64,000 nt of DNA from Actinomycetota bacterium (GCA_018896525.1 JAHIMR010000011.1:68-64067), one strand, 5' to 3'. Shown: positions 1 to 64,000, counted from the stretch's first letter. Numbers and translations: made by a program. The notes: generated from the sequence alone by a model not told the origin.

Positions 1-100
1 CGCCTGTGGAGAGGGAAGGGCTCAAGCAACCTCGATGAAGCAGGAAAAGTTCCCTTCTCCAAAGTAGGGAAGCCATGTTCTTAAGGGCATGGTAGTTCAC
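1..100 (+). mobile_element. Right end of an IS200/IS605-family (tnpB) element: tnpB 3' tail, omega-RNA scaffold region and subterminal hairpin ending in TTCAC
   Basis: 2..67 reads ACGEGRAQATSMKQEKFPSPK*, matching the ACG...S.KQE tail typical of TnpB. Hairpin CCATGTTC-TTAA-GGGCATGG (73-92) is followed by TAGTTCAC (to 100). The rhuM-like reading frame turns into an unrelated tail at 100/101. Confidence 0.8.
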
Positions 101-935
101 CGAGGAACCCTTCCCAATCGCGCATGCGGATATTTTGCCGCCGCTGGGCACGGAACTCGGCCTGGTCGAGAAACATCACGGTGATCCGGTTGAGCGTGTC
201 AATCTCCTTGGCGTTAAGATAGTTCTTCGCTGTTCCCACGTCGCGCTTGAGCACCCGGCCACCCTTCCACGACGTAAGTCCCATGTTGGCCCTGCCCGCG
301 TCGGCGCGCCGGCGGACGATCTCCGCCGCTGTCATGCCCGCAGCGGCGTAGTGCATCTTGTTCTGCATGGTGGCAAAGAAGACCTGCGTTTCTTCTTCCC
401 CCTCCCGGTAGTCGCGGGCCAGCGCGAATATCTCACGTATCCGCTGGTAGACGCGCGCTTCACTGGCGCGAATCTCACGGATGCGGGCAAGCAGTTCGTC
501 GAAGTAATCCACCAAACCGCTGCCGCCCTTGAGCCGCTCGTCATCCAGCACGAAACCCTTGACGATGTACTCGCGCAGGCGGGCCGTGGCCCACTGGCGG
601 AACCGGGTGGCAACGGCGGACTTGACCCGATAGCCGACCGCGATGATCATGTCCAGGCTGTAGAAATCAACGAGGCGGCGAACCTGTCTTGTTCCTTCAA
701 CTTGAACTATCCGGAATTTCCGGATAGTTGATTCCGGCTCCAGTTCGCTTTCTTCATAGACGTTCTTGATGTGTTCGTTGATTGTTCGAACATCCTTTTC
801 GAACAACTCCGACATCAGCTTCTGCGTCAGCCAGACGGTTTCGTCCTGAAGCCGCACTTCAAGCCGGGTCTCGCCGGAATCGGACTGATAAATCATTATC
901 TTGGAATCGTCCGGGACGGGCAGGTTTTCCGTCAT
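81..935 (-). pseudogene. rhuM: RhuM-family protein, C-terminus interrupted by the IS605-type insertion
   Basis: Contains ETVWLTQKLMSELF, YSLDMIIAVGYRVKSAVATRFRQWAT, YFDELLARIREIRASE and FFATMQNKMHYA. The last residues GELPCP* are read from IS DNA. Overlaps the hsdM stop (ATGA). Confidence 0.8.
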
Positions 936-2944
936 TCCGTAACCTCCGCAAGCATGTCCGCGATTTCCTTCTCGATCTGCTTGAGATCCGCTTCGATCTC
1001 CTCCAGCGGGCGCGGCGGCGTGTACTTGTAGAAGTAACGGTTAAAGTTGATCTCGTAGCCCACCTTTGTCTTGGACTGGTCAATCCAGGCGTCCGGCACG
1101 TGCGGCAGCACCTCGCGCTCCATGTACTCTCCCACGTCTTCCCCCAGCGGCACGTTCTCGTGATCCCGTAGTTCCGGGTCGGGCTCCGGGTTATTCCTGG
1201 TATCCGTGCATATGTCCGCCATCTCGTCCCGCTCGGAAAGCGCCGTGATAATCGCCTTGAAGAGCGAAGCGGGCACCCTGATGCCCGCGTCCTCTAACGC
1301 CGCCGTTACTACGGTCCTGAATGCGTCGCGGTTCTTCGCGACAACCAGGTCCGACAGTGTCGCCAGCGCTCTCAGGATGGACTGCTGCAGACGCTTGCCG
1401 GCCGCGATCTCCGCCTCGGCCGCCTCCGTGCCTTTCCGTTTCTTGCTGGTAGCCAGATTGATAAACGGCTTTGTTTCCTTCACGCGCGCAAGGCGTTGCT
1501 TCCTTACGGCGAAGTTCAACCTCAGGGGGCGCTCCACGGTGATCCGCCGGTAGCCGAAATCGGCGTTGTCGAAGACGCGTACGAACTCACACTCCTCGAA
1601 ATCACCGTACAGGCGGGTTATCTCGCCCCGCTGGTCTTCACCGATCTCGTTGCGCTTGTTCCCGAGGCTCTTTCGCATCTTCTTGAAGAAGCCCGTGGCG
1701 TCCACCAGTTGAATCTTGCCCCGGCGCCACGGCTCCTTGCGGTTTGTGACGATCCAGAGATAGGTGTAGATGCCGGTGTTGTAGAAAAGCTGGTCCGGCA
1801 GGGCCACGATTGCCTCCAGCCAGTCGTTCTCGATAATCCAGCGGCGTATCTCACTTTCACCGGAACCGGCTGCTCCAGTGAAGAGGGGCGAGCCGTTGAA
1901 GACGATGGCAAGGCGAGTTCCGCTCTCCTCCGGGTCCTTCATCTTGCTTATCATGTGCTGGAGGAAAAGAAACGACCCATCGTTGATGCGCGGCAATCCG
2001 GCCCCGAAACGCCCCCCGAACCCCTGCTCCTGGTGTTCCCTCTTGATGAAATCCACCTCCGGCTTCCACTCCACACCGAATGGCGGATTCGCCAGCATGT
2101 AGTCGAAGTTCTTTCGCGTGAAGTGGTCCTCGGTGAAGCTGTCCCCGAAGGCGATGTGGTCGATGTTCTGGCCCTTGATCATCATGTCCGACCCGCAGAT
2201 GGCGTAAGCCTGGGGGTTGTAGTCCTGGCCGAAGGCCTCGAGCCGTGCGTCAGGGTTGAGTTCGCGAACGTACTCCTCGGCAACCGAGAGCATCCCGCCC
2301 GTTCCGCAGGCGGGGTCGAAGAGCGTCTTCACAATGCCCCTGGTGGTGAGCATGTCATCGTCCGGGAGAAAGATGAGGTTCACCATCAGGCGGATGACCT
2401 CGCGAGGCGTGAAGTGGTCGCCCGCCTCCTCGTTGCTGGCCTCGTTGAAACGCCTGATAAGCTCCTCGAAGATGTAACCCATCTCGATGTTGGGCACCAC
2501 GTCGGGATGCAGGTCGATCTCGCAAAACTTGGAAACCACGAGATACAGGCGGTCGGCCTTGTCGAGGCTTGCAATGTGCTCCTCGAAGCCGAACTGCTCG
2601 ATGATCTCGCGGGCGCGGCTGGAGAAGCCCTTGATGTAGTTGGTCAGGTTGGCGGCGATGTTATCCGGGTCGCCCTTCAGCTTCTCGAACGTGAAGCGAC
2701 TGGTGTTGTGAAACGCCTGCCCGGCCACCTTGTTGAGTATCGGCTCCAGGTTCTTGACCTTGCCGCCTTTCATGCTTTTCAACTTTGCCAGGACTTTGTC
2801 CTTGGTTGGCTCCAGGACGCAGTCAAGGCGGCGCAGGACGGTCATGGGGAGCATGACATCCTTGTACTGGTTGGGCCGGTACGGCCCGCGCAGGAGGTCA
2901 GCGACCGACCAGATGAAACTGGCTTTATCCCCGAACTTGTCCAC
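932..2944 (-). CDS. hsdM: Type I restriction-modification methyltransferase subunit M
   Basis: FIWSVADLLRG N-terminus, GDHFTPREVI, DPACGTGG (SAM binding), ANPPF (N6-adenine), C-terminal KVGYEINFNRYFY. Start placed at GTG 2944 behind a GAGGAG RBS. Confidence 0.93.
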   Translation of the reverse strand: MDKFGDKASFIWSVADLLRGPYRPNQYKDVMLPMTVLRRLDCVLEPTKDKVLAKLKSMKGGKVKNLEPILNKVAGQAFHNTSRFTFEKLKGDPDNIAANLTNYIKGFSSRAREIIEQFGFEEHIASLDKADRLYLVVSKFCEIDLHPDVVPNIEMGYIFEELIRRFNEASNEEAGDHFTPREVIRLMVNLIFLPDDDMLTTRGIVKTLFDPACGTGGMLSVAEEYVRELNPDARLEAFGQDYNPQAYAICGSDMMIKGQNIDHIAFGDSFTEDHFTRKNFDYMLANPPFGVEWKPEVDFIKREHQEQGFGGRFGAGLPRINDGSFLFLQHMISKMKDPEESGTRLAIVFNGSPLFTGAAGSGESEIRRWIIENDWLEAIVALPDQLFYNTGIYTYLWIVTNRKEPWRRGKIQLVDATGFFKKMRKSLGNKRNEIGEDQRGEITRLYGDFEECEFVRVFDNADFGYRRITVERPLRLNFAVRKQRLARVKETKPFINLATSKKRKGTEAAEAEIAAGKRLQQSILRALATLSDLVVAKNRDAFRTVVTAALEDAGIRVPASLFKAIITALSERDEMADICTDTRNNPEPDPELRDHENVPLGEDVGEYMEREVLPHVPDAWIDQSKTKVGYEINFNRYFYKYTPPRPLEEIEADLKQIEKEIADMLAEVTE

Positions 2945-3015
2945 GGCTGCTCCTCTTTTCTCCCTGCTTCTTCCTTCGATGCCTCTTCCTTCAGTCATAT
3001 GATGAAATGACTCGG

Positions 3016-3360
3016 TTACTTCTCGGTGGGAACGAGTGTGTTCATCTGTGAGCGCAGACAGCCGATCACGGTCTTGAAGGAAGTCCGGGTACAAGCGGGC
3101 CAAGCCACTGATTCCAGGTCTTCTCGATGTAGGCGAGCATGGTTTCGTCAAAGAAATCATCCGGTACCTGAAACGTCACGTTACGGATGGCACACTTCTC
3201 GCGCAGGAAGGACGCGAAGTCGGAGAGGTCCACCTGCTCCTTGTAGGCTCCCAGCACGCGCCAGAGGTCATAGTAATCGCGCGCACGGGACCTGCTCCAA
3301 CCGCGCTCCTGGAGTTTCTCGACGTACTGAAGGATGGCCCGGAGTTTCTCCGCAACCAGC
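3016..3360 (-). pseudogene. C-terminal fragment of an AbiEii-like nucleotidyltransferase
   Basis: LVAEKLRAIL...SRARDYYDLW motif. The N-terminal nucleotidyltransferase core is absent. A frameshift near 3078 precedes FKTVIGCLRSQMNTLVPTEK*. Confidence 0.7.
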
Positions 3361-3549
3361 CTTCTAACCAGTTCCATCCCTGACCCCGTATGGACTAGAT
3401 TCTCTCTGGACATTGTTTGTTCCCAACGAATAACCGCACTATTTCTTCTGTGGACCATCACGATAGAAATACTACGGCAATTCTCCATGCTTTTCAAACA
3501 ACGGGACAATCGTAACCACTTCGGCGGGAAGACCACCAAGCTTGCCGTC

Positions 3550-4195
3550 TCAACCAGTTAGCTCCGCCTTCCGGAACCTCTCCACAAGGGTAGTCTTCCT
3601 CGTGTGCTCGCTGTACAGGGTGTTCATTCCCAGCAAGAACTCTGATCTCCTACCTTGCATGTCGGCGAGATCATGGAGGTCCTGGAGAAGGGATACCGCC
3701 TCGTCGTACCGTTTGGGTTGCCGCGTGGCGATGAGCTGATCGACCTCGGCCCATATACCGGCCTCCTTTCCGACAAGCGACTCGAGGTGCTTCTTCCGTT
3801 TGGCGGCGCGCTCTCGTTCGCGCCTGGCCTTCTCCCGCGGCCCATTCGCAGTCTTCTTCCTCGGAGTGAAACGAGAGGATGAGATGGTCGCCCTTGGTGC
3901 GGCACGACAGGTTGTCTTCGGCACAGTAGGGCGACACGATGTCGGCTTCGAGTAGCCTCGCCGGTACGCGGAGCATGAACCACCGGCTGCCCCTGTTGGC
4001 CAGGTAGAGGAAGGCGTCGAAGTGCTTCTCCATCCACATCTCCGGATCGCCCTTGAAGCTACCCCAGTTGTAGACGTTGACGAAGCTGCTCGGCGTAATC
4101 CGCGCTCGGGACGAGAAGCGCCGCAGCTCGGCCATCTGCTTCTGCGTCAGCGGGCGATCCACGGCATGGAATTCGTAATACTGGTACTCGCTCAT
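3550..4195 (-). pseudogene. Conserved hypothetical protein (MSEYQYYEF...), internally deleted and frameshifted
   Basis: The N-terminal frame (MSEYQYYEFHAVDRPLT...EEEDCEW) joins near 3840 to a different frame carrying a protein-like C-terminus (ARRERERAAKRKKHLESL...YDEAVSLLQDL). Confidence 0.65.
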
Positions 4196-4202
4196 GGAAA
4201 CC

Positions 4203-4544
4203 TCAATTCGAACTCCTGCCTTCGATACCGTCGCCCTGCCGAGCCCGCAGTTTCGCCTCGCGCCTCCGAGCCTTCTTCTCCTCGTCGCGTCGGATTATCT
4301 CCTCGATGGACAAAACGACATCCGGACGTTCCTTGCCGAACCGCTTGAAGTAGAGATGCTCGATGTACTGCTTGAGCGGCATCTTCCACAGCTCGTGGTC
4401 GTGGTTGTCCTTCTTGCCGAGTTTTTTCGGATTCATCCCTAGCTCTCGAGCCATCTGGGCCTGAGCGTGGGAGAGGTGGTGTCACTTACGAGCGTCTATC
4501 CAGGCCTGCATCTTCTGGCTCGGTTTCCTTTCCTTCTTGGCCAT
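4203..4544 (-). pseudogene. Small hypothetical protein with an in-frame TGA at codon 21
   Basis: Reads MAKKERKPSQKMQAWIDARK*HHLSHAQAQMARELGMNPKKLG.... TGA is at 4482-4484, probably from CGA. GAGG RBS upstream of ATG 4544. Confidence 0.65.
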
Positions 4545-4659
4545 TCGACGCACCTCGTGTGCTATGATCGCCGCGTGACGCGCGGTGCCGCATGTGATCT
4601 TCAGCGGTGCTTGCTCGGCTTATGGCTCCTTCTTGGAGCCTGGCAGTACTCTCTCGGTG

Positions 4660-4790
4660 GAAGTACTCATTGTCATCTTTTTCATCTTGACCTTCATATT
4701 CCCTCAGCCATGGCCAGCGCTTCGAAGGCCGCCTCGACTATGTCCTCGTCGTCAGAGTCGGTAAGATCGCCGAGGTTCTCCAAGTCCATC
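4660..4790 (-). pseudogene. Acidic C-terminal gene fragment (HEAT-repeat-like)
   Basis: Reads MDLENLGDLTDSDDEDIVEAAFEALAMAEG followed by a frameshifted acidic tail. No upstream gene body. Confidence 0.35.
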
Positions 4791-4963
4791 CTACTGCCTT
4801 CTGAACAACTACGCCGATATGATTCTCGGCGTCGTTTGCGTTTCTTGCGTTTCTTTTACTTTCGCTTCGGGCGATCCCCTGCTAACCTCGTATCACTGCC
4901 TTTCGGGGTCGCGGTTTCGTCTCGAGCTGATTGGCCCTGATGCACCGATGATGTTGTGGGCAC

Positions 4964-5419
4964 CTAATTGCCATCGCCGGCCGCGGGTGGGAGCGGCAGC
5001 GGTTCCTCCACGACATCGGCCTCGGAGCTATCCTGGTGAATGACCTGGGAAACAACACGGTCGGTCACCTCGGACAGGTATGTCCGCAGCGTCTCGGAGA
5101 TTTCCTGGAACTCGGGCCACAGCGTCTCATCGACGAACCTCTTCGATAATCTCGCCATCACCGTAGTGTAACGCTGGCCCCTATACCGATAAGGCCTGAT
5201 CCCGTAGCGGCGAAGCATGGCAACGAACACTTTGCGCGACCACATGTCATCCATGGCGAACCTGTACTCGACCGGCGGATCCTCCCGCTCATATGATCTC
5301 AACCGCTCCAGGATTCGCTGCTTGGCCCTCTCGGCCGCTACCTTTTCGCCCTCGGTCGCCGCGCCGGCGAAGAGCGCCTCGATGAGGCGGAGCTTTTCTA
5401 TAAGCTTGGCTTCGTCCAT
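4964..5419 (-). CDS. Conserved hypothetical protein
   Basis: Protein-like ORF (LIEKLRLIEALFAGAATEGEK...LLRRYG-like MLRRYGIRPYRYRGQRYTTVM) with GAGG RBS. It is the only intact gene between hsdM and the att copy. Confidence 0.75.
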   Translation of the reverse strand: MDEAKLIEKLRLIEALFAGAATEGEKVAAERAKQRILERLRSYEREDPPVEYRFAMDDMWSRKVFVAMLRRYGIRPYRYRGQRYTTVMARLSKRFVDETLWPEFQEISETLRTYLSEVTDRVVSQVIHQDSSEADVVEEPLPLPPAAGDGN

Positions 5420-5452
5420 CAGCATCGTACCTCGGTCCGCACGAGAAAAGCT

Positions 5453-5645
5453 TCACCATTCGTCTCGATGATCTTCACAGGCTTTCCCTGCCTTGACGTC
5501 CGTGAACAGGAACCGCACACCCTGGTTGTCCGTGGGGTTGAGCCAGAGCATCCGGTTGAAGACGCGCTCGGCCTCGTCGAAGCGCCCCAGTCGCCAGAGG
5601 CACAACCCGTAGCCGTGCATGCAGCGCGGAAACGGGCGGTACTGC
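5453..5645 (-). pseudogene. C-terminal fragment of a TPR-like protein, truncated at the att site
   Basis: RPFPRCMHGYGLCLWRLGRFDEAERVFNRMLWLNPTDNQGVRFL begins a few bases from the att copy. Confidence 0.6.
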
Positions 5646-5648
5646 TTC

Positions 5649-5671
5649 TGGCTCCCCGGGTAGGATTCGAA
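5649..5671 (-). repeat. att site: 23-bp duplicate of the tRNA-Asn 3' end
   Basis: TGGCTCCCCGGGTAGGATTCGAA is identical to 8631-8653. Confidence 0.92.
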
Positions 5672-5706
5672 GATGCACGGGTAGGTCGTATTCCTACAAC
5701 GGCCCC

Positions 5707-5814
5707 TACCAGACTGTACCATCTCATCCCAAATAGTGCCATTTCTTCCCTAGATAAAGGCATTCGTGAAGGTTCACCGTCCTATCACGTACCAGCGAAT
5801 ACCATCTGATACCA
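5707..5814 (+). repeat. 10-bp-phased TACCA direct repeats in the att arm
   Basis: TACCA at 5707, 5717 (TCCCA at 5727) and at 5790, 5800, 5810 (TCCTA at 5780). Confidence 0.6.
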
Positions 5815-6326
5815 ACTCGAATGTTTGCAGAAATGTTAGCAAATTAGCAGGGTGCCCAGTTAGATTTCGAATATTTGCATGGTCACTATATCACCTTTTC
5901 AAATGCTCTACCTTGTTTCCAGACCTATAGTACTTCAGAAAACATCCAGGCATGACGAATCTACGCACAGGGATTAGGAATACTATTCATGCATGTTTCT
6001 CCTCGTGCAGGGTGGTGCTGCATGGTTCGCGGTGGGTGGCCGTGGTTTCGCCTGGTTATGGGGATCGTTAGTGCTTGTTGGTTGCTTATGGTTGCTCGTG
6101 GGTTCCCTCGGGTTCTGGTCGTTGCTGATGGGTAGGTCCACATTTAATCCAAATGGGATTGCGACATATGGCTCAGTTGTCACTGACTCGTTTACCGTAG
6201 GGAGTCTCATTTCAGCGATCTGACTGTAACCGTTATTCTTTGCGGCTGTTCATTTGTAATCATTTTTCTGCCACATAATCGTTTTTCTTGTGAGTGATGG
6301 CCTGTGGCCGGCCGTAAACATATTTC

Positions 6327-6354
6327 TTGACATTGTACTATATATAACTATATT
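6327..6354 (+). promoter_or_regulatory. Sigma70-type promoter of the fic gene
   Basis: TTGACA-16 nt-TATATT in AT-rich DNA about 35 nt upstream of the start. Confidence 0.6.
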
Positions 6355-6387
6355 GTTTGTATTGTAACTGTTTTTCTGGAGGATGGC

Positions 6388-7896
6388 ATGGATGAAAACG
6401 ATCAGGATAAACCGACACACAGGCTCGCAGGATATGCTGCACTTATCGATCGGTACGATCTCGACGTTATCCCGAACTGCCACAGGTCCTTTATCACGAC
6501 TAGTGGAGTCCACCGGATTCACTCGACCGGGGGCGCGATCGAGGAGGTCTACTCGCCCCCATACTGGCCGGGGGATACGCTGGGCGACCATCTTGAATTC
6601 GCGCTCAAGTATGATGGTACGAATCTCGCAATACTCGCCAGCCTGTTTCCGGAAGTAGCAGAGGAAGGTATTCTCGAATATGTCCGGTCCAAACCGCTCG
6701 GCAAGTACGCCAGGCGGCTTTGGTTCCTGTACGAGTTCCTGACAGGTAAAACGCTCCCGCTGGATGACGTTAAGTGGGGTACCTACATCGACCTGCTCGA
6801 GCCGGACGAATACTACGTGGTCACACCGGCCCGCCAAGTTCGTCGTCAGCGGATCAACGATAATCTGTTGGGCTGTCGCCGATTCTGCCCGACGGTTCGC
6901 CGCACCGATACCCTTCGCGACTTCGAAACGGTCGACCTTCCCAAGCGGTGCCGTCAAATCGTGTCTGCCTATTCCCCGGAGTTGCTGAAGCGGGCACTCG
7001 GCTACCTCTACACCAAGGAGACGAGATCGTCCTTCGAGATCGAACACATCAAGCCCACCTCGACCCGGACCGAGCGCTTCGTGACGCTGCTTCAACTGGC
7101 TGAGCAAGAGGACTTTTGTGAAAAAACGCAATTGATCGAGCTTCAGAATCGCGTTGTTGATCCACGGTTTCGCGATTCCGACTACCGATTGAGCCAGAAT
7201 TATGTCGGCGAGACAATCGCCTGGCAGAAAGAAAAGATACACTTCGCATGTCCGAAGCCTGAAGATCTGCCCGACCTGATGGAAGGCCTGGTAACCGCCC
7301 ACAAGCGCATGGACGCAGGAAACGTATCCGCCGTGATTCACGCCGCCGCCATCGCCTATGGATTCGTTTTTCTGCACCCATTCGAGGACGGCAATGGTCG
7401 AATCCACCGCTTCCTGATCCACAATATTCTTGCCCGACGAAGCTTTACACCCGAAGGAGTCATGTTTCCCGTATCGGCACCCATGCTGAAATACCCTGCC
7501 GACTATGACGCCTCCCTGGAAGCGTTCTCCAGGCATCTTATGGCCTTGGTGGAACACTCGCTCGACGAAGAAGGCCTCATGACAGTTCATAATGATACGG
7601 CCAGGTGGTACCGCTATATCGATATAACGCCTCAGGCGGAGGCACTCTTCCGCTTCATTGACCAGACCATCGACACGGAACTCGCCCGCGAATTGGAGTT
7701 CCTGGCCAGCTACGATGAGACCAAGAGAGCCATCCAGGAGATCGTGGACATGCCCGACCGAAAAATTGATCTGTTCATTCGCTTCTGCCTGCAAAACAAT
7801 GGTCGACTCTCCGCACGGAAGCGCTTAAGCCACTTCGATTTCCTATCGGATGAAGAAATCTCTTTAATGGAACAGGCCGTTCAGGCCGCCTACTGA
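6388..7896 (+). CDS. Fic-domain protein
   Basis: Canonical HPFEDGNGRIHR motif. Upstream SSFEIEH resembles the auto-inhibitory motif. GGAGG RBS. Confidence 0.92.
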   Translation: MDENDQDKPTHRLAGYAALIDRYDLDVIPNCHRSFITTSGVHRIHSTGGAIEEVYSPPYWPGDTLGDHLEFALKYDGTNLAILASLFPEVAEEGILEYVRSKPLGKYARRLWFLYEFLTGKTLPLDDVKWGTYIDLLEPDEYYVVTPARQVRRQRINDNLLGCRRFCPTVRRTDTLRDFETVDLPKRCRQIVSAYSPELLKRALGYLYTKETRSSFEIEHIKPTSTRTERFVTLLQLAEQEDFCEKTQLIELQNRVVDPRFRDSDYRLSQNYVGETIAWQKEKIHFACPKPEDLPDLMEGLVTAHKRMDAGNVSAVIHAAAIAYGFVFLHPFEDGNGRIHRFLIHNILARRSFTPEGVMFPVSAPMLKYPADYDASLEAFSRHLMALVEHSLDEEGLMTVHNDTARWYRYIDITPQAEALFRFIDQTIDTELARELEFLASYDETKRAIQEIVDMPDRKIDLFIRFCLQNNGRLSARKRLSHFDFLSDEEISLMEQAVQAAY

Positions 7897-8069
7897 AGCA
7901 AAACCTCGAACGATCAATAACGCGTACGCGCATGCGATTTCTGCTGCTGCGGCCAGGCGAAGCGGCCAGCTCGTAGATGAATCCGAAGTCCCCTGTGTGG
8001 CAAATGAGGTCCGGTTCCCCACGGGGGGATTAGAGCCGGGGGTCCTTGAAGACGTGTCGCCTGGGGCGG

Positions 8070-8606
8070 TCAGCCGTCAGTGCCGCCCTGACTTGAAACC
8101 ACCTCCAGGCCGGTTATCAGCCAGGGAGCATGCTCATCGCGGCTATCCGCGATCTCCCCTTTCAGTTCATTCGCGTCCACCCACCTGCACTCCGAGACCT
8201 CCTGAAGATCCGGCCGTATCACTCCATCGTACTTCCCGGCAAGAACGAAGCAGATTTCATTCTCGGAGCCTTCATCTTCATACGAGGCTTGATACTGGAA
8301 CCTCCCATGGGTTTCAAGCTCTGTACGAACCCCCAGTTCCTCCTGGAGTCTTTTTTGAGCGGCAGCCACCAGGTCTTCGCCGACAACCGGATGACCGGAA
8401 CAGGAGGTCTCCCAGGTGCAAGGCCACAAGGTCTTGCCCTTGCTCCTCTTCTGAATCAGCACCTGCCCATCCTGATTAAATACAAAGATCGTGAACGCTC
8501 GATGCAGAATCCCTTTTCCGGAGTGGCATCGCGATCTATCCGCCGTTCCGATCTGTTGGTCAAGCTCGTTTACCAGGATTAGTTCCGCCATGCTCTCACC
8601 ATTCAT
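8070..8606 (-). CDS. idi: Isopentenyl-diphosphate delta-isomerase, type 1 (NUDIX fold)
   Basis: ILHRAFTIFVFN, LIQKRS..K, WETSCSGHP, RLQEELG and ENEIC motifs. Confidence 0.9.
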   Translation of the reverse strand: MNGESMAELILVNELDQQIGTADRSRCHSGKGILHRAFTIFVFNQDGQVLIQKRSKGKTLWPCTWETSCSGHPVVGEDLVAAAQKRLQEELGVRTELETHGRFQYQASYEDEGSENEICFVLAGKYDGVIRPDLQEVSECRWVDANELKGEIADSRDEHAPWLITGLEVVSSQGGTDG

Positions 8607-8630
8607 TCCCGGGGATAGTCCTACGGAGTT

Positions 8631-8706
8631 TGGCTCCCCGGGTAGGATTCGAACCTACAACCAAGCGGTTAACAGCCGCCTACTCTACCGATTGAGCTAC
8701 CGGGGA
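8631..8706 (-). tRNA. tRNA-Asn(GTT)
   Basis: TCCCCGGTAGCTCAATCGGTAGAG...GCGGCT-GTT-AACCGC...GGTTCGAATCC...GGGGAGCCA. 76-nt cloverleaf with encoded CCA. Confidence 0.97.
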
Positions 8707-8766
8707 ACGGGTACTTAGCGGCTACACTACACCACATTATAAATAACGTGGGTGTTGCGGGCAACG

Positions 8767-9030
8767 TCACTCTGGTGCGGGCGGACCGGAACCTTCCTGC
8801 CCCGGCAGTTCCTTTCCCATCGCCGCCATGCACTTATCGGCAAAAGGACACCACTCGGCGCAGCCCAGGTCCAGCTTGGGATTCTTGAACTCATAGCCAC
8901 AGTTGGTGCACTTCCTGGTCATATCGTCCTTGAAGAACTCCACCGAGTAGTCGCAGACGGGGCACGGCGTCTCGAAGATGTCCTCCGGCTTCCAGAACAG
9001 CGTGTTTTGACCGGGGCACCTGAACTCCAT
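8767..9030 (-). CDS. Small Cys-rich (zinc-ribbon/Fe-S-like) protein
   Basis: CPG...CPVC...EFFKDD...CTNC...GCAEWCPFADKC. Coupled to the upstream gene by a TAATG overlap. Confidence 0.8.
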   Translation of the reverse strand: MEFRCPGQNTLFWKPEDIFETPCPVCDYSVEFFKDDMTRKCTNCGYEFKNPKLDLGCAEWCPFADKCMAAMGKELPGQEGSGPPAPE

Positions 9031-9794
9031 TATCCCTCACCATCTTCCCCGTCCCGCGCGGTTTGAATCACGTCACCTTTGATGCCTATCTTGGTGAACG
9101 TGAGAGGTATGTCCTTTCCCGACTCCTTGAGTGACTCATGCACCAGATGCACTATCCCGAAGCAGCACGGCACCTCCATGTAGACGACGTCTATCGACTT
9201 GATGTCGTTCTGTATGAATATCTGCGCCAGCTTGCGCCGGTAGAAGTCGGCGTTGTCCAGCTTGGGGCACCCAACCATCAGTATCCTGTCCTCCAGGAAT
9301 CGCTGGTGGAAATCGGCCAGGGAGAACGCGACGCAGTCGGCTGCGATGAGCAGTTTCGCTCCGTCAAGGTATGGAGCGCTGGCCGGGATGAGCATTATCT
9401 GCACCGGCCAGTTGGTGAGGCGGGAGGGCACCACCGCCTTTTCTCCCGGCTCTCCCATCTTGTCCTGTAACTCGCACCGCTCGATCACCTGCGTCGCCGA
9501 ACCGGGACAGCCGCAGGCAAGCTCCTCTTCCGCTTCCCGCCCCTCTCCCACATCCCCCTCCAGGTGCCTGCGCACCGCCTCGGGATCGAACTCCGCCGCC
9601 TCTCTCTCCTCGATGGTGATGGCTCCCCGGGGACACTCCCCCAGGCAATCCCCCAGGCCGTCGCAGTAGACATCGCTTACCAGGCGTGCCTTGCCGTCGA
9701 CTATCTGGATAGCCCCTTCATGGCAGGCGGGGACACACTTGCCGCATCCGTCGCATTCGTCCTCGTCTATCAGTATCACTTTCCTAGTCGCCAT
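9030..9794 (-). CDS. 4Fe-4S ferredoxin-domain protein of the hcp-associated FrdX type
   Basis: Start MATRKVILIDEDECDGCGKCVPACHEGAI, then YCDGLGDCLGECP, NWPVQ, LLIAADC, GCPKLD and MEVPCC. Confidence 0.85.
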   Translation of the reverse strand: MATRKVILIDEDECDGCGKCVPACHEGAIQIVDGKARLVSDVYCDGLGDCLGECPRGAITIEEREAAEFDPEAVRRHLEGDVGEGREAEEELACGCPGSATQVIERCELQDKMGEPGEKAVVPSRLTNWPVQIMLIPASAPYLDGAKLLIAADCVAFSLADFHQRFLEDRILMVGCPKLDNADFYRRKLAQIFIQNDIKSIDVVYMEVPCCFGIVHLVHESLKESGKDIPLTFTKIGIKGDVIQTARDGEDGEG

Positions 9795-10224
9795 TCTTCC
9801 CCCCGTAGACGCACGTAAGCTCGGACAAGGTGTTGCTTTCCAGGTACTCCCTGACCTCCCGGTTGGTGGCCTCCAGCAGTCCCCCCAGGATGCAGCGCTC
9901 CCCGCAGCAGGCCGGGGTGCCCAACAGGCAGGTGCTATCCGACAGTGGGCCGTCGATGGACTCGTACACCTCCAGGAGGGTTGTATCGCCGTTCTTCTCC
10001 GCCAGGGTGAACCCCCCTCCGGGCCCCCGGACCGACACGACCAGGCCCGCCCGGGCAAGCCTCTGGAGGACCTTCGACAGGTGCGCCTCCGATACCCCCA
10101 GTCTTCCGGCAATCTCGGGTGTCGAAACGGGCTTCCCCGGCTCGTCCGCCAGCAGGACCATCGCGTGCAGTCCCAGTGACGCCGCTTCCGATATCTTGAT
10201 CACGCTTGACAACTCGATGCCCAC
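9784..10224 (-). CDS. Rrf2-family transcriptional regulator
   Basis: ISEAASLGLHAM...HLSKVLQRL..AGLVVSVRGPGGGF wHTH with Cys cluster CLLGTPACCGERC. The true start may be slightly downstream. Confidence 0.9.
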   Translation of the reverse strand: MGIELSSVIKISEAASLGLHAMVLLADEPGKPVSTPEIAGRLGVSEAHLSKVLQRLARAGLVVSVRGPGGGFTLAEKNGDTTLLEVYESIDGPLSDSTCLLGTPACCGERCILGGLLEATNREVREYLESNTLSELTCVYGGKNGD

Positions 10225-10231
10225 CTTCCAC

Positions 10232-10279
10232 TACTCGATAATCATGATACTGGTATTCCACTTGTGTAATGATTGTCAA
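10232..10279 (-). promoter_or_regulatory. rrf2 promoter/operator region
   Basis: Minus-strand TTGACA at 10279-10274. 10232-10257 matches 12061-12086 (upstream of hcp) at 18/26 positions. Confidence 0.5.
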
Positions 10280-10292
10280 CGCTCACGGTTGA

Positions 10293-11951
10293 TTACTCTC
10301 CGGCCATTATTGCGGCCACGTCGGTCTCTACATCAGCGATGGGCTTGATGTCGAAGTTCTCCACCAGGACATTCACCACGTTCTCGGAAAGGAAAGCGGG
10401 AATCGTGGGCCCCAGGCGAATACCCTTTACACCAAGGTGCAGGAGGGCGAGGAGTACCGCCACCGCCTTCTGCTCGTACCAGGCGATGTCGTAGGAGATC
10501 GGCAGGTCGTTTATGTCCTCGAGTTCGAAAACCTCTTTCAGCTTGAGGGCGATTACGGCCAGCGAGTAGGAGTCGTTACACTGCCCGGCGTCAAGCACGC
10601 GGGGAATCCCGTCGATATCCCCCAGGTTGAGCTTGTTGTACCGGTACTTGGCGCAACCGGCGGTCAGTATAACCGCATCCGGCGGCAACGACTCTGCGAC
10701 CTCGGTGTAGTAAGCCCTGCTCTTCTGGCGCCCGTCGCAGCCGGCCATGACCACGAACCGCTTGATCGCTCCAGACTTCACCGCGTCCACCACCTTGTCG
10801 GCAAGCGCCAGGACCTGGTTGTGGGCGAACCCCCCGACTATCTTGCCGGTCTCGATCTCGGTCGGGGGCTCGCACTTCTTTGCCAGCTCGATGATCTCAC
10901 TGAGATCTTTCTTGCCGCCTTCAGCCCTGTCGGGAATATGGGTCACCCCGGGGTATCCAACCATCCCGGTAGTGAAAAGCCGATCCCCGTACGGACCCTT
11001 TATCGGTATCAGGCAGTTGGTGGTCAGGAGAATGGGCCCGTTGAACGACTCGAACTCCTTCCCCTGGTGCCACCAGGAACCGCCGTAGTTACCCACGAAC
11101 TGCTCGTACTTCTTGAAAGAGGGATAGTAGTTCGCCGGAAGCATCTCCCCGTGAGTATAGACGTCAACGCCGGTCCCCTCGGTCTGTGCGAGTAACTCCT
11201 CCAGGTCCTTGAGGTCGTGGCCGCTGATGAGGATACCCGGGTTGCCCCGGACCCCGATATCGACCTCGGTGATCTCGGGGTTCCCGTAGGTGGAGGTGTT
11301 GGCCTCGTCCAGCAGCGCCATGGTGTCCACCGCGACCTCTCCCGCCTTCATAACCAGCCCCACCATCTCCTCAGTGGACAGGTCCCTGGTGGTCGACGCC
11401 AGGGCTTCCAGGATGAACGAGTAGATCTCGTCCTTCTCGAAGCCCAGGACCGCCGCATGGTCCGCGTAGGCGGCTATACCTTTTGTCCCGATGATGAGAA
11501 GCTCGCGTAGCGAGCGGACGTCCTCGTTTTCTGTCGCAAGTACGCCGACCTCCTTCGCCTTGGTCATGAACTCCGCCTCGTCGTCAGAGTACCAGGTCGC
11601 GGAGTCGTGCAGGTCCCCGGAGAACTCCTCGCCCTCCTTCTCCCTGTATGCAGCCAGGAACTCCTCCTCGAGGCACTTCCGTAACTCGATGCCCTCCCTG
11701 ATCAGGCTGATAAACCTCCGGTTGTCCCAGTTGGCGTTGGTGATGGTGGTAAAAAGAGCCCCGGCCACGAACGGGCCGGCTTCCCTGTCAGGGGCGCCCA
11801 GTTCCCCCAACTTGCCGGCGTAGATGGATATCCCCCTGAGCACGTATATCAACAGGTCTATAAGGTCGGCGGTCTCCTCCTGCTTACCGCAGACCCCCCT
11901 CTTCGTACATCCGGTGTTCTTCACCGTTTCCTGGCACTGAAAGCAAAAGAT
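10293..11951 (-). CDS. hcp: Hybrid cluster protein (hydroxylamine/NO reductase)
   Basis: FCFQCQET...[51 protein letters not shown] and WYEQKA motifs. The homologous start position is ATC (11951); an alternative TTG start lies at 12023. Confidence 0.95.
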
Positions 11952-12060
11952 AAAACGCCCCTTTCCTCGCTTATCCGCCGGCAGGACCACGGCACTCGGG
12001 CCCGGGATCGCCGTTTCTGACAACCCGGTTACTTTTCACAGTCCGGGTCCGGCCGGTGAC

Positions 12061-12122
12061 TACTTGATAGTAGTAACTCAGGTATTATAGTACTAGAATA
12101 CCAATATGACCGGGATTGTCAA
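12061..12122 (-). promoter_or_regulatory. hcp promoter with palindromic operator
   Basis: Minus-strand TTGACA (12122-12117), 16 nt, TATTCT. Palindrome GGTATT-a-TAGTACTA-g-AATACC at 12081-12102 overlaps the -10 box. Confidence 0.6.
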
Positions 12123-12150
12123 GACCTCCACCCAGGCCGATCTCACCTGT

Positions 12151-12648
12151 CTACTCCTGCGTGAAGAACCTGTCCGCGGGGGCTCCACAAACGGGGCACC
12201 TGTCCGGAAGGCTCCCGTCGGACACGTAACCACAAACCCCGCATATGTAGTAGGTGGGCAACTCTTCGGCAAGCAGGTGCTCAAGGGCCTTTTCATAGAG
12301 TCCCGCGTGTACTTCCTCTACGTCACGGGCCCAGGTGAACATGGTAACGGCTTTCCCGTTTCCCTCGCTCTCGGCAACCGGTATGAAACTCCCGTATCCA
12401 ACCGCTGCCACCTTTGTCTCGCGGGCGAACGATTCCGAGAGATTGGTCTCGGTATCCTTGACCACGTCCAGGAGCCTGAGGTTGTTTCGGGCATGAATTG
12501 CCTCCGATTCCGATATGGCCCGGAACAACCTCGCCACTTCAGGGTAGCCCTCCTCTTCCGCTTTCTCGGCGAACACCTTGAGCCGGACAACCGCCTTGGA
12601 TTCGCCCTCGTAGGCGGCGTGAAGGTTCTCGCTGGTTTTTTCCGACAT
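12151..12648 (-). CDS. Rubrerythrin-family protein (short form)
   Basis: NLHAAYEGESKA, ESEAIHA, VEEVHA and C-terminal CGVC...CPVC. Confidence 0.9.
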   Translation of the reverse strand: MSEKTSENLHAAYEGESKAVVRLKVFAEKAEEEGYPEVARLFRAISESEAIHARNNLRLLDVVKDTETNLSESFARETKVAAVGYGSFIPVAESEGNGKAVTMFTWARDVEEVHAGLYEKALEHLLAEELPTYYICGVCGYVSDGSLPDRCPVCGAPADRFFTQE

Positions 12649-12775
12649 CCAAACCCCTCCATTTCTCAAAACGCCGTGCTTCAGCTCCACTTCGCCTTTA
12701 GCGGAAACCGCACTCTAAGCTAATGGAGAGTCAAGGGTCCTTATTACTCTACCCGGAGTTGCCCTGACGCGCAGT

Positions 12776-13486
12776 CTACTCCTCCGGACTGAACTCTTCC
12801 TTGCCGGCACCGCACACCGGGCAGACCCAGTCCTCGGGCAGGTCCTCGAACGCGGTGCCCGGCTTGATATCGCTCTCCGGGTCGCCGTCGGCCGGGTCGT
12901 ACTCGTAACCGCAGACATCGCAAACGTACTTCTTCATCGATGTTTCCCCTTTCGCCTTCTCTTCCTCTTTAGTCTCGGGGGGCCTGTAGGTCGGCGCCTT
13001 CCTGGGGGCCTTCCCCTTCCTGGCGTGGTACTCCGCGTAAGTCATGGGTTTGCCGTCGTTCAGGACCCTGCCGCTCACCACGTCGGCGACAAAGATGGTA
13101 TGGGTTCCCGCGTCAACCGTGTCGAACACCCTGGCCTCGAATACCGAGACCGCGTTCCCGGTTACCACCGGGCAACCGGTAACGCCCTCATCCGCGGCGA
13201 TGCCGGAGAGCTTATCCATCTCTTTGCCGGTATTGAACCCGAAGTGCCCTATGAAGTTGAGAGGTGTCGTTTCCTCCAGCACCGAGGCCGCGAACACGCC
13301 GCTTCCGGAGATGAGTTCGTGGGTGTAGTTCTCCTTGTTGATGGCCACCGCTACCCGTGGCGGCTCGGCGGTTACCTGTATCACCGTGTTGGCTATCTGG
13401 CCGTTGGCCTTCCCCTCATGGCAAGAGGTGACCACGTAGATGCCGTAGCTCAAGCTCCATAACGCCCTGGGGTCGAAATCACTCAT
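12776..13486 (-). CDS. Flavin reductase-rubredoxin fusion (high-molecular-weight rubredoxin)
   Basis: [10 protein letters not shown]...[12 protein letters not shown]...DAGTHTIF flavin reductase domain. C-terminal [10 protein letters not shown]...[12 protein letters not shown] rubredoxin. Confidence 0.9.
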
Positions 13487-14687
13487 TCGCAACCTCCTTC
13501 ATTCGTTTCGCCACCGCGGCCCCGAGGTCGCCGCATGCCTCCAGTGCCTCGTCGTCGGGCACGTACTTCACTCTGACCGGGTCCCGCACTTGCTCAACAT
13601 CCATCCGGTCCAGGGCCTCCCCCACCAGCTTTGCGCCTTCGCCACTCCAGCCGTAGGAGCCGAACGCAGCCCCCACCAGGTTCTTCGGCTTGAGGCCCTC
13701 GAGGTACGTCAGCACATCTGCCACCGTGGGGAACATCATGTTGTTTATAGTGGGGGTGCCGACCAGCAGCGCCCCCGCGCCAAGCAGTTGCGCCGCGACA
13801 TCGCTCCTATGGCTTGACTTGAGCGGCAGTAGCACCACCTTTAACCCACCCCTGGTCATCGCCTCACCGATGGCCCCGGCCATCTTCTCGGTGCTGCCCC
13901 ACATCGTGTCGAACACCACCACCGCCTTATTGGCAGGCTCCTGGGTTGCCCACTTCGAGTAAAGACCCAGGATCTTGCCGAGGTCCTCCCTCCATATCGG
14001 GCCGTGGTCGGGGGCGATGATGTCTATCTCCACACCCAGGTTACTCACCCTCTCCAGCAGTTTCAGCACCAGGGGGCTGAACGGAAGCAGGATGTTGGCG
14101 AAGTACCTCTCCCCCTCCTCCACCAGCACGCTATCGGGAATCTCGTCGGCGAACCGTTCGGAGGCCGCCAGGTGCATGCCGAAGCCGTCCTGGGAAAAAA
14201 GCAGGTGGTCCCGGGCCAGGTAGGCCACCATGCTGTCAGGCCAGTGGAGCATCCGGGTCTCCAGGAAAGTCAGGTCCACCCCACCCAGCGCCAGGATATC
14301 ACCGTCCCCCACGGCTATTATCTCCCTATCCATGTGGAAGTGGTCGGTGAGAGCCTTCACCCCCATCCTGGATGCGAACACCTTCTCCGGTTCCACTTCC
14401 CGCAGCACCTGGGGGAGCGACCCCGTATGGTCCATCTCGGAGTGGAGCGATATTACGTACCGGATATCGTGGGGGTCCACCACCGATGCCACCCGGCTGA
14501 GCAACTCGTCCTTGAACGGGGCTTTGACAGTGTCCACCAGGATAATGTCATCGGCTACGATGAGGTACGCGTTATAGGTGGAGCCGCGAGACGTGGAGTA
14601 CCCGTGGAAATCCCTGATGCCCCAGTCAATCGCCCCCACCCAGTAGACATGCTCGCTTACCTTTACTGCCTCAAAGGGAGCCGGCAT
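13479..14687 (-). CDS. fprA: Flavodiiron protein (FprA-type O2/NO reductase)
   Basis: [31 protein letters not shown], and flavodoxin motifs TMWGSTE and FGSYGWSGE. Confidence 0.93.
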
Positions 14688-14691
14688 GCTA

Positions 14692-15072
14692 TCAGCCCTC
14701 TCCCCTCCAGAGGCCGTGGATGTTGCAGTAGGCGCGGGCGGTAGTCGCCTCGCCGCCGGACTCGAACAGGGCCTCGGGCTCGTCGCCGGGCTGGAGGAAA
14801 TATCTGCATCCCTCGCCGTCGGACCTTACCTGTATCCACTCTATGTAATGCTCATCGGTCATCGGGTGGGCGACAGTTCCGACCTTGACCCTGACGCCAC
14901 CGTCAACCTTCTCCATAACCGGAACGTGCTTCTCCACCGCGGCGTCGGTGGTGTTCTCGCCCTTGAGGACCATCGGTTGCCCGCAGCACACCAGCTCTCC
15001 TTTACCCCCGTGCAGCACCGCTACGATGTTCCCGCACAGCTCGCATTTATATACCTCATATCTCTCGGCCAT
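14692..15072 (-). CDS. dfx: Desulfoferrodoxin (superoxide reductase)
   Basis: [10 protein letters not shown]...[23 protein letters not shown] and YCNIHGLW. Confidence 0.95.
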
Positions 15073-15111
15073 AGCACTCCTCCTTCTCGCTTCCTGCCTG
15101 CATGCAGACCT

Positions 15112-15687
15112 TTACCAGTTCTCACCCAACAGCTCGAAGTACGCCTGCGGGTGCGCGCAGGCGGGACATTTCTCCGGCGCCTCAGTGCCCTCGTGTATGT
15201 ACCCACAGTTGCGGCACCGCCAGGTCACCGGCTTTTCCTTCTTGAACACGGTGCCGTCCTCGATATTCGCGAGGAGCCCCAGGTAGCGCTTCTCGTGCTG
15301 CTTCTCGGCGACCGCGATTGACTCGAAAACGCCGGCTATCTCATCGAAGCCTTCCTCGCGGGCGGTCTCGGCGAACGACGGGTACATCTCGGTCCACTCG
15401 TAATTCTCGCCCCCGGCGGCCGCCTTCAAGTTCTCGGCGGTAGAGCCGATGACGCCTGCCGGGAACGCGGCCGTGATCTTCGCCGTCCCGCCCGCCATGA
15501 ACTTGAACTCGCGCTCGGCGTGCTCCTTCTCCTGGCCCGCGGTCTCGGTGAAGATGTCGGCTATCTGGATGAACCCCTCCTTGCGCGCCTTGCCGGCGAA
15601 GTAAGTATAGCGGTTTCGCGCCTGTGACTCACCGGCAAAAGCGGCCATCAGGTTCTTCTCGGTCTTCGATCCCTTCAATTCAGCCAT
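15112..15687 (-). CDS. rbr: Rubrerythrin
   Basis: [39 protein letters not shown] and WRCRNCGY...CPACAHP. Confidence 0.95.
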
Positions 15688-15813
15688 AACCCCTCCTCTT
15701 TTGAGTGCGCACTTTAGTGCGCATACCGTTTAGTCCGCATCCCCCCGGATCACGCCATCCCTCTCTTCAACTGGCACACTCATGAACAAATACCACATCG
15801 CGCCCTCCCCGGC

Positions 15814-15829
15814 ATTGACCCTTGTCAAT
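15814..15829. promoter_or_regulatory. CRP/FNR-type palindrome ATTGAC-N4-GTCAAT upstream of the rbr operon
   Basis: Perfect 6-bp inverted repeat with a 4-nt spacer. A minus-strand TGnTATTTG at 15795-15787 could be the -10 box. Confidence 0.55.
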
Positions 15830-15839
15830 TCGCGTGGAT

Positions 15840-15968
15840 CTACTCCAGGGGGTCGGGTTGCACGAACTCTCTTCTGTTGTACCTCAGGTACTGCTCGTCA
15901 AGAGTTGCCCTGTTCACACCTGTATCGGCTATTGATGCTTCTCCGTGTTTCCGGCTCTCCCCGGTCAT
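15840..15968 (-). pseudogene. N-terminal remnant of a TIGR02757/DUF2400-like protein
   Basis: Reads MTGESRKHGEASIADTGVNRATLDEQYLRYNRREFVQPDPLE*. The L...Y..YN...F...DP pattern is recalled from that family. Confidence 0.5.
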
Positions 15969-16059
15969 ACTGCTTATGCTACCCCCCGCCCCATTCGAAA
16001 CGCAAGGAATCGGAGGGCAACCTGATCGCCTGTTTTCGACCGGCCATCGTCTTGTTCAG

Positions 16060-16264
16060 AAGCCGGCAAGATGCCGGCGCTACAAGGGAGCACCGGAAGC
16101 CGGCAAGATGCCGGCGCTACAAGGGAGCACCGGAAGCCGGCAGGATGCTGGCGCTACAAGGGAGCACCGGAAGCCGGCAAGATGCTGGCGCTACAAGGGA
16201 AACGGATTCCAGAGGGACCGGGACTAAAGTCCCGGCTCAAGAGGATAAGCGATGCCGGCGCTAC
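16060..16264 (-). repeat. Tandem array of GTAG-type REP palindromes (37-bp unit, about 3.8 copies, plus a partial copy)
   Basis: Unit AAGCCGGCAAGATGCCGGCGCTACAAGGGAGCACCGG at 16060, 16097, 16134, 16171. The minus strand reads GTAG-C-GCCGGCA-TCT-TGCCGGC. Extra hairpin CCGGGACT-AA-AGTCCCGG at 16218-16235. Confidence 0.88.
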
Positions 16265-16284
16265 GAGTCAGATCGATGTGGGTG

Positions 16285-17478
16285 TTACTCGTCCATGTAA
16301 TCCCTGAGCCGGCCGCTCCGGGACGGGTGCCGAAGCTTGGAGAGAGTCTTGGACTCGATCTGGCGGATGCGCTCGCGGGTGACACCAAAGACACGCCCTA
16401 CCTCCTCCAGGGTCCGGGGCTGCCCGTCCAAGAGCCCGAACCTCAACTGGATGACCCTCTTCTCACGTGTGTTCAGATCGTCCAGGACGTCCTCGAGTTG
16501 CTCCTGGAGCAGCTTGAACGCGGCCGCGTCCACCGGGACGACCGCTCCCGAGTCCTCTATGAAGTCCCCCAGATGGCTGTCCTCCTCCTCACCGATGGGG
16601 GTCTCCAGCGAAACCGGCTCCTGGCTCACCTTCAGTATCTCCCTGACCTTCTCGGATGGAAGCTCCATCTCCCTCGCGATCTCCTCGGGAAGCGGTTCCC
16701 GCCCCAGGTCCTGCAGGAGCTGGCGCTGGACCCGGATGAGCTTGTTGATGGTTTCCACCATGTGAACAGGGATTCGAATCGTCCGCGCCTGGTCCGCTAT
16801 GGCCCTGGTTATGGCCTGCCTGATCCACCAGGTGGCGTAGGTGCTGAACTTATAGCCTTTGCTGTAGTCAAACTTCTCAACGGCGCGGATGAGCCCCAGG
16901 TTGCCTTCCTGGATAAGGTCCAGAAACAGCATCCCCCTGCCCACGTACCTCTTGGCAATACTGACAACCAACCGCAGGTTGGCTTCCACCAGTTTCTTCT
17001 TGGCTACGACGCCGTCGGCCTCGATCTCCTCCAGCTTCTCGATCTGCGCGCTCTTCAGCTTACTGTCGGCCGCCAGCTTAAGCGCGGATTCCTCACCCGC
17101 CTCGATCCTCTTAGCCAGGGACACCTCCTGGGGTGCCTTAAGCAGGGACACCTTGCCGATCTCCTTAAGGTACATGCGGACAGGGTCATTGGTCACCGGA
17201 TGCACCGCAAAATCGAGGCTCGCGCCCGCCCGCTTCTTCGGCTTCTTCTTCTTCTTCTTGGCGGTGTCCTCCTGCCGTATCTCCTCGACTACCTCGTCGG
17301 TTATCTCGATCTCCATATCGGAAAGCCTGACGAATATGCTGTCCTCCTGCTCCGTTGTGAGCTCAACCGACTTCAAGCGTTCCACGATCTCGTCGGTGGA
17401 AAGGAATCCCTTCTCCTTGCCCAGAGCAACAAGCTCACGGAACTCCTCTATGTCGAGGTCTTTCCAATCTTCCGCCAT
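16285..17478 (-). CDS. rpoD: RNA polymerase primary sigma factor
   Basis: [46 protein letters not shown] and TRERIRQIE. Confidence 0.97.
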
Positions 17479-17521
17479 TTAAACCGCGTCACCACCCTGC
17501 CTGCGCCCCGGTGGGCATTGA

Positions 17522-19369
17522 TCAACCATGGTCGTAGGGGAACAACTGCTTCATAACCTGCTCGATCTCGAGAAGCTGGCCGCAGAGAGACTCGTACTTC
17601 TTCGGTTCAAGCTTCTTGTTGGTCCTGCCAATGTCGAGTTCTACCTGGTGTTTCCGCCTCTTATAGAACAAATACTCCAGCCTGTCAAAGACAGTGTCCT
17701 CATATCCTGGTTTGCACTCGGGAGGTGATTCCATCAATAGGCGTGAAACCTTACCGCGCAACCCCTCATCGGCGATGCCTTCAACCATTCGCTGTGTCAA
17801 TGAATCGAATTCCGCCTGTGGAACTACTTCGTCATAAACAGGGATTTCCTTTAGCAACTGAAGTATTTTTCTATTGTCCTGGTTCGAAAAAAAGTCATCG
17901 TCCAGGTACTGGTGCTCCCTGAGAGCGTCCAGGTCGTGCAGCAAGACCCTCAGCGCCTCCTTTTCCACCTTCTCCCACAGCACAGCCTTCCGTAAGCCCA
18001 TGCCGGGCCTGCCGGGCTTCCCGGCTACCCTCGACGCCTCCCTCAAGTACACCTCTACTGTCTCCGGCGGCATGTCCAGCCATCCTCCTATCTTGCGCAC
18101 CAGGTCGTTCCTGAGGGGCTTCATCTCCTCGCTCGAAACCCTGGAGAGGATGGCGACGCACGCCTCCATCGCCCTGCGGCTGCCCATCGGGTTCGCGGTG
18201 TCGAACCCCTCTATCGTCTTTCTCACGGCGAATTCAAGAAGACCCTCCGCCCTCCCTTTCATTTCGGCGAACGCCTCCGCTCCACCTTTTTTGGCGACCG
18301 AGGCGGGGTCCTCTCCCTCGGGCAGCATCACCACGAAGATATCCAACCTGAACCTGCCCCAGAAATCCACCGTGCGCAGTGCCGCATCCATTCCGGCACT
18401 GTCGGCGTCGAACGCCAGGTAGACACTGTCCGAAACGCGGTTCAACAGGTCGAAATGGTTCTCGGTCAGGGCTGTGCCCAGTGTGGCCGCCACGTCCCTG
18501 ACCCCCACCTGCCACAGCGCCAGCAGGTCGGTGTACCCTTCCACAACGATCGACTCGCGCCCGTCCTGCATGACACTCCGCGCCTGGTGGAAGCCGTATA
18601 GCGTATGGCCCTTCTTGTATATCGGTGTTTCCGGCGAGTTCAGATACTTGGGTTCGTCACCCGCCTCCTCCCCCGGCATCCGCCTGCCCCCGAACGCGAC
18701 AACGCGTCCACGGTGGTCAAGAATGGGGAACATGACCCGGTCCCGGAACACGTCGTAGGCGCCGCGTCCGTCACCACTTCCCCCGCCGCGCTGCCGGGCG
18801 AGTCCCGCCTTGACTATCTCGGGGGCGGTGAACCCCTTCTTGGTCAAGAAACCGACAAGGTTCTCCCAGCCCGCCGGTGCGAACCCCAGGTGGAACTCCT
18901 CGATCACCTCCCCGGTAAACCCCCTGTCCTCCAGGTACTCCCTGGCCCTGTGCCCCTCATCCGTCTCCTTGAGTATGTAATGGAAGTAGTCGGAGGCCGT
19001 CTGGTTGAGCCGGAACAGCCGGTCCTTCTCGGTGCGCTTCTGGATATCGGCGGGGGTGGACTTCTCGTAGGATACCTGGTACCCGATCCTGTCGGCGAGC
19101 CTCTCTACCGCCTCCACGAACTTCAACCCCTCGAGCTGCATCACGAAGTTGAACACTCCCCCGCTCGCCTTGCACCCGAAGCAGAAGTAGACACCCTTCG
19201 CCGGATTGACGTAGAAGGACGGGTCCTTCTCCTTGTGGAAGGGGCATGGGCCCCTGAACTCACGCCCCGACTTCTTGAGCGGCACGTACTCGGAGATGAG
19301 CTGGACTATATCCGTGCGCTCGCGCACGACTTCAACGTCGGAATCCTTGATTCTACCGCCTGGGGACAC
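17522..19369 (-). CDS. dnaG: DNA primase
   Basis: CPFH...CFGC zinc finger, FRDRVMFPI, KYLNSPET, VEGYTD and AFDADSAG TOPRIM motifs. Confidence 0.96.
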   Translation of the reverse strand: MSPGGRIKDSDVEVVRERTDIVQLISEYVPLKKSGREFRGPCPFHKEKDPSFYVNPAKGVYFCFGCKASGGVFNFVMQLEGLKFVEAVERLADRIGYQVSYEKSTPADIQKRTEKDRLFRLNQTASDYFHYILKETDEGHRAREYLEDRGFTGEVIEEFHLGFAPAGWENLVGFLTKKGFTAPEIVKAGLARQRGGGSGDGRGAYDVFRDRVMFPILDHRGRVVAFGGRRMPGEEAGDEPKYLNSPETPIYKKGHTLYGFHQARSVMQDGRESIVVEGYTDLLALWQVGVRDVAATLGTALTENHFDLLNRVSDSVYLAFDADSAGMDAALRTVDFWGRFRLDIFVVMLPEGEDPASVAKKGGAEAFAEMKGRAEGLLEFAVRKTIEGFDTANPMGSRRAMEACVAILSRVSSEEMKPLRNDLVRKIGGWLDMPPETVEVYLREASRVAGKPGRPGMGLRKAVLWEKVEKEALRVLLHDLDALREHQYLDDDFFSNQDNRKILQLLKEIPVYDEVVPQAEFDSLTQRMVEGIADEGLRGKVSRLLMESPPECKPGYEDTVFDRLEYLFYKRRKHQVELDIGRTNKKLEPKKYESLCGQLLEIEQVMKQLFPYDHG

Positions 19370-19458
19370 TGCACCTACCTCACAGGAAAACTCATGGCCC
19401 TTCCGATAAACCCGTCAGTTAATCTGTTCGACGACCGGCATTCCGCCTCCTTGAGGGA

Positions 19459-20463
19459 TCACTCGACCATCCACGAATGCGGGAGGAAGAACTCCCGGTA
19501 CTTCGTCAACGCGTACCGGTCTGTCATGCCGGCCACGTAATCACATACCCTCATCGGGAGTTCGCCGCTATCCCCGGGCTGGAACTCATCCGGAAGATAG
19601 CCGGGGTTCTCCTGGTAATGCTCCGCCAGCGAACGCAGCACACGAACCGCCTTGTTCTCCTCCGTCTTGGCGACCGAGCCTATGTAGACGTTTTTAGACA
19701 GGAAATCTCGAAGCTGGTCCATCAGCCCCCTGGTCCTCTCGCTCAGGCGAATCGCCTGGAGGTCGCTGCTGCTCTCCACCATGTCATGCGCCAGGTAGTC
19801 TATCCTCTGGCTGGGGTATCGCCCCATTACCTCGATGGGCTCGGCGGGCAGGTCCTCGAAGCACAGTATACCAGCCCGCAGCGCGTCGTCGATATCGTGA
19901 TTGATGTAAGCAATCCTATCGGCGGTGCGTACGACCCGTCCCTCCAGCGTCGCCGGCATCCCCTCTCCGGTGTGGTTGACGATCCCGTCGCGGACCTCCC
20001 AGGTGAGGTTCAACCCCATGCCCCCGTTCTCCAGGTGTTCCACCACCCTGAGGCCTTGGATGTTGTGCCTGAACCCTCCCGGCATGTACTGGGAGAGTGC
20101 GTTCTCCCCGATGTGGCCGAACGGGGTGTGCCCCAGGTCGTGCCCCAGGGCGATCGCCTCGGTCAGGTCCTCGTTGAGCGCAAGGGCGCGCGCGATAGTG
20201 CGCGATATCTGGGCCACTTCCATGGTATGTGTAAGACGTGTTCGGTAATGGTCGCCCTCGGGGGCGAGAAACACCTGCGTCTTGTGCTTGAGGCGCCTGA
20301 ACGCCTTGCAGTGGATGATGCGGTCGCGGTCCCTCTGGTAATCGGTACGTATGGAGCACGGCTCCTCGGTCCTCTCCCTGCCACGGGTGTCGGCCGCCAG
20401 GGCGGCCCGTGGCGAGAGCACCTCCCTCTCCGTCCTCTCTATCCGTTCCCGTACGGTCATCAT
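19459..20463 (-). CDS. dgt: dGTP triphosphohydrolase
   Basis: RDRDRIIH..AFRRLKHKTQVF, RTRLTH, GHDLGHTPFGH and DYVAGMTD. Confidence 0.93.
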   Translation of the reverse strand: MMTVRERIERTEREVLSPRAALAADTRGRERTEEPCSIRTDYQRDRDRIIHCKAFRRLKHKTQVFLAPEGDHYRTRLTHTMEVAQISRTIARALALNEDLTEAIALGHDLGHTPFGHIGENALSQYMPGGFRHNIQGLRVVEHLENGGMGLNLTWEVRDGIVNHTGEGMPATLEGRVVRTADRIAYINHDIDDALRAGILCFEDLPAEPIEVMGRYPSQRIDYLAHDMVESSSDLQAIRLSERTRGLMDQLRDFLSKNVYIGSVAKTEENKAVRVLRSLAEHYQENPGYLPDEFQPGDSGELPMRVCDYVAGMTDRYALTKYREFFLPHSWMVE

Positions 20464-20472
20464 AAGTCAGGC

Positions 20473-21051
20473 CTATTCATTGACCGCCTCTACGAGCCCC
20501 TCGGCAAGCACCTTGGCCCGGCCACGCGCGAACTCATCGTCCCGAGACGGACGTTGCGCGCATACGCCCTGGTGGCCACCTCCGGTGCCGATCGAGGCAT
20601 CCCCGACAACCCGCATGCCGTGTATCAGCATGATGTCCTGTATCGCACGCACCGTGGTCTCCTGTCCACCGAAGCGAGCCGCCGCCACCGACACCGCTCC
20701 GCCGGGAATGCCCACCAGCGCCTTCTCGCCCCGCAGGTTCCGGCTCTTGTCCCAGAACGCCTTGAGCTGCGCGCTGACGGTCCCAAAGTAGACCGGGCTT
20801 CCTATAACCAGCGCGTCCGCCTTCCGGATTATGTCGTAAGCGCCGGCCAGGTTGGCGTTCCGGTGGCACAGCTCCGGACACGGCGACCCGCAGGCGATAC
20901 AGTACGGCCTCTCCTGTCCCTCCAGAGCGTCCATGACGTGTATGATCCCTGTATCCGCGCCCAGTTCCAGGCACGCTTTTAAGACCTCACCCACCAGGTA
21001 CGCGGTGTTACCTTCCCTGTCCGGCGAGCCATTGATCCCTACGATAAGCAT
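20473..21051 (-). CDS. Flavodoxin / iron-sulfur flavoprotein family protein
   Basis: GINGSP..EGNT, CIAC...C...C, GSPVYFG and GGQETT. Confidence 0.85.
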   Translation of the reverse strand: MLIVGINGSPDREGNTAYLVGEVLKACLELGADTGIIHVMDALEGQERPYCIACGSPCPELCHRNANLAGAYDIIRKADALVIGSPVYFGTVSAQLKAFWDKSRNLRGEKALVGIPGGAVSVAAARFGGQETTVRAIQDIMLIHGMRVVGDASIGTGGGHQGVCAQRPSRDDEFARGRAKVLAEGLVEAVNE

Positions 21052-21062
21052 CGAATCACCCC

Positions 21063-23729
21063 CTACGACTTGGCTTTCTTCTCCAGCGCCGCTTGCGCGG
21101 CAGCTATTCTAGCTACCGGGACCCTGAACGGAGAGCAGGAAACGTAATCCAGGCCGGCATCGGAGCAGAAGCTGATCGACCGGGGGTCTCCGCCGTGTTC
21201 GCCGCAGATGCCGACCTTCAGGTCCGGATTGGTGGAACGCCCGAGTTCGACACCCATCTTGACCAGCTTGCCCACCCCTTCGACGTCAAGCGTCTCGAAC
21301 GGGTTGTCGACAAGGATCTTGCGCCTGAGGTATAGCGGCAGGAACTTCGCCTCGATATCGTCGCGGCTGAAGCCGAACGTGGTCTGGGTCAGGTCGTTTG
21401 TCCCAAACGAGAAGAAGTCGGCGTACTTCGCTATCTCGTCGGCGGTAAGCGCTGCCCGTGGAAGCTCGATCATCGTCCCTATGTGGTAATCAATCCGCGT
21501 GCCCTTCTCCTTGAAGACCTGCTCGATTATCTGCTCAGACTCTTCCCTGAGCACCTCTAGCTCGGTGTAGATGGAAACCAACGGTATCATTATCTCCACC
21601 CTGGGGTCTCCTCCCGCCGCCTTGCGCTCGAGCGCGGCCTCCATGATGGCCCTGACCTGCATATGGTACTCCTCGGGGAACGTAATCCCCAGACGGCAGC
21701 CCCGGAGTCCCAGCATCGGGTTCGCCTCGACCATCGACATGACGTTTTCCAGGTAACACTCCTTCTCCTCTATCTCCTCTGGTGAGCACTCCCCCCTCTC
21801 CTTGGCGACGGCAAGCTCAACCTCCAGGTCCGTGGCGTCAGGCATGAACTCGTGGAGCGGGGGGTCCAGGAGGCGGATGGTCACCGGCAGCCCGTCCATG
21901 GCCTCGAAGATGCCCACGAAATCCTTTCGCTGGATCTCCAGGAGGGTAGCCAGGTCATCCCCGGCGTCCTCGGTGCTCTCGGCCAGGATTATCCGCTGTA
22001 TTATCGGTTGCCGGTCACCCAGGAACATGTGCTCGGTACGGCAGAGCCCTATGCCCTCGGCGCCGAACTCCCTGGCCCGCGCCGCGTCCTCGGGGGTGTC
22101 GGCGTTGGCCCAGACCCCCAACTCCCGTATCTCGTCCGCCCAGGAGAGCACGGTGTCGAAGTCGCCGGTGACCTCCGGCTCCACCAGTGAGACCGGGCCG
22201 ATGACCACCCGACCGGTGGTGCCGTCGATGCTTATGACGTCGCCTTCCTTCACCTTGTGGCCCCCGATGGTGCAGCGACGGTCCTCCTCGTCTATGCGCA
22301 ACGAGTCGCAACCGCACACACACGGCTTGCCCATCCCCCTGGCCACCACCGCGGCGTGGCTGGTCTTCCCGCCGTGACTGGTCAGTATCCCCCGGCTGGC
22401 CACCATGCCATGGAGGTCATCGGGCGTTGTCTCCCAGCGCACCAGGATGACATCCTCGCCGGATTCCTCCTTGCTCTCAGCAGTGTTGGAGTCAAAGACG
22501 ACCTTTCCCACCGCCGCGCCGGGAGACGCGTTCATGCCCCTGGCCACCACCTCGTACTCCGCCCCATCGTCGAACTGTGGATGCAGAAGCTGGTCGAGCT
22601 GGTCGGGGTCTATACGCCCGACCGCCTCCTCCTTTGTTATGAGGCCCTCGCCCACCATGTCCACCGCTATCTTGAGGGCGGCGGCCGCGGTCCGCTTCCC
22701 TATGCGCGTCTGAAGCATCCACAGCGTTCCGTCCTCCACCGTGAACTCGATGTCGCACATGTCCTTGTACTGTTCCTCCAGTGTTTCCATGATGCTCTCG
22801 AGTTCGCCCGCCACTTCCGGCATCTCGTCAGACAGCTTGGAGATGGGCTCGGTATTGCGGACCCCCGCCACCACGTCCTCTCCCTGGGCGTTTATCAGGA
22901 AGTCCCCGTAACGGACCCTCTCGCCGGTGGCCGCGTCGCGGGTGAACGCGACCCCGGTGGCGGAGCTCTCACCCTTGTTACCAAACACCATACTCTGGAC
23001 GTTCACAGCGGTTCCCCAGTCGGCGGGTATCTTGTAGAGCTTCCGATAGTCGACCGCCCTCTTGTTGTTCCAGGAGCCGAACACCGCCTTGATGGACAGG
23101 TCGAGTTGCTCTTTGGGGTCTGTCGGGAACTCCCTGCTCGACTCCTTTCGGGTTATCTCCTTGAACCGCCCGACAAGCTCCTTCAGGTCGCTCGCGGAAA
23201 GCTCGGTGTCCATCGTTACGCCTTTCTCCTCCTTTATCGCGCTGATGGCGTTCTCGAACAGCTTGCCCTCCTGACGCCCCTCGCCCTCTACGCCCATGAC
23301 GACCTCGGAGAACATCTGGACAAACCTGCGGTAGGAGTCGCAGGCGAAGCGCTCGTCTCCGGTCTGCCGGGCCAGCGCCTCGACCGACTCGTCATTAAGG
23401 CCCAGGTTGAGAACGGTATCCATCATCCCGGGCATGCTCACACGGGCGCCGGACCTGACCGACACCAGCAGAGGGTCGTCCGCGTCCCCCAGTTTCTTTC
23501 CCATTTCCCGCTCCAGCGAGTCAAGGTGCTTCGATATCTCATCTTCCAGCCCCGGTGGGTACGCGCCGTTCTCCGAGAAGTAGACACACGCCTCCGTGGT
23601 TATCGTGAAACCGGAGGGCACCGGTATCCCCAGGCCGGTCATCTCGGCCAGGTTCGCCCCTTTTCCGCCCAGCAGGTTCTTCATCTCCCTGTTTCCCTCT
23701 CCGAAGTCATAGACGTACTTAATGCCCAC
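21063..23729 (-). CDS. ppdK: Pyruvate, phosphate dikinase
   Basis: LLGGKGANLAEM, VSVRSGARVSMPGMMDT, GGKTSHAAVVARG, GIGLCRTEHM and GICGEHGG. Start placed at GTG 23729. Confidence 0.97.
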   Translation of the reverse strand: MGIKYVYDFGEGNREMKNLLGGKGANLAEMTGLGIPVPSGFTITTEACVYFSENGAYPPGLEDEISKHLDSLEREMGKKLGDADDPLLVSVRSGARVSMPGMMDTVLNLGLNDESVEALARQTGDERFACDSYRRFVQMFSEVVMGVEGEGRQEGKLFENAISAIKEEKGVTMDTELSASDLKELVGRFKEITRKESSREFPTDPKEQLDLSIKAVFGSWNNKRAVDYRKLYKIPADWGTAVNVQSMVFGNKGESSATGVAFTRDAATGERVRYGDFLINAQGEDVVAGVRNTEPISKLSDEMPEVAGELESIMETLEEQYKDMCDIEFTVEDGTLWMLQTRIGKRTAAAALKIAVDMVGEGLITKEEAVGRIDPDQLDQLLHPQFDDGAEYEVVARGMNASPGAAVGKVVFDSNTAESKEESGEDVILVRWETTPDDLHGMVASRGILTSHGGKTSHAAVVARGMGKPCVCGCDSLRIDEEDRRCTIGGHKVKEGDVISIDGTTGRVVIGPVSLVEPEVTGDFDTVLSWADEIRELGVWANADTPEDAARAREFGAEGIGLCRTEHMFLGDRQPIIQRIILAESTEDAGDDLATLLEIQRKDFVGIFEAMDGLPVTIRLLDPPLHEFMPDATDLEVELAVAKERGECSPEEIEEKECYLENVMSMVEANPMLGLRGCRLGITFPEEYHMQVRAIMEAALERKAAGGDPRVEIMIPLVSIYTELEVLREESEQIIEQVFKEKGTRIDYHIGTMIELPRAALTADEIAKYADFFSFGTNDLTQTTFGFSRDDIEAKFLPLYLRRKILVDNPFETLDVEGVGKLVKMGVELGRSTNPDLKVGICGEHGGDPRSISFCSDAGLDYVSCSPFRVPVARIAAAQAALEKKAKS

Positions 23730-23799
23730 CTCGCATACCCCCCTCTGCCTTATCACAACTCCATTTTTTCTTCCTCCCCCTCGCGGGGGGAGGATTGAG

Positions 23800-25881
23800 C
23801 TAATCCCAGGTCAACAGCGAAAAATCAGCAACTCTGTTGAACAGCGCATCGACGCCGGCCAGCAGGGACAGCCGGTTCACCCGTACCCCGGGGTCCTCGT
23901 CCATTATCAGTACATCGTCGAAAAGTGTATCGACCGGCCCGCAGACCGGCTCCAGGGCGGCAATCGCCGCCTGGAAATCGAGCCGACTGCACGCTTCAAT
24001 CAACCGAACCTCCGCCTCGCGGGCCAGTGCGAAGACCTCCCCCTCTATCTCCTCGGTGAACAGCCCCTCGGACACCTCCCCGGTCTCCTTGCCGCGCGAC
24101 AGGTTATGACATCTCTCGAACGCGGTGTACAAGCGCTCCAGCAGCCCTTCCTCACGTGCCAGCGCCAGCGACTCCAGCCGCCTCTTCACCGACAGCGGCC
24201 GGTCCCAGTCCACCGCCATCACCGCTTCCACCAGATCGTAGCGGTACCCCGCCTCGGTGAAGAACACCCTTTCCCTGCCGGAGAAGAACTCCGCCAGCGC
24301 GCTCTCAGCTTCGTCGGTCCAGGAGAAACCGTGTGCCTCCGCCTCCAGTTCCGAGGCCGACAAGCGTACCATCTCGCTCACCGAGAGAGGCAGCCCCCTC
24401 TCTATCATGATGATTATCATCCCCAGGGCCTGCCGGCGTAGCCCATAGGGGTCCAGGGAACCGGTTGGCACGTGCCCCAGGCCGAACGAGGCCGCCAGGT
24501 TATCCGACTTCTCAGCGAGCGACAGCACCGCTCCCTGGACGCTCCCGGGGACAGCGTCCCCCGCCCTGCGGGGAAGGTACTGCTCCCGTATGGCCTCCGC
24601 CACGCTCACGTCCTCACCGGACCTCGTCGCATAGATAGAACCCATTACCCCCTGCAGCGCCGGGAACTCCACCACCATGTGCGTCACCAGGTCGCACTTG
24701 GAAAGGGCGGCCGCTCGCTTCGCCATCCCCACGGTACTGCCGTCCATGCCCAGGGAGTCACCGATCCCGCCGACAAGCACTCCGAGCCGGGCGGACTTCT
24801 CGGCCATGCTTCCCAGCTCGGACTGGTACACCACGTGCTCGAGATCCGGGGTCCTTTCCGCCAGCGGCCTCTTCAAATCCTCGTTGAAGAAGAACTCCGC
24901 GTCGGAGAGGCGCGCGGCGAGGACACGCTCGTGCCCACGCCCTATCAGCTCTGAGCAGCCCGTGTCGCCGTTTTGAACCGCCAGGAACCCCGCCTGCAGT
25001 TCTCCTTTTGCATCCTCCATCGGGAAGTACCGCTGGTGGTCCTGCATGGCGTGCACCAGCACCTCCCGCGGCAGCTCCAGAAACCGCCGGTCAAACCGCC
25101 CCAGGAGCACCCCCGGCCACTCGACCAGCTGGACTACTTCCTCCAGTACGCCGTCATCCACTACCGGTACCATGCCCTCCCTCGCGCACACCTCCCGCGT
25201 CGACTCGAGGATCATGGCGCGCCTGCGGTCCTGGTCCGCCACCACCTTCTCCCGCTCCAGCAGCCCCTCGTAGGAACCCGGGACATCAATGATGAGGTCG
25301 CCGCTTCCCAGATACCGGTGACCGTAGGTCACGTTTGACGATTCCAGCTCCCCTAAGCGAAACGGTATCACCTCTCCGCCCGCTATCGCCAGCAGCCAGC
25401 GTACCGGGCGGCTGAAGCGTACCTCGCCGTTTCCCCAGCGCATCGACTTCTTGAACTTAAGCGATCCCACCAGCTCGGCCAGCAATCCCGGCAGGACCTG
25501 CAGGGCGGGCTCACCCTCAACCCGCGATACAGCGAAGACGTAGCTGCCCCTGGACGTGTCCTCGACGGACAGATCTTCCACATCTACACCCTGCGACCGT
25601 GCGAACCCGACCGCCGCCTTTGTCCACGACCCGCCCTCGTCCTTCGCCGCCGCCAGCGGGGGGCCTTTCTTCCTGCTGACCTCCGGAGAGGCCACGTCGG
25701 GAATGCCGGTCACCATCGCGGCCAGGCGTCGTGGGGTCCCCAGTACCCGAATCGTGCCGGCGGCAAGCCGGGCCCCCTCCAGGAGCCCGGGAAGCACACT
25801 CTCTATCTGGGAGATGCCAGAGTAAACCGCCCCGGCCGGCATCTCCTCCACTCCTATCTCAAGTAGAATATCCATGTCCAT
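23800..25881 (-). CDS. glyS: Glycine-tRNA ligase beta subunit
   Basis: [19 protein letters not shown]...[25 protein letters not shown] and NRL. Confidence 0.95.
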
Positions 25882-26770
25882 ATTCCTTTTCGGACCAGGC
25901 CCCCGCCAGCGGGTAACCCTCCTCCTCGCGCCACTGGAGGTAGAGCCGGGCGCAGGCGCGTGACAGCGCGCGCACCCTGGCTATGAAAGACGTCCGCTCT
26001 GTGACGCTGATCGCGCCGCGCGCGTCCAGCAGGTTGAACACGTGAGAGCACTTGAGGCACGCCTCGTAGGCGGGGTACAGGAGCCCCTTGCCGGCAAGGC
26101 CCTTCGACTCGTCCTCGAAGTCGGAGAACAGGCGATACAGAAAGGCGATGTCCGCCTCCTCGAACGCGTACCTGGACATCTCGACCTCCGTTTGGCGGAA
26201 CAGCTCGCCGTAGGAGACCTCCTCGTTCCACTCGATGTCGAACATGTTATCGATATCCTGCACGTACATCGCGATCCGCTCCAGGCCGTAGGTTATCTCC
26301 GCCGACACCGGCCTGCAGTCAAACCCCCCCACCTGCTGGAAGTAAGTGAACTGGGTTATCTCCATGCCGTCCAGCCAGACCTCCCATCCAAGCCCCCAGG
26401 CCCCCAGGGTGGGTGACTCCCAGTCATCCTCCACGAACCGGATATCGTGCTCCCGCACCTCGATCCCCAGCGCGGAAAGGCTCTGGAGGTATAGCTCGAT
26501 GATGTCGTCCGGCGACGGTTTGGATATCACCTGGAATTGGAAATGCCGCCCTACCCGGTTGGGGTTCTCCCCATAGCGGCCGTCCGTCGGGCGCCGCGAC
26601 GGCTGAACGTAGGCGACACGCCACGGCTCCGGACCCAGGCACCTCAGAAGGGTCGCCGGGTGGAATGTTCCCGCCCCCACCTCCATGTCGTACGGCTGGA
26701 CGAGCACGTAACCCTTCCTGGCCCAGTACTCCTGAAGGCATAAGATTATCCGCTGCAGTGTCATCGCCAT
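25859..26770 (-). CDS. glyQ: Glycine-tRNA ligase alpha subunit
   Basis: [40 protein letters not shown] and ITYGLER. Confidence 0.97.
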
Positions 26771-26796
26771 CCGGTGGTTCTCCGTTCCTTTCTTAG

Positions 26797-27846
26797 TCAC
26801 GTGACCAGTAACGCCAGAAACGGGTAAATGCCAAGGGCCATGATTCCGGCCAGTAGAGAGTATTCTAACCCCTTCTTCCAGTAAAGGTAACCCAGCATCC
26901 CCACCAGGGACAGCGCGAAGAAGAACGAACCGGCCAGGGCGATGGTCAGACTGTCACCCGACGAACTGCTTATCATGTAGAAGTAGCCGAAAGCCAGAAG
27001 CGTCCCGGCGATTACGCCGGCCCAGTGGGGCTCCGCCTTCAGGCGTTCCTGGTACCTTATGAACAGCCAGACGAACGCCGATACCCCCAGGAACACGAAC
27101 AACACCTGGTTATTGACCGCCAGGTTGATAAAGTTAAGTGAGCTCTTCCACGCTGGGTACGCCTGTATCCGGGTCTCTCCCGACAGGCCTAACGCCTCCC
27201 CGGTGATCGTCGAAAGCAGCAGCACCCCCAGCGCGGCCGCACCCCACGGCACCGCGCCGGAAAGCAGGTCCCAGGCGTCGGAGAGCCGGCCCTCGCCGGA
27301 GAGCGCCCTGTCGAGGATAGGTGTCCCCATGTCGGTCCTTCGGGACACATTGATCCCCAGGAAGGTGAAGATAGCGCCCTGAAGTACGAGCATCAGGGCC
27401 TGGTACAGCAAGAAATCCCCGAACTTCGGCTTGGTGGGCTCCCGTGGCTTCTCCTTCCCGTACTCCCCGGGATCCTCAGCCGTTCTGTACTCGTCGGCCC
27501 ACACCTTCAGCGCTACGGGGTACTCCTTCTTGAGCTCCTCGTACTGCCCGTTTGCGACATCGATCCACAGCGGATACTGCAACAACGCCCCCAGGGCAAG
27601 GAGAATCAACATCGCCTGGAACACCTTCATCTCCAGGGTTCCCTTCCTGACGATGTTCCACTGCCCTCCCTGACGGCGTTCCGGCTGCCCCTTTGCCTCC
27701 GCCCCGGAGGCCTTCTTCCCGGCAGGCGCCTTCCCCCCGGTCTTTCCGGCGTAGACCGGCTTTGCCTTCTTCTCGGTGGTGTACGATTCCCTCTGCGTGA
27801 CGGCCGCTCGCTTCTTCTTCTTTCTTTTCTGCTTTCTTGATGCCAT
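26797..27846 (-). CDS. Multi-pass membrane protein with a basic N-terminus, distantly CPBP-like
   Basis: About 7-8 hydrophobic segments and [12 protein letters not shown] near the C-terminus. The stop overlaps the glyQ upstream region. Confidence 0.7.
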
Positions 27847-28000
27847 CTTAAATACAGATGCGCGCGGAGCGCGCTTCCCCCTGCCTCCCTACTGTCCCCT
27901 ACTCTAATCCAGCAACTATTCTATAATAAGAACCAACACAGTTCCCGCGATGGGAAACGGAGAACCCACGGGTCAAAGACCGAGAAGTCGAGGAGGAGCC

Positions 28001-29239
28001 ATGTTTGACTTCCTGATGAACGACGAGCAGAAGGCCCTGCAGGAGGAAACCAGGGATTTCACCCGCTCAGTGGACCGGCAGTACATACTGGACCTCGACG
28101 CCGAGAAGATCCAGTACCCAAAGGAGATACTCCAGGAGGCCGGGCGTAGAAACCTGCTGGGCCTCCGGTTTCCCGAGAAGTACGGCGGGCGCGGCCTGGG
28201 ATGGACCGACGAGATAATCGCCCTGGAGGAGGTGGCGACTCTGGGCATCCCCCCCTCCTGCCTCTACTCCCTGGTGTCCATCGTCGGTGAGTGTATCAAC
28301 GAGTACGGCACCGAGGAGCAGAGGGAGGAGTATCTGAGGCCCACCCTCGCGGGAAAGAAGTTCTGCTCTGAGGCCCTGACCGAGCCCCGCGGGGGCTCCG
28401 ACTTCTTCGGTGCCACCACCACCGCCCGAAAGGATGGCGACCATTACATACTCCACGGACAGAAGAGGTTCATCGTGGGCGCCGAGGGTTCTGATTACTT
28501 CATGGTCTACGCCAAGACCGACCCCGACGCGGCAGACCCGCGAAACAGCCTCTCCTGCTTCCTGGTGGACCGGGATGACGACGTGGAGGTCAAGCACGTG
28601 TACGGGCTCATGGGCGCCCGAGGCGGGGGCACCGGCAGGGTGCTTTTCCGCGATACCAGGGTGCCCGCGAAGAACCTTGTGGGCGAGGAGAACGGCGCCG
28701 GCCGGATATTCTACCGCATGATGGTGCCCGAGCGTATGACATCCGCAGCGGGAGCGGTGGGCGGGGCGCGGGCGTCACTGGAGGTGGCGACCCGCTACAG
28801 CACCCGGCGCATGGCGTTCGGACAGAAGATCAAGGAGTTCCAGGCGGTCTCGTTCAAGATCGCGGAATCGATCACCGAGCTGGACGCCGCCCGGGGCCTC
28901 GTATACTCAACCGCGAGAGCGCTGGATAGCGGCATTCCGGCGGGAAGGGCGCGCCGGATGGTTTCGGAGTCCAAGAAGTTCGCCACCGAGATGTCCTGGC
29001 ACGTCATAAACCACTGCATGCAGGTCATGGGCGGCATCGGCTACACCAACGTCTATCCCATAGAGCGCGCCCTGCGCGACTGCCGCCTCATCATGATATG
29101 GACCGGCACCAACGAGGTGATGAACCTCATCATCCAGCACGAGTTCTACAAGGAGATGGCCGATGGCAAGGCCGCAGGGCGCGACACCGAGTTCGACGCC
29201 CCCGAGGCGTTCAACGAGGAAGAGAAAATATTCGAGTAG
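28001..29239 (+). CDS. Acyl-CoA dehydrogenase family protein
   Basis: [36 protein letters not shown] and [18 protein letters not shown] before ATG 28001. Confidence 0.93.
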
Positions 29240-29361
29240 CGGGCGCCGCCGCTACCGCCTGCATCAAGGTCTGCGCGTCCAGGCTGAGAGAGGAAGGCTT
29301 GCTGTCGGGTTGAGCTGAGTGTCGGCGGTAGCGGTATTTCGGTGGACCGCCTCGGTTCGTA

Positions 29362-29757
29362 TTATTCGAACCAGAACCCTTTAGCTTCGTCAGTCAACGC
29401 AACATAGCGCAAGACCCAGTTCTCCATCGCGGTGACCGTGGTTTCTGGAACCCCGAGCTCCTGGACAAGGTCCTGGATGTAACATCTCTCCTCTTCCCCG
29501 TATTCGCCGTCGGCATGGGCAATGCCAAGAAGCTCGATTATCGCGATCGCCCGTGCCTTCCCGGTTGTAAGGGCTTCAACGGCGGCGCCGTGAGAGGAAA
29601 GGTACCGCGCTGAAGGCATCGGAAGCTCCACCTCTCGCACCATCTGGTCAAGAACGTCCTGTTCCTTCGCTGTAATAGCATCGTCCGTGGCGATAAGTTC
29701 CCTCGCCAGGAAAATAACTGCTTCCTGCTGCATTGGAGTAAGCACCGAAAGATACAT
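29362..29757 (-). CDS. TerB-family protein
   Basis: Two TerB-like loops (IATDDAITAKE; AHADGEYGEEE). GAGGAGG RBS before ATG 29757. Confidence 0.75.
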   Translation of the reverse strand: MYLSVLTPMQQEAVIFLARELIATDDAITAKEQDVLDQMVREVELPMPSARYLSSHGAAVEALTTGKARAIAIIELLGIAHADGEYGEEERCYIQDLVQELGVPETTVTAMENWVLRYVALTDEAKGFWFE

Positions 29758-30010
29758 GGTTGCTATTTCCTCCTCTCTTGCCCCATCCTTGTTAGGGACA
29801 CCACACCCCGCGTTAAATTGCAATAGAAACCGTAACACATGACAGAGTCACCGGGGAAGCTGGCACGAGTCTTCCCGGTGCTTATCTCCCGAAATTCCCG
29901 GCCGGAGGTGTGCCGGCTTGGGATAGGGGTGCATGTAGAGGTACCAGTCATAGGCATCGCTGAAAGCCTGGATGTTGGTACGCTCAGATGCCTCTGCGGC
30001 GCTCCTTCCC

Positions 30011-30047
30011 AGTGCCTCGCTGGATAGATACGGTTAAGCACCGAGAG
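30011..30047 (+). repeat. Isolated end of the foldback element seen at 56.5 kb
   Basis: AGTGCCTCGCTGGATAGATACGGTTAAGCACCGAGAG matches the reverse complement of 56587-56623 at 32/37 positions. Confidence 0.7.
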
Positions 30048-30130
30048 AGGTTATTGCTCCCGGATGTTAGAATCAGACATCCGGAGGGCCGGACGAAGCC
30101 ACGTCGTTCGAAGCCGACTATAGAGGGAAT

Positions 30131-31522
30131 ATGCCCCGGAAGACCTACGGTAAATATACAGTTCTCGCGGTAATCATGCTGGGACAGGTAATCGGTCCCC
30201 TGGACGGCTCCATGCTGGGGGTGGCGCTTCCCACCATCGGGGAAGACCTCGATATCGGTATCTCCGCGGTGGGGTGGGTGATGGTGGCCTACCTTCTCAT
30301 GACCTGCAGCCTGATGATCATCTTCGGCCGCGTGGGGGACGTGGTGGGGCGGAGGAAGATCTTCGTATGGGGGCTTTTCCTGTTCTCAGCGGGCTCCGTA
30401 CTGGGGGGCCTGTCCGTGAACTACACCATGCTCCTTGCCACCCGCGCCCTGCAAGGCCTTGGCGGCGCCATGTTCTCGTCTAACCTGCCGGCGCTGGTCA
30501 CATCTGCGTTTCCCGCGGAGGAAAGGGGTAAGGCGCTGGGGATGACCGCCACCGCGGTGGCCGCCGCCCTCGCGGTAGGGCCGCTCCTGGGCGGGCTTAT
30601 AACCGGCACTCTCGGCTGGAGGTTCGTGTTCTTCGTCGGCCCGCCGTTCGGTATCGCCGCCGCTGTGCTGTCCCTCAAGATCGTACCCGAGAGCAAGCTC
30701 GCCACCGGAGAGTCCCTGGACGTAGCGGGAGCCCTGTTGCTGCTGGGAGCTCTGTCTCCGCTTGTGCTGGCCTTGAGCCAGGGCAGGATCTGGGGATGGG
30801 GTTCACCGCAGGTGATCGGCCTCTTCGCCGTTGCCGTCATCCTGGCGTTCATCTTCGTGCTGCACGAGAGGAAAGCCAGGCACCCGATCATCGACCTCGA
30901 GCTGTTTAAGATACCGGCGTTCACCTTGAGTAACCTGGCTTCGTTCTCGACCTACAACGCCATGCAGGTTGTGGGGTTCGCCACTCCCTTCTTCCTGCAG
31001 TACTCCATGGGCATGGCCCCTCAGCGGGTAGGGCTGGTGATGGGCATCAGCAACATCGTGGCCCTCTTCCTGCTCTCGACCAGCGGCCGCCTGTCTGACA
31101 GGATAGGCTCCACCCCGCTGGAGACAGCCGGCATGGCGCTCTTCATCATTTCACTGGCGCTGCTTGCCTGGGCGGGCGGCGGTCTGACCCTGCTCCTCAT
31201 CATCATCGGGCTGGTAGTCATGGGGCTGGGGTACGGCGTGTTCCGCTCCCCTAACTACAGCGCGGTGATGGGCAGCGTCCCGGCGGGCCGCCTGGGGGTC
31301 GCGGGCGGGGTCAACGGGACCATGCGGACAATGGGCTTCATGACCGGGATAGCCGTAGCCGGCTCGGTCATGGGCTCCTGGGCGGCCAGGCGGCCGGATG
31401 CCGTCGCCTACACCAACACCGCGTTCGAGGCGGCGGTCCGAAACGCCTACATCGCCGGCTTCATTGTGGTCGTAGCCGGCCTGCTCCTGGTGCTGCTGAA
31501 GTACCACTTCCGCAAGAGTTGA
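30131..31522 (+). CDS. MFS efflux transporter (DHA2/EmrB-like, 14 TM)
   Basis: LDGSMLGVALP, GRVGDVVGRRK (motif A), RALQGLG, GPLLGG...WRFVF and GRLSDRIG. Confidence 0.92.
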   Translation: MPRKTYGKYTVLAVIMLGQVIGPLDGSMLGVALPTIGEDLDIGISAVGWVMVAYLLMTCSLMIIFGRVGDVVGRRKIFVWGLFLFSAGSVLGGLSVNYTMLLATRALQGLGGAMFSSNLPALVTSAFPAEERGKALGMTATAVAAALAVGPLLGGLITGTLGWRFVFFVGPPFGIAAAVLSLKIVPESKLATGESLDVAGALLLLGALSPLVLALSQGRIWGWGSPQVIGLFAVAVILAFIFVLHERKARHPIIDLELFKIPAFTLSNLASFSTYNAMQVVGFATPFFLQYSMGMAPQRVGLVMGISNIVALFLLSTSGRLSDRIGSTPLETAGMALFIISLALLAWAGGGLTLLLIIIGLVVMGLGYGVFRSPNYSAVMGSVPAGRLGVAGGVNGTMRTMGFMTGIAVAGSVMGSWAARRPDAVAYTNTAFEAAVRNAYIAGFIVVVAGLLLVLLKYHFRKS

Positions 31523-31577
31523 TGTCTCCCCTCCCCGAAGTACGTGCGAGGGCACCGGGCAAACGTAAAGGGAGCAA

Positions 31578-31886
31578 TCACCATCTATCCCTGTCGTCCG
31601 GGCAAATCACGTCGTGTGGGACCCCTTCCCACGGCTTCTCCATCCAGTCCGCGACGGTCTCCCTCCACTTAAGGTAATGCCCGGTTTCCTTGTGGGCCAT
31701 CGCCGCCTCATCGGACTCTTACGCCTCGTAAAGCAGGAACCGCGAGGAGTCGTTTCTGCACTGCAGCACGTCGAACCTCATGTTCCCCGGCTCCCCGATG
31801 GACTCCTGGTGGTTCTCAATAGTGGCCGCAATGAAATCGTCGATGTGCTCATGCTTCACGTAGACCGTGACGCACGTGACTATCAC
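31578..31886 (-). pseudogene. ABM/LsrG-like monooxygenase with a premature TAA
   Basis: VIVTCV...EPGNMRFDVLQ...RFLLYEA*ESDEAAMAHKETGHYLKWRETVADWM. TAA at 31719-31721 replaces the Tyr of YEAY. Confidence 0.8.
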
Positions 31887-32034
31887 TTTCCCCCTGTTCC
31901 TCCACTTCCCCGGGCTGACCGGTGCAGAGTTCCCTTTCCAGCCCTTCGGGCGGCTTCGCTTCCCCGCAGAAAGGGCAGACCCCGTAGCCGGTCGGGTACG
32001 TCTTACCACAGTTGGGGCATGTGATAAACTCCAT
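31849..32034 (-). CDS. Small zinc-ribbon protein
   Basis: 61 aa with CPNC...CPFC and a GGAG RBS. Confidence 0.55.
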   Translation of the reverse strand: MEFITCPNCGKTYPTGYGVCPFCGEAKPPEGLERELCTGQPGEVEEQGESDSHVRHGLREA

Positions 32035-32060
32035 CGCTTTACTCCAAACCCGTTAAGCGC

Positions 32061-32462
32061 CTACGCACCGAGGACAGCCGCGGCGGCGTCCTCGTCCGCG
32101 GGCTCCGTCGCTATCAGCAGGTAGTACTCCCCGCCAACCACGGTGGCAGTGCTTAGCACTATGTTGATACCGGCGTCGGCCAGCCGCTTCGTCACATCTG
32201 CCCCCAGCCCGATCCTGTCCGCTCCGTCCAGCAGGAACCCGGTGTACTCCTTGAGCGCCAGGCCCTTCGACATCGCGTAATCCTTGAGCGCCCCGGGCCT
32301 GTCAGGAACGAGATACGCCGCCCCTTTTCCTCCGCCGACGGAGAAGCCGGCCATCTGGAGTATGTTGGTGTTCGATACCGACGCTCCCGCCAGTACCTCC
32401 TGGAGCGATCCCGGCTTGTCGTCAATCTCGATCATGCTGACCGCCATCCGCTTGACCGCCAT
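32061..32462 (-). CDS. Tandem ACT-domain-like protein
   Basis: Paired ACT-like motifs DDKPGSL...NI and DRIGLG...LADAGINI. Confidence 0.7.
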   Translation of the reverse strand: MAVKRMAVSMIEIDDKPGSLQEVLAGASVSNTNILQMAGFSVGGGKGAAYLVPDRPGALKDYAMSKGLALKEYTGFLLDGADRIGLGADVTKRLADAGINIVLSTATVVGGEYYLLIATEPADEDAAAAVLGA

Positions 32463-32612
32463 CTTTGCACCCCCTTTTCGATTGCCCTTTCCGGTTCATT
32501 ATAGATCATACGCAGAGGAACCCGTGCCCCCACGTGATATAATCCTGCTGGTAGGCGGACCCTGCAATTCCCGCCCGGCGGATACTGTTTCCCGACAACG
32601 GATCCAGGTGGT

Positions 32613-33698
32613 GTGTTTGAGATGAGGTACTGTCGAGGTTGTGCTTTTCCTGTGGCGTACGGTCGTTTCCTGGAGTGGACCTCTGACGGCACAATCCTGG
32701 GAAAGGATTCATCCGGGACACGCCTGGTGTACCTGGACGTGGACGAGATACAGAACATCTTCACGGGCGTTTCCCGGTGGATGGGCATCCCCATCGACCG
32801 GATCATCTACAGAGCTGAGAAAGCGGTCGGTCGGCGCTTCATCGAAACCATGGTGCCGGGTTTCATCGCCAGGGCTCCTCGCGGCAAGTACGCGCGGCCG
32901 GAGTTCGGAATCAAGGCGACGGCACGATTCGTCTTCAACTACATGGCCGGGCTGGGGATGGGGCTGGGGGAGATCCTCGAGTACCACAGTACCGAATCGG
33001 CGAGGATAAGGATAACCGAAGCTCACTCGGTACCACTGGTGGCGGGCGACGGAGCCGGCGTCTTTGAGCACCTGGAGCGAGTCGGTGTCGATGCGACCTG
33101 GGAGCGGGTAAAGTCCGACGAGTACATCGTTACCCTCGAGAGAGTCAGTGACGAGCCTCCGGCGGAGGACCGCCTGGTCCTCGACGAAACCACGACCTAC
33201 CTGCCGGGTAACATCGAGTACCAGCGGTGCAAGCGTTGCAATGTCCCCCTGGTTGTGAGCAACACCGTCTATCTAAATCTCGAGCGGGGAATCCTCCGGA
33301 ACTCGACTACCGGGTTGCGAGTCGTGGCCCTTCCCGCCCAGAGCTTCTATGCTGTTTTCCGTGAGCTCTTTCGGGAGTTCGGCAAGGAGCTGCCCTCCGT
33401 GGTGGAGAGCCTGGAGCAGCGGTACACCAGGGAAAACACGCTGGTCAGCTACTACGTCGACGGTGTCGAAGGCGGCATCGAGCGCCTGTTTTCCGATTTT
33501 GCCTGGAAGGGAATCGGAAACCCCATCCAGGTAGGGAACACCGAGCGCGGCCTGGAGGTGGTTGTGGAAAACCCATTCCACAACGAGATGGTCGCCGGAA
33601 GGATAGTAGGCCTTTACGAGGCGCTGATCGAGGAAAATGTCGGGGCGACCTGGACCGAGCAGACCCCGGGCAGTCTCACGGTTACAATGCGGCAGTGA
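32613..33698 (+). CDS. Hypothetical protein with two CxxC + V4R-like repeats
   Basis: Halves begin CRGCAFP...W.SDGTI and CKRCNVP...L.RGIL. Each has a G.G turn (GMG/GIG) and a VAG helix. Confidence 0.75.
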   Translation: MFEMRYCRGCAFPVAYGRFLEWTSDGTILGKDSSGTRLVYLDVDEIQNIFTGVSRWMGIPIDRIIYRAEKAVGRRFIETMVPGFIARAPRGKYARPEFGIKATARFVFNYMAGLGMGLGEILEYHSTESARIRITEAHSVPLVAGDGAGVFEHLERVGVDATWERVKSDEYIVTLERVSDEPPAEDRLVLDETTTYLPGNIEYQRCKRCNVPLVVSNTVYLNLERGILRNSTTGLRVVALPAQSFYAVFRELFREFGKELPSVVESLEQRYTRENTLVSYYVDGVEGGIERLFSDFAWKGIGNPIQVGNTERGLEVVVENPFHNEMVAGRIVGLYEALIEENVGATWTEQTPGSLTVTMRQ

Positions 33699-33708
33699 GC
33701 TTGCCCCG

Positions 33709-33945
33709 TGACGCACTGGTGCCAGGCACCAGTGCGTCATTTTGTGGCTTTTGTTTATTTGTGAGGGAAGAGTCAGGCTCGCCCCTGGGCTGTTGCATAA
33801 CGGGGCTTGAGTTTGGGTGGGTGTTCCAACGGCACCAGCCCGGGGATGGCGTACCTTGCCTGACCTACGCTTGTGTGACAGGTAGGGGTTCAGGCCTTCT
33901 GGTCATAACGTATAATCTAGGCCGCCGCTTGAAGGCGCTGACCCC
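33709..33945 (+). repeat. Structured ~230-nt dispersed element, copy A
   Basis: Perfect 15-bp-arm palindrome at 33709-33739 followed by a T-rich tract. Colinear similarity to the reverse complement of 47500-47710. Confidence 0.8.
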
Positions 33946-33962
33946 ACTTGTTGGCCTTTTTC

Positions 33963-34775
33963 CTACTGGGCCGGCAGCGGCAGGGGGCTGACGTTCTCGG
34001 GCGCCTTGATGGTCAGCTTCTTGTTGTAGTCACTCAGCACGACCGTCGCTTCCCCTGTTACCATGTCGCCGGGCTTCGCGTACCCCAGCTTGATCAAATC
34101 GTCGGTGGCGCGGTACTCTACTACCTCCATTGAACTCTTGAAGTAATCGTTCTTCTTCTGGACATAGAAGTTGAACTCCGCTTTGAGTTCCTCCAGTTCG
34201 TCGACGGTCCTGACCTGATTGCCCTCCGGGTCCTTCAGAAGGTCGGTCACCCCGGGAAGCTTGACCAGCGCTTTCATGTCCGGGATACCGCGGACGTGAT
34301 AACAGTCCTCGCCATCGATCTTGGTATCGCTCAGCTTTTCGAGCTCCTTGAAGTACTGCAAATACTGCGACGTCGACAGGGCCTGAGTAACCGGTGGGGG
34401 CAACTGTACGGATTGTGGCGCTTCGTACCAGTTGCCGGCAATCTCCCAGTACTGCTTCTCCCCGACCTGGAGCATGGTTACCGGGACACCGGGGGCAAGT
34501 TCGGTCTCGATACGCATGTCCCCCGTCCGGTAGTCGATGTCCCCCTCCGATTTCTGTACGTAGTTCTGCTTTGCCACCTTCCCCTCCTCGATGGGCGCGG
34601 CCGGCAGCTTGATCGTCGACTCGACCTTGAAGTGCAACGTATTTATCTCCTTCGACGCGCGCATCGACTCCTTGAGAATCTCTTCGGCACCAGGGCCGCA
34701 ACCGGAAAACAGCACCGGCATCAGCACCAGCGGAACCAACAGTAGCAGGGCAAAACATTTCTTCAATTCGTTCAC
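33963..34775 (-). CDS. Lipoprotein (LppX/LprAFG-like)
   Basis: Signal peptide with lipobox FSGC. Contains KIDGEDCYHV and C-terminal SDYNKKLTIKAP. Confidence 0.75.
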   Translation of the reverse strand: MNELKKCFALLLLVPLVLMPVLFSGCGPGAEEILKESMRASKEINTLHFKVESTIKLPAAPIEEGKVAKQNYVQKSEGDIDYRTGDMRIETELAPGVPVTMLQVGEKQYWEIAGNWYEAPQSVQLPPPVTQALSTSQYLQYFKELEKLSDTKIDGEDCYHVRGIPDMKALVKLPGVTDLLKDPEGNQVRTVDELEELKAEFNFYVQKKNDYFKSSMEVVEYRATDDLIKLGYAKPGDMVTGEATVVLSDYNKKLTIKAPENVSPLPLPAQ

Positions 34776-34964
34776 CTCTCATCGGTCGGGATTACACTCC
34801 TCCGGATGCGCCTGGCGCCATCCATAGTAATTATAACGGGGACACGCCACCTTAGATACCCGTTTCAACAGGTCTAACACACGCCTTTGTCGTAAAATAC
34901 TTCAGGCGGCTATTCATAAGGCCTCCAATCAAGGTAGACGGGATACGTAACAGGCTGGTTCAAT

Positions 34965-36827
34965 ATGGACGGGTATGTCGGCAAGCTACTGAATATAAAC
35001 CTGAACGACGGGAGCGGTAAGGAGTTCACTGTCCCCGAAGAGATCCTGCAGAAGTACATCGGGGGGAAAGGGCTTGGCGCGTGGCTCCTCTTCAAGGGGC
35101 TCGAGCCGTACGTTGACCCGCTTGACCCCGAAAACGTGCTCCTCCTGATGACCGGACCGCTGACCGGTCTTTCAATACCGGCGATGAATCACCTGTCCAT
35201 CTGCACAAAGTCTCCTTTGACCGGCACACTGGTGAACGCTTCGATTGGAGGCGATTTCGCGGTAAAACTGAAGTCCTGCGGGTACGACGGAATCATACTG
35301 CGGGGGTGCTCCCCCCGCCCCGTTCTCATCGACATCACCGAGAGCCGTTGGAAGATACGGGACGCGAGCAAGCTCTGGGGTACCAACGTGGTTCAGGCGC
35401 AGGAGTTACTCGAGAGTAGCGTGGCAAGCATCCTCTGCATAGGGCCCGCCGGTGAAAACCTGGTCCGCTACGCCACCATCGTATCCGGGGAACACACCGC
35501 CCAGAGGGGCGGCACCGGAGCCGTTATGGGGTCCAAGCAGGTCAAGGCAATAAGGGTCGGTGGGTCTTTCGATACTTCCGTATTCGATCGCGAGCGGCTG
35601 AAGGGTCCCGTACGTTCCATCAAGGACAAGCTCAAAGTTACCGGTTCATACCCGAAGTACGGCACCGCCGGGAACATCGCCGGGTCCAACGAGAAAGGGG
35701 TGTTGCCCACCAGGAACTTCTCCGCCGGGTCCTTCGACCACTACATGAAGATATCCGGAGACGCGCTGCGCTCGCAGATCAGGCGAAAAGCGTTCAACTG
35801 CCCCGGCTGCCCGGTCGATTGCACAAGCGAGACGAAGATCGCGACAAAGAGCGGATCGCTCCGGGTAAAGGGGCCATCTTACCAACCTCTTGTCATGCTG
35901 GGCAGCAATCTTCTAATCGGTGACCTCGACGTGATAGTCCGGAACAACTATGCGTGCTACCTCCTTGGGTTGGACCCGATCAGCACCGGCGGAACGATAG
36001 CGCTGGCGATGGAACTCTCAGAGAAAGGCAGGATGGACCTCCCGCTCAGGTTCGGAAGCGCCCGGGAGATCGGTCCCGTTCTGCCCTTAATCGCCAACCG
36101 CAAGGGACCCGGCAACGAGCTCGCCGACGGGGCCGCCCGCCTGGTGTTGAAGTACGGGTACAGCGACCAATGCATGACGGTGAAGGGCATGGAACTGCCC
36201 GGGTACGACCCCAGGGGCTGCTGGGGGCAGGGACTGGCGTTTGCCACCTATCCCGCCGGTGGAAGCCACATCGGCTCCATGATGGCCGCCCCGGAGATAC
36301 AGGGCAGGCCTGTCCGGATCCCCGGGGGGAAGTCGGCGGGGAGAGTTCGCCTGACTGTTTTCGCCCAGAACATGTTCAACTCAATCGACTGCCTGGTCGG
36401 CTGTTTTCGCGCCTCCTACTGCCTGGCAGCCCCCTCGGAATGGATGCGCGGCCTCCCCTCCTGGCTGACCGGATTCTTCGCAGGCAGGACCCCGTCGATA
36501 GCCGCCTCCTTCATCGACCTGACGGATTACTACAATGCGGTTTCGTTCGTGACCGGCATCCGGTACAAAAGAAGCGCGTTCCTCCGCGTGGGTGAACGTA
36601 CATTCAATCTCGAGCGGTTGTTCAACCTGCGGGAAGGCCTCACCAGTAAGGATGACAGCCTGCCCCTACGCTTCATCGGCGAGCCTTTCCAGGAAGGTGA
36701 AATCAGTGGCAAGGTCGTACCGCTCACCAAGATGCTCCTCAAGTATTACCGCTTGAGGGGATGGAACGAGGTCGGCATTCCCACCGAGCAACTCCTGAGA
36801 AAGCTGGCGATCGAAGAGCGGCCTTAG
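34965..36827 (+). CDS. Aldehyde:ferredoxin oxidoreductase family protein (divergent)
   Basis: KSPLTG, IGPAGEN, RGGTGAVMGSK, CPGCPVDC, GYDPRG, ERLFNLREG...DDSLPLRF and YY.LRGW..G.P. Confidence 0.9.
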   Translation: MDGYVGKLLNINLNDGSGKEFTVPEEILQKYIGGKGLGAWLLFKGLEPYVDPLDPENVLLLMTGPLTGLSIPAMNHLSICTKSPLTGTLVNASIGGDFAVKLKSCGYDGIILRGCSPRPVLIDITESRWKIRDASKLWGTNVVQAQELLESSVASILCIGPAGENLVRYATIVSGEHTAQRGGTGAVMGSKQVKAIRVGGSFDTSVFDRERLKGPVRSIKDKLKVTGSYPKYGTAGNIAGSNEKGVLPTRNFSAGSFDHYMKISGDALRSQIRRKAFNCPGCPVDCTSETKIATKSGSLRVKGPSYQPLVMLGSNLLIGDLDVIVRNNYACYLLGLDPISTGGTIALAMELSEKGRMDLPLRFGSAREIGPVLPLIANRKGPGNELADGAARLVLKYGYSDQCMTVKGMELPGYDPRGCWGQGLAFATYPAGGSHIGSMMAAPEIQGRPVRIPGGKSAGRVRLTVFAQNMFNSIDCLVGCFRASYCLAAPSEWMRGLPSWLTGFFAGRTPSIAASFIDLTDYYNAVSFVTGIRYKRSAFLRVGERTFNLERLFNLREGLTSKDDSLPLRFIGEPFQEGEISGKVVPLTKMLLKYYRLRGWNEVGIPTEQLLRKLAIEERP

Positions 36828-36848
36828 CCGTACCTCCTCTCCAGGTAC

Positions 36849-36914
36849 GCACGTTTGGGGCCAGGCCCCATTGTTGCGTTTTGCACGTTTGGGGCCAGGC
36901 CCCTTGTTGCATTA
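36849..36914 (+). repeat. Two tandem 34-bp palindromic repeats upstream of the RAYT
   Basis: GCACGTTTGGGGCCAGGCCCC(A)TTGTTGC twice. Hairpins at 36857-36869 and 36891-36903. Confidence 0.9.
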
Positions 36915-36935
36915 TGCTTGTATTGCTTGTAGAAT
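36907..36935 (+). promoter_or_regulatory. Putative leaderless promoter of the RAYT
   Basis: TTGCAT-17 nt-TAGAAT with the ATG 6 nt downstream. No RBS. Confidence 0.55.
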
Positions 36936-36941
36936 GGGTGC

Positions 36942-37664
36942 ATGAGTCGAAAGCCAAGAGTTCAGTTCCCGGGCGCTCTATACCATGTAATGTCCCGGGG
37001 AACCTTGAAACAGAAGATCTTCCTTGAAAACGATGACCGTCTCAGCTTTTTTGGAACGTTATTCGGAGTTATCTCCCGTTACGAATGGTCCTGTTACACA
37101 TACTGCCTAATGGACAACCATTACCACCTGCTGGTCGAGACACATCAAGCGAATCTCTCTGAGGGGATGCACAAACTCAACAGCGATTACTGCAACCGAT
37201 TCAACTCGAAGTACGGTGGTGTAGGCCATGTACTGCAGGGGCGTTTCTATTCATCGCTCATCGAGAACGAAGCGCACCTGATGGAAACTATCAGGTACAC
37301 CGCCCTGAACCCGGTAAGTGGCGGACTGGTGCGTAAACCGGGGCAGTGGAGATGGAGCAGTTACCGGGCGATAAGCGGCCTCGGCCCCGTTCCTGACTTC
37401 CTCGATGTCGAGTACACCCTCGGCCTCTTTTCTGATAACAATGAGACGGCACGAAAGGCTTACCTCCATTTCGTTGCGGATGGCCTGCTCAGAGACCAGG
37501 CAAAGCGAACTACGCTTCAGGAGATTTTTCGGGGTGCGACAGACAGGCATCAGAGAAATAATGCCATACACGTCGCCTACTTTGAACACGACTACACAAT
37601 GACCGAGTTAGCCACCTATCTAAAGCTGAACCGTACGACCGTGGGAAGGGTACTCGGGAGTTAG
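36942..37664 (+). CDS. REP-associated tyrosine transposase (Y1/HUH) with C-terminal HTH
   Basis: YHVMSRG, YCLMDNHYHLL (HUH), GHVLQGRFYS, RY..LNPV, WRWSSY and C-terminal TMTELATYLKLNRTTVGR. Confidence 0.92.
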   Translation: MSRKPRVQFPGALYHVMSRGTLKQKIFLENDDRLSFFGTLFGVISRYEWSCYTYCLMDNHYHLLVETHQANLSEGMHKLNSDYCNRFNSKYGGVGHVLQGRFYSSLIENEAHLMETIRYTALNPVSGGLVRKPGQWRWSSYRAISGLGPVPDFLDVEYTLGLFSDNNETARKAYLHFVADGLLRDQAKRTTLQEIFRGATDRHQRNNAIHVAYFEHDYTMTELATYLKLNRTTVGRVLGS

Positions 37665-37739
37665 CGTTTTGCACGGTAGGGGCCAGGCCCCTTGGGTGCG
37701 TTTTGCACGGTAGGGGCCAGGCCCCTTGGGTGCGTTTTA
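37664..37739 (+). repeat. Two tandem 34-bp palindromic repeats downstream of the RAYT
   Basis: GCGTTTTGCACGGTAGGGGCCAGGCCCCTTGGGT at 37664 and 37698, plus a partial copy overlapping the uppS stop. Confidence 0.9.
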
Positions 37740-38453
37740 GGCGAGGTTGCCGTATGTTCTTATTCTGTGGTTGTACTCTTCGATTGCCTCCCGCAGATGC
37801 TCCCCTCGGAAGTCGGGCCAGACCACAGGCGTCACATACAGTTCAGAATAGGCTATCTCCCACAGGAGGAAGTTGCTCACTCGCATCTCTCCGGCCGTCC
37901 GTATCAGCAAGTCATAGTCGGGCAGATCCGGGGCATACAGGTGATTGCTTATCGTCTTCTCGCTTATCGAGCCGGGCTTCATCTTCCCCTCGGCCACCTT
38001 CAGTGCAATGCTCCGCATGGCATCCACCAGTTCCGCCCTCCCACCGTAGTTGAAGGCCACGTTCAGCTTCAGGCCGGTGTTGTTGCGCGTCAGTTCCACC
38101 GATTCGTCCATCTTTCTCATGAGCGAGCGCGGGACGCGCTTGCGGCGCCCCAGGAAACGTATCCTGACATTATTCTCATGGAACTCCGCCACCCGCCTGT
38201 CCAGCATGTCCCGGTTGAAGCTCATCAGGAACTTCACCTCGTCCACCGGACGCTTCCAGTTCTCAGTCGAGAACGCGAACAGGGTCAGTGCCTCCAGCCC
38301 CATCTCCACGGAAGCCAGCACGGTCGATGTCACCGCCTTCTCGCCCTCCCGATGGCCCTCTATACGCGGCAACCCTCTCGACGTTGCCCATCGCCCGTTT
38401 CCATCCATAATAATGGCAACCCTATCCGGCACATTCAAGGACCCCTTCGACAT
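37737..38453 (-). CDS. uppS: Isoprenyl transferase (undecaprenyl diphosphate synthase)
   Basis: AIIMDGNGRWA, FSTENWKRP, NYGGRAE and IRTAGEMRVSNFLLWE. Confidence 0.95.
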   Translation of the reverse strand: MSKGSLNVPDRVAIIMDGNGRWATSRGLPRIEGHREGEKAVTSTVLASVEMGLEALTLFAFSTENWKRPVDEVKFLMSFNRDMLDRRVAEFHENNVRIRFLGRRKRVPRSLMRKMDESVELTRNNTGLKLNVAFNYGGRAELVDAMRSIALKVAEGKMKPGSISEKTISNHLYAPDLPDYDLLIRTAGEMRVSNFLLWEIAYSELYVTPVVWPDFRGEHLREAIEEYNHRIRTYGNLA

Positions 38454-38457
38454 CTCA

Positions 38458-39273
38458 TCATCCTCCCTTAGCTCTCCCGCCCCCACCGCCGGGCATCTCC
38501 CTCATCACCCGGCGTGACTTGAATTCCCTCTCCATCCAGTGCTCCAGGACCCTGTCCATCAGCATCCCCAGCTCACGTTGTGTCGCAAGCGCCGGCGGCT
38601 CCTCCGGCCACTCTCCGAAACCATGGAGCGACATCCAGGAAAGAAGACCCGCCGATGGGGCTCTGACGGTTATCAGCCTTCCGACCTCCCGGTACCGCCC
38701 CCCCTTACAAGAATCGCACACCAGGCCCCCCAGGTGAAGTGAAAATGACGCGTCCCCGCCTCCCGGAGCACCGCCACAATTAGCGCACGAATCGACCCGG
38801 AGGTCGTAGCCGGCGGCCGCCATTACCTTGAACCCGAAGAAAGAGGTGATAAAAAGCGCGCGCACCGGAAACTCCTTGAGAAGCTCGAGCCCCCGTAGCA
38901 GCAGGTCGAACAGTTCCGGGTGCGGTTCGTGTTCCTGGGTAACGCCGTCAACCATCTCCACCATGGCAGACGCGTGGAAGAAAAGGTCCAGGTCCTCCCT
39001 TACCTCGCGAAACGATGTTTCTATCTCCACCTGCTTGACAGTGTCCATGCTTCTCCCGACATGGAGCATCATTCTCGCCATCGTTAACGGCTCCAGCCGG
39101 GCTCCAAACCTGCTGGTCGTCTTCCGTACCCCCTTGGCCACCGCCGACCGCTTACCGTGCTCCCGGGTGAGCACCCTCAGTATCTTGTCGGATTCGCCCA
39201 GCTTGTAGGAACGCAATATGATTCCCAGGTCGCTGTACTCCCGTTCGCCGCGCCTCTTCCCACCACCGTGGAC
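38458..39273 (-). CDS. recO: DNA repair protein RecO
   Basis: LGESDKI..VLTREHGK..AVAKGVRK..SRFGARLEP and CANC...CDSC. Start uncertain. Confidence 0.92.
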   Translation of the reverse strand, partial: VHGGGKRRGEREYSDLGIILRSYKLGESDKILRVLTREHGKRSAVAKGVRKTTSRFGARLEPLTMARMMLHVGRSMDTVKQVEIETSFREVREDLDLFFHASAMVEMVDGVTQEHEPHPELFDLLLRGLELLKEFPVRALFITSFFGFKVMAAAGYDLRVDSCANCGGAPGGGDASFSLHLGGLVCDSCKGGRYREVGRLITVRAPSAGLLSWMSLHGFGEWPEEPPALATQRELGMLMDRVLEHWMEREFKSRRVMREMPGGGGGRAKGG

Positions 39274-39367
39274 ACCTTCACGACGAGGCACGGGTGAACT
39301 CCTCCACAATCTCGGGGCCTTCGCCGGTCAGCCGCGTTTGGTGTGTATCCTCGGTCATTCCCGCCTC

Positions 39368-40714
39368 CTACATAAGCAGCGTTCCGATTCCAAGGTAGAT
39401 GGCAAGGCTCAGCACGTCCATAATCGTCCCCAACAGTGGTCCGGAAACCGCCCCGGGATCCCGGTTCAACGCTCTAAATATTATCGGCAGCGCGCATCCC
39501 ACCAGCGACGCCGCGATTACGGTAAGGGCAAGCGAGAGCCCGACCACCACGCCGACGGATGCTCCGAGATCCAACAGGAAACTCAACGCGGCGACAAGCC
39601 CACCGGTCAACAACCCCACCAGGACTCCCCAGATGACCTCACCAATGACCGCCTTTGCCGCCGTTCTCTGGAGCGGCAACCCGGAGGCCAGCCAGCGCCC
39701 AACCACCGTCGAGGATTGCACCGCGATGTTGCCGCCCATGATAACAAGCAGCGGTATAAAGAAAACGAGCACCATGAACTTCGAGAACACGGGCGAGTAC
39801 GTCTTGAGGATGCCGCCCACCAGCAGCATCTCTATGGCCACCGTGAGCACGAACCACGTAACGCGCCGTCCCAGGCCCGCGAACAGGCCTCCGGAAGGCT
39901 CTTCCTCCAAGCCGGTCGCCCCCGCGAACCGCATTATGTCCTCTTCGACCTCGTCGCCTATCACGTCCATGACGTCGTCAACCGTGACGATGCCCAGCAT
40001 GCGCCCAATATCGTCGGTTACCGGTACCGCCAGGAGGTCATACTTGCTGATGACCTCCGCCACTTCCTCCTGGTCGGTGTCGGGGGGCACCGTGATCACC
40101 TCGGGCCTGATCATCTCGCTGACGCACCTGCCTGGTGGTGACAGTATCAGCTCTCGCAAAGAAAGCACGCCTCCAAGCCGACCCTCACCCGAAGTGACGT
40201 ATACGTAGTAGATTGTTTCGACCTCCGGTGAAACATCCCGCAGGAGCCGTATCACCTCCTCTGCCGTCGCCTCTGGCGACACGGATATGTACTCGGGGGT
40301 CATCAAGCCGCCCGCGGTATCATCGCTGTAGGTTAAAAGCCGCTCGAGTTCTTCCGCCTCCTCACGCCCGAACAGCCTCAGCACTGTTTCACGACGGGAC
40401 TCGGGGATATCACCCAGCAGGTCGACCGCCTCGTCAACCGGCATGCTCTCCAGCAGGCCGCGTAGCTCACCCGCTCCCAATCGCTGGGCAACCTCTACCT
40501 GGTGCGCTTCGTCCATCTCGAACATGGCGCGCGCGGCCGCGCGCGGCTCCATCTCCAGGAGGACCTCCACCTCGCAGGTGATCTTCAGACCGGAGAGCAC
40601 CTCGGCGGTGTCCGCCGAGTGAAGATCGGCGACCGTTCTGACCGCCTGCCGTACATCGCCGCGGTCAAGCATGTCGCGAACCGTTTCCAGGATTACCTTG
40701 TTATGCCGCTCCAT
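39368..40714 (-). CDS. mgtE: Magnesium transporter MgtE
   Basis: TAGGLMTPEY, CBS pair, GIVTVDD, MGGN and GPLLGTIMD. Confidence 0.93.
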   Translation of the reverse strand: MERHNKVILETVRDMLDRGDVRQAVRTVADLHSADTAEVLSGLKITCEVEVLLEMEPRAAARAMFEMDEAHQVEVAQRLGAGELRGLLESMPVDEAVDLLGDIPESRRETVLRLFGREEAEELERLLTYSDDTAGGLMTPEYISVSPEATAEEVIRLLRDVSPEVETIYYVYVTSGEGRLGGVLSLRELILSPPGRCVSEMIRPEVITVPPDTDQEEVAEVISKYDLLAVPVTDDIGRMLGIVTVDDVMDVIGDEVEEDIMRFAGATGLEEEPSGGLFAGLGRRVTWFVLTVAIEMLLVGGILKTYSPVFSKFMVLVFFIPLLVIMGGNIAVQSSTVVGRWLASGLPLQRTAAKAVIGEVIWGVLVGLLTGGLVAALSFLLDLGASVGVVVGLSLALTVIAASLVGCALPIIFRALNRDPGAVSGPLLGTIMDVLSLAIYLGIGTLLM

Positions 40715-40725
40715 TCACTACACCA

Positions 40726-41625
40726 TCACTCGTACTCGAGCCTTCTAATGAACTCCGGGTTCTTGGACCAGTTCTTCTCCACTTTCACCCTGAGCATCAG
40801 GAACACCTTGCTACCGACTATCGGCTCTATCTCCTGCCTGGCCCTGGTGCCGATCTCCTTTATCAAGCGGCCGCCCTTGCCTATTACGATGCCCTTCTGC
40901 GACTCGCGCTCCACGTATATTACCGCTTCGATATCGACAATCCTCCCGTCCTCCCTGGGCCTTATTTCGTCCACTGTCACGGCAACGCTGTGGGGGACCT
41001 CGTCCCTTGTGAGCTCCAGCGCCTTCTCCCTTATCAGCTCCCCTATCAGGACCTTCTCGGGCTGATCGCTCACCGTCTCGGTGGGAAAGTACCGCGGGCC
41101 CTCCGGCAGATACCCGGCAAGTATCTCCATTAACCGCTTGACGTTGGCGCCGCACTTCGATGAAACCGGGACCACCGCCACGAACGGAAACAGATGTCGC
41201 GCTACCTCCACCTGTGAATCGACCTTGCCCTCGTCAAGCAGGTCCGTCTTGTTCACCACTCCCACAACCGGCGTTTCCACGCTCCCCAGCTCGCCGGCGA
41301 TAAACACGTCGCCCCGGCCAATGGTGGTCGCCCCGTCGAGCACGAACACGATAACGTCCACGTCCTTCATGGTCGAGCGGACCATGGCGTTCATCTTCTC
41401 CCCCAGCGCCTCCCGCGGCTTATGGAAACCGGGCGTGTCGACAAAGATGAGCTGCGCCTCAGGCGTCGTGACCACCGCGCGAATCCTGTTCCTGGTTGTC
41501 TGGGGCCTCTCCGAGGTTATGGCTAGCTTTCTGCCGACGAGGCTGTTGAGCAGCGTGGACTTGCCTACGTTGGGCCGACCGATTATCCCGATGAATCCGG
41601 ACAGGTGCCCCTCTTCTACATCCAA
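40726..41625 (-). CDS. era: GTPase Era
   Basis: GRPNVGKS, PQTTR, DTPG, NKTD and the KH motif VIGKGG. Confidence 0.96.
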   Translation of the reverse strand: MDVEEGHLSGFIGIIGRPNVGKSTLLNSLVGRKLAITSERPQTTRNRIRAVVTTPEAQLIFVDTPGFHKPREALGEKMNAMVRSTMKDVDVIVFVLDGATTIGRGDVFIAGELGSVETPVVGVVNKTDLLDEGKVDSQVEVARHLFPFVAVVPVSSKCGANVKRLMEILAGYLPEGPRYFPTETVSDQPEKVLIGELIREKALELTRDEVPHSVAVTVDEIRPREDGRIVDIEAVIYVERESQKGIVIGKGGRLIKEIGTRARQEIEPIVGSKVFLMLRVKVEKNWSKNPEFIRRLEYE

Positions 41626-41677
41626 ATCAATCAGCCCGCCCCTCGTGTAGTGAATCGAACGTTACTCGGGTTGCCAC

Positions 41678-42844
41678 TCAAGATCCCGCGGTGAACCGGT
41701 GTATACCGATGTTCAGCAGCAGTCCGACACAAAAGAAGCTAATAATAAGGGAGCTACCCCCGTAGCTTATGAACGGTAACGTAATCCCGGTGACCGGCAT
41801 TATCCCAATGGTCATCCCCACGTTCACTATCATCTGGAAGATAAACATCACTATGATGCCCACCGCAACCATTGTACCGAACGAATCACGCGCTGTTAAC
41901 GCTATCTTGAACGCCCTCCATATCAGGATAGCGAAAAGCGCCAGCAGGAAGATCGCCCCCAGGAAACCCAGCTCCTCGCCTACCACCGAGAAGATGAAAT
42001 CGGTGTGATGGGCCGGTATGAACTTGAGGTTGGTCTGAGTCCCGTGGAAGAGACCTTTCCCCACCAGTTGGCCGGAGCCGATGGCGATCTTTGACTGCAT
42101 GAGGTTGTATCCTGCTTGCATCGGGTCCATGTCGGGCTTTATGAACACCAGGAGCCTGTTGAGCTGGTAGGTCTTGAGAAGCCCCAACTGTATAGTCGCG
42201 GCGATCACCGCCAGCGTCCCCGCACCCAGCGCCACCATCTGCCTGGCGCGCGCTCCTCCCACCAACAGCATTCCGACCAGTATCACGAAGATCGACAGCG
42301 TTATCCCCAGGTCCGGCTCTATGAAGATCAACACCATCGGGAGCCCGGCAATCCCCAGCGCCCTCAGGAACTCCGTGTTGGACCCAATCTCCATCCGTCT
42401 GTCCGCCATGAAAGTCGCCAGGGTCAGGATGACCGCCAGCTTGGCCAGTTCCGACGGCTGGAAATCAAAGAAGCCCAGTGATATCCACCGGTGGGCTCCG
42501 CTCACCGCCGGGAACAGAAAAACGATAAGAAGCAGGAAGAGTGTTACTACGTAGATTATCTTTGAGTAAGGCATGATCTTGCGATAATCAAAGCTGGCGC
42601 CGAGAGCCATCACCACCAGCGCGAGCACCACGAACATCAACTGGCGCTTCAGGTAGTACGTAGAGGGAACATCCGCGCGCGTCGCGCTGTATATCATCAA
42701 CGTTCCGAACGCGGCAAGCGCCAGCGCGCAGAGGAGAAGCGGCTTGTCCAGGGCGCGCGGTGGAAAACGCTTGAGCACCTTCTCCCCGGTCTTTTCCCGG
42801 ACCATGCCCGGCGAGAAATCCGTGGCTCCCTTACGATGCATCAT
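41678..42844 (-). CDS. rodA: Rod shape-determining protein RodA
   Basis: QPSELAK, EPDLG, HTDFIFSVVGEELG and PVTGITLPFISYGGSS. Confidence 0.93.
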   Translation of the reverse strand: MMHRKGATDFSPGMVREKTGEKVLKRFPPRALDKPLLLCALALAAFGTLMIYSATRADVPSTYYLKRQLMFVVLALVVMALGASFDYRKIMPYSKIIYVVTLFLLLIVFLFPAVSGAHRWISLGFFDFQPSELAKLAVILTLATFMADRRMEIGSNTEFLRALGIAGLPMVLIFIEPDLGITLSIFVILVGMLLVGGARARQMVALGAGTLAVIAATIQLGLLKTYQLNRLLVFIKPDMDPMQAGYNLMQSKIAIGSGQLVGKGLFHGTQTNLKFIPAHHTDFIFSVVGEELGFLGAIFLLALFAILIWRAFKIALTARDSFGTMVAVGIIVMFIFQMIVNVGMTIGIMPVTGITLPFISYGGSSLIISFFCVGLLLNIGIHRFTAGS

Positions 42845-42847
42845 GAC

Positions 42848-44806
42848 TTAGTCACCTACACTAGGCTGTATCTCACCAGCCGGTGGCAGGTGGAAGAGCC
42901 CCTCCAGGATACGGCGGGCCGCCGGGGCCGCCGTCTCTCCCCCGTGACCGCCCTGCTCGATAACCACGGCAACCACGTACTGAGGATCGTTTGCCGGCGC
43001 GTAGCATACGAACCACGACGCGGGCTGCTTCCCCACGACCTCCGCGGTCCCGGTCTTGCCCGCCACCGGTATCTGCGCCAGGGGGAAACCCTCGAACGTC
43101 TTCGAGGCGGTACCCTTGCCCTTTACGACCCCCTGTAGCGCCTCGTTGATCTGGGCAAATATCTGGACATCAATCTCCAACTCAGCCACGGTTTCGATCT
43201 TGGCGGTGATTGACACCTCACCGTCACTGTCCTCGAGGTCTTTCATCACGTGGGGCTTGACGAACTTCCCCCCGTTGGCGATCCCCGCGAACACGTAAGC
43301 CATCTGGAGAGGGGTCGCCAGCAGGTCGCCCTGCCCGATAGCCATATTGACGGTGTCTCCCGGATACCAGACCTGGTACTCGGGATTGTCCCTGTTAAAC
43401 TCCCTCTTCCACTCGGGCGAGGGAACCCTGCCGTCCATCTCGCTGGTCAGGTCTATTCCGGTATGCATTCCAAGCCGAAAATCCCGGGCATACTCCCATA
43501 GCGGACGCCCCTCCTCTTTCAACTGCCGCTGGTAGAACGTATACCCGAGTTCGTAGAAGACTATGTCGCATGATTGCACTATCCCGTTAAAAAGGTTGAT
43601 GCGTCCGTGGGTGCTCCAGCAGTACTTCGGGTACTCTTCGAACGGGCCCTTGGTGAACACGTTCTTGCATTCAAACGGCGAGTTCATACTGTACGTCGCT
43701 TCCTGAATCGCGCCAATCGCGGTGACCGCCTTGAACGTGGAGGCAGGCGGCAGTTCGCTCATTATGGCGCGATTGTTCAAGGGGTACATATTCTTGGGAT
43801 TGTTCAGTTCCTTCCAGGCTTTCTCACTGATACCCCCCACGAACTCGTTGAGGTTGAACGTGGGATAACTGGCCATGGCGATTATCTCTCCGTTCCTGAG
43901 GTCCATCACCACCGCCGAGGCCCCGGTCGCCTCATACTCTCTAGCGGTCTCCGGATGGTAGCGGTTCCTGGCCAGGTCAACCTGCGCCTTTAGCGTGGCC
44001 TCTACCAGAGCCTGTATTTCCTGGTCGATGGTCATGCGGAGATTCAGCCCCGAACGCGGCTCCTTGCGTGATAGTTCCCGTATCGAGTTCCCCGACGCGT
44101 CAACCTCCAGCCGGTACTTCCCAACCTCGCCACGGAGTTCCTCGTCGTAGGTACTCTCCAGCCCGGAGATGCCGATCTCGTCACCGGCCACGTACCTCTC
44201 TCCCTTTTTCTCCTCGAGCATTTCCGGGGATATCTCGCCAAGGTAGCCGATTACGTGCGCGGCCAGTTCTTCGTAGGGGTACTCTCGTATCGGCCGGATG
44301 CCGGCAATAACCCCGGGAAACTCACGCTGGTGCTCCCTGACGTACGTTACGACGTCCTCACCCACATCGCTCTTGATGAGCACCACCCGCCTGTTAGGGG
44401 CCTGCGACTGCTCTATCCTGTACCGTATCTCCTTCTCTCCCATCCCCAGCAACCTGGAGAGCCGTTCGATGACCTTCTCATCCTTGCCGATCTCGGCCGG
44501 CACTACCGATATCGTAAGCGCGTTCCTGTTCTTCACCAGGACCGTGCCGTTGCGGTCGAGGATTCGGCCCCTCGGAGACTCGAGGGACATCTCCCGGATA
44601 CGGTTCCCTTCCGCCTTCTCGCAATACTCATCGCCGGAGACTATCTGCATGAACCAGAGCCGGGCAAACAGGATGACAAAGGCGGCGACAATCAGAATGC
44701 CAAGGATTGTCAGGCGCCGCTGCAACTTCTCCTGGACCGCGTCGGGGCGGTACTGTGTGGTCTCATTAGGATTAACTCTAATCCCTATTTTTCTCAGCAG
44801 TCTCAT
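42848..44806 (-). CDS. mrdA: Penicillin-binding protein 2
   Basis: PRGRILDRNG, STFK (SxxK), SCD and KTGT motifs. Lies in the mreBCD-rodA operon. Confidence 0.93.
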   Translation of the reverse strand: MRLLRKIGIRVNPNETTQYRPDAVQEKLQRRLTILGILIVAAFVILFARLWFMQIVSGDEYCEKAEGNRIREMSLESPRGRILDRNGTVLVKNRNALTISVVPAEIGKDEKVIERLSRLLGMGEKEIRYRIEQSQAPNRRVVLIKSDVGEDVVTYVREHQREFPGVIAGIRPIREYPYEELAAHVIGYLGEISPEMLEEKKGERYVAGDEIGISGLESTYDEELRGEVGKYRLEVDASGNSIRELSRKEPRSGLNLRMTIDQEIQALVEATLKAQVDLARNRYHPETAREYEATGASAVVMDLRNGEIIAMASYPTFNLNEFVGGISEKAWKELNNPKNMYPLNNRAIMSELPPASTFKAVTAIGAIQEATYSMNSPFECKNVFTKGPFEEYPKYCWSTHGRINLFNGIVQSCDIVFYELGYTFYQRQLKEEGRPLWEYARDFRLGMHTGIDLTSEMDGRVPSPEWKREFNRDNPEYQVWYPGDTVNMAIGQGDLLATPLQMAYVFAGIANGGKFVKPHVMKDLEDSDGEVSITAKIETVAELEIDVQIFAQINEALQGVVKGKGTASKTFEGFPLAQIPVAGKTGTAEVVGKQPASWFVCYAPANDPQYVVAVVIEQGGHGGETAAPAARRILEGLFHLPPAGEIQPSVGD

Positions 44807-44833
44807 CTCACCTCACCGGCTTTTCAACTTGGT

Positions 44834-45358
44834 TTACTCTCCACCGGACCTCAAGAGCGCTAGCGAATCACCCTGGCCGGGGAAACTGAACCTCCCCATA
44901 AGAGGATACACCACGAGGACTGCGAGCACGTCATATATAGCCGACGCCAGGATGACGTTTACCTGGAACGGAGGAAGCTTTTCCTGCCCCAGTATGATCA
45001 GCATCACTTGATGCATTACCGGATCCGCCACGCCGGCCAGAAACACCAGTATCACCGGCAGCAGTATCGAGTAGGTAACGAAAAAACCCTTGAGCGACCC
45101 GGCCAGGTAAGCGGTCACCGTCTTGGTCAGCGCACCCATTCCCATCACCAGTGGGCTCACCAGGTCCTGCAGCATCCCGCCGCAGAATCCGGCAACCGCG
45201 CCCTGGATAGGTCCGTCCTGAATCGCCACCACCACCGCCACCACCAGCAGGAGGTCCGGTTGAACACCCAAGAGCTTGAACTGTGGCATCACCGCCAACT
45301 GCAACAGAAAAGCCAGTGCCAATGCGCCGGCCACGAAGACCTGGCGTTTCCGGCTCAC
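44834..45358 (-). CDS. mreD: Rod shape-determining protein MreD
   Basis: Hydrophobic protein with PDLLL and G..QD. Positioned after mreC. Confidence 0.88.
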   Translation of the reverse strand: MSRKRQVFVAGALALAFLLQLAVMPQFKLLGVQPDLLLVVAVVVAIQDGPIQGAVAGFCGGMLQDLVSPLVMGMGALTKTVTAYLAGSLKGFFVTYSILLPVILVFLAGVADPVMHQVMLIILGQEKLPPFQVNVILASAIYDVLAVLVVYPLMGRFSFPGQGDSLALLRSGGE

Positions 45359-46215
45359 TGTGCCTCCTTCAGGATTACCGACTCAGGCTCAGGCGTGATT
45401 ATCACCAGCACCTTGTCGAGTTTCGAGAACTCGACGAACGGCTCGACCTCGACCAGGAGGGTAAGCCCTTTCTCACGCTTCTCAATCTCGCATATGGTCC
45501 CTATCGGTATATCCGGCGGGCATGTCCCTCCAAGCCCGCTGGTCTCAATAACGTCTCCCACCTTCATGTCCGCTTCGTCCGTCATAGGGACGAATCTTAT
45601 CGTGCTCCGGTTCCTGCCCTCCACCACTCCCGTCTCCCTGGAGCGCTGGTCCCGGGCGCCGACTGCTGAGCGGGAGTCGGTGATAAGCTGGACGACCGAT
45701 GAACGCGAGCCGACCGAGATTATCCTGCCCACCAGGAACCCCTCCCGGGTAACGACCGACATGTACTTCTTTACGCCGCTGGAAGACCCCGCGTTGACTA
45801 TCATCAGCCTCTGCCAGTTATCAGGGGATTGGCCGATGATGTCAGCCCCGACGTTCTTCATCTCCGGGTTTTTCTCGGACCAGTTCAAAAGCTCCTTGAG
45901 GTCCGCGACTTCCGCCTCTAGCTCTTTGGCTCCTATCTGCTTTCTCTTGAGGTCCGCGACTTCCCTGCGTAACTCCGCGTTCTCCCGGGAAAGAGACGGC
46001 AAGTGAAACAGGTTGATGAACCCGTCCTTTATCGGCCTGAGGATCTTTGCGAAACCGGAGCTTATCGGGGACACCAGGTCCAGGAAAATATCCTGCGTCT
46101 TATGCAGTGGGCCCTGATCGCTCTCCCTCACGTATAACGTTACGACCACAATGCATACGATTATAATCAGTATGAGGACCATGCGGCTTCTGTTGGCTCT
46201 GGGAACGGATGGCAT
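45355..46215 (-). CDS. mreC: Rod shape-determining protein MreC
   Basis: N-terminal TM, coiled coil (ENAELR), LVGRI and TSGLGG..P..IPIG. Confidence 0.92.
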   Translation of the reverse strand: MPSVPRANRSRMVLILIIIVCIVVVTLYVRESDQGPLHKTQDIFLDLVSPISSGFAKILRPIKDGFINLFHLPSLSRENAELRREVADLKRKQIGAKELEAEVADLKELLNWSEKNPEMKNVGADIIGQSPDNWQRLMIVNAGSSSGVKKYMSVVTREGFLVGRIISVGSRSSVVQLITDSRSAVGARDQRSRETGVVEGRNRSTIRFVPMTDEADMKVGDVIETSGLGGTCPPDIPIGTICEIEKREKGLTLLVEVEPFVEFSKLDKVLVIITPEPESVILKEAQ

Positions 46216-46237
46216 AACTTTAAGGATAGTTTTCGTA

Positions 46238-47284
46238 CTAACCCGCGGACGAGATTAACACCTTCTTCATGATATCGAATTCTTCCAGGCACTTGCCTGA
46301 ACCCATCGCCACACACAGGAGCGGGTCCTTGGCGATATGTACCGGCATGCCGGTCTCGTTCCGTATCCTCTCCTCCAGACCACGAAGGAGCGCCCCACCC
46401 CCGGCAAGGATGATTCCTTCATCCATGAGATCACTGGCAAGCTCAGGCGGAGTCCTGTCCAGGGCGTCCTTGACCGTCTGGACCACCTGGCATACCGGGT
46501 CATCGATGGCTACCCGTATCTCTTCGGCGGTAACGACCACGGTCTTGGGGAGTCCCGACGCGAGGTCTCTTCCCTTTATCTCGTCATCGTACTCATCTTC
46601 TCCGATCTTGAACGCCGACCCTATGCTCAACTTCAGGTTCTCCGCGGTCCTCTCCCCTATCATCAACTGGTAATCCTTCTTTATGCAACTGATAATCGCC
46701 TCGTCCATCTCGTCACCGCCCACCCGTATGGACTGGCTGGTGACGATGCCACCGAGTGATATTACCGCGACCTCGGTCGTGCCTCCTCCAATGTCGACGA
46801 CCATGTTTCCGATTGGTTCGTGTATCGGTAACCCGGCCCCGATCGCGGCCGCCATCGGCTCCTCGACTATGAACGCCGCGCGTGCCCCCGCCTGGATCGT
46901 CGCCTCCTCGACCGCCCTCTGCTCCACCCCGGTTATTCCGCTGGGAACCGCCACCACTACCCGTGGGCGGGCAAGGGATCTGCGCTGGTGCACCTTCTGA
47001 ATGAAGTAACGCAGCATCTTCTCGGTCACATCGAAGTCGGCGATGACCCCGTCCTTGAGCGGCCTTATCGCCACGATATGCGCCGGGGTGCGCCCCACCA
47101 TCCTCTTTGCCTCTTCGCCCACCGCAATAATAGCGTTGGTGATGCTGTTGACCGCGACCACCGACGGCTCGTTGAGCACGATTCCCTCGCCCTTGACATA
47201 GACAAGTGTGTTGGCGGTCCCCAGGTCAACCGCCATGTCCTTGCCAAACGCTCCGGTGCCAAACAATCTTGCGAAAAAGGACAC
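46238..47284 (-). CDS. mreB: Actin-like protein MreB
   Basis: [25 protein letters not shown] and GGGALL. Confidence 0.96.
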
Positions 47285-47463
47285 TTTCCTTCTCTCTCTG
47301 GTCGTTCCCTGCTACTGTTACCGACATACGGCTACTGCCAACTCAAGACAACAATTATGCACAAACCAATGGGCAAAGTCACCCATTATGCTAACACATA
47401 ATTACTTATTCAACACCAGCATCAATACTTTACAAAAAACGAACCGCATTCCCCCACCCAAAC

Positions 47464-47755
47464 GGGGTCTGGCCCAGGCTGTTGTCGTTCGTTTCTCCCC
47501 TCAAGCGGATGTACGTAATGCAACAGCGGGCCTGACCCCCGGCCTATACGCGACAACGCCAGACAAACCTCGCCACCCCCGGGATGTTGCCGTTGCAACA
47601 TCCACCCAAGCCGACGTCTGTTATGCAACATCCCCAGGGCGTGACCCCTCCATCCCTAACAAACAACAACCACAAAATGCGCCAATGGTGCCAGGCACCA
47701 CTGGCGCATTCCGATGCCAGGGGAAACATTATGCAACAACCCGGGGCGTGCCCTC
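47464..47755 (-). repeat. Structured dispersed element, copy B, with extra RAYT-type repeat units
   Basis: 17-bp-arm palindrome at 47676-47710. Homologous to 33709-33945. 47516-47539 matches the reverse complement of 36891-36914 at 21/24. Confidence 0.8.
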
Positions 47756-47762
47756 AGGTGGT

Positions 47763-48194
47763 TCAGCCGCATCCATCGCTGAAGAACAGCGCGATCTCTC
47801 TTTCGGCGTTCTCCAGCGTGTCGGAGCCGTGTATGAGGTTCTTGGTGACGTTGGTGGCGAAATCACCCCGGATGGTGCCGGGCGCCGCCGTCAGGGGGTC
47901 GGTGTTGCCCATGAGATAGCGCAGGCCCCCCACGCAACCCTCGCCGGATATCACCGCTACGACCGCCGGCCCACTGGTTATGTACCTGATGAGCTTCTCG
48001 TAGAAAGGCTTCCCTTTGTGCTCGGCGTAATGGACCTCGGCCAGTTCCAGGTCGATGTTGATGGTCTTCATGCACTCTATGGTGTACCCCTTGCGCTCTA
48101 TCCTGGACAGGATGTCTCCCACCAGGCGACGGTCCACGCCGTCCGGCTTGACTATCAAGAGGGTCCGCTCGTGGTCAATCCGCTCAGAATCCAT
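47763..48194 (-). CDS. ndk: Nucleoside diphosphate kinase
   Basis: KPDGV, HY.EHKGKPF, PGTIRGDF and NLIHGSD. Confidence 0.96.
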   Translation of the reverse strand: MDSERIDHERTLLIVKPDGVDRRLVGDILSRIERKGYTIECMKTINIDLELAEVHYAEHKGKPFYEKLIRYITSGPAVVAVISGEGCVGGLRYLMGNTDPLTAAPGTIRGDFATNVTKNLIHGSDTLENAEREIALFFSDGCG

Positions 48195-48203
48195 CGTTAC
48201 TCC

Positions 48204-49544
48204 TTACCTGTCCTGCCTCATCTCTCGGGACGCCTTCTGGCGCCGGAAGTATATCCGGGCTTCCGAGACCGTATAAAGGGACCCGGTAACGCATATCATT
48301 CCATCCGGCCCGGCGATATTATACGCGAGTTTCATGGCCGCCGGGAACTTTGGCTCGACCTTGTGGGCGATGCGTTCCATCCGGCAGAAGCTTGCCAGCC
48401 GCTTGACGGGGGCCGAGCGCGCGCTCCGGTTTTCGGTCAACACAATCTCGTCGGCGATCGCCCCGAGTATCTTGAGCATACCCCTGGCGTCCTTGTCCTC
48501 CAGGATAGCCACCACTATCACCAGCCGCTCGTAATCAAACTCCCCGGTAAGGGATACCGCCAGCCGTTCCACACCCAGCACGTTGTGAGCGCCGTCGACC
48601 ACCACCATGGGGCTCTCATCCAGGATTTCAAGACGCCCCGGAACTGTGGTCTTCTCCAGGGCACGCCGGAACTTCTCGGGGTCGGTCCTCTCCCTGGGGT
48701 CGGTGTACACCTGTGCCGCCGCTATCGCGCAGGCGGCGTTTACCGCCTGGTGCTTGCCTATGACCGGCAGCTTTATGTCCTTGAACTTCTCCCCCTCGAG
48801 CCCTCGCACCGAGATGAACTGTGACGGCTCCTCCCCCGGCACGCGATACGGTACCATGTAATCCAGCCGGAAGTCCCTGCCGAAGACCTTCATCTCCGCG
48901 CTGACCTCTTCGCACCTGTCAGCCATCATCCCCAGCAGGCCTTCACTCGCCTCGGCGGTAACCAGGACCGTCCCCTCGTTGATGATTCCCACCTTTTCGG
49001 AGGCGATCTCCTCCCTGGTATGGCCCAGCTCGTTCACGTGGTCTATGCCTATGTTGGTTATCACCGCCACGTCACAGTCAACCACGTTGGTCGCGTCCCA
49101 ACGGCCGCCCATCCCGACCTCCAACACTACGATCTTGACGCCCGAACTCCGAAAGTACTCGTAGGCCATCGCTGTCACCACCTCAAAGTAGGTGAGGGGC
49201 TCACCGGCCTCCTCCTCAGCGCTCTCGATCAGTGGCTGTATCTCGACAAGCGTCTCCGAGAACCGGCTCGCCGGGATGAGGTGGCCGTTGATCGATATCC
49301 GCTCCCGGACGGTCTCCAGGTGCGGGGAGGTGAAGAGACCGACCTTGTAGCCACACTCCTGTAAGATGGCCGACACCATGCATGAAACGGATGTCTTGCC
49401 GTTGGTACCGGTCACCTGCACGGCATCGAATTCTTCCTGCGGGTTTCCCATAAGCCGGCAGACCGCCCGTATCCGGTCAAGGGACGGCTTTACCCCGAGC
49501 ACGACCTTGCCGTCCAGGTAATCCACCGCTTCAGAATACTTCAA
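48204..49544 (-). CDS. folC: Folylpolyglutamate synthase / dihydrofolate synthase
   Basis: TGTNGKTS, FTSPHL, EVGMGGRWDATNV, DGAHN and TGSLY. Confidence 0.95.
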   Translation of the reverse strand: MKYSEAVDYLDGKVVLGVKPSLDRIRAVCRLMGNPQEEFDAVQVTGTNGKTSVSCMVSAILQECGYKVGLFTSPHLETVRERISINGHLIPASRFSETLVEIQPLIESAEEEAGEPLTYFEVVTAMAYEYFRSSGVKIVVLEVGMGGRWDATNVVDCDVAVITNIGIDHVNELGHTREEIASEKVGIINEGTVLVTAEASEGLLGMMADRCEEVSAEMKVFGRDFRLDYMVPYRVPGEEPSQFISVRGLEGEKFKDIKLPVIGKHQAVNAACAIAAAQVYTDPRERTDPEKFRRALEKTTVPGRLEILDESPMVVVDGAHNVLGVERLAVSLTGEFDYERLVIVVAILEDKDARGMLKILGAIADEIVLTENRSARSAPVKRLASFCRMERIAHKVEPKFPAAMKLAYNIAGPDGMICVTGSLYTVSEARIYFRRQKASREMRQDR

Positions 49545-49592
49545 CCGACCTCCCCCATGAATGAGAATCGCCCGGCCATCATCATTAAGTAC

Positions 49593-52277
49593 CTATGCCC
49601 TCAGCGCTTCAATCTGGCCGTTCAACTTGTCGCGCTTCCCCAGGAGTTCCCGCTGCTTCTCCCGCTCCTTCTCTACGACCTTCGGGGGGGCCTTCTCGAC
49701 AAAGCGCTCGTTGGACAGTTTCGCCACGCACCGATCCAGCTCGGCCTCTACCTTGTCAAGGCGCTTTGTGAGCCGTTCTATCTCCTCAGCCGGGTCCACT
49801 CCCGACTCCCAGGACAGATACGCCTGAACACCTTCGGTGACCACCCTTATCCCGTAACCTTCCCCCGGCGCCGCCTCCGAGAACCGCATACCGGAGAGTC
49901 CGGCCAATGTCTCCAGGTGTTCCCGCTCCCGTTCCAGGATGCACGCGGCCTCATCATCCTCGCACACCAGCACCGCGCCCAGCTTGCCTCCAGGGGGTAT
50001 CTGATGCTCGGAGCGGGCCGACCTGATGCCGGTAACGACTGACTGGATGAGGCCCATCTCCGCCTCCGCCTCCGGGTCCCCCTCGAACTCGTCCGGCGAG
50101 GGCCACGGCGCCACCATTATCGATTCCTCCGTCCCCGGCAATCTCTGCCATAACTCCTCGGTGACGAATGGCATGAACGGATGAAGCAGGCGCAGCGAGC
50201 ACTCCAGCACGCGCCAGGCAACATCCCTGGCCACGCGCTTCTCCTCCGGGCTCCCCCGGTACAGCCTGGGCTTGACCAGTTCCAGAAACCAATCGCAGAA
50301 CTCGCCCCAGGCGAACTGATAAAGCGCCTTGCCGGCCACGCTGAAGTTGTACTCCTCCATGGCCGCGTCCACGCGGGATATCACCGAGGCCATCCTGCTC
50401 AATATCCAGCGGTCCGCCAGTTCGGGCTCTCCACCGGTGAGCCCCTCCTCCCCCGGTTGGTACTCCTCCAGGTTCGCCAGCACCAGCCGCGCCGCGTTCC
50501 ATATCTTGTTGACAAAGTTGCGGTTCCCCTCGATGCGCTCCTCGCTCATGTTGATATCGCGCCCGGGGACCGCGATTGACCCGATAGTAAAACGCAGCGC
50601 GTCGGTGCCATATACGTCGATTACATCTATCGGGTCGATGACGTTGCCGCTGGACTTGCTCATCTTCTTGCCCTCGAAGTCCCGCACCAGGGCGGTTACG
50701 AACACTTTCTCAAACGGCACGTCCCCCATGAAACGCAGGCCCAGCATTATCATCCGCGCCACCCAGAAGAATATTATGTCGTGCGCTGTAGTCAGCACCG
50801 ACGTCGGGTAGAACTCCTCGAGCACGGGGGTCCTCTCGGGCCAGCCCATGGTCGAGAACGGCCAGAGCCCGGAGGAAAACCATGTGTCCAGAACGTCGGG
50901 GTCCTGCTCCAGGTCGTCGGAACCGCAACCGCAGCGCTCCGGCTCCTGGACCTCCACGATAATGTTGTCACACTCCCGGCAGTACCATACCGGTATCCTG
51001 TGTCCCCACCAGAGCTGGCGGGAGATGCACCAGTCGCGGATATTCTCCATCCAGTCGAAGTAGATCTTTTCCCAGCGCCGGGGGGTGAACTCTATCCTGC
51101 CATCGCGGACCGCCTTGATTCCCTCCAGCGCCAGGGGCTCCATCCGCACGAACCACTGGGTGGAAAGGTACGGCTCGATCTCAGTATGGCAGCGGTAACA
51201 GTGACCAACGGCGTGCAGGTGGTCCTCGGTTCTCTCCAGCAGTCCCCGCTCCTCGAGGTCGGCCAGGACGGCTTCCCGGGCCACGTACCGGTCCATCCCG
51301 CGGTAACGTCCCCCGTTCTCGTTGATGCTCGAGTCGGGGTTCAGTACATTCACCCGCTCCAGGCCGTGTCGCTCGCCTATCTCGAAGTCGTTGGGGTCGT
51401 GCGCCGGAGTGACCTTCACCGCGCCGGTGCCGAACCCGGGGTCAACGAACTCGTCGGTTATCACCGGTATCCGCCGCTCTACCAGGGGCAGGATGACGGT
51501 TTTCCCGACCAGCCCGGCGTACCGCTCGTCATCCGGGTGAACCGCCACCGCGGTATCCCCCAGCATCGTTTCCGGCCTGGTGGTGGCCACCACCACGTGC
51601 CCGGAACCGTCCTGGAGCGGGTACCTTGCATACCACAGGTGCCCACTCTTCTCCTTGTGCTCCACCTCGATGTCGGAGAGCGCGGTGTGGCACCGGGGGC
51701 ACCAGTTGACGATGTACTTCCCCCTGTAGATAAGACCCTGGTCGTACAGTTCCTTGAAGACCGTGCGTACGGCAAGCGAGCATCCATCGTCCATGGTGAA
51801 TCGCTCCCGCTCCCAGTCACAGGAGCACCCAAGCCGTTTCAGCTGGCTGATTATCGTGCCGCCGTACTCCTCCTTCCACCCCCAGACCCTTTCCACGAAC
51901 GCCTGCCTGCCAAGCTGGTGTCGGTCGGTCCCTTCCACCGCTATGGCCCGCTCCACCACGTTCTGGGTGGCTATCCCGGCATGATCGGTCCCCGGCATCC
52001 ACAGTACCTCGTAGCCCTGCATCCTGCGGCGGCGGGCTATTATGTCCTGCAGGGTGTTGTTGAGCGCGTGCCCCATGTGGAGGACGCCGGTGACGTTCGG
52101 CGGCGGAATGACCTGTGAGAACGGCCGCTTTCCGGTATCGGCACGGGCGTGAAAGTACCCACGCTCCTCCCAGTACCTGTACCAGCGGGCCTCGACCGCC
52201 CGCGGTTCGTATATCTTCGGCATCGGGGTGCCCTGGGATTCATCATGCAAACGTCTCACCACCTCGTTGGAAAACAC
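49593..52277 (-). CDS. valS: Valine-tRNA ligase
   Basis: [32 protein letters not shown] and KMSKS. The real start may be ATG 52223. Confidence 0.97.
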
Positions 52278-52472
52278 TCATCAGATTCTAATGATTGCCG
52301 TTCCTTATGACAACCACGACCGGGTCAGACCATTGCGTTGCCTGACCATTGCCTCAATCCACGCTACCCGCGATGCAGGTTCTTTCCTTGACAGTTGCTC
52401 GACGCAAGGGACCCCGCTCGTAGTTTGTGATAGAATCGTGGCCGGTTTAACGTTACTATCGGAGGTTCAGTC

Positions 52473-52802
52473 ATGGTAATCGCAATAATCTGTCTATTCA
52501 GCGTTCCGTTTGCCCTGTTGTTCCTGGTTTTTTGCGCCATCGGCACCACCGGCATGAAGACCGGAAGAACCGGCAAGCGGGTGTACGACGAACTCAAGCC
52601 GTACATCGAAGACCTGACCGGACAAGCGGACCGCGCCCAACAGAAAACGCAGTCTTTCAGCGATCGTGTGGGCAATATCGAGAAAACGTTCGAGGAGTTA
52701 ACCGGGCGTTGGGCTTTCATCACCGGTTACCTCCGGGAAACCAGGAACTCCCCGCTGGTAAGGTTCGCTGGCATTGCCGCCAGACTTACCGGCAGAAGTT
52801 AA
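52473..52802 (+). CDS. Small membrane-anchored coiled-coil hypothetical protein
   Basis: GGAGG RBS, N-terminal TM and helical C-terminus. Confidence 0.7.
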   Translation: MVIAIICLFSVPFALLFLVFCAIGTTGMKTGRTGKRVYDELKPYIEDLTGQADRAQQKTQSFSDRVGNIEKTFEELTGRWAFITGYLRETRNSPLVRFAGIAARLTGRS

Positions 52803-52816
52803 GTACAAATAGCTAT

Positions 52817-54103
52817 CTAGGCCGTTTCCTCTTCCTCACCGGTGACTTTCTCAACCTTTGACGTCTTGGAGCGAGAGGTCAGAAGCGTCGGCTTGAAATC
52901 CTCCGAAACGACCTCGCGGGTAACCACGCACTTGACGATATCGGACCGTGACGGAAGCTCAAACATCGTCTCCAGAAGAGAATCCTCCATGATTGCCCGC
53001 AGGCCCCGCGCACCGGTCGATCGGCCGAGCGCCTTGTCAGACATCTCCTCCAGTGCGCCATCGGTGAAGATGAGCTCGACCCCGTCGAACTCGAAGAACT
53101 TCCGGTACTGCTTTACCAATGCGTTCTTCGGCTTCACCAGGATCTCCTTGAGATGTTCCACGGTGAGAGAGTGCAGGGTCGTTATGACCGGAACACGCCC
53201 TACGAACTCCGGGATAAGGCCGTACTTGAGGAGGTCCTCCGGCATTATATCGGCGAGGATGCTCCCAAGGTCCTCCTCGTCCTTGCACTTCACGTCGGCC
53301 CCGAACCCCACACCCTTCTTCCCGATGCGGTCATCGATTATGTCCTCGACGCCGGAGAATGCTCCTCCGCATATGAACAGGACGTTTGTTGTATCTATCT
53401 GCAGGAACTCCTGGTGGGGGTGCTTTCGCCCTCCCTGTGGGGGCACGCTGGCTACCGTGCCCTCCAGGATCTTCAGCAGGGCCTGCTGTACACCCTCCCC
53501 CGAGACGTCGCGGGTGATGCTGGGGCTCTCGCTCTTGCGGGCTATCTTGTCTATCTCGTCGAGGTAGATAATGCCGGTCTCCGCTTTCTTAACATCCAGG
53601 TCGGCCGCCTGTATCAACTTCAGGAGAATGTTCTCGACATCCTCGCCCACGTACCCCGCCTCGGTCAGGCTGGTGGCGTCGGCGATCGTAAACGGTACGT
53701 TCAGAAAACGGGCAAGCGTCTGGGCCAGAAGCGTCTTGCCGCAACCGGTGGGTCCGACCAGCAGAATGTTGCTTTTCTGAAGTTCTACGTCGTCGTTGGA
53801 CTCCGCCCCGACCTGTATCCGCTTGTAGTGGTTGTATACCGCGACCGAGAGGACCTTCTTGGCGCCGTCCTGTCCTACCACATATTCGTTGAGGAACTCG
53901 TAGATCTCCTTCGGCTTGGGAAGGCCACCAAGCTGTTTCTCCGGGCTCTCGGTTATCTCCTCCGCGATTATCTCGTTGCAAAGCTCGATGCACTCATCGC
54001 AGATGTATACCCCGGGCCCGGCAATCAACTTCTTGACGTGCCTCTGTGTCTTCCCGCAGAACGAACATTTCAGAAGGTCGCTGCCCTCGCTGAACTTAGC
54101 CAA
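52817..54103 (-). CDS. clpX: ATP-dependent Clp protease ATP-binding subunit
   Basis: CSFC...CDEC zinc domain, [26 protein letters not shown] and GRKHP. Confidence 0.97.
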
Positions 54104-54136
54104 CTCCTACCTCCGTGACTACTGTAACCGGACCGG

Positions 54137-54736
54137 CTACTCGCTTACCTTTCTCTCCGCTATCACCTCGTCTATCAGGCCGTATTCCCTGGCCTGGTCC
54201 GGTACCATTATGTAATCCCTGTCCGAGTCATCGTGTATCTTCTCCACCGTCTGCCCCGTATGGCGGGCCAGTATCTCGTCCAGCAGTTCGCGGTTCCGGA
54301 TTATCTCCTTGGCGTGTATGTCAATATCTATCGCCTGCCCGGAGGCACCCCCCACCGGCTGGTGGATAAGGATCCTGGAGTTCGGGGTCGCGTAGCGCTT
54401 CCCCGGAGCGCCAGCCGCCAGCAGCACCGCCGCCCCGCTCGCCGCCTGCCCTATGCACAACGTCGAGATGTCGCAGCGCACGTACTGCATGGTGTCGTAG
54501 ATGGCAAACGTGCTGGTCACCACCCCCCCGGGGGAGTTTATGTAGATGTTGATGTCCTTATCGGGGTTCTCGCTCTCGAGGTGCAGTAGTTGCGCCATTA
54601 CAAGGTTCGCCAGGTGATCGTCTATCTCCATGCCCAGAAAGACTATTCGCTCCTTCAGCAGCCGCGAGTAGATGTCGAACTGTCTCTCTCCGCGCGGCGT
54701 CTGCTCTACGACCATAGGTACAAGTTGAGCCATCAT
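54137..54736 (-). CDS. clpP: ATP-dependent Clp protease proteolytic subunit
   Basis: [23 protein letters not shown] and IHQP. Confidence 0.97.
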
Positions 54737-56169
54737 TACTCCTCAGGTTCCTCCTTCTCTGCCGTCTTGTCACCGGCTCCTTCCTCACCGGGGACTTCCT
54801 TTCCAACCGCTTCCTCATCATCGGGCTCATCAACAGGAGTCTCGCCCCCGGTGTCAACGTCCGCCTCTCCGGCCTCCTCGCCCTCGAACACCGAGTGCTC
54901 AATAAGAAAGTCGACCGCCCTGGAGAGCCGCATGCCTGCCCTGACCGCGGACATCCTGCCCTGCTTCCGGGCTTCCTCAACGGCCTTATCGGGGTCCCCG
55001 CCACTTACACCGGCGGTTTTCCTTATGTGCTCCTCGATATCCTCGTCGGAAACCTCTATTCCCTCGGTGGAGGCCACGGCATCCATTACCAGCTCAGCCT
55101 TCAACCCGCCTGTTACGCTCTCCCTGATACTTTTCTCTAACTGCTCCCTGGTTCCCTTCATGGCCTTCAGATACTCGTCCAGGGTCGCCCCGCGCCCCTC
55201 CAGTTCCTGCGCGAACTCCTCGATCTCCCGTCGCACCTGGTCGTCGACCATGGAATCCGATAGTTCGACGTCCGTTCTCTCCACCAGGTTTCTCACCACT
55301 TCCTCCCTGACCTGGCGTTCGCCTGCCGACTCCTTCGCCCGGGCGATCCGTTCCTTGAAGTCATTCTTGAGCTCCTCAACTGTCTCCAGGTTGCTCATCT
55401 GGCGCACCAGGTCATCAGTGAGTTCGGGCGACACCTTCCTCTTGATCTCCTTGATCATGGTGCGGAAAGTGGCCGGTTTCCCGGCGAGTTCCTTCTCCTC
55501 GTGGTCGGGGGGAAACGTCACGTGGATATCCAGTATGTCCCCCTTGCGCCCGCCCACCAACTGCTCGTCGAACCCCTCGGCAAAACCCTCCGAGCCCACC
55601 TCGGTCATGTGGTCATGACCGGAAGAGTCCTCCGGTGAAACCCCTTCGGCTAACATCTTGTAGTCGAACAGTACGAAATCACCTTCCACGACCGGCCGAC
55701 CTTCCACGACCTCCAGGGTCGCGAACCGGTCGCAGGCCTCGTTAAGCGACTGCTGAAGTTCGTCGCCTGTCACCTCGGTGTCCGGCCGAGCCACAACGAT
55801 CCCCCGGCAACCTTCGACTACCACTTCCGGCTTCACGTCAACCTCTGCCTCGAACACGACCATCCCCTCTTCGTCGGCATCGAGCAGGTTGATCTCCGGG
55901 TCGCAGACCGGCATTATCCCTGAGTCTTGAACCCCCATCATGTAAAGCGTGGGCAGCCCGTTACTTATTGCCTTGCTGCGTACATACTCCTCACTCAGAT
56001 GACTGTCGATAACCTTGCGGGGGACCTTTCCCTTGCGGAAACCGGGGACGCTTACCTCCAGGCTGATCTCCCGGTATGTCTCGTCGATGATGCCCTTCAT
56101 GTCCTCCGGTCCCGCCTCGACCTTGAGCGTTACCCTGTTACCTTCCCCCTTTGTGACCTCCGTTTTCAG
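54736..56169 (-). CDS. tig: Trigger factor
   Basis: PGFRKGKVP ribosome-binding motif and FKBP domain. The frame is open upstream of the listed ATG to a CTG (56169) behind AGGAGGAG. Confidence 0.93.
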
Positions 56170-56273
56170 ATGACTCTCCTCCTAACCGTTTATGCTGGTC
56201 ATTAAACACTTCAGACAGCATTCCACCGTCCGGACAATCGCACCAGGCCAGGCCTTATCACCTGCATCCCGGC

Positions 56274-56360
56274 TGGTGCGAGAGGGGGGACTTGAACCCC
56301 CACGGCTATTACACCACGGGGTCCTAAACCCCGCGCGTCTACCAATTCCGCCACTCTCGC
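56274..56360 (-). tRNA. tRNA-Leu(TAG)
   Basis: GCGAGAGTGGCGGAATTGGTAGACGC-G-CGGGG-TT-TAG-GA-CCCCG, long variable arm, GGTTCAAGTCC...CTCTCGCACCA. 87 nt. Confidence 0.96.
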
Positions 56361-56459
56361 TTGACCTTATCAATCCGTTGATATTCTACCATAGCCTCGC
56401 TTGCAGACAGCCGGCGCGCCTGGACGGGGAACCGGTTACCATCCACGGGGCAGGCACAT

Positions 56460-56623
56460 TTTACCCCGCTCCATGAATACGCTGGCATTCGAACGCCGCT
56501 GCATCCACACCGGCTGCGTTCCGCTCCCTCGACGTACTCCAAGAGTACGACTCGGTCGCGCGCCTTGCCGGAGCGGCGCTTCGACGCTCTCGGTGCTTAA
56601 CCGTATTCATGGAACGAGGCACT
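56460..56623. mobile_element. ~160-bp foldback MITE-like element
   Basis: Inverted repeats TCCATGAATACG (56470-56481) and CGTATTCATGGA (56602-56613). Nested arms TCGAACGCCGCT / AGCGGCGCTTCGA. Apex CGTACTC-CAA-GAGTACG. Confidence 0.7.
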
Positions 56624-57648
56624 CAGAAAAAGAGCTTGGCCATTTCGTACAGTTCCAGGTCCACGGTCTTGGTACCGTCCAGGACCTCGGCATAAGGAAC
56701 CGCGACCACCCGATTGTCCCGCATGCAGGCCATATGGTTGAACTTGCCTTCCAGGACCATGTCCACCGCGAATGCGCCCAGCCGGGTAGCCAGTACCCGG
56801 TCAAAGACGGTGGGAGAACCTCCCCGCTGCAGATGTCCCAGGTGTGTGACCCGGGTTTCGTACCCGGTTTTCTCCTCGATCTGTTCCGCCAGCCAGATCC
56901 CCACCCCACCCAGGCGCACGTGACCGAACGGGTCCTTCTTCTGGTCCCGGGTGAACTGCGCCTCCTGCCCCTCGGGCTTGGCCCCCTCGGACACTACTAT
57001 TATGCTGAAGTTCTTGTTCACCAGGCGCCTCTTGTCGATGCGCTCCCGAACCTCTTCCAGGGTAAACGGCACCTCGGGTATCAGTATCGTATCCGCGCCC
57101 CCGGCAATCCCTCCGATGAGGGCGATCCATCCGGCATCACGGCCCATGACCTCCAGGATCATTATCCGGTGATGCGCCGAGGCGGTGGTGTGCAGTTTAT
57201 CCAGGGCGTCGCAGGCAACCGCCACCGCGGTGTCAAACCCGATCGAGTAATCCGTTCCCTGAAGATCGTTATCGATAGTCTGGGGGATTCCCACGCAGTT
57301 CACCCCATGCTCCGCCAGTCGCATCGCGACGGTGTTGGTGTCGTCGCCCCCGATGACGACTATCGCCTCGATGCCGTACTTCCTCAGGTTGACGATAATT
57401 CTCTCGACCCCGCGCTCCACCTTGAACGGGTTGTTCCTGGACGTTCCCAGGATCGTTCCCCCGCGTTGGATTATCCCCGATACCGAACCCATGTACAGGG
57501 GCTCCACGTTGTCCTCAATCAAGCCCTGCCATCCGTTTCTCATCCCGATTATCTCTAAGCCCTCGACAATGCCCTTGCGGACCACCGCGCGTATCGCGGC
57601 GTTGATGGCCGAGGAGTCCCCTCCACCTGTCAGCAACGCTACCCTCAT
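56623..57648 (-). CDS. pfkA: 6-phosphofructokinase family protein
   Basis: LTGGGD, GGTILGTSR, IGGDDT, TIDND, EVMGR and LGHLQRGG. Confidence 0.93.
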   Translation of the reverse strand: MRVALLTGGGDSSAINAAIRAVVRKGIVEGLEIIGMRNGWQGLIEDNVEPLYMGSVSGIIQRGGTILGTSRNNPFKVERGVERIIVNLRKYGIEAIVVIGGDDTNTVAMRLAEHGVNCVGIPQTIDNDLQGTDYSIGFDTAVAVACDALDKLHTTASAHHRIMILEVMGRDAGWIALIGGIAGGADTILIPEVPFTLEEVRERIDKRRLVNKNFSIIVVSEGAKPEGQEAQFTRDQKKDPFGHVRLGGVGIWLAEQIEEKTGYETRVTHLGHLQRGGSPTVFDRVLATRLGAFAVDMVLEGKFNHMACMRDNRVVAVPYAEVLDGTKTVDLELYEMAKLFF

Positions 57649-57845
57649 GAAAACCACTCCTACTGGTTGAATCCCGCGCCCCGAGGTTTCCCGTCACGCC
57701 GGAACCGTCACTTCCAACAGGAACGGTATCCCTTAAAGCGCCCCGCGCGCAAGCCCTTATATAACGACAACGCTTCCGAAACCAACTCTGAAACGGTAAG
57801 ATTGAGCAACCAGGAAACCGCTTTCGGCTGGCGAAGGGAGAGTAG

Positions 57846-57959
57846 ATGAGCGATAAGGTCCACTACGCCGACGCCCTGGTTGAGATCGGCCGGGACTCGA
57901 TCCTGTTCAGGAACTACTACTACCCATTCGGGTCAAAGGGGTTGAAATCGCCTATATGA
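57846..57959 (+). pseudogene. Truncated N-terminal gene fragment
   Basis: An AAGGGAG RBS precedes MSDKVHYADALVEIGRDSILFRNYYYPFGSK, which then stops early. Confidence 0.35.
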
Positions 57960-58278
57960 GCGTTGACCTCGACCGCCGTGTTTGACCTGCAGGCGATCCC
58001 GGCCCCGGGAACAAGACCCGTTCCCTGAAACATAGTCAAACATCTCATCCAACCTGTTTCAGTTGACGCTTCATCGAGGTCTGCCTGCTGAGACCAACAG
58101 GTCTTACGCCCTCTCCACATCCGTTTTTCTGAAGTAGGCCCTACACGTTTCCAACTCGCCCGCACTACAACTCCCGCAACATCCCGTTGGCTTGCCGGAA
58201 AAAACTACCGGTGCCTTACCATGGAGATGGCATCGTGTGGGCACTGGCGGGCGCACCGGCCACATCCGGGGAACAGTT

Positions 58279-58394
58279 GCCGGCAAGGTGCCGGCGCTAC
58301 GGGGAACGGGGGATGCCGGCAAGGTGCCGGCGCTACGGGGAAAGCCGGCAAGGTGCCGGCGCTACGGGAAAAGCCGGCAAGGTGCCGGCGCTAC
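58279..58394 (-). repeat. Four GTAG-type REP palindromes
   Basis: GCCGGCAAGGTGCCGGCGCTAC is identical at 58279, 58315, 58344 and 58373. Same family as the 16-kb array. Confidence 0.9.
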
Positions 58395-58403
58395 AAGTAG
58401 GGG

Positions 58404-61400
58404 TCAGTCGCTGTACCCCCCTATGGTATCCGTCCCCGCGCCGCGACTGTTCCAGTACATGGCCCTCTCCACCATTATCTTCTTGCCCGCGGTCGTGCAG
58501 GTGACCATGATGGCTGCCCTTCCCTGTATGCCGGAGTCGGCCATGAAGTACGTCTTGCGGGAGTTGCTCCCCACCGTATCGGTGAAGGTTGCGTTACCGG
58601 TGCCGTTGGGGGTGAGGTAGGAGATCTCCACCGTGACGTCACCCGCGTTGGGGTTCATGACGAGTGTCCAGGTCTCCCTGCCTTCCCCGGTCTCCCCATC
58701 AGGCAGGTAGAAGGTGGTGTGGGGGGCGGAGAGCCCTATGGAGTCGTGGGAGGCCTCTCCCCCCTCCGTATCTCCCCAGTACATGGCACGCTCGGCTATG
58801 ATGGGAACCGAGCCGTTGACATGGGTGGAGAGGTCTGTCCCCGGAAGCACGTCGTTAACGCATATGGTCTTGCGGGAGTTGGGATCCATCTGGAATGCGG
58901 GTTGCTGCTGTGGCCCTGACGGTGTCATGTAGGTAACGGTGACGTCCGCGGGCTCATCGTTGGGGTTCTGCACCAGCACGTAGGTGGTGAACCCCCAGTC
59001 GGTGGTACCTTCCGCCAGGTAGTAGGAGAGAGCCGGTGTGGTGGTGCCTATACTGTCGTGGCCCGACCTGCGGTTGTTCCTGTACATGGCCCTCTCGGGG
59101 ATTACAGGGGTGTCCGCCTGGACCTTGATGGAGGCGTCTTTCTCACCTATGTCGTTTGCCATGTTGTAGGTCTTCCTGGAGTTGGCCGGTATCTTCTTCT
59201 CGAAGGTTTGCGGCCCCTCCCCCTCTACCATGTAGGTGACTTGAGCTGTAGCCTCTGTTCCGTTGGGGTTCTGTATGAGGAGCCAGCACTCGAACCCCCA
59301 GTCCGATGACCCTTCGGGAAGGTACCAGGTCTTTGCCGGAGAGGTGACGCCCACCGAGCAGTGGCCGTCCGGGGAGGGGGCACCCTCTCCGGTCCAGGTC
59401 ATGGTCCTGTCCACCGCTATACTCTTACCCTCCTTGCATTCAACATAAGTAGAGAAGTCCTTGTCTCCCAGGATGCCTCTCGGGTTTACCGTGGCCTGGC
59501 TCATTGCGGGGAGGTCTATGTCCCCACCGGGCATAGCGCCCGCGTCTGTCATGTAGGTGACGGTGGCGCTTACCGCGCTCGCGTTGGGGTTCTGAATCGT
59601 CACGTAGGTGGAGAACCCCCAGTCGGTGGTGCCCTCGGCCAGGTACCAGGTGGAGGTTGTGACAGGCTCCGGAGGCACGGGTTCCGGAGGCGCGCCTTCT
59701 TCGACCGTGAACGCACCTGCCAGCTCTCCGCTCTTGCCATCATCGTTAGTTACCTTCACGGTATAGGAGCCCGCCTGGGCACCATTGAGGTCGAAGGAGC
59801 AGGTTATCTTTGTGGATGATGCCACGTTCACGCCGGTCCCGTTGATATCGGCCTCTCCCGTCCTCTCCAGCTTCACCGTGGCTCCACTTCCGAAGCCGGT
59901 CCCGGCGAGGTCGGTTATGTCCACAGTACCGTCATTGGTTCCGCTGGATGGTGTGATGGAGGTTACGGTGGGTGGTGGGAGGGGCGGCTCCTCCACGGTG
60001 AAGCCCCCGGTGAGGGTGTCGCTCTGCCCGTCACCGTTCTCCAGGTAGACGTCCCAGGGGCCCACCTCGGCGCCGGCAAGGTCGAAGGTGCAGGTGATCC
60101 TGGTGGGGGATTCGGTTACTACGCCCGTGGCGCCAATGTCATCCTGGTCGCTCTTCTTTAGGGATACCTCCACCACGCTATTGAAGCCGGTCCCGGCGAG
60201 GTCGGTTATGTTCATAGTACCGTCATTGGTTCCGCTGGATGGGGTGATGAAGGTTACGGTGGGGGCGTCGTTGTTGAAATCGTTGTAGGCAACGTTTATG
60301 AGGTCAACCAGTTCACCGGTGGCTTTTAGGTTGCCTGCGCTGCTCGGATGGTCATCTCCGGTGGCATACGCGAGGGTATCGGACCCATAATCGGTCTTGT
60401 GCTGGACGGCGCCTTCCCACCACCTGTGATGGTTTCCCGTCTCCTGGTCGAGGTCGTTCAGGTTTGGATTCCCACCGTTGGAGGTTAACACGTTGTAGAA
60501 GTCGAGCACGTAAACGTTGTCGTATGGATAGCTGTCAAGCCAGTTGTTGACCAGCCAGTTGTTGAAGTGGCGGGCATTGGAGGCATAGGTACCACTCGAT
60601 CTAGGCGGGGCGGTAACCACCACGAAGAGCTTGTCCTGCCTGGTGCTGAAGTACTCGAGGAGGTCTGTGTAGATACCCTTGGCATTTGCAACCGTGTGAT
60701 GGGCGGACGAGCAATCCTGCCCCTTCAGGGGGTTATCCGCGATTGAGGGAATTGGGTCACCGGGGTCACCCTTCAAGTCTGAGTTGGGGTAGCAGGACTT
60801 GAACATCACTATCTCGTTCTCTCCCCCGGGATCGGGGGCCAACCTGGAATAGGCGCTGTGCTGATTGCTCTCAGAGTAGAGGCTGGACATGTAGGTGCCG
60901 CTGCTCGGTCCCCTGAACCAGTTATACCAGTGTCCAATATCGGTGTTATCGCCTATGCTCCCAGGGCCCCAACCATAGTAGGTGTCGCTCACGAAGTAGT
61001 TGTTATCCCGAAGCTCTATACCAAGGCCGCCATCAGCATCCGCCAGCCAGTTTGAACCACAGGAATGATGGATGAATACCAGCTTCACCGGGTCTGCGGG
61101 AGGGGCGTAGTCTCTCGATTCATACGCTCCCATGTCGTAACTGTCGCCGGCCGGCCTGGCGCCGCCGTCAAGGTCGGCTCCCGGGGCGCCTTCCCCGGTC
61201 CCGGAGTCGATTGCCGGGCTGCCCTCACCGAGATGGTAATCGCCTTCTAACCCCCACGCGGGTGACTCGAACAGGGGGTCGGCGCAAACGTTGCCTTCGC
61301 CCAGGACGCCGCTATCGATGTCGACCACGCCGTACTCCCTGCCGTTCGCGTAGACCTGCGGCTGCCCGCCTGGGCGATAGAAGATGTTGTGGTCCGCCGT

Positions 61401-62528
61401 GAGCGTTACCGAGTCCCCGAAGAAGACGAGCCCGTACCCGTTTGCGACGATGCAGTTGCGCATCAACACCTGTATCGGGACGTCGTGGTCGTACTGTACG
61501 TACATCGGGTGCGCTTCCCTTTCCGGGTTATCGTGAATGGTTACGTTCACCACCTCGAACCGGGCTCCCGGGTTGTCCCCATCACTTATCACCAGGCCGG
61601 CCCAGGGGGACGCGCCCCCGACCCCGTCACCCGTTCCGTATATGAGGGTGTTCTCCAGCCTGCTGCCGCCTCCCCACAACTTGACCCCGTCACAGGAGTT
61701 ATTGGCGACAACACATTCGTGTATGTTCGTGTTGGAGGCCTTGGAGTCCAGGCCGTCGCCCCGGTTGTGCTTCGCCGTCGTGGAGGTGATCTCAATCGGC
61801 CCCGATGATTCCTCTATCCCGAACCCGTCGGGGCGAGCATACGGGCTCGGCCCCGGCCCGCCCTGGTAGTAATGGCCGTTGTAAGACAGTTCGCAGCCAC
61901 GGATGACAACGTCCCGCCAGCCACCCTGGACCCCGTCGGGACCTCCCACGGAGCCGAACCCGCAGTACTCGATAACGCAATCGGCTATCTCCAGGTACCG
62001 GGTGTCGGCTATGTCCACCCCGAACTCGTCGACGTGGTGTATGTAGAGGTCCTTGAGCAGGCACTGGTTCAGCGGGCCGCCGGTCGCGTTGACCGCCTCC
62101 CTGAAAGGCGCCCCGCCATCGCTGGTTATCTCCAGGTTCTCGACGCTGACGTAACTCCTGCCGGATAGGTCAATGGCGAATATCAGGTTGCCGCCTCCGG
62201 CCAGCACCGGCCGGTTGCCCTCCTCCCCCCTTACAGTGGTCCAGGCGCCGGGCACGCCCGATGGCGGGCTGATTATGTCCGCATCGTACTGGTTGAGGTA
62301 GTAGGTGCCACCCAGAATGACCAGGGTGTCCCCCGATTCTATCTGCAGGGAGGCGTACCCGGGGTCCGCCCAGGGGAACTCCAGTGTTCCCGGGTTAGAA
62401 TTATCACCCCCGGGGGAAACGTAGCGGGTGTTGCCGGCGGCATCGACGGTTCCGGCGCCCGGCCCAAAGGCAATCGCTGCCAGGGCGACCGCCACTATTA
62501 CCGCAAGCAGGCGCATTCGCTTCCTCAA
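58404..62528 (-). CDS. Large secreted multidomain protein: beta-helix, catalytic-like alpha/beta domain, two IPT/TIG-like domains, WYLAEG (DUF5719-like) repeats
   Basis: Signal peptide; YVSPGGDNSNPGT..PW; GSPAIDSG...DMGAYE; FIHHSCG...FKSCYPNS...DDHP; PTVTSITPSSG-type repeats; WYLAEG/WYLPEG...AERAMY repeats. Confidence 0.88.
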   Translation of the reverse strand: MRKRMRLLAVIVAVALAAIAFGPGAGTVDAAGNTRYVSPGGDNSNPGTLEFPWADPGYASLQIESGDTLVILGGTYYLNQYDADIISPPSGVPGAWTTVRGEEGNRPVLAGGGNLIFAIDLSGRSYVSVENLEITSDGGAPFREAVNATGGPLNQCLLKDLYIHHVDEFGVDIADTRYLEIADCVIEYCGFGSVGGPDGVQGGWRDVVIRGCELSYNGHYYQGGPGPSPYARPDGFGIEESSGPIEITSTTAKHNRGDGLDSKASNTNIHECVVANNSCDGVKLWGGGSRLENTLIYGTGDGVGGASPWAGLVISDGDNPGARFEVVNVTIHDNPEREAHPMYVQYDHDVPIQVLMRNCIVANGYGLVFFGDSVTLTADHNIFYRPGGQPQVYANGREYGVVDIDSGVLGEGNVCADPLFESPAWGLEGDYHLGEGSPAIDSGTGEGAPGADLDGGARPAGDSYDMGAYESRDYAPPADPVKLVFIHHSCGSNWLADADGGLGIELRDNNYFVSDTYYGWGPGSIGDNTDIGHWYNWFRGPSSGTYMSSLYSESNQHSAYSRLAPDPGGENEIVMFKSCYPNSDLKGDPGDPIPSIADNPLKGQDCSSAHHTVANAKGIYTDLLEYFSTRQDKLFVVVTAPPRSSGTYASNARHFNNWLVNNWLDSYPYDNVYVLDFYNVLTSNGGNPNLNDLDQETGNHHRWWEGAVQHKTDYGSDTLAYATGDDHPSSAGNLKATGELVDLINVAYNDFNNDAPTVTFITPSSGTNDGTMNITDLAGTGFNSVVEVSLKKSDQDDIGATGVVTESPTRITCTFDLAGAEVGPWDVYLENGDGQSDTLTGGFTVEEPPLPPPTVTSITPSSGTNDGTVDITDLAGTGFGSGATVKLERTGEADINGTGVNVASSTKITCSFDLNGAQAGSYTVKVTNDDGKSGELAGAFTVEEGAPPEPVPPEPVTTSTWYLAEGTTDWGFSTYVTIQNPNASAVSATVTYMTDAGAMPGGDIDLPAMSQATVNPRGILGDKDFSTYVECKEGKSIAVDRTMTWTGEGAPSPDGHCSVGVTSPAKTWYLPEGSSDWGFECWLLIQNPNGTEATAQVTYMVEGEGPQTFEKKIPANSRKTYNMANDIGEKDASIKVQADTPVIPERAMYRNNRRSGHDSIGTTTPALSYYLAEGTTDWGFTTYVLVQNPNDEPADVTVTYMTPSGPQQQPAFQMDPNSRKTICVNDVLPGTDLSTHVNGSVPIIAERAMYWGDTEGGEASHDSIGLSAPHTTFYLPDGETGEGRETWTLVMNPNAGDVTVEISYLTPNGTGNATFTDTVGSNSRKTYFMADSGIQGRAAIMVTCTTAGKKIMVERAMYWNSRGAGTDTIGGYSD

Positions 62529-62699
62529 CCTATCCCTCCCGCGTCCATAAGCGTTCCTACTTTATGAATCGTCAACCACCTCCGTGGGCTTGACCCGAAC
62601 CGGTACCACTCCGGGAGATCGTTTAACTATGCCTGTTCCTTATACGAGGAAAGCGAAGGAATCTGTACAGCGGGGAAATATGGTCGGATATATACCCGT

Positions 62700-62840
62700 C
62701 CCAAACTCCTCGAGCTTAACCCGGGGCTTCTCTTCTCCCGGTTGCTTCTTGATCAGGAACGCGAAGCCGATTACCAATACGGCGGGCATTACCTCGATTC
62801 GAAACGCCCACCGCCAGCCCCAACCGCTGGTTATCCACCC
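62700..62840 (-). pseudogene. Internal MFS transporter fragment
   Basis: The minus strand reads GWITSGWGWRWAFRIEVMPAVLVIGFAFLIK, resembling MFS TM5-6. No start or flanking gene body. Confidence 0.45.
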
Positions 62841-62918
62841 GCTACAGTTTATAAGACGGGTAGACAGCTACATGGGAGTCGATGTTATTATTTTGCAACC
62901 ACGGAACAAGGAGACAGG

Positions 62919-63749
62919 ATGACCGCTGAGCAGCATCGCGAACAGGACGACGCTCTCCATGACCCCAGGCGGCATGTTCAGCTCGGAGGAGCCCCGAACT
63001 TCCGCGACCTGGGGGGGTATGGGACCATCGATGGCCGCACGGTGAGGTGGGGCCTGGTCTACCGATCCGGTGAGCTTGGCAGGCTGACGGATATGGACAT
63101 CGCCAAACTGGAGAGAATCGGTATACGGACGGCAGTTGATTTCCGCTCGGAGCTTGAAGTGGAACACCGGGGAGAAGACCGCCTGCCGGAAGGAGCGCGG
63201 GGCGTTGCCATCCCTATCGATCCCGGCGATCTGGCGGCCGTCTTAGAGCAACTGTTCACACCGGGGAACCTCTCCGGTATTCCTCCCGACTATCTGGCCC
63301 AGGTCAACAGGGCACTTATACGTGATTTTACCGGGGAGTATGCGAAGCTCATGCGGGAGGTGGCCGACCCCGACAAGCGGCCGTTAGTCTTGCATTGCAC
63401 CCATGGAAAAGACCGGGCCGGTATGGGTACGGCAATTATCCTTTCGGTACTGGGTGTCCCCTGGCCGACAGTGGTGGATGACCACCTGCTGTCCAACGTC
63501 TACCGAAGAGAGGAAAACGAAGAGCAACTCGCGCAGATTCGGGAAGCAATGGCGGAGCAGAAGGGAATCCCGGCTGGCGATGTGGACACTTCCTGTTTCG
63601 ATACCCTGTTCTGGCTCACGCCGGCAGAGTTCGACGCCACACACCAGGCGATGACAGACAACTACGGCTCAGTAGAGAGCTACATCCGCGAAGGTCTTGG
63701 GATATCTGACGAGATGCGCGACCGCCTTCGTGACGAACTGCTGGAGTAA
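62919..63749 (+). CDS. Tyrosine-protein phosphatase family protein (Y_phosphatase3-like)
   Basis: NFRDLGGY, YRSG, DFRS..E, HCTHGKDRAG (CX5R) and D.LLSN. AAGGAG RBS before ATG 62919. Confidence 0.92.
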   Translation: MTAEQHREQDDALHDPRRHVQLGGAPNFRDLGGYGTIDGRTVRWGLVYRSGELGRLTDMDIAKLERIGIRTAVDFRSELEVEHRGEDRLPEGARGVAIPIDPGDLAAVLEQLFTPGNLSGIPPDYLAQVNRALIRDFTGEYAKLMREVADPDKRPLVLHCTHGKDRAGMGTAIILSVLGVPWPTVVDDHLLSNVYRREENEEQLAQIREAMAEQKGIPAGDVDTSCFDTLFWLTPAEFDATHQAMTDNYGSVESYIREGLGISDEMRDRLRDELLE

Positions 63750-64000
63750 CCCGGTGGTGTCACAGCGGACGATATAACTCCTGCTCCGTACCTGGACCAG
63801 GAACTCCGCTTTCGGCCGTGAACCGTTCCAAGAACGTTGACATCCGTGACATCAACTCACCCACGTCCTCCACTCAAGTTCTCAAGGGGGGTTGAATCAA
63901 CAAAGGCGTAACGATGACGCTTCCGTTCCACCCCGAGAGAGACCTTTGCAGAGTTCGTAGCCCGCCAAGACCTTGCCGGAACTGCTTGGCAAGAGTAGCC

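Follow-up and report, generated by a model that had tools for sequence, protein, structure and literature searches.

BIMEs of enterobacteria are mosaics in which REPs and further conserved motifs follow a preferred order. Elements of the IS200/IS605 family have unlike hairpins at their two ends, make no target duplication, and show an orientation bias. For P. fluorescens SBW25, sections of Bertels and Rainey (2011, PMC3116915) describe three REPIN groups and three RAYTs, and present the REPIN hairpin as a replicative unit that is excised and that forms clusters by insertion beside existing REPINs. Passages of Bertels et al. (2017, PMC5581495) give 1.3 to 1.8 RAYTs per replicon, and those of Di Nocera et al. 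(2013, PMC3733652) describe REP super-families that have GTAG or CGTC as an unpaired terminal tag, place REPs downstream of genes and between convergent genes, and mention mosaic intergenic repeat clusters of Neisseria. By word search, "Actinobacteria" is absent from the main text of these last two RAYT/REP surveys.

Here, we analyzed two loci in a 64,000-nt stretch of an Actinomycetota genome (GCA_018896525.1, JAHIMR010000011.1:68-64067), referred to as the window. We propose, with moderate confidence, that both belong to a REP/REPIN/BIME-like family, specific to the genus, of intergenic repeats that form hairpins and are non-autonomous; these would move as single-stranded DNA by means of RAYT paralogs acting in trans.

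A multicopy mosaic of hairpin modules

The original prediction described a two-copy element; instead, a BLASTN query with window positions 33700-33950 matched 131 loci in the 2.92-Mb genome, making the family multicopy. The two loci in the window (copies A and B; Table 1) align at 74% mean column identity (MAFFT, 33690-33990 on the plus strand against 47440-47790 on the minus strand), and every shared block listed in the prediction is present in the alignment. Their claimed colinearity holds up to model position ~120; beyond it, copy A continues into the X hairpin, whereas copy B has a REP piece resembling a RAYT flank and another tail. Copy A had been placed at the right locus, and its empty site (see below) carries its extent slightly past the limits first drawn.

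In full form, the unit has a REP palindrome (H, ~33 nt), a T-rich linker, and a long module (M, ~190 nt) that comprises two long hairpins, P1 and X, and a small terminal pairing, T. Hairpin, linker, and long module are all spanned at 7 of the 131 loci, copy A among these. Among 129 nhmmer matches, 33 are full length, 35 span model positions 1 to ~120, and 21 cover the 3' part only; genome-wide, 33 full copies of M stand against ~90 partial ones, and about two thirds of the matches are fragments. Modules can stand by themselves or in tandem and favor a certain order, with P1 also stand-alone and tandem elsewhere in the genome (BLASTN matches to query positions 81-152 only). Copy B matches model positions 1-120 at window positions 47526-47641 (C97:47593-47708; nhmmer), with a covariance-model match of 98 bits; the predicted resemblance of one of its pieces to the RAYT flank proved exact, and the junction type of that piece also occurs at 5 other loci. 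The middle segment of M was aligned across all 33 full-length copies and, in another alignment, across 26 of these plus 2 from a sister species (G001).

The covariance model finds 97 matches in this genome (G000) and 47 in G001. M occurs within the genus and is nearly undetectable across the remainder of the taxonomic family. The closest paralog of copy A is 85% identical to it.

TABLE 1 Coordinates of features at the two loci and at the RAYT gene of the window
Feature	Position	Strand	Basis
Copy A, whole composite (H + linker + M)	33704..33962	+	One insertion/deletion block (empty-site contigs)
H, REP-type palindrome, core TGGTGCC-A-GGCACCA, 14-15 bp stem, then T-rich tract	33708..33740	+	Sequence, fold
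T-rich linker, GAGGGA-type purine run at end	33741..33779	+	Kept in 7 loci spanning hairpin through module
P1 unit, 72-nt long hairpin, CGCC-CCTGGGCTGTTGC ... GCAxCAGCCCGGGG-AT-GGCG	33780..33851	+	Pairing of aligned copies
Conserved unpaired middle segment, direct repeat CTTGyCTGAC / CTTGTGTGAC	33852..33884	+	Full-length copy alignments
X unit, 13-bp helix GGGGTyCAGGCCTT / AAGGCGCTGACCCC, ~35-nt loop	33885..33945	+	Pairing of aligned copies
T pairing, GGCCGCC (X loop) with GTTGGCC (3' of X), then TTTTTC	33920..33956	+	Pairing of aligned copies
Two copies of the window RAYT's own REP, core GGGGCCAGGCCCC, leading into conserved 5' leader	36849..36915	+	Flank sequence
RAYT-like Y1 transposase, one of at least six paralogs	36942..37664	+	PF01797, E 1.4e-8, above cut-off
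Two more GGGGCCAGGCCCC-core REP copies, RAYT 3' side	37671..37736	+	Flank sequence
Copy B, repeat-filled ndk-mreB spacer	47446..47762	-	Alignment with copy A
Tail module CAACAGCCTGGGCCAGACCCCGTTTGGGTGG	47451..47484	-	Recurs right of several full copies
Piece like 5' flank of window RAYT, REP core plus TGTTGCATTA	47516..47539	-	21/24 identity to 36891-36914
P1 unit of copy B	47571..47641	-	nhmmer, covariance model
Second-class REP-type palindrome, GCGCCAGTGGTGCC-T-GGCACCATTGGCGC	47676..47710	-	Near-identical to REP beside C107 RAYT paralog
Extra P1 5'-arm fragment upstream of palindrome	47727..47747	-	Sequence; pairs with P1 3' arm in fold

REP classes and RAYT paralogs

The RAYT protein of the window scores 35.3 against PF01797 (cut-off, 23) and 68.2 bits against NF047646 (cut-off, 80). 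Four of the paralogs are complete genes, all with HYH and RY..LNPV motifs, and two are cut by contig ends. In four of the six, the gene lies between 2+2 copies of its own REP variant, and the two contig-end paralogs have one REP on the assembled side.

H has the attributes of a REP, being a short imperfect palindrome that is present in many copies, mostly extragenic, and found flanking RAYT genes. Its TGGTGCC-type core occurs at 166 genomic sites, 14 of them within called genes, with stems of 14-20 bp. The H class of copy A flanks the C44 RAYT (2+2 copies) and the C71 paralog (one copy, assembled side), and the palindrome class of copy B lies beside the C107 paralog (one copy, assembled side). 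The hairpin had been tied to the RAYT of the window, but the flanks of that gene carry the GGGGCCAGGCCCC-core REP instead. It had also been noted that the outer hairpin arms of the two loci differ while pairing is kept. The differing arms do pair; since the copy A hairpin is of the C44/C71 class and that of copy B is of the C107 class, however, the signal comes from two REP classes and not from RNA covariation. In dispersed copies, the bases of the terminal GCGTCA of H are paired, whereas the C44 flank copies show only partial pairing there. A separate, 128-copy repeat has GTAG 5' of its hairpin.

The arms of P1 and X are absent from the flanks of all six RAYT genes, where the only resemblance is that of the one copy B piece. 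As M adjoins no RAYT gene of the six, these loci point to no cognate transposase for it, and we infer RAYT dependence rather than demonstrate it. In G001 (82% complete, 280 contigs), the RAYT query had no match despite the 47 M-family matches there.

Conserved pairing and the choice between DNA and RNA

Single-strand folds of both copies beat shuffled sequences (z of -4.13 for copy A, with 0 of 200 shuffles as good; z of -4.53 for copy B, with 0 of 100). Of 1019 cells, 87.3% are paired, compared with 31-46% when slid, and the covariation score is 0.128 versus 0.064, a value of 0.128 being reached by 0 of 500 shuffles; both sides have changed at 10 pairs. In P1 (17 pairs), 87% of cells are paired versus 31-41% slid, with double changes at pairs 26-72 and 27-71, and in X, 94-96% are paired versus 39-47% slid, with double changes at 4 pairs. 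A covariation check had been suggested, and by it the P1 and X helices stay paired through compensatory changes. For T, the figures are 69-73% versus 20-41% slid; T is possibly a pseudoknot-like or alternative terminal hairpin.

G·U and A·C combinations are balanced (62 versus 58 in P1 and 4 versus 2 in X), which favors DNA-level hairpins, on either strand, over a one-strand RNA. This bears on whether M encodes a family of small structured RNAs that act in trans, such as guides or partners for a transposon-derived nuclease. Helices conserved with double changes, the possible pseudoknot, the conserved unpaired blocks, and the 18 TnpB-type matches in the genome are what such RNAs might present. 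However, nearly all helical pairs are Watson-Crick and wobbles are split evenly between the strands, and about two thirds of the M matches are fragmentary. The region scanned around copy A (33600-34050) has no promoter-like site, and the two such sites near copy B are outside the repeat modules, upstream of mreB. Rfam 15 yields no family at the gathering threshold in either locus (the whole window gives only two tRNAs), and even at E values up to 10 the best matches in both loci (E 0.78-9) are to microRNA or lncRNA models and amount to noise, so the family is without an Rfam match. M adjoins none of the 18 TnpB matches and lies within 3 kb of only 2, at 1.8-2.8 kb, and so does not fit a TnpB omega-RNA, which is located at the 3' end of a tnpB gene. 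The structured-RNA alternative included in the original prediction thus gains no positive support, and we regard a small-RNA family as very improbable.

Gain and loss of module blocks

Presence/absence polymorphism had been proposed as a check, and copy A proved to be gained or lost as one block (259-261 nt) between near-identical strains and relative to G001. Contigs of 6489, 6981, and 365 nt, from runs X8, X9, and X13 respectively, have an empty site: they join 33701 to 33963, skipping 261 nt and having 6 other letters between, and the flanks are 96-98% identical (differences at 26 of 702 and 16 of 738 letters). The sister species G001 is also without copy A, and two stop codons lie 5 nt apart there. 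No target-site duplication is present at copy A, the only site whose empty form is cleanly resolved. Given that the closest paralog is 85% identical and that no near-identical second copy is found among the X2 contig pieces listed, recent copy-and-paste is not demonstrated, and precise loss or allele exchange accounts for the polymorphism equally well.

Module content at the same spacer differs between species: the ndk-mreB spacer of the sister species is 192 nt long and holds two X-type units in place of copy B. In a metagenome contig of ~96% identity, 133 nt of module sequence is gained and 43 nt is lost. Near-identical 8-nt motifs border the 133-nt indel, which recombination or slippage would explain as readily as transposition.

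These junctions also weigh on the idea that a classical DDE insertion sequence left M behind as a MITE, which would carry terminal inverted repeats and a target-site duplication. M does have GGGGTC...GACCCC motifs close to either end and is present in many copies. Nevertheless, the resolved empty site is without duplication, it is an internal GGGGTC and not the left one that covaries with the right arm, the block gained or lost reaches past M to include H, no longer copies are among the nhmmer matches, and M adjoins no RAYT or TnpB gene. We therefore give such an origin hardly any weight, and the classical MITE was rejected for want of a duplication at resolved junctions. It is also unlikely, in our estimation, that H-linker-P1-X is a single transposable unit with unlike ends in the style of IS200/IS605 (the REP palindrome at one, a pseudoknot-like X/T hairpin at the other), moved by RAYT paralogs in trans into the short gap that separates a stop codon from the next feature. 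If true, that unit would be a cargo-bearing, asymmetric relative of REPINs.

Association with gene ends

M is within called genes in 0 of 68 copies, the calls being those of a crude home-made caller (82% coverage) that missed the RAYT of the window itself. It lies between convergent genes in 26 of 66 cases, compared with 240 of 1694 spacers genome-wide, and between divergent genes in 5 of 66. The 3' end of M faces the stop or 3' end of a gene in 52 of 66 (26 versus 9 between co-directional genes); measured from model position 168, the stop lies a median of 19 nt away for full copies (n = 25) and 16 nt for X-only copies. Orientation relative to GC skew is biased as well (46 of 68). The prediction had both hairpins following a stop codon in the sense orientation. 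The hairpin of copy A does start 10 nt past the stop at 33696-33698, and that of copy B ~50 nt past the ndk stop at 47763-47765, but the steadier gene association is at the opposite end, where the 3' end of M meets the stop of a convergent gene. The orientation bias of M exceeds what simple promoter avoidance predicts and could reflect a selected function.

M might accordingly be primarily a selected cis-acting 3'-UTR element whose spread is secondary. Read in reverse complement, M would form the tail of the upstream gene's transcript, with the stop on one side of it and the REP hairpin and its T-run on the other, and would serve as a terminator, insulator, 3'-end stabilizer, or translation-coupled brake. 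Besides the facing gene ends and short stop-codon gaps, the position of REP palindromes agrees with such a role: 22 of the 33 full copies have a palindrome (stem of at least 9 bp) within 130 nt to the left of M, which is the far side, and 0 of 33 have one to the right, the near side. A simple scan, with counts near shuffle expectation, places terminator-like sites at both copies, at 33937-33955 (the T hairpin of copy A) and, on the minus strand, at the copy B palindrome. A passage of the RepRanger paper (PMC12306157) flags REPs ≤15 nt from the end of an ORF as possible translational controllers. Against a primary cis role, G·U is not in excess over A·C on either strand, the 25 neighbor genes scanned (of 52 with a convergent neighbor) have unrelated functions, many copies are truncated or rearranged, and copy A is dispensable both in strains whose flanks are 96-98% identical and in the sister species. 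We consider this explanation rather unlikely. The location of the hairpins between a stop codon and a REP with a T-run makes them probable 3'-end structures, a role that would be a side effect and not the reason for the family to exist.

Probable mobility and relation to known systems

We favor the view that the unit is probably a REP/REPIN/BIME-like non-autonomous mosaic mobilized by RAYT. Single-stranded DNA hairpins would be handled in trans by the RAYT (HUH/Y1) transposase paralogs of the genome, with H as the recognized REP and M either co-mobilized or a preferred neighbor, and recombination between repeated motifs would rearrange the units further. Once settled, the hairpins would probably act as 3'-end structures, in termination or mRNA 3' protection. 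The original prediction of a composite, multicopy, non-coding, hairpin-rich element that is related to RAYT repeats and exceeds a REPIN in length and asymmetry is upheld in each of these respects; its suggestion of an undescribed kind of system gives way to a lineage-specific variant of REP/BIME-type mosaics.

The family shares with IS200/IS605 elements unlike end hairpins, a lack of target duplication at the resolved site, and the GC-skew bias, but no cognate insertion sequence with these ends was found, and TnpB genes do not adjoin. It resembles REP/RAYT systems in that H is a short, GC-rich, high-copy palindrome outside genes whose classes flank RAYTs as 2+2, in that a distinct REP class goes with each of several RAYT paralogs, as described for SBW25 (PMC3116915, in part), and in that copies lie downstream of genes and between convergent genes, a placement of M that matches the one reported in passages on REPs (PMC3733652). 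In contrast, the host is an uncultured Actinomycetota lineage, the proteins (~240 aa) have a C-terminal extension and fall under the NCBIfam RAYT cut-off, paralogs number at least six rather than the 1.3-1.8 per replicon given in parts of PMC5581495, and the CGTC motif of H appears to lie within the stem, at least in dispersed copies, rather than in an unpaired tag.

Like REPINs, P1 (72 nt) and X (~60 nt) each have two inverted arms around a spacer, fold into a single long hairpin, and recur as units; their pairing is kept by compensatory change, and units cluster side by side. They differ in that their arms are not REPs flanking any RAYT found here and in that two unlike hairpins plus a REP in fixed order make an asymmetric ~260-nt unit instead of a symmetric doublet. 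Although the family is without alternating-orientation REP pairs, has long structured hairpins as its non-REP modules, and is unrelated in sequence, it resembles BIMEs and the Neisseria clusters in combining REPs with other motifs as mosaics in 3' intergenic spacers, with variable composition and tandem amplification.

Copy number and modular architecture

Copies A and B remain colinear in opposite orientations when 33690-33990(+) is aligned with 47440-47790(-), with 74% mean column identity, and all of the shared blocks named in the original prediction were found. The colinearity holds up to about model position 120, beyond which copy B has other modules. Both copies lie behind stop codons, as had been stated, copy A after an open reading frame (ORF) and copy B after ndk (PF00334). 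As single-stranded DNA, each copy folds better than shuffled sequence (copy A, z of -4.13, equaled by 0/200 shuffles; copy B, z of -4.53, equaled by 0/100). Coordinates of these and other features are collected in the table.

The proposal that the element is dispersed was borne out by BLASTN of window 33700-33950 against the host assembly (G000; 2.92 Mb, 140 contigs, 59.8% GC), which returned 131 loci. Query coverage splits into three types of piece: the ~35-nt REP-type palindrome H, a 72-nt unit (query 81-152), and another of ~95 nt. Seven loci, copy A among them, span the palindrome, the linker, and M, the ~190-nt module of hairpins P1 and X with terminal pairing T. Iterated nhmmer searches on M gave 129 matches, of which 33 are full length, 35 cover positions 1 to ~120, and 21 have the 3′ part only, the others being short and often in tandem. 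Rfam held nothing relevant for the whole window at gathering thresholds or for the two loci at E values up to 10.

Locations of the repeat copies, neighboring genes, and related matches
Feature	Sequence	Position (strand)	Remark
ORF preceding copy A	window	32613-33698	
Left edge of copy A insertion	window	33680-33703	compared with L067, ~1465-1495, in G001
Copy A	window	33704-33962 (+)	
Gene at 3′ end of copy A	window	33963-34775 (-)	
RAYT gene	window (C97)	36942-37664 (+)	Y1 transposase-like
Copy B	window	47446-47762 (-)	
Array of H-type palindromes	C16 of G000	37983-38090	three, head to tail
P1-like weak match	L141 (G002:C52)	1501-1654	other genus
X-like weak match	L142 (G009:C66)	34-176	other genus
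TnpB-type match	C37 of G000	33305-33505	PF07282, example
TnpB-type match	C80 of G000	9871-10071	PF07282, example

Pairing and covariation

Across 122 nhmmer-aligned matches, the proportion of paired cells exceeded that of a slid control in the P1 helix (17 pairs; 87% versus 31 to 41%), the X helix (13 pairs; 94% versus 39 to 47%), and the T helix (7 pairs; 69% versus 20 to 41%). A second alignment, made independently with MAFFT from 26 of the 33 full copies and two from the same-genus sister species, G001 (28 in all), agreed, with 87.3% of 1,019 cells paired and a covariation score of 0.128 versus 0.064, reached by 0/500 shuffles. Both sides had changed at 10 pairs of this alignment, a count matched by 6/500 shuffles; these double changes mark subfamilies and thus represent few events. 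The loops and the middle segment of M are unpaired yet conserved.

G·U and A·C pairs are balanced (62 versus 58 in P1, 4 versus 2 in X), and wobble is almost absent. Wobble pairs showed no strand preference, and their balance says nothing on which strand might act as RNA. From this balance and the scarcity of wobble, we read P1 and X as probable DNA-level hairpins on either strand, not one-strand RNA. A TnpB omega-RNA was considered and rejected because M is adjacent to none of the 18 TnpB matches in G000, which are unlinked to the repeat family. Several of these TnpB-type matches lie at contig ends.

RAYT paralogs and REP classes

G000 carries at least six diverged RAYT paralogs, 56 to 66% identical to that of the window and each with its own REP class. 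Four are complete (C117, C97, C16, and C44; ~240 amino acids, 63 to 66% identity to the window protein), all four retaining the HYH and RY..LNPV motifs and being surrounded by their own palindrome in 2+2 copies. Two partial genes are broken at the contig ends of C107 and C71. The genes have in common a conserved 5′ leader that contains a promoter-like TTGCAT-17 nt-TAGAAT and occurs solely upstream of RAYT genes. One survey gives 1.3 to 1.8 copies per replicon for RAYT groups (PMC5581495); the count in G000 is far higher.

The REP of the window RAYT has the core GGGGCCAGGCCCC and occupies 80 sites across the genome, often in pairs 33 to 34 nt apart; the C16 array of H-type palindromes likewise has 34-nt spacing. 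The palindrome of copy A has arms as in the C44 class and a core as in the C71 class, and that of copy B is almost identical to the REP adjoining the C107 paralog. Thus, the original observation of unlike hairpin arms with preserved pairing stands, and its cause is that two REP classes of different transposase paralogs are involved. The reported 21/24 match of a piece of copy B to the RAYT flank was reproduced exactly, and sub-motifs of M resemble the junction of REP and leader at the window RAYT. M itself is beside none of the six RAYT genes.

A separate repeat, with 128 copies genome-wide, has GTAG immediately 5′ of a GCCGGCA...TGCCGGC hairpin in the style of classical GTAG-tagged REPs. It precedes about a third of the full M copies, with L010, L014, and L020 among the loci where it lies to the left of M, and was found beside none of the six RAYT genes.

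Distribution

At the DNA level, a search of 40 relatives found M in the single same-genus genome (G001; 1/1) and in 0/39 others. A covariance model for M (R1) matched G000 at 97 places. Across 16 genomes of the family, it matched G001 at 47 places, G002 at two (weak and P1-like), and G009 at one (weak and X-like); the other 13 genomes had no match. One P1-like match has CTTTTGC/GCAAAAG replacing CTGTTGC/GCAACAG, and the X-like match has the hairpin GGGGTCAGGC...CTGACCCC; these two loci, L141 and L142, may be distant relatives of the M modules. A pattern scan of genome contigs found 10 loci in one Actinomycetota MAG, 10/10 of them confirmed by profile, and eight singleton loci without M. Among metagenome contigs, 39/49 loci had M, all with flanks resembling G000, G001, or near relatives.

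RAYT homologues extend far more widely than M, to 32/41 genomes with G000 counted. With the window protein as the query, none was found in G001 (82% complete) despite its 47 M-family matches, an absence due either to a gap in the assembly or to loss of the transposases from a lineage that retained the repeats.

Placement relative to genes

With genes called by a crude home-made caller (2,171 genes, 82% coverage), 0/68 M copies fell within a gene. In element orientation, the neighbors were convergent for 26 copies, both antisense for 26, both sense for 9, and divergent for 5, with 2 at contig edges; genome-wide, 240/1,694 spacers are convergent. The 3′ end of M faces a gene 3′ end in 52/66 copies, and its 5′ side shows no bias (35 versus 31). 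The median distance to the stop codon is 19 nt among full copies (n = 25) and 16 nt among those with X only. REP palindromes (stem of ≥9 bp, within 130 nt) accompany 22/33 full copies on the left and 0/33 on the right, so the usual order is gene stop, M reverse complement, REP. Copy A conforms, the stop of the gene at its 3′ end immediately adjoining the element, and copy B is one of the nine sense exceptions.

M runs against local GC skew in 46/68 copies, a bias no stronger than that of gene orientation, so that replication-strand and gene effects are inseparable. A regulon was also considered; Pfam assigned unrelated functions to the 25 genes scanned of the 52 whose stops M abuts, and this reading was rejected.

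Gain and loss

Presence/absence polymorphism was observed at the copy A site, which is empty in contigs from three runs of three studies (X8, 6,489 nt; X9, 6,981 nt; X13, 365 nt) and filled in a fourth run, X2. In the empty-site contigs, 33701 connects to 33963, the 261 nt being absent and six other letters standing at the join, and flanks differ at 26/702 and 16/738 letters. In G001, two convergent stop codons stand 5 nt apart at this site. Relative to G001, the stop of the preceding ORF in G000 comes three codons sooner, exactly at the left edge of the insertion; a near-identical empty-site strain has the G000 stop too, so it was not supplied by the element. The junctions of copy A have no target-site duplication, on which ground a DDE-type MITE was rejected. 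Because copy A is only 85% identical to its nearest paralog, the polymorphism may reflect gain, precise loss, or allele exchange.

Where copy B modules stand in G000, the ndk-mreB spacer of G001 has two X units. Two further loci have an X unit in common with G001, while other modules differ or other REP classes take their place. Relative to G000, a metagenome contig with a ~96% identical flank has gained 133 nt of module sequence, with 8-nt motifs that are nearly identical at the two boundaries, and has lost 43 nt. TTG precedes both resolved insertion points, which at two cases are too few for a target motif.

Comparison with known REP systems

With its RAYT-tied REPs, compensated REPIN-like hairpins, clustering side by side in spacers behind genes, and blockwise gain or loss without target duplication, the M family fits a mosaic of the REP/REPIN/BIME type. 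RAYT may act on these elements, and they may have a role in termination or mRNA stability. If the mosaic reading is true, the genus is a compact natural case in which six diverged RAYT paralogs, each with a palindrome class, share a genome with longer hairpin modules that lack a transposase, bearing on the identity of the replicating unit in REP-type elements and on whether these elements lie behind genes because they function there or because insertion is simply tolerated. In practical terms, the value is modest: the family accounts for much of why the assemblies of these MAGs are fragmented and for many of their "structured" intergenic regions, and its copies are usable as strain-level markers.

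The literature on RAYT with Actinobacteria yielded nothing, and that on repetitive extragenic palindromic sequences with Actinomycetota yielded nothing on such composites; supplementary tables of REP/RAYT surveys may include cases from Actinobacteria. The original prediction had ranked the element as a candidate for an undescribed system; the kind of system that it represents is not new. Each of the mosaic traits has been described for REPs and REPINs (PMC3116915, PMC3733652, PMC5581495, and PMC12306157). What is unusual here is the fixed order and orientation of the modules, the presence of P1 and X without a RAYT of their own, and the many RAYT paralogs.
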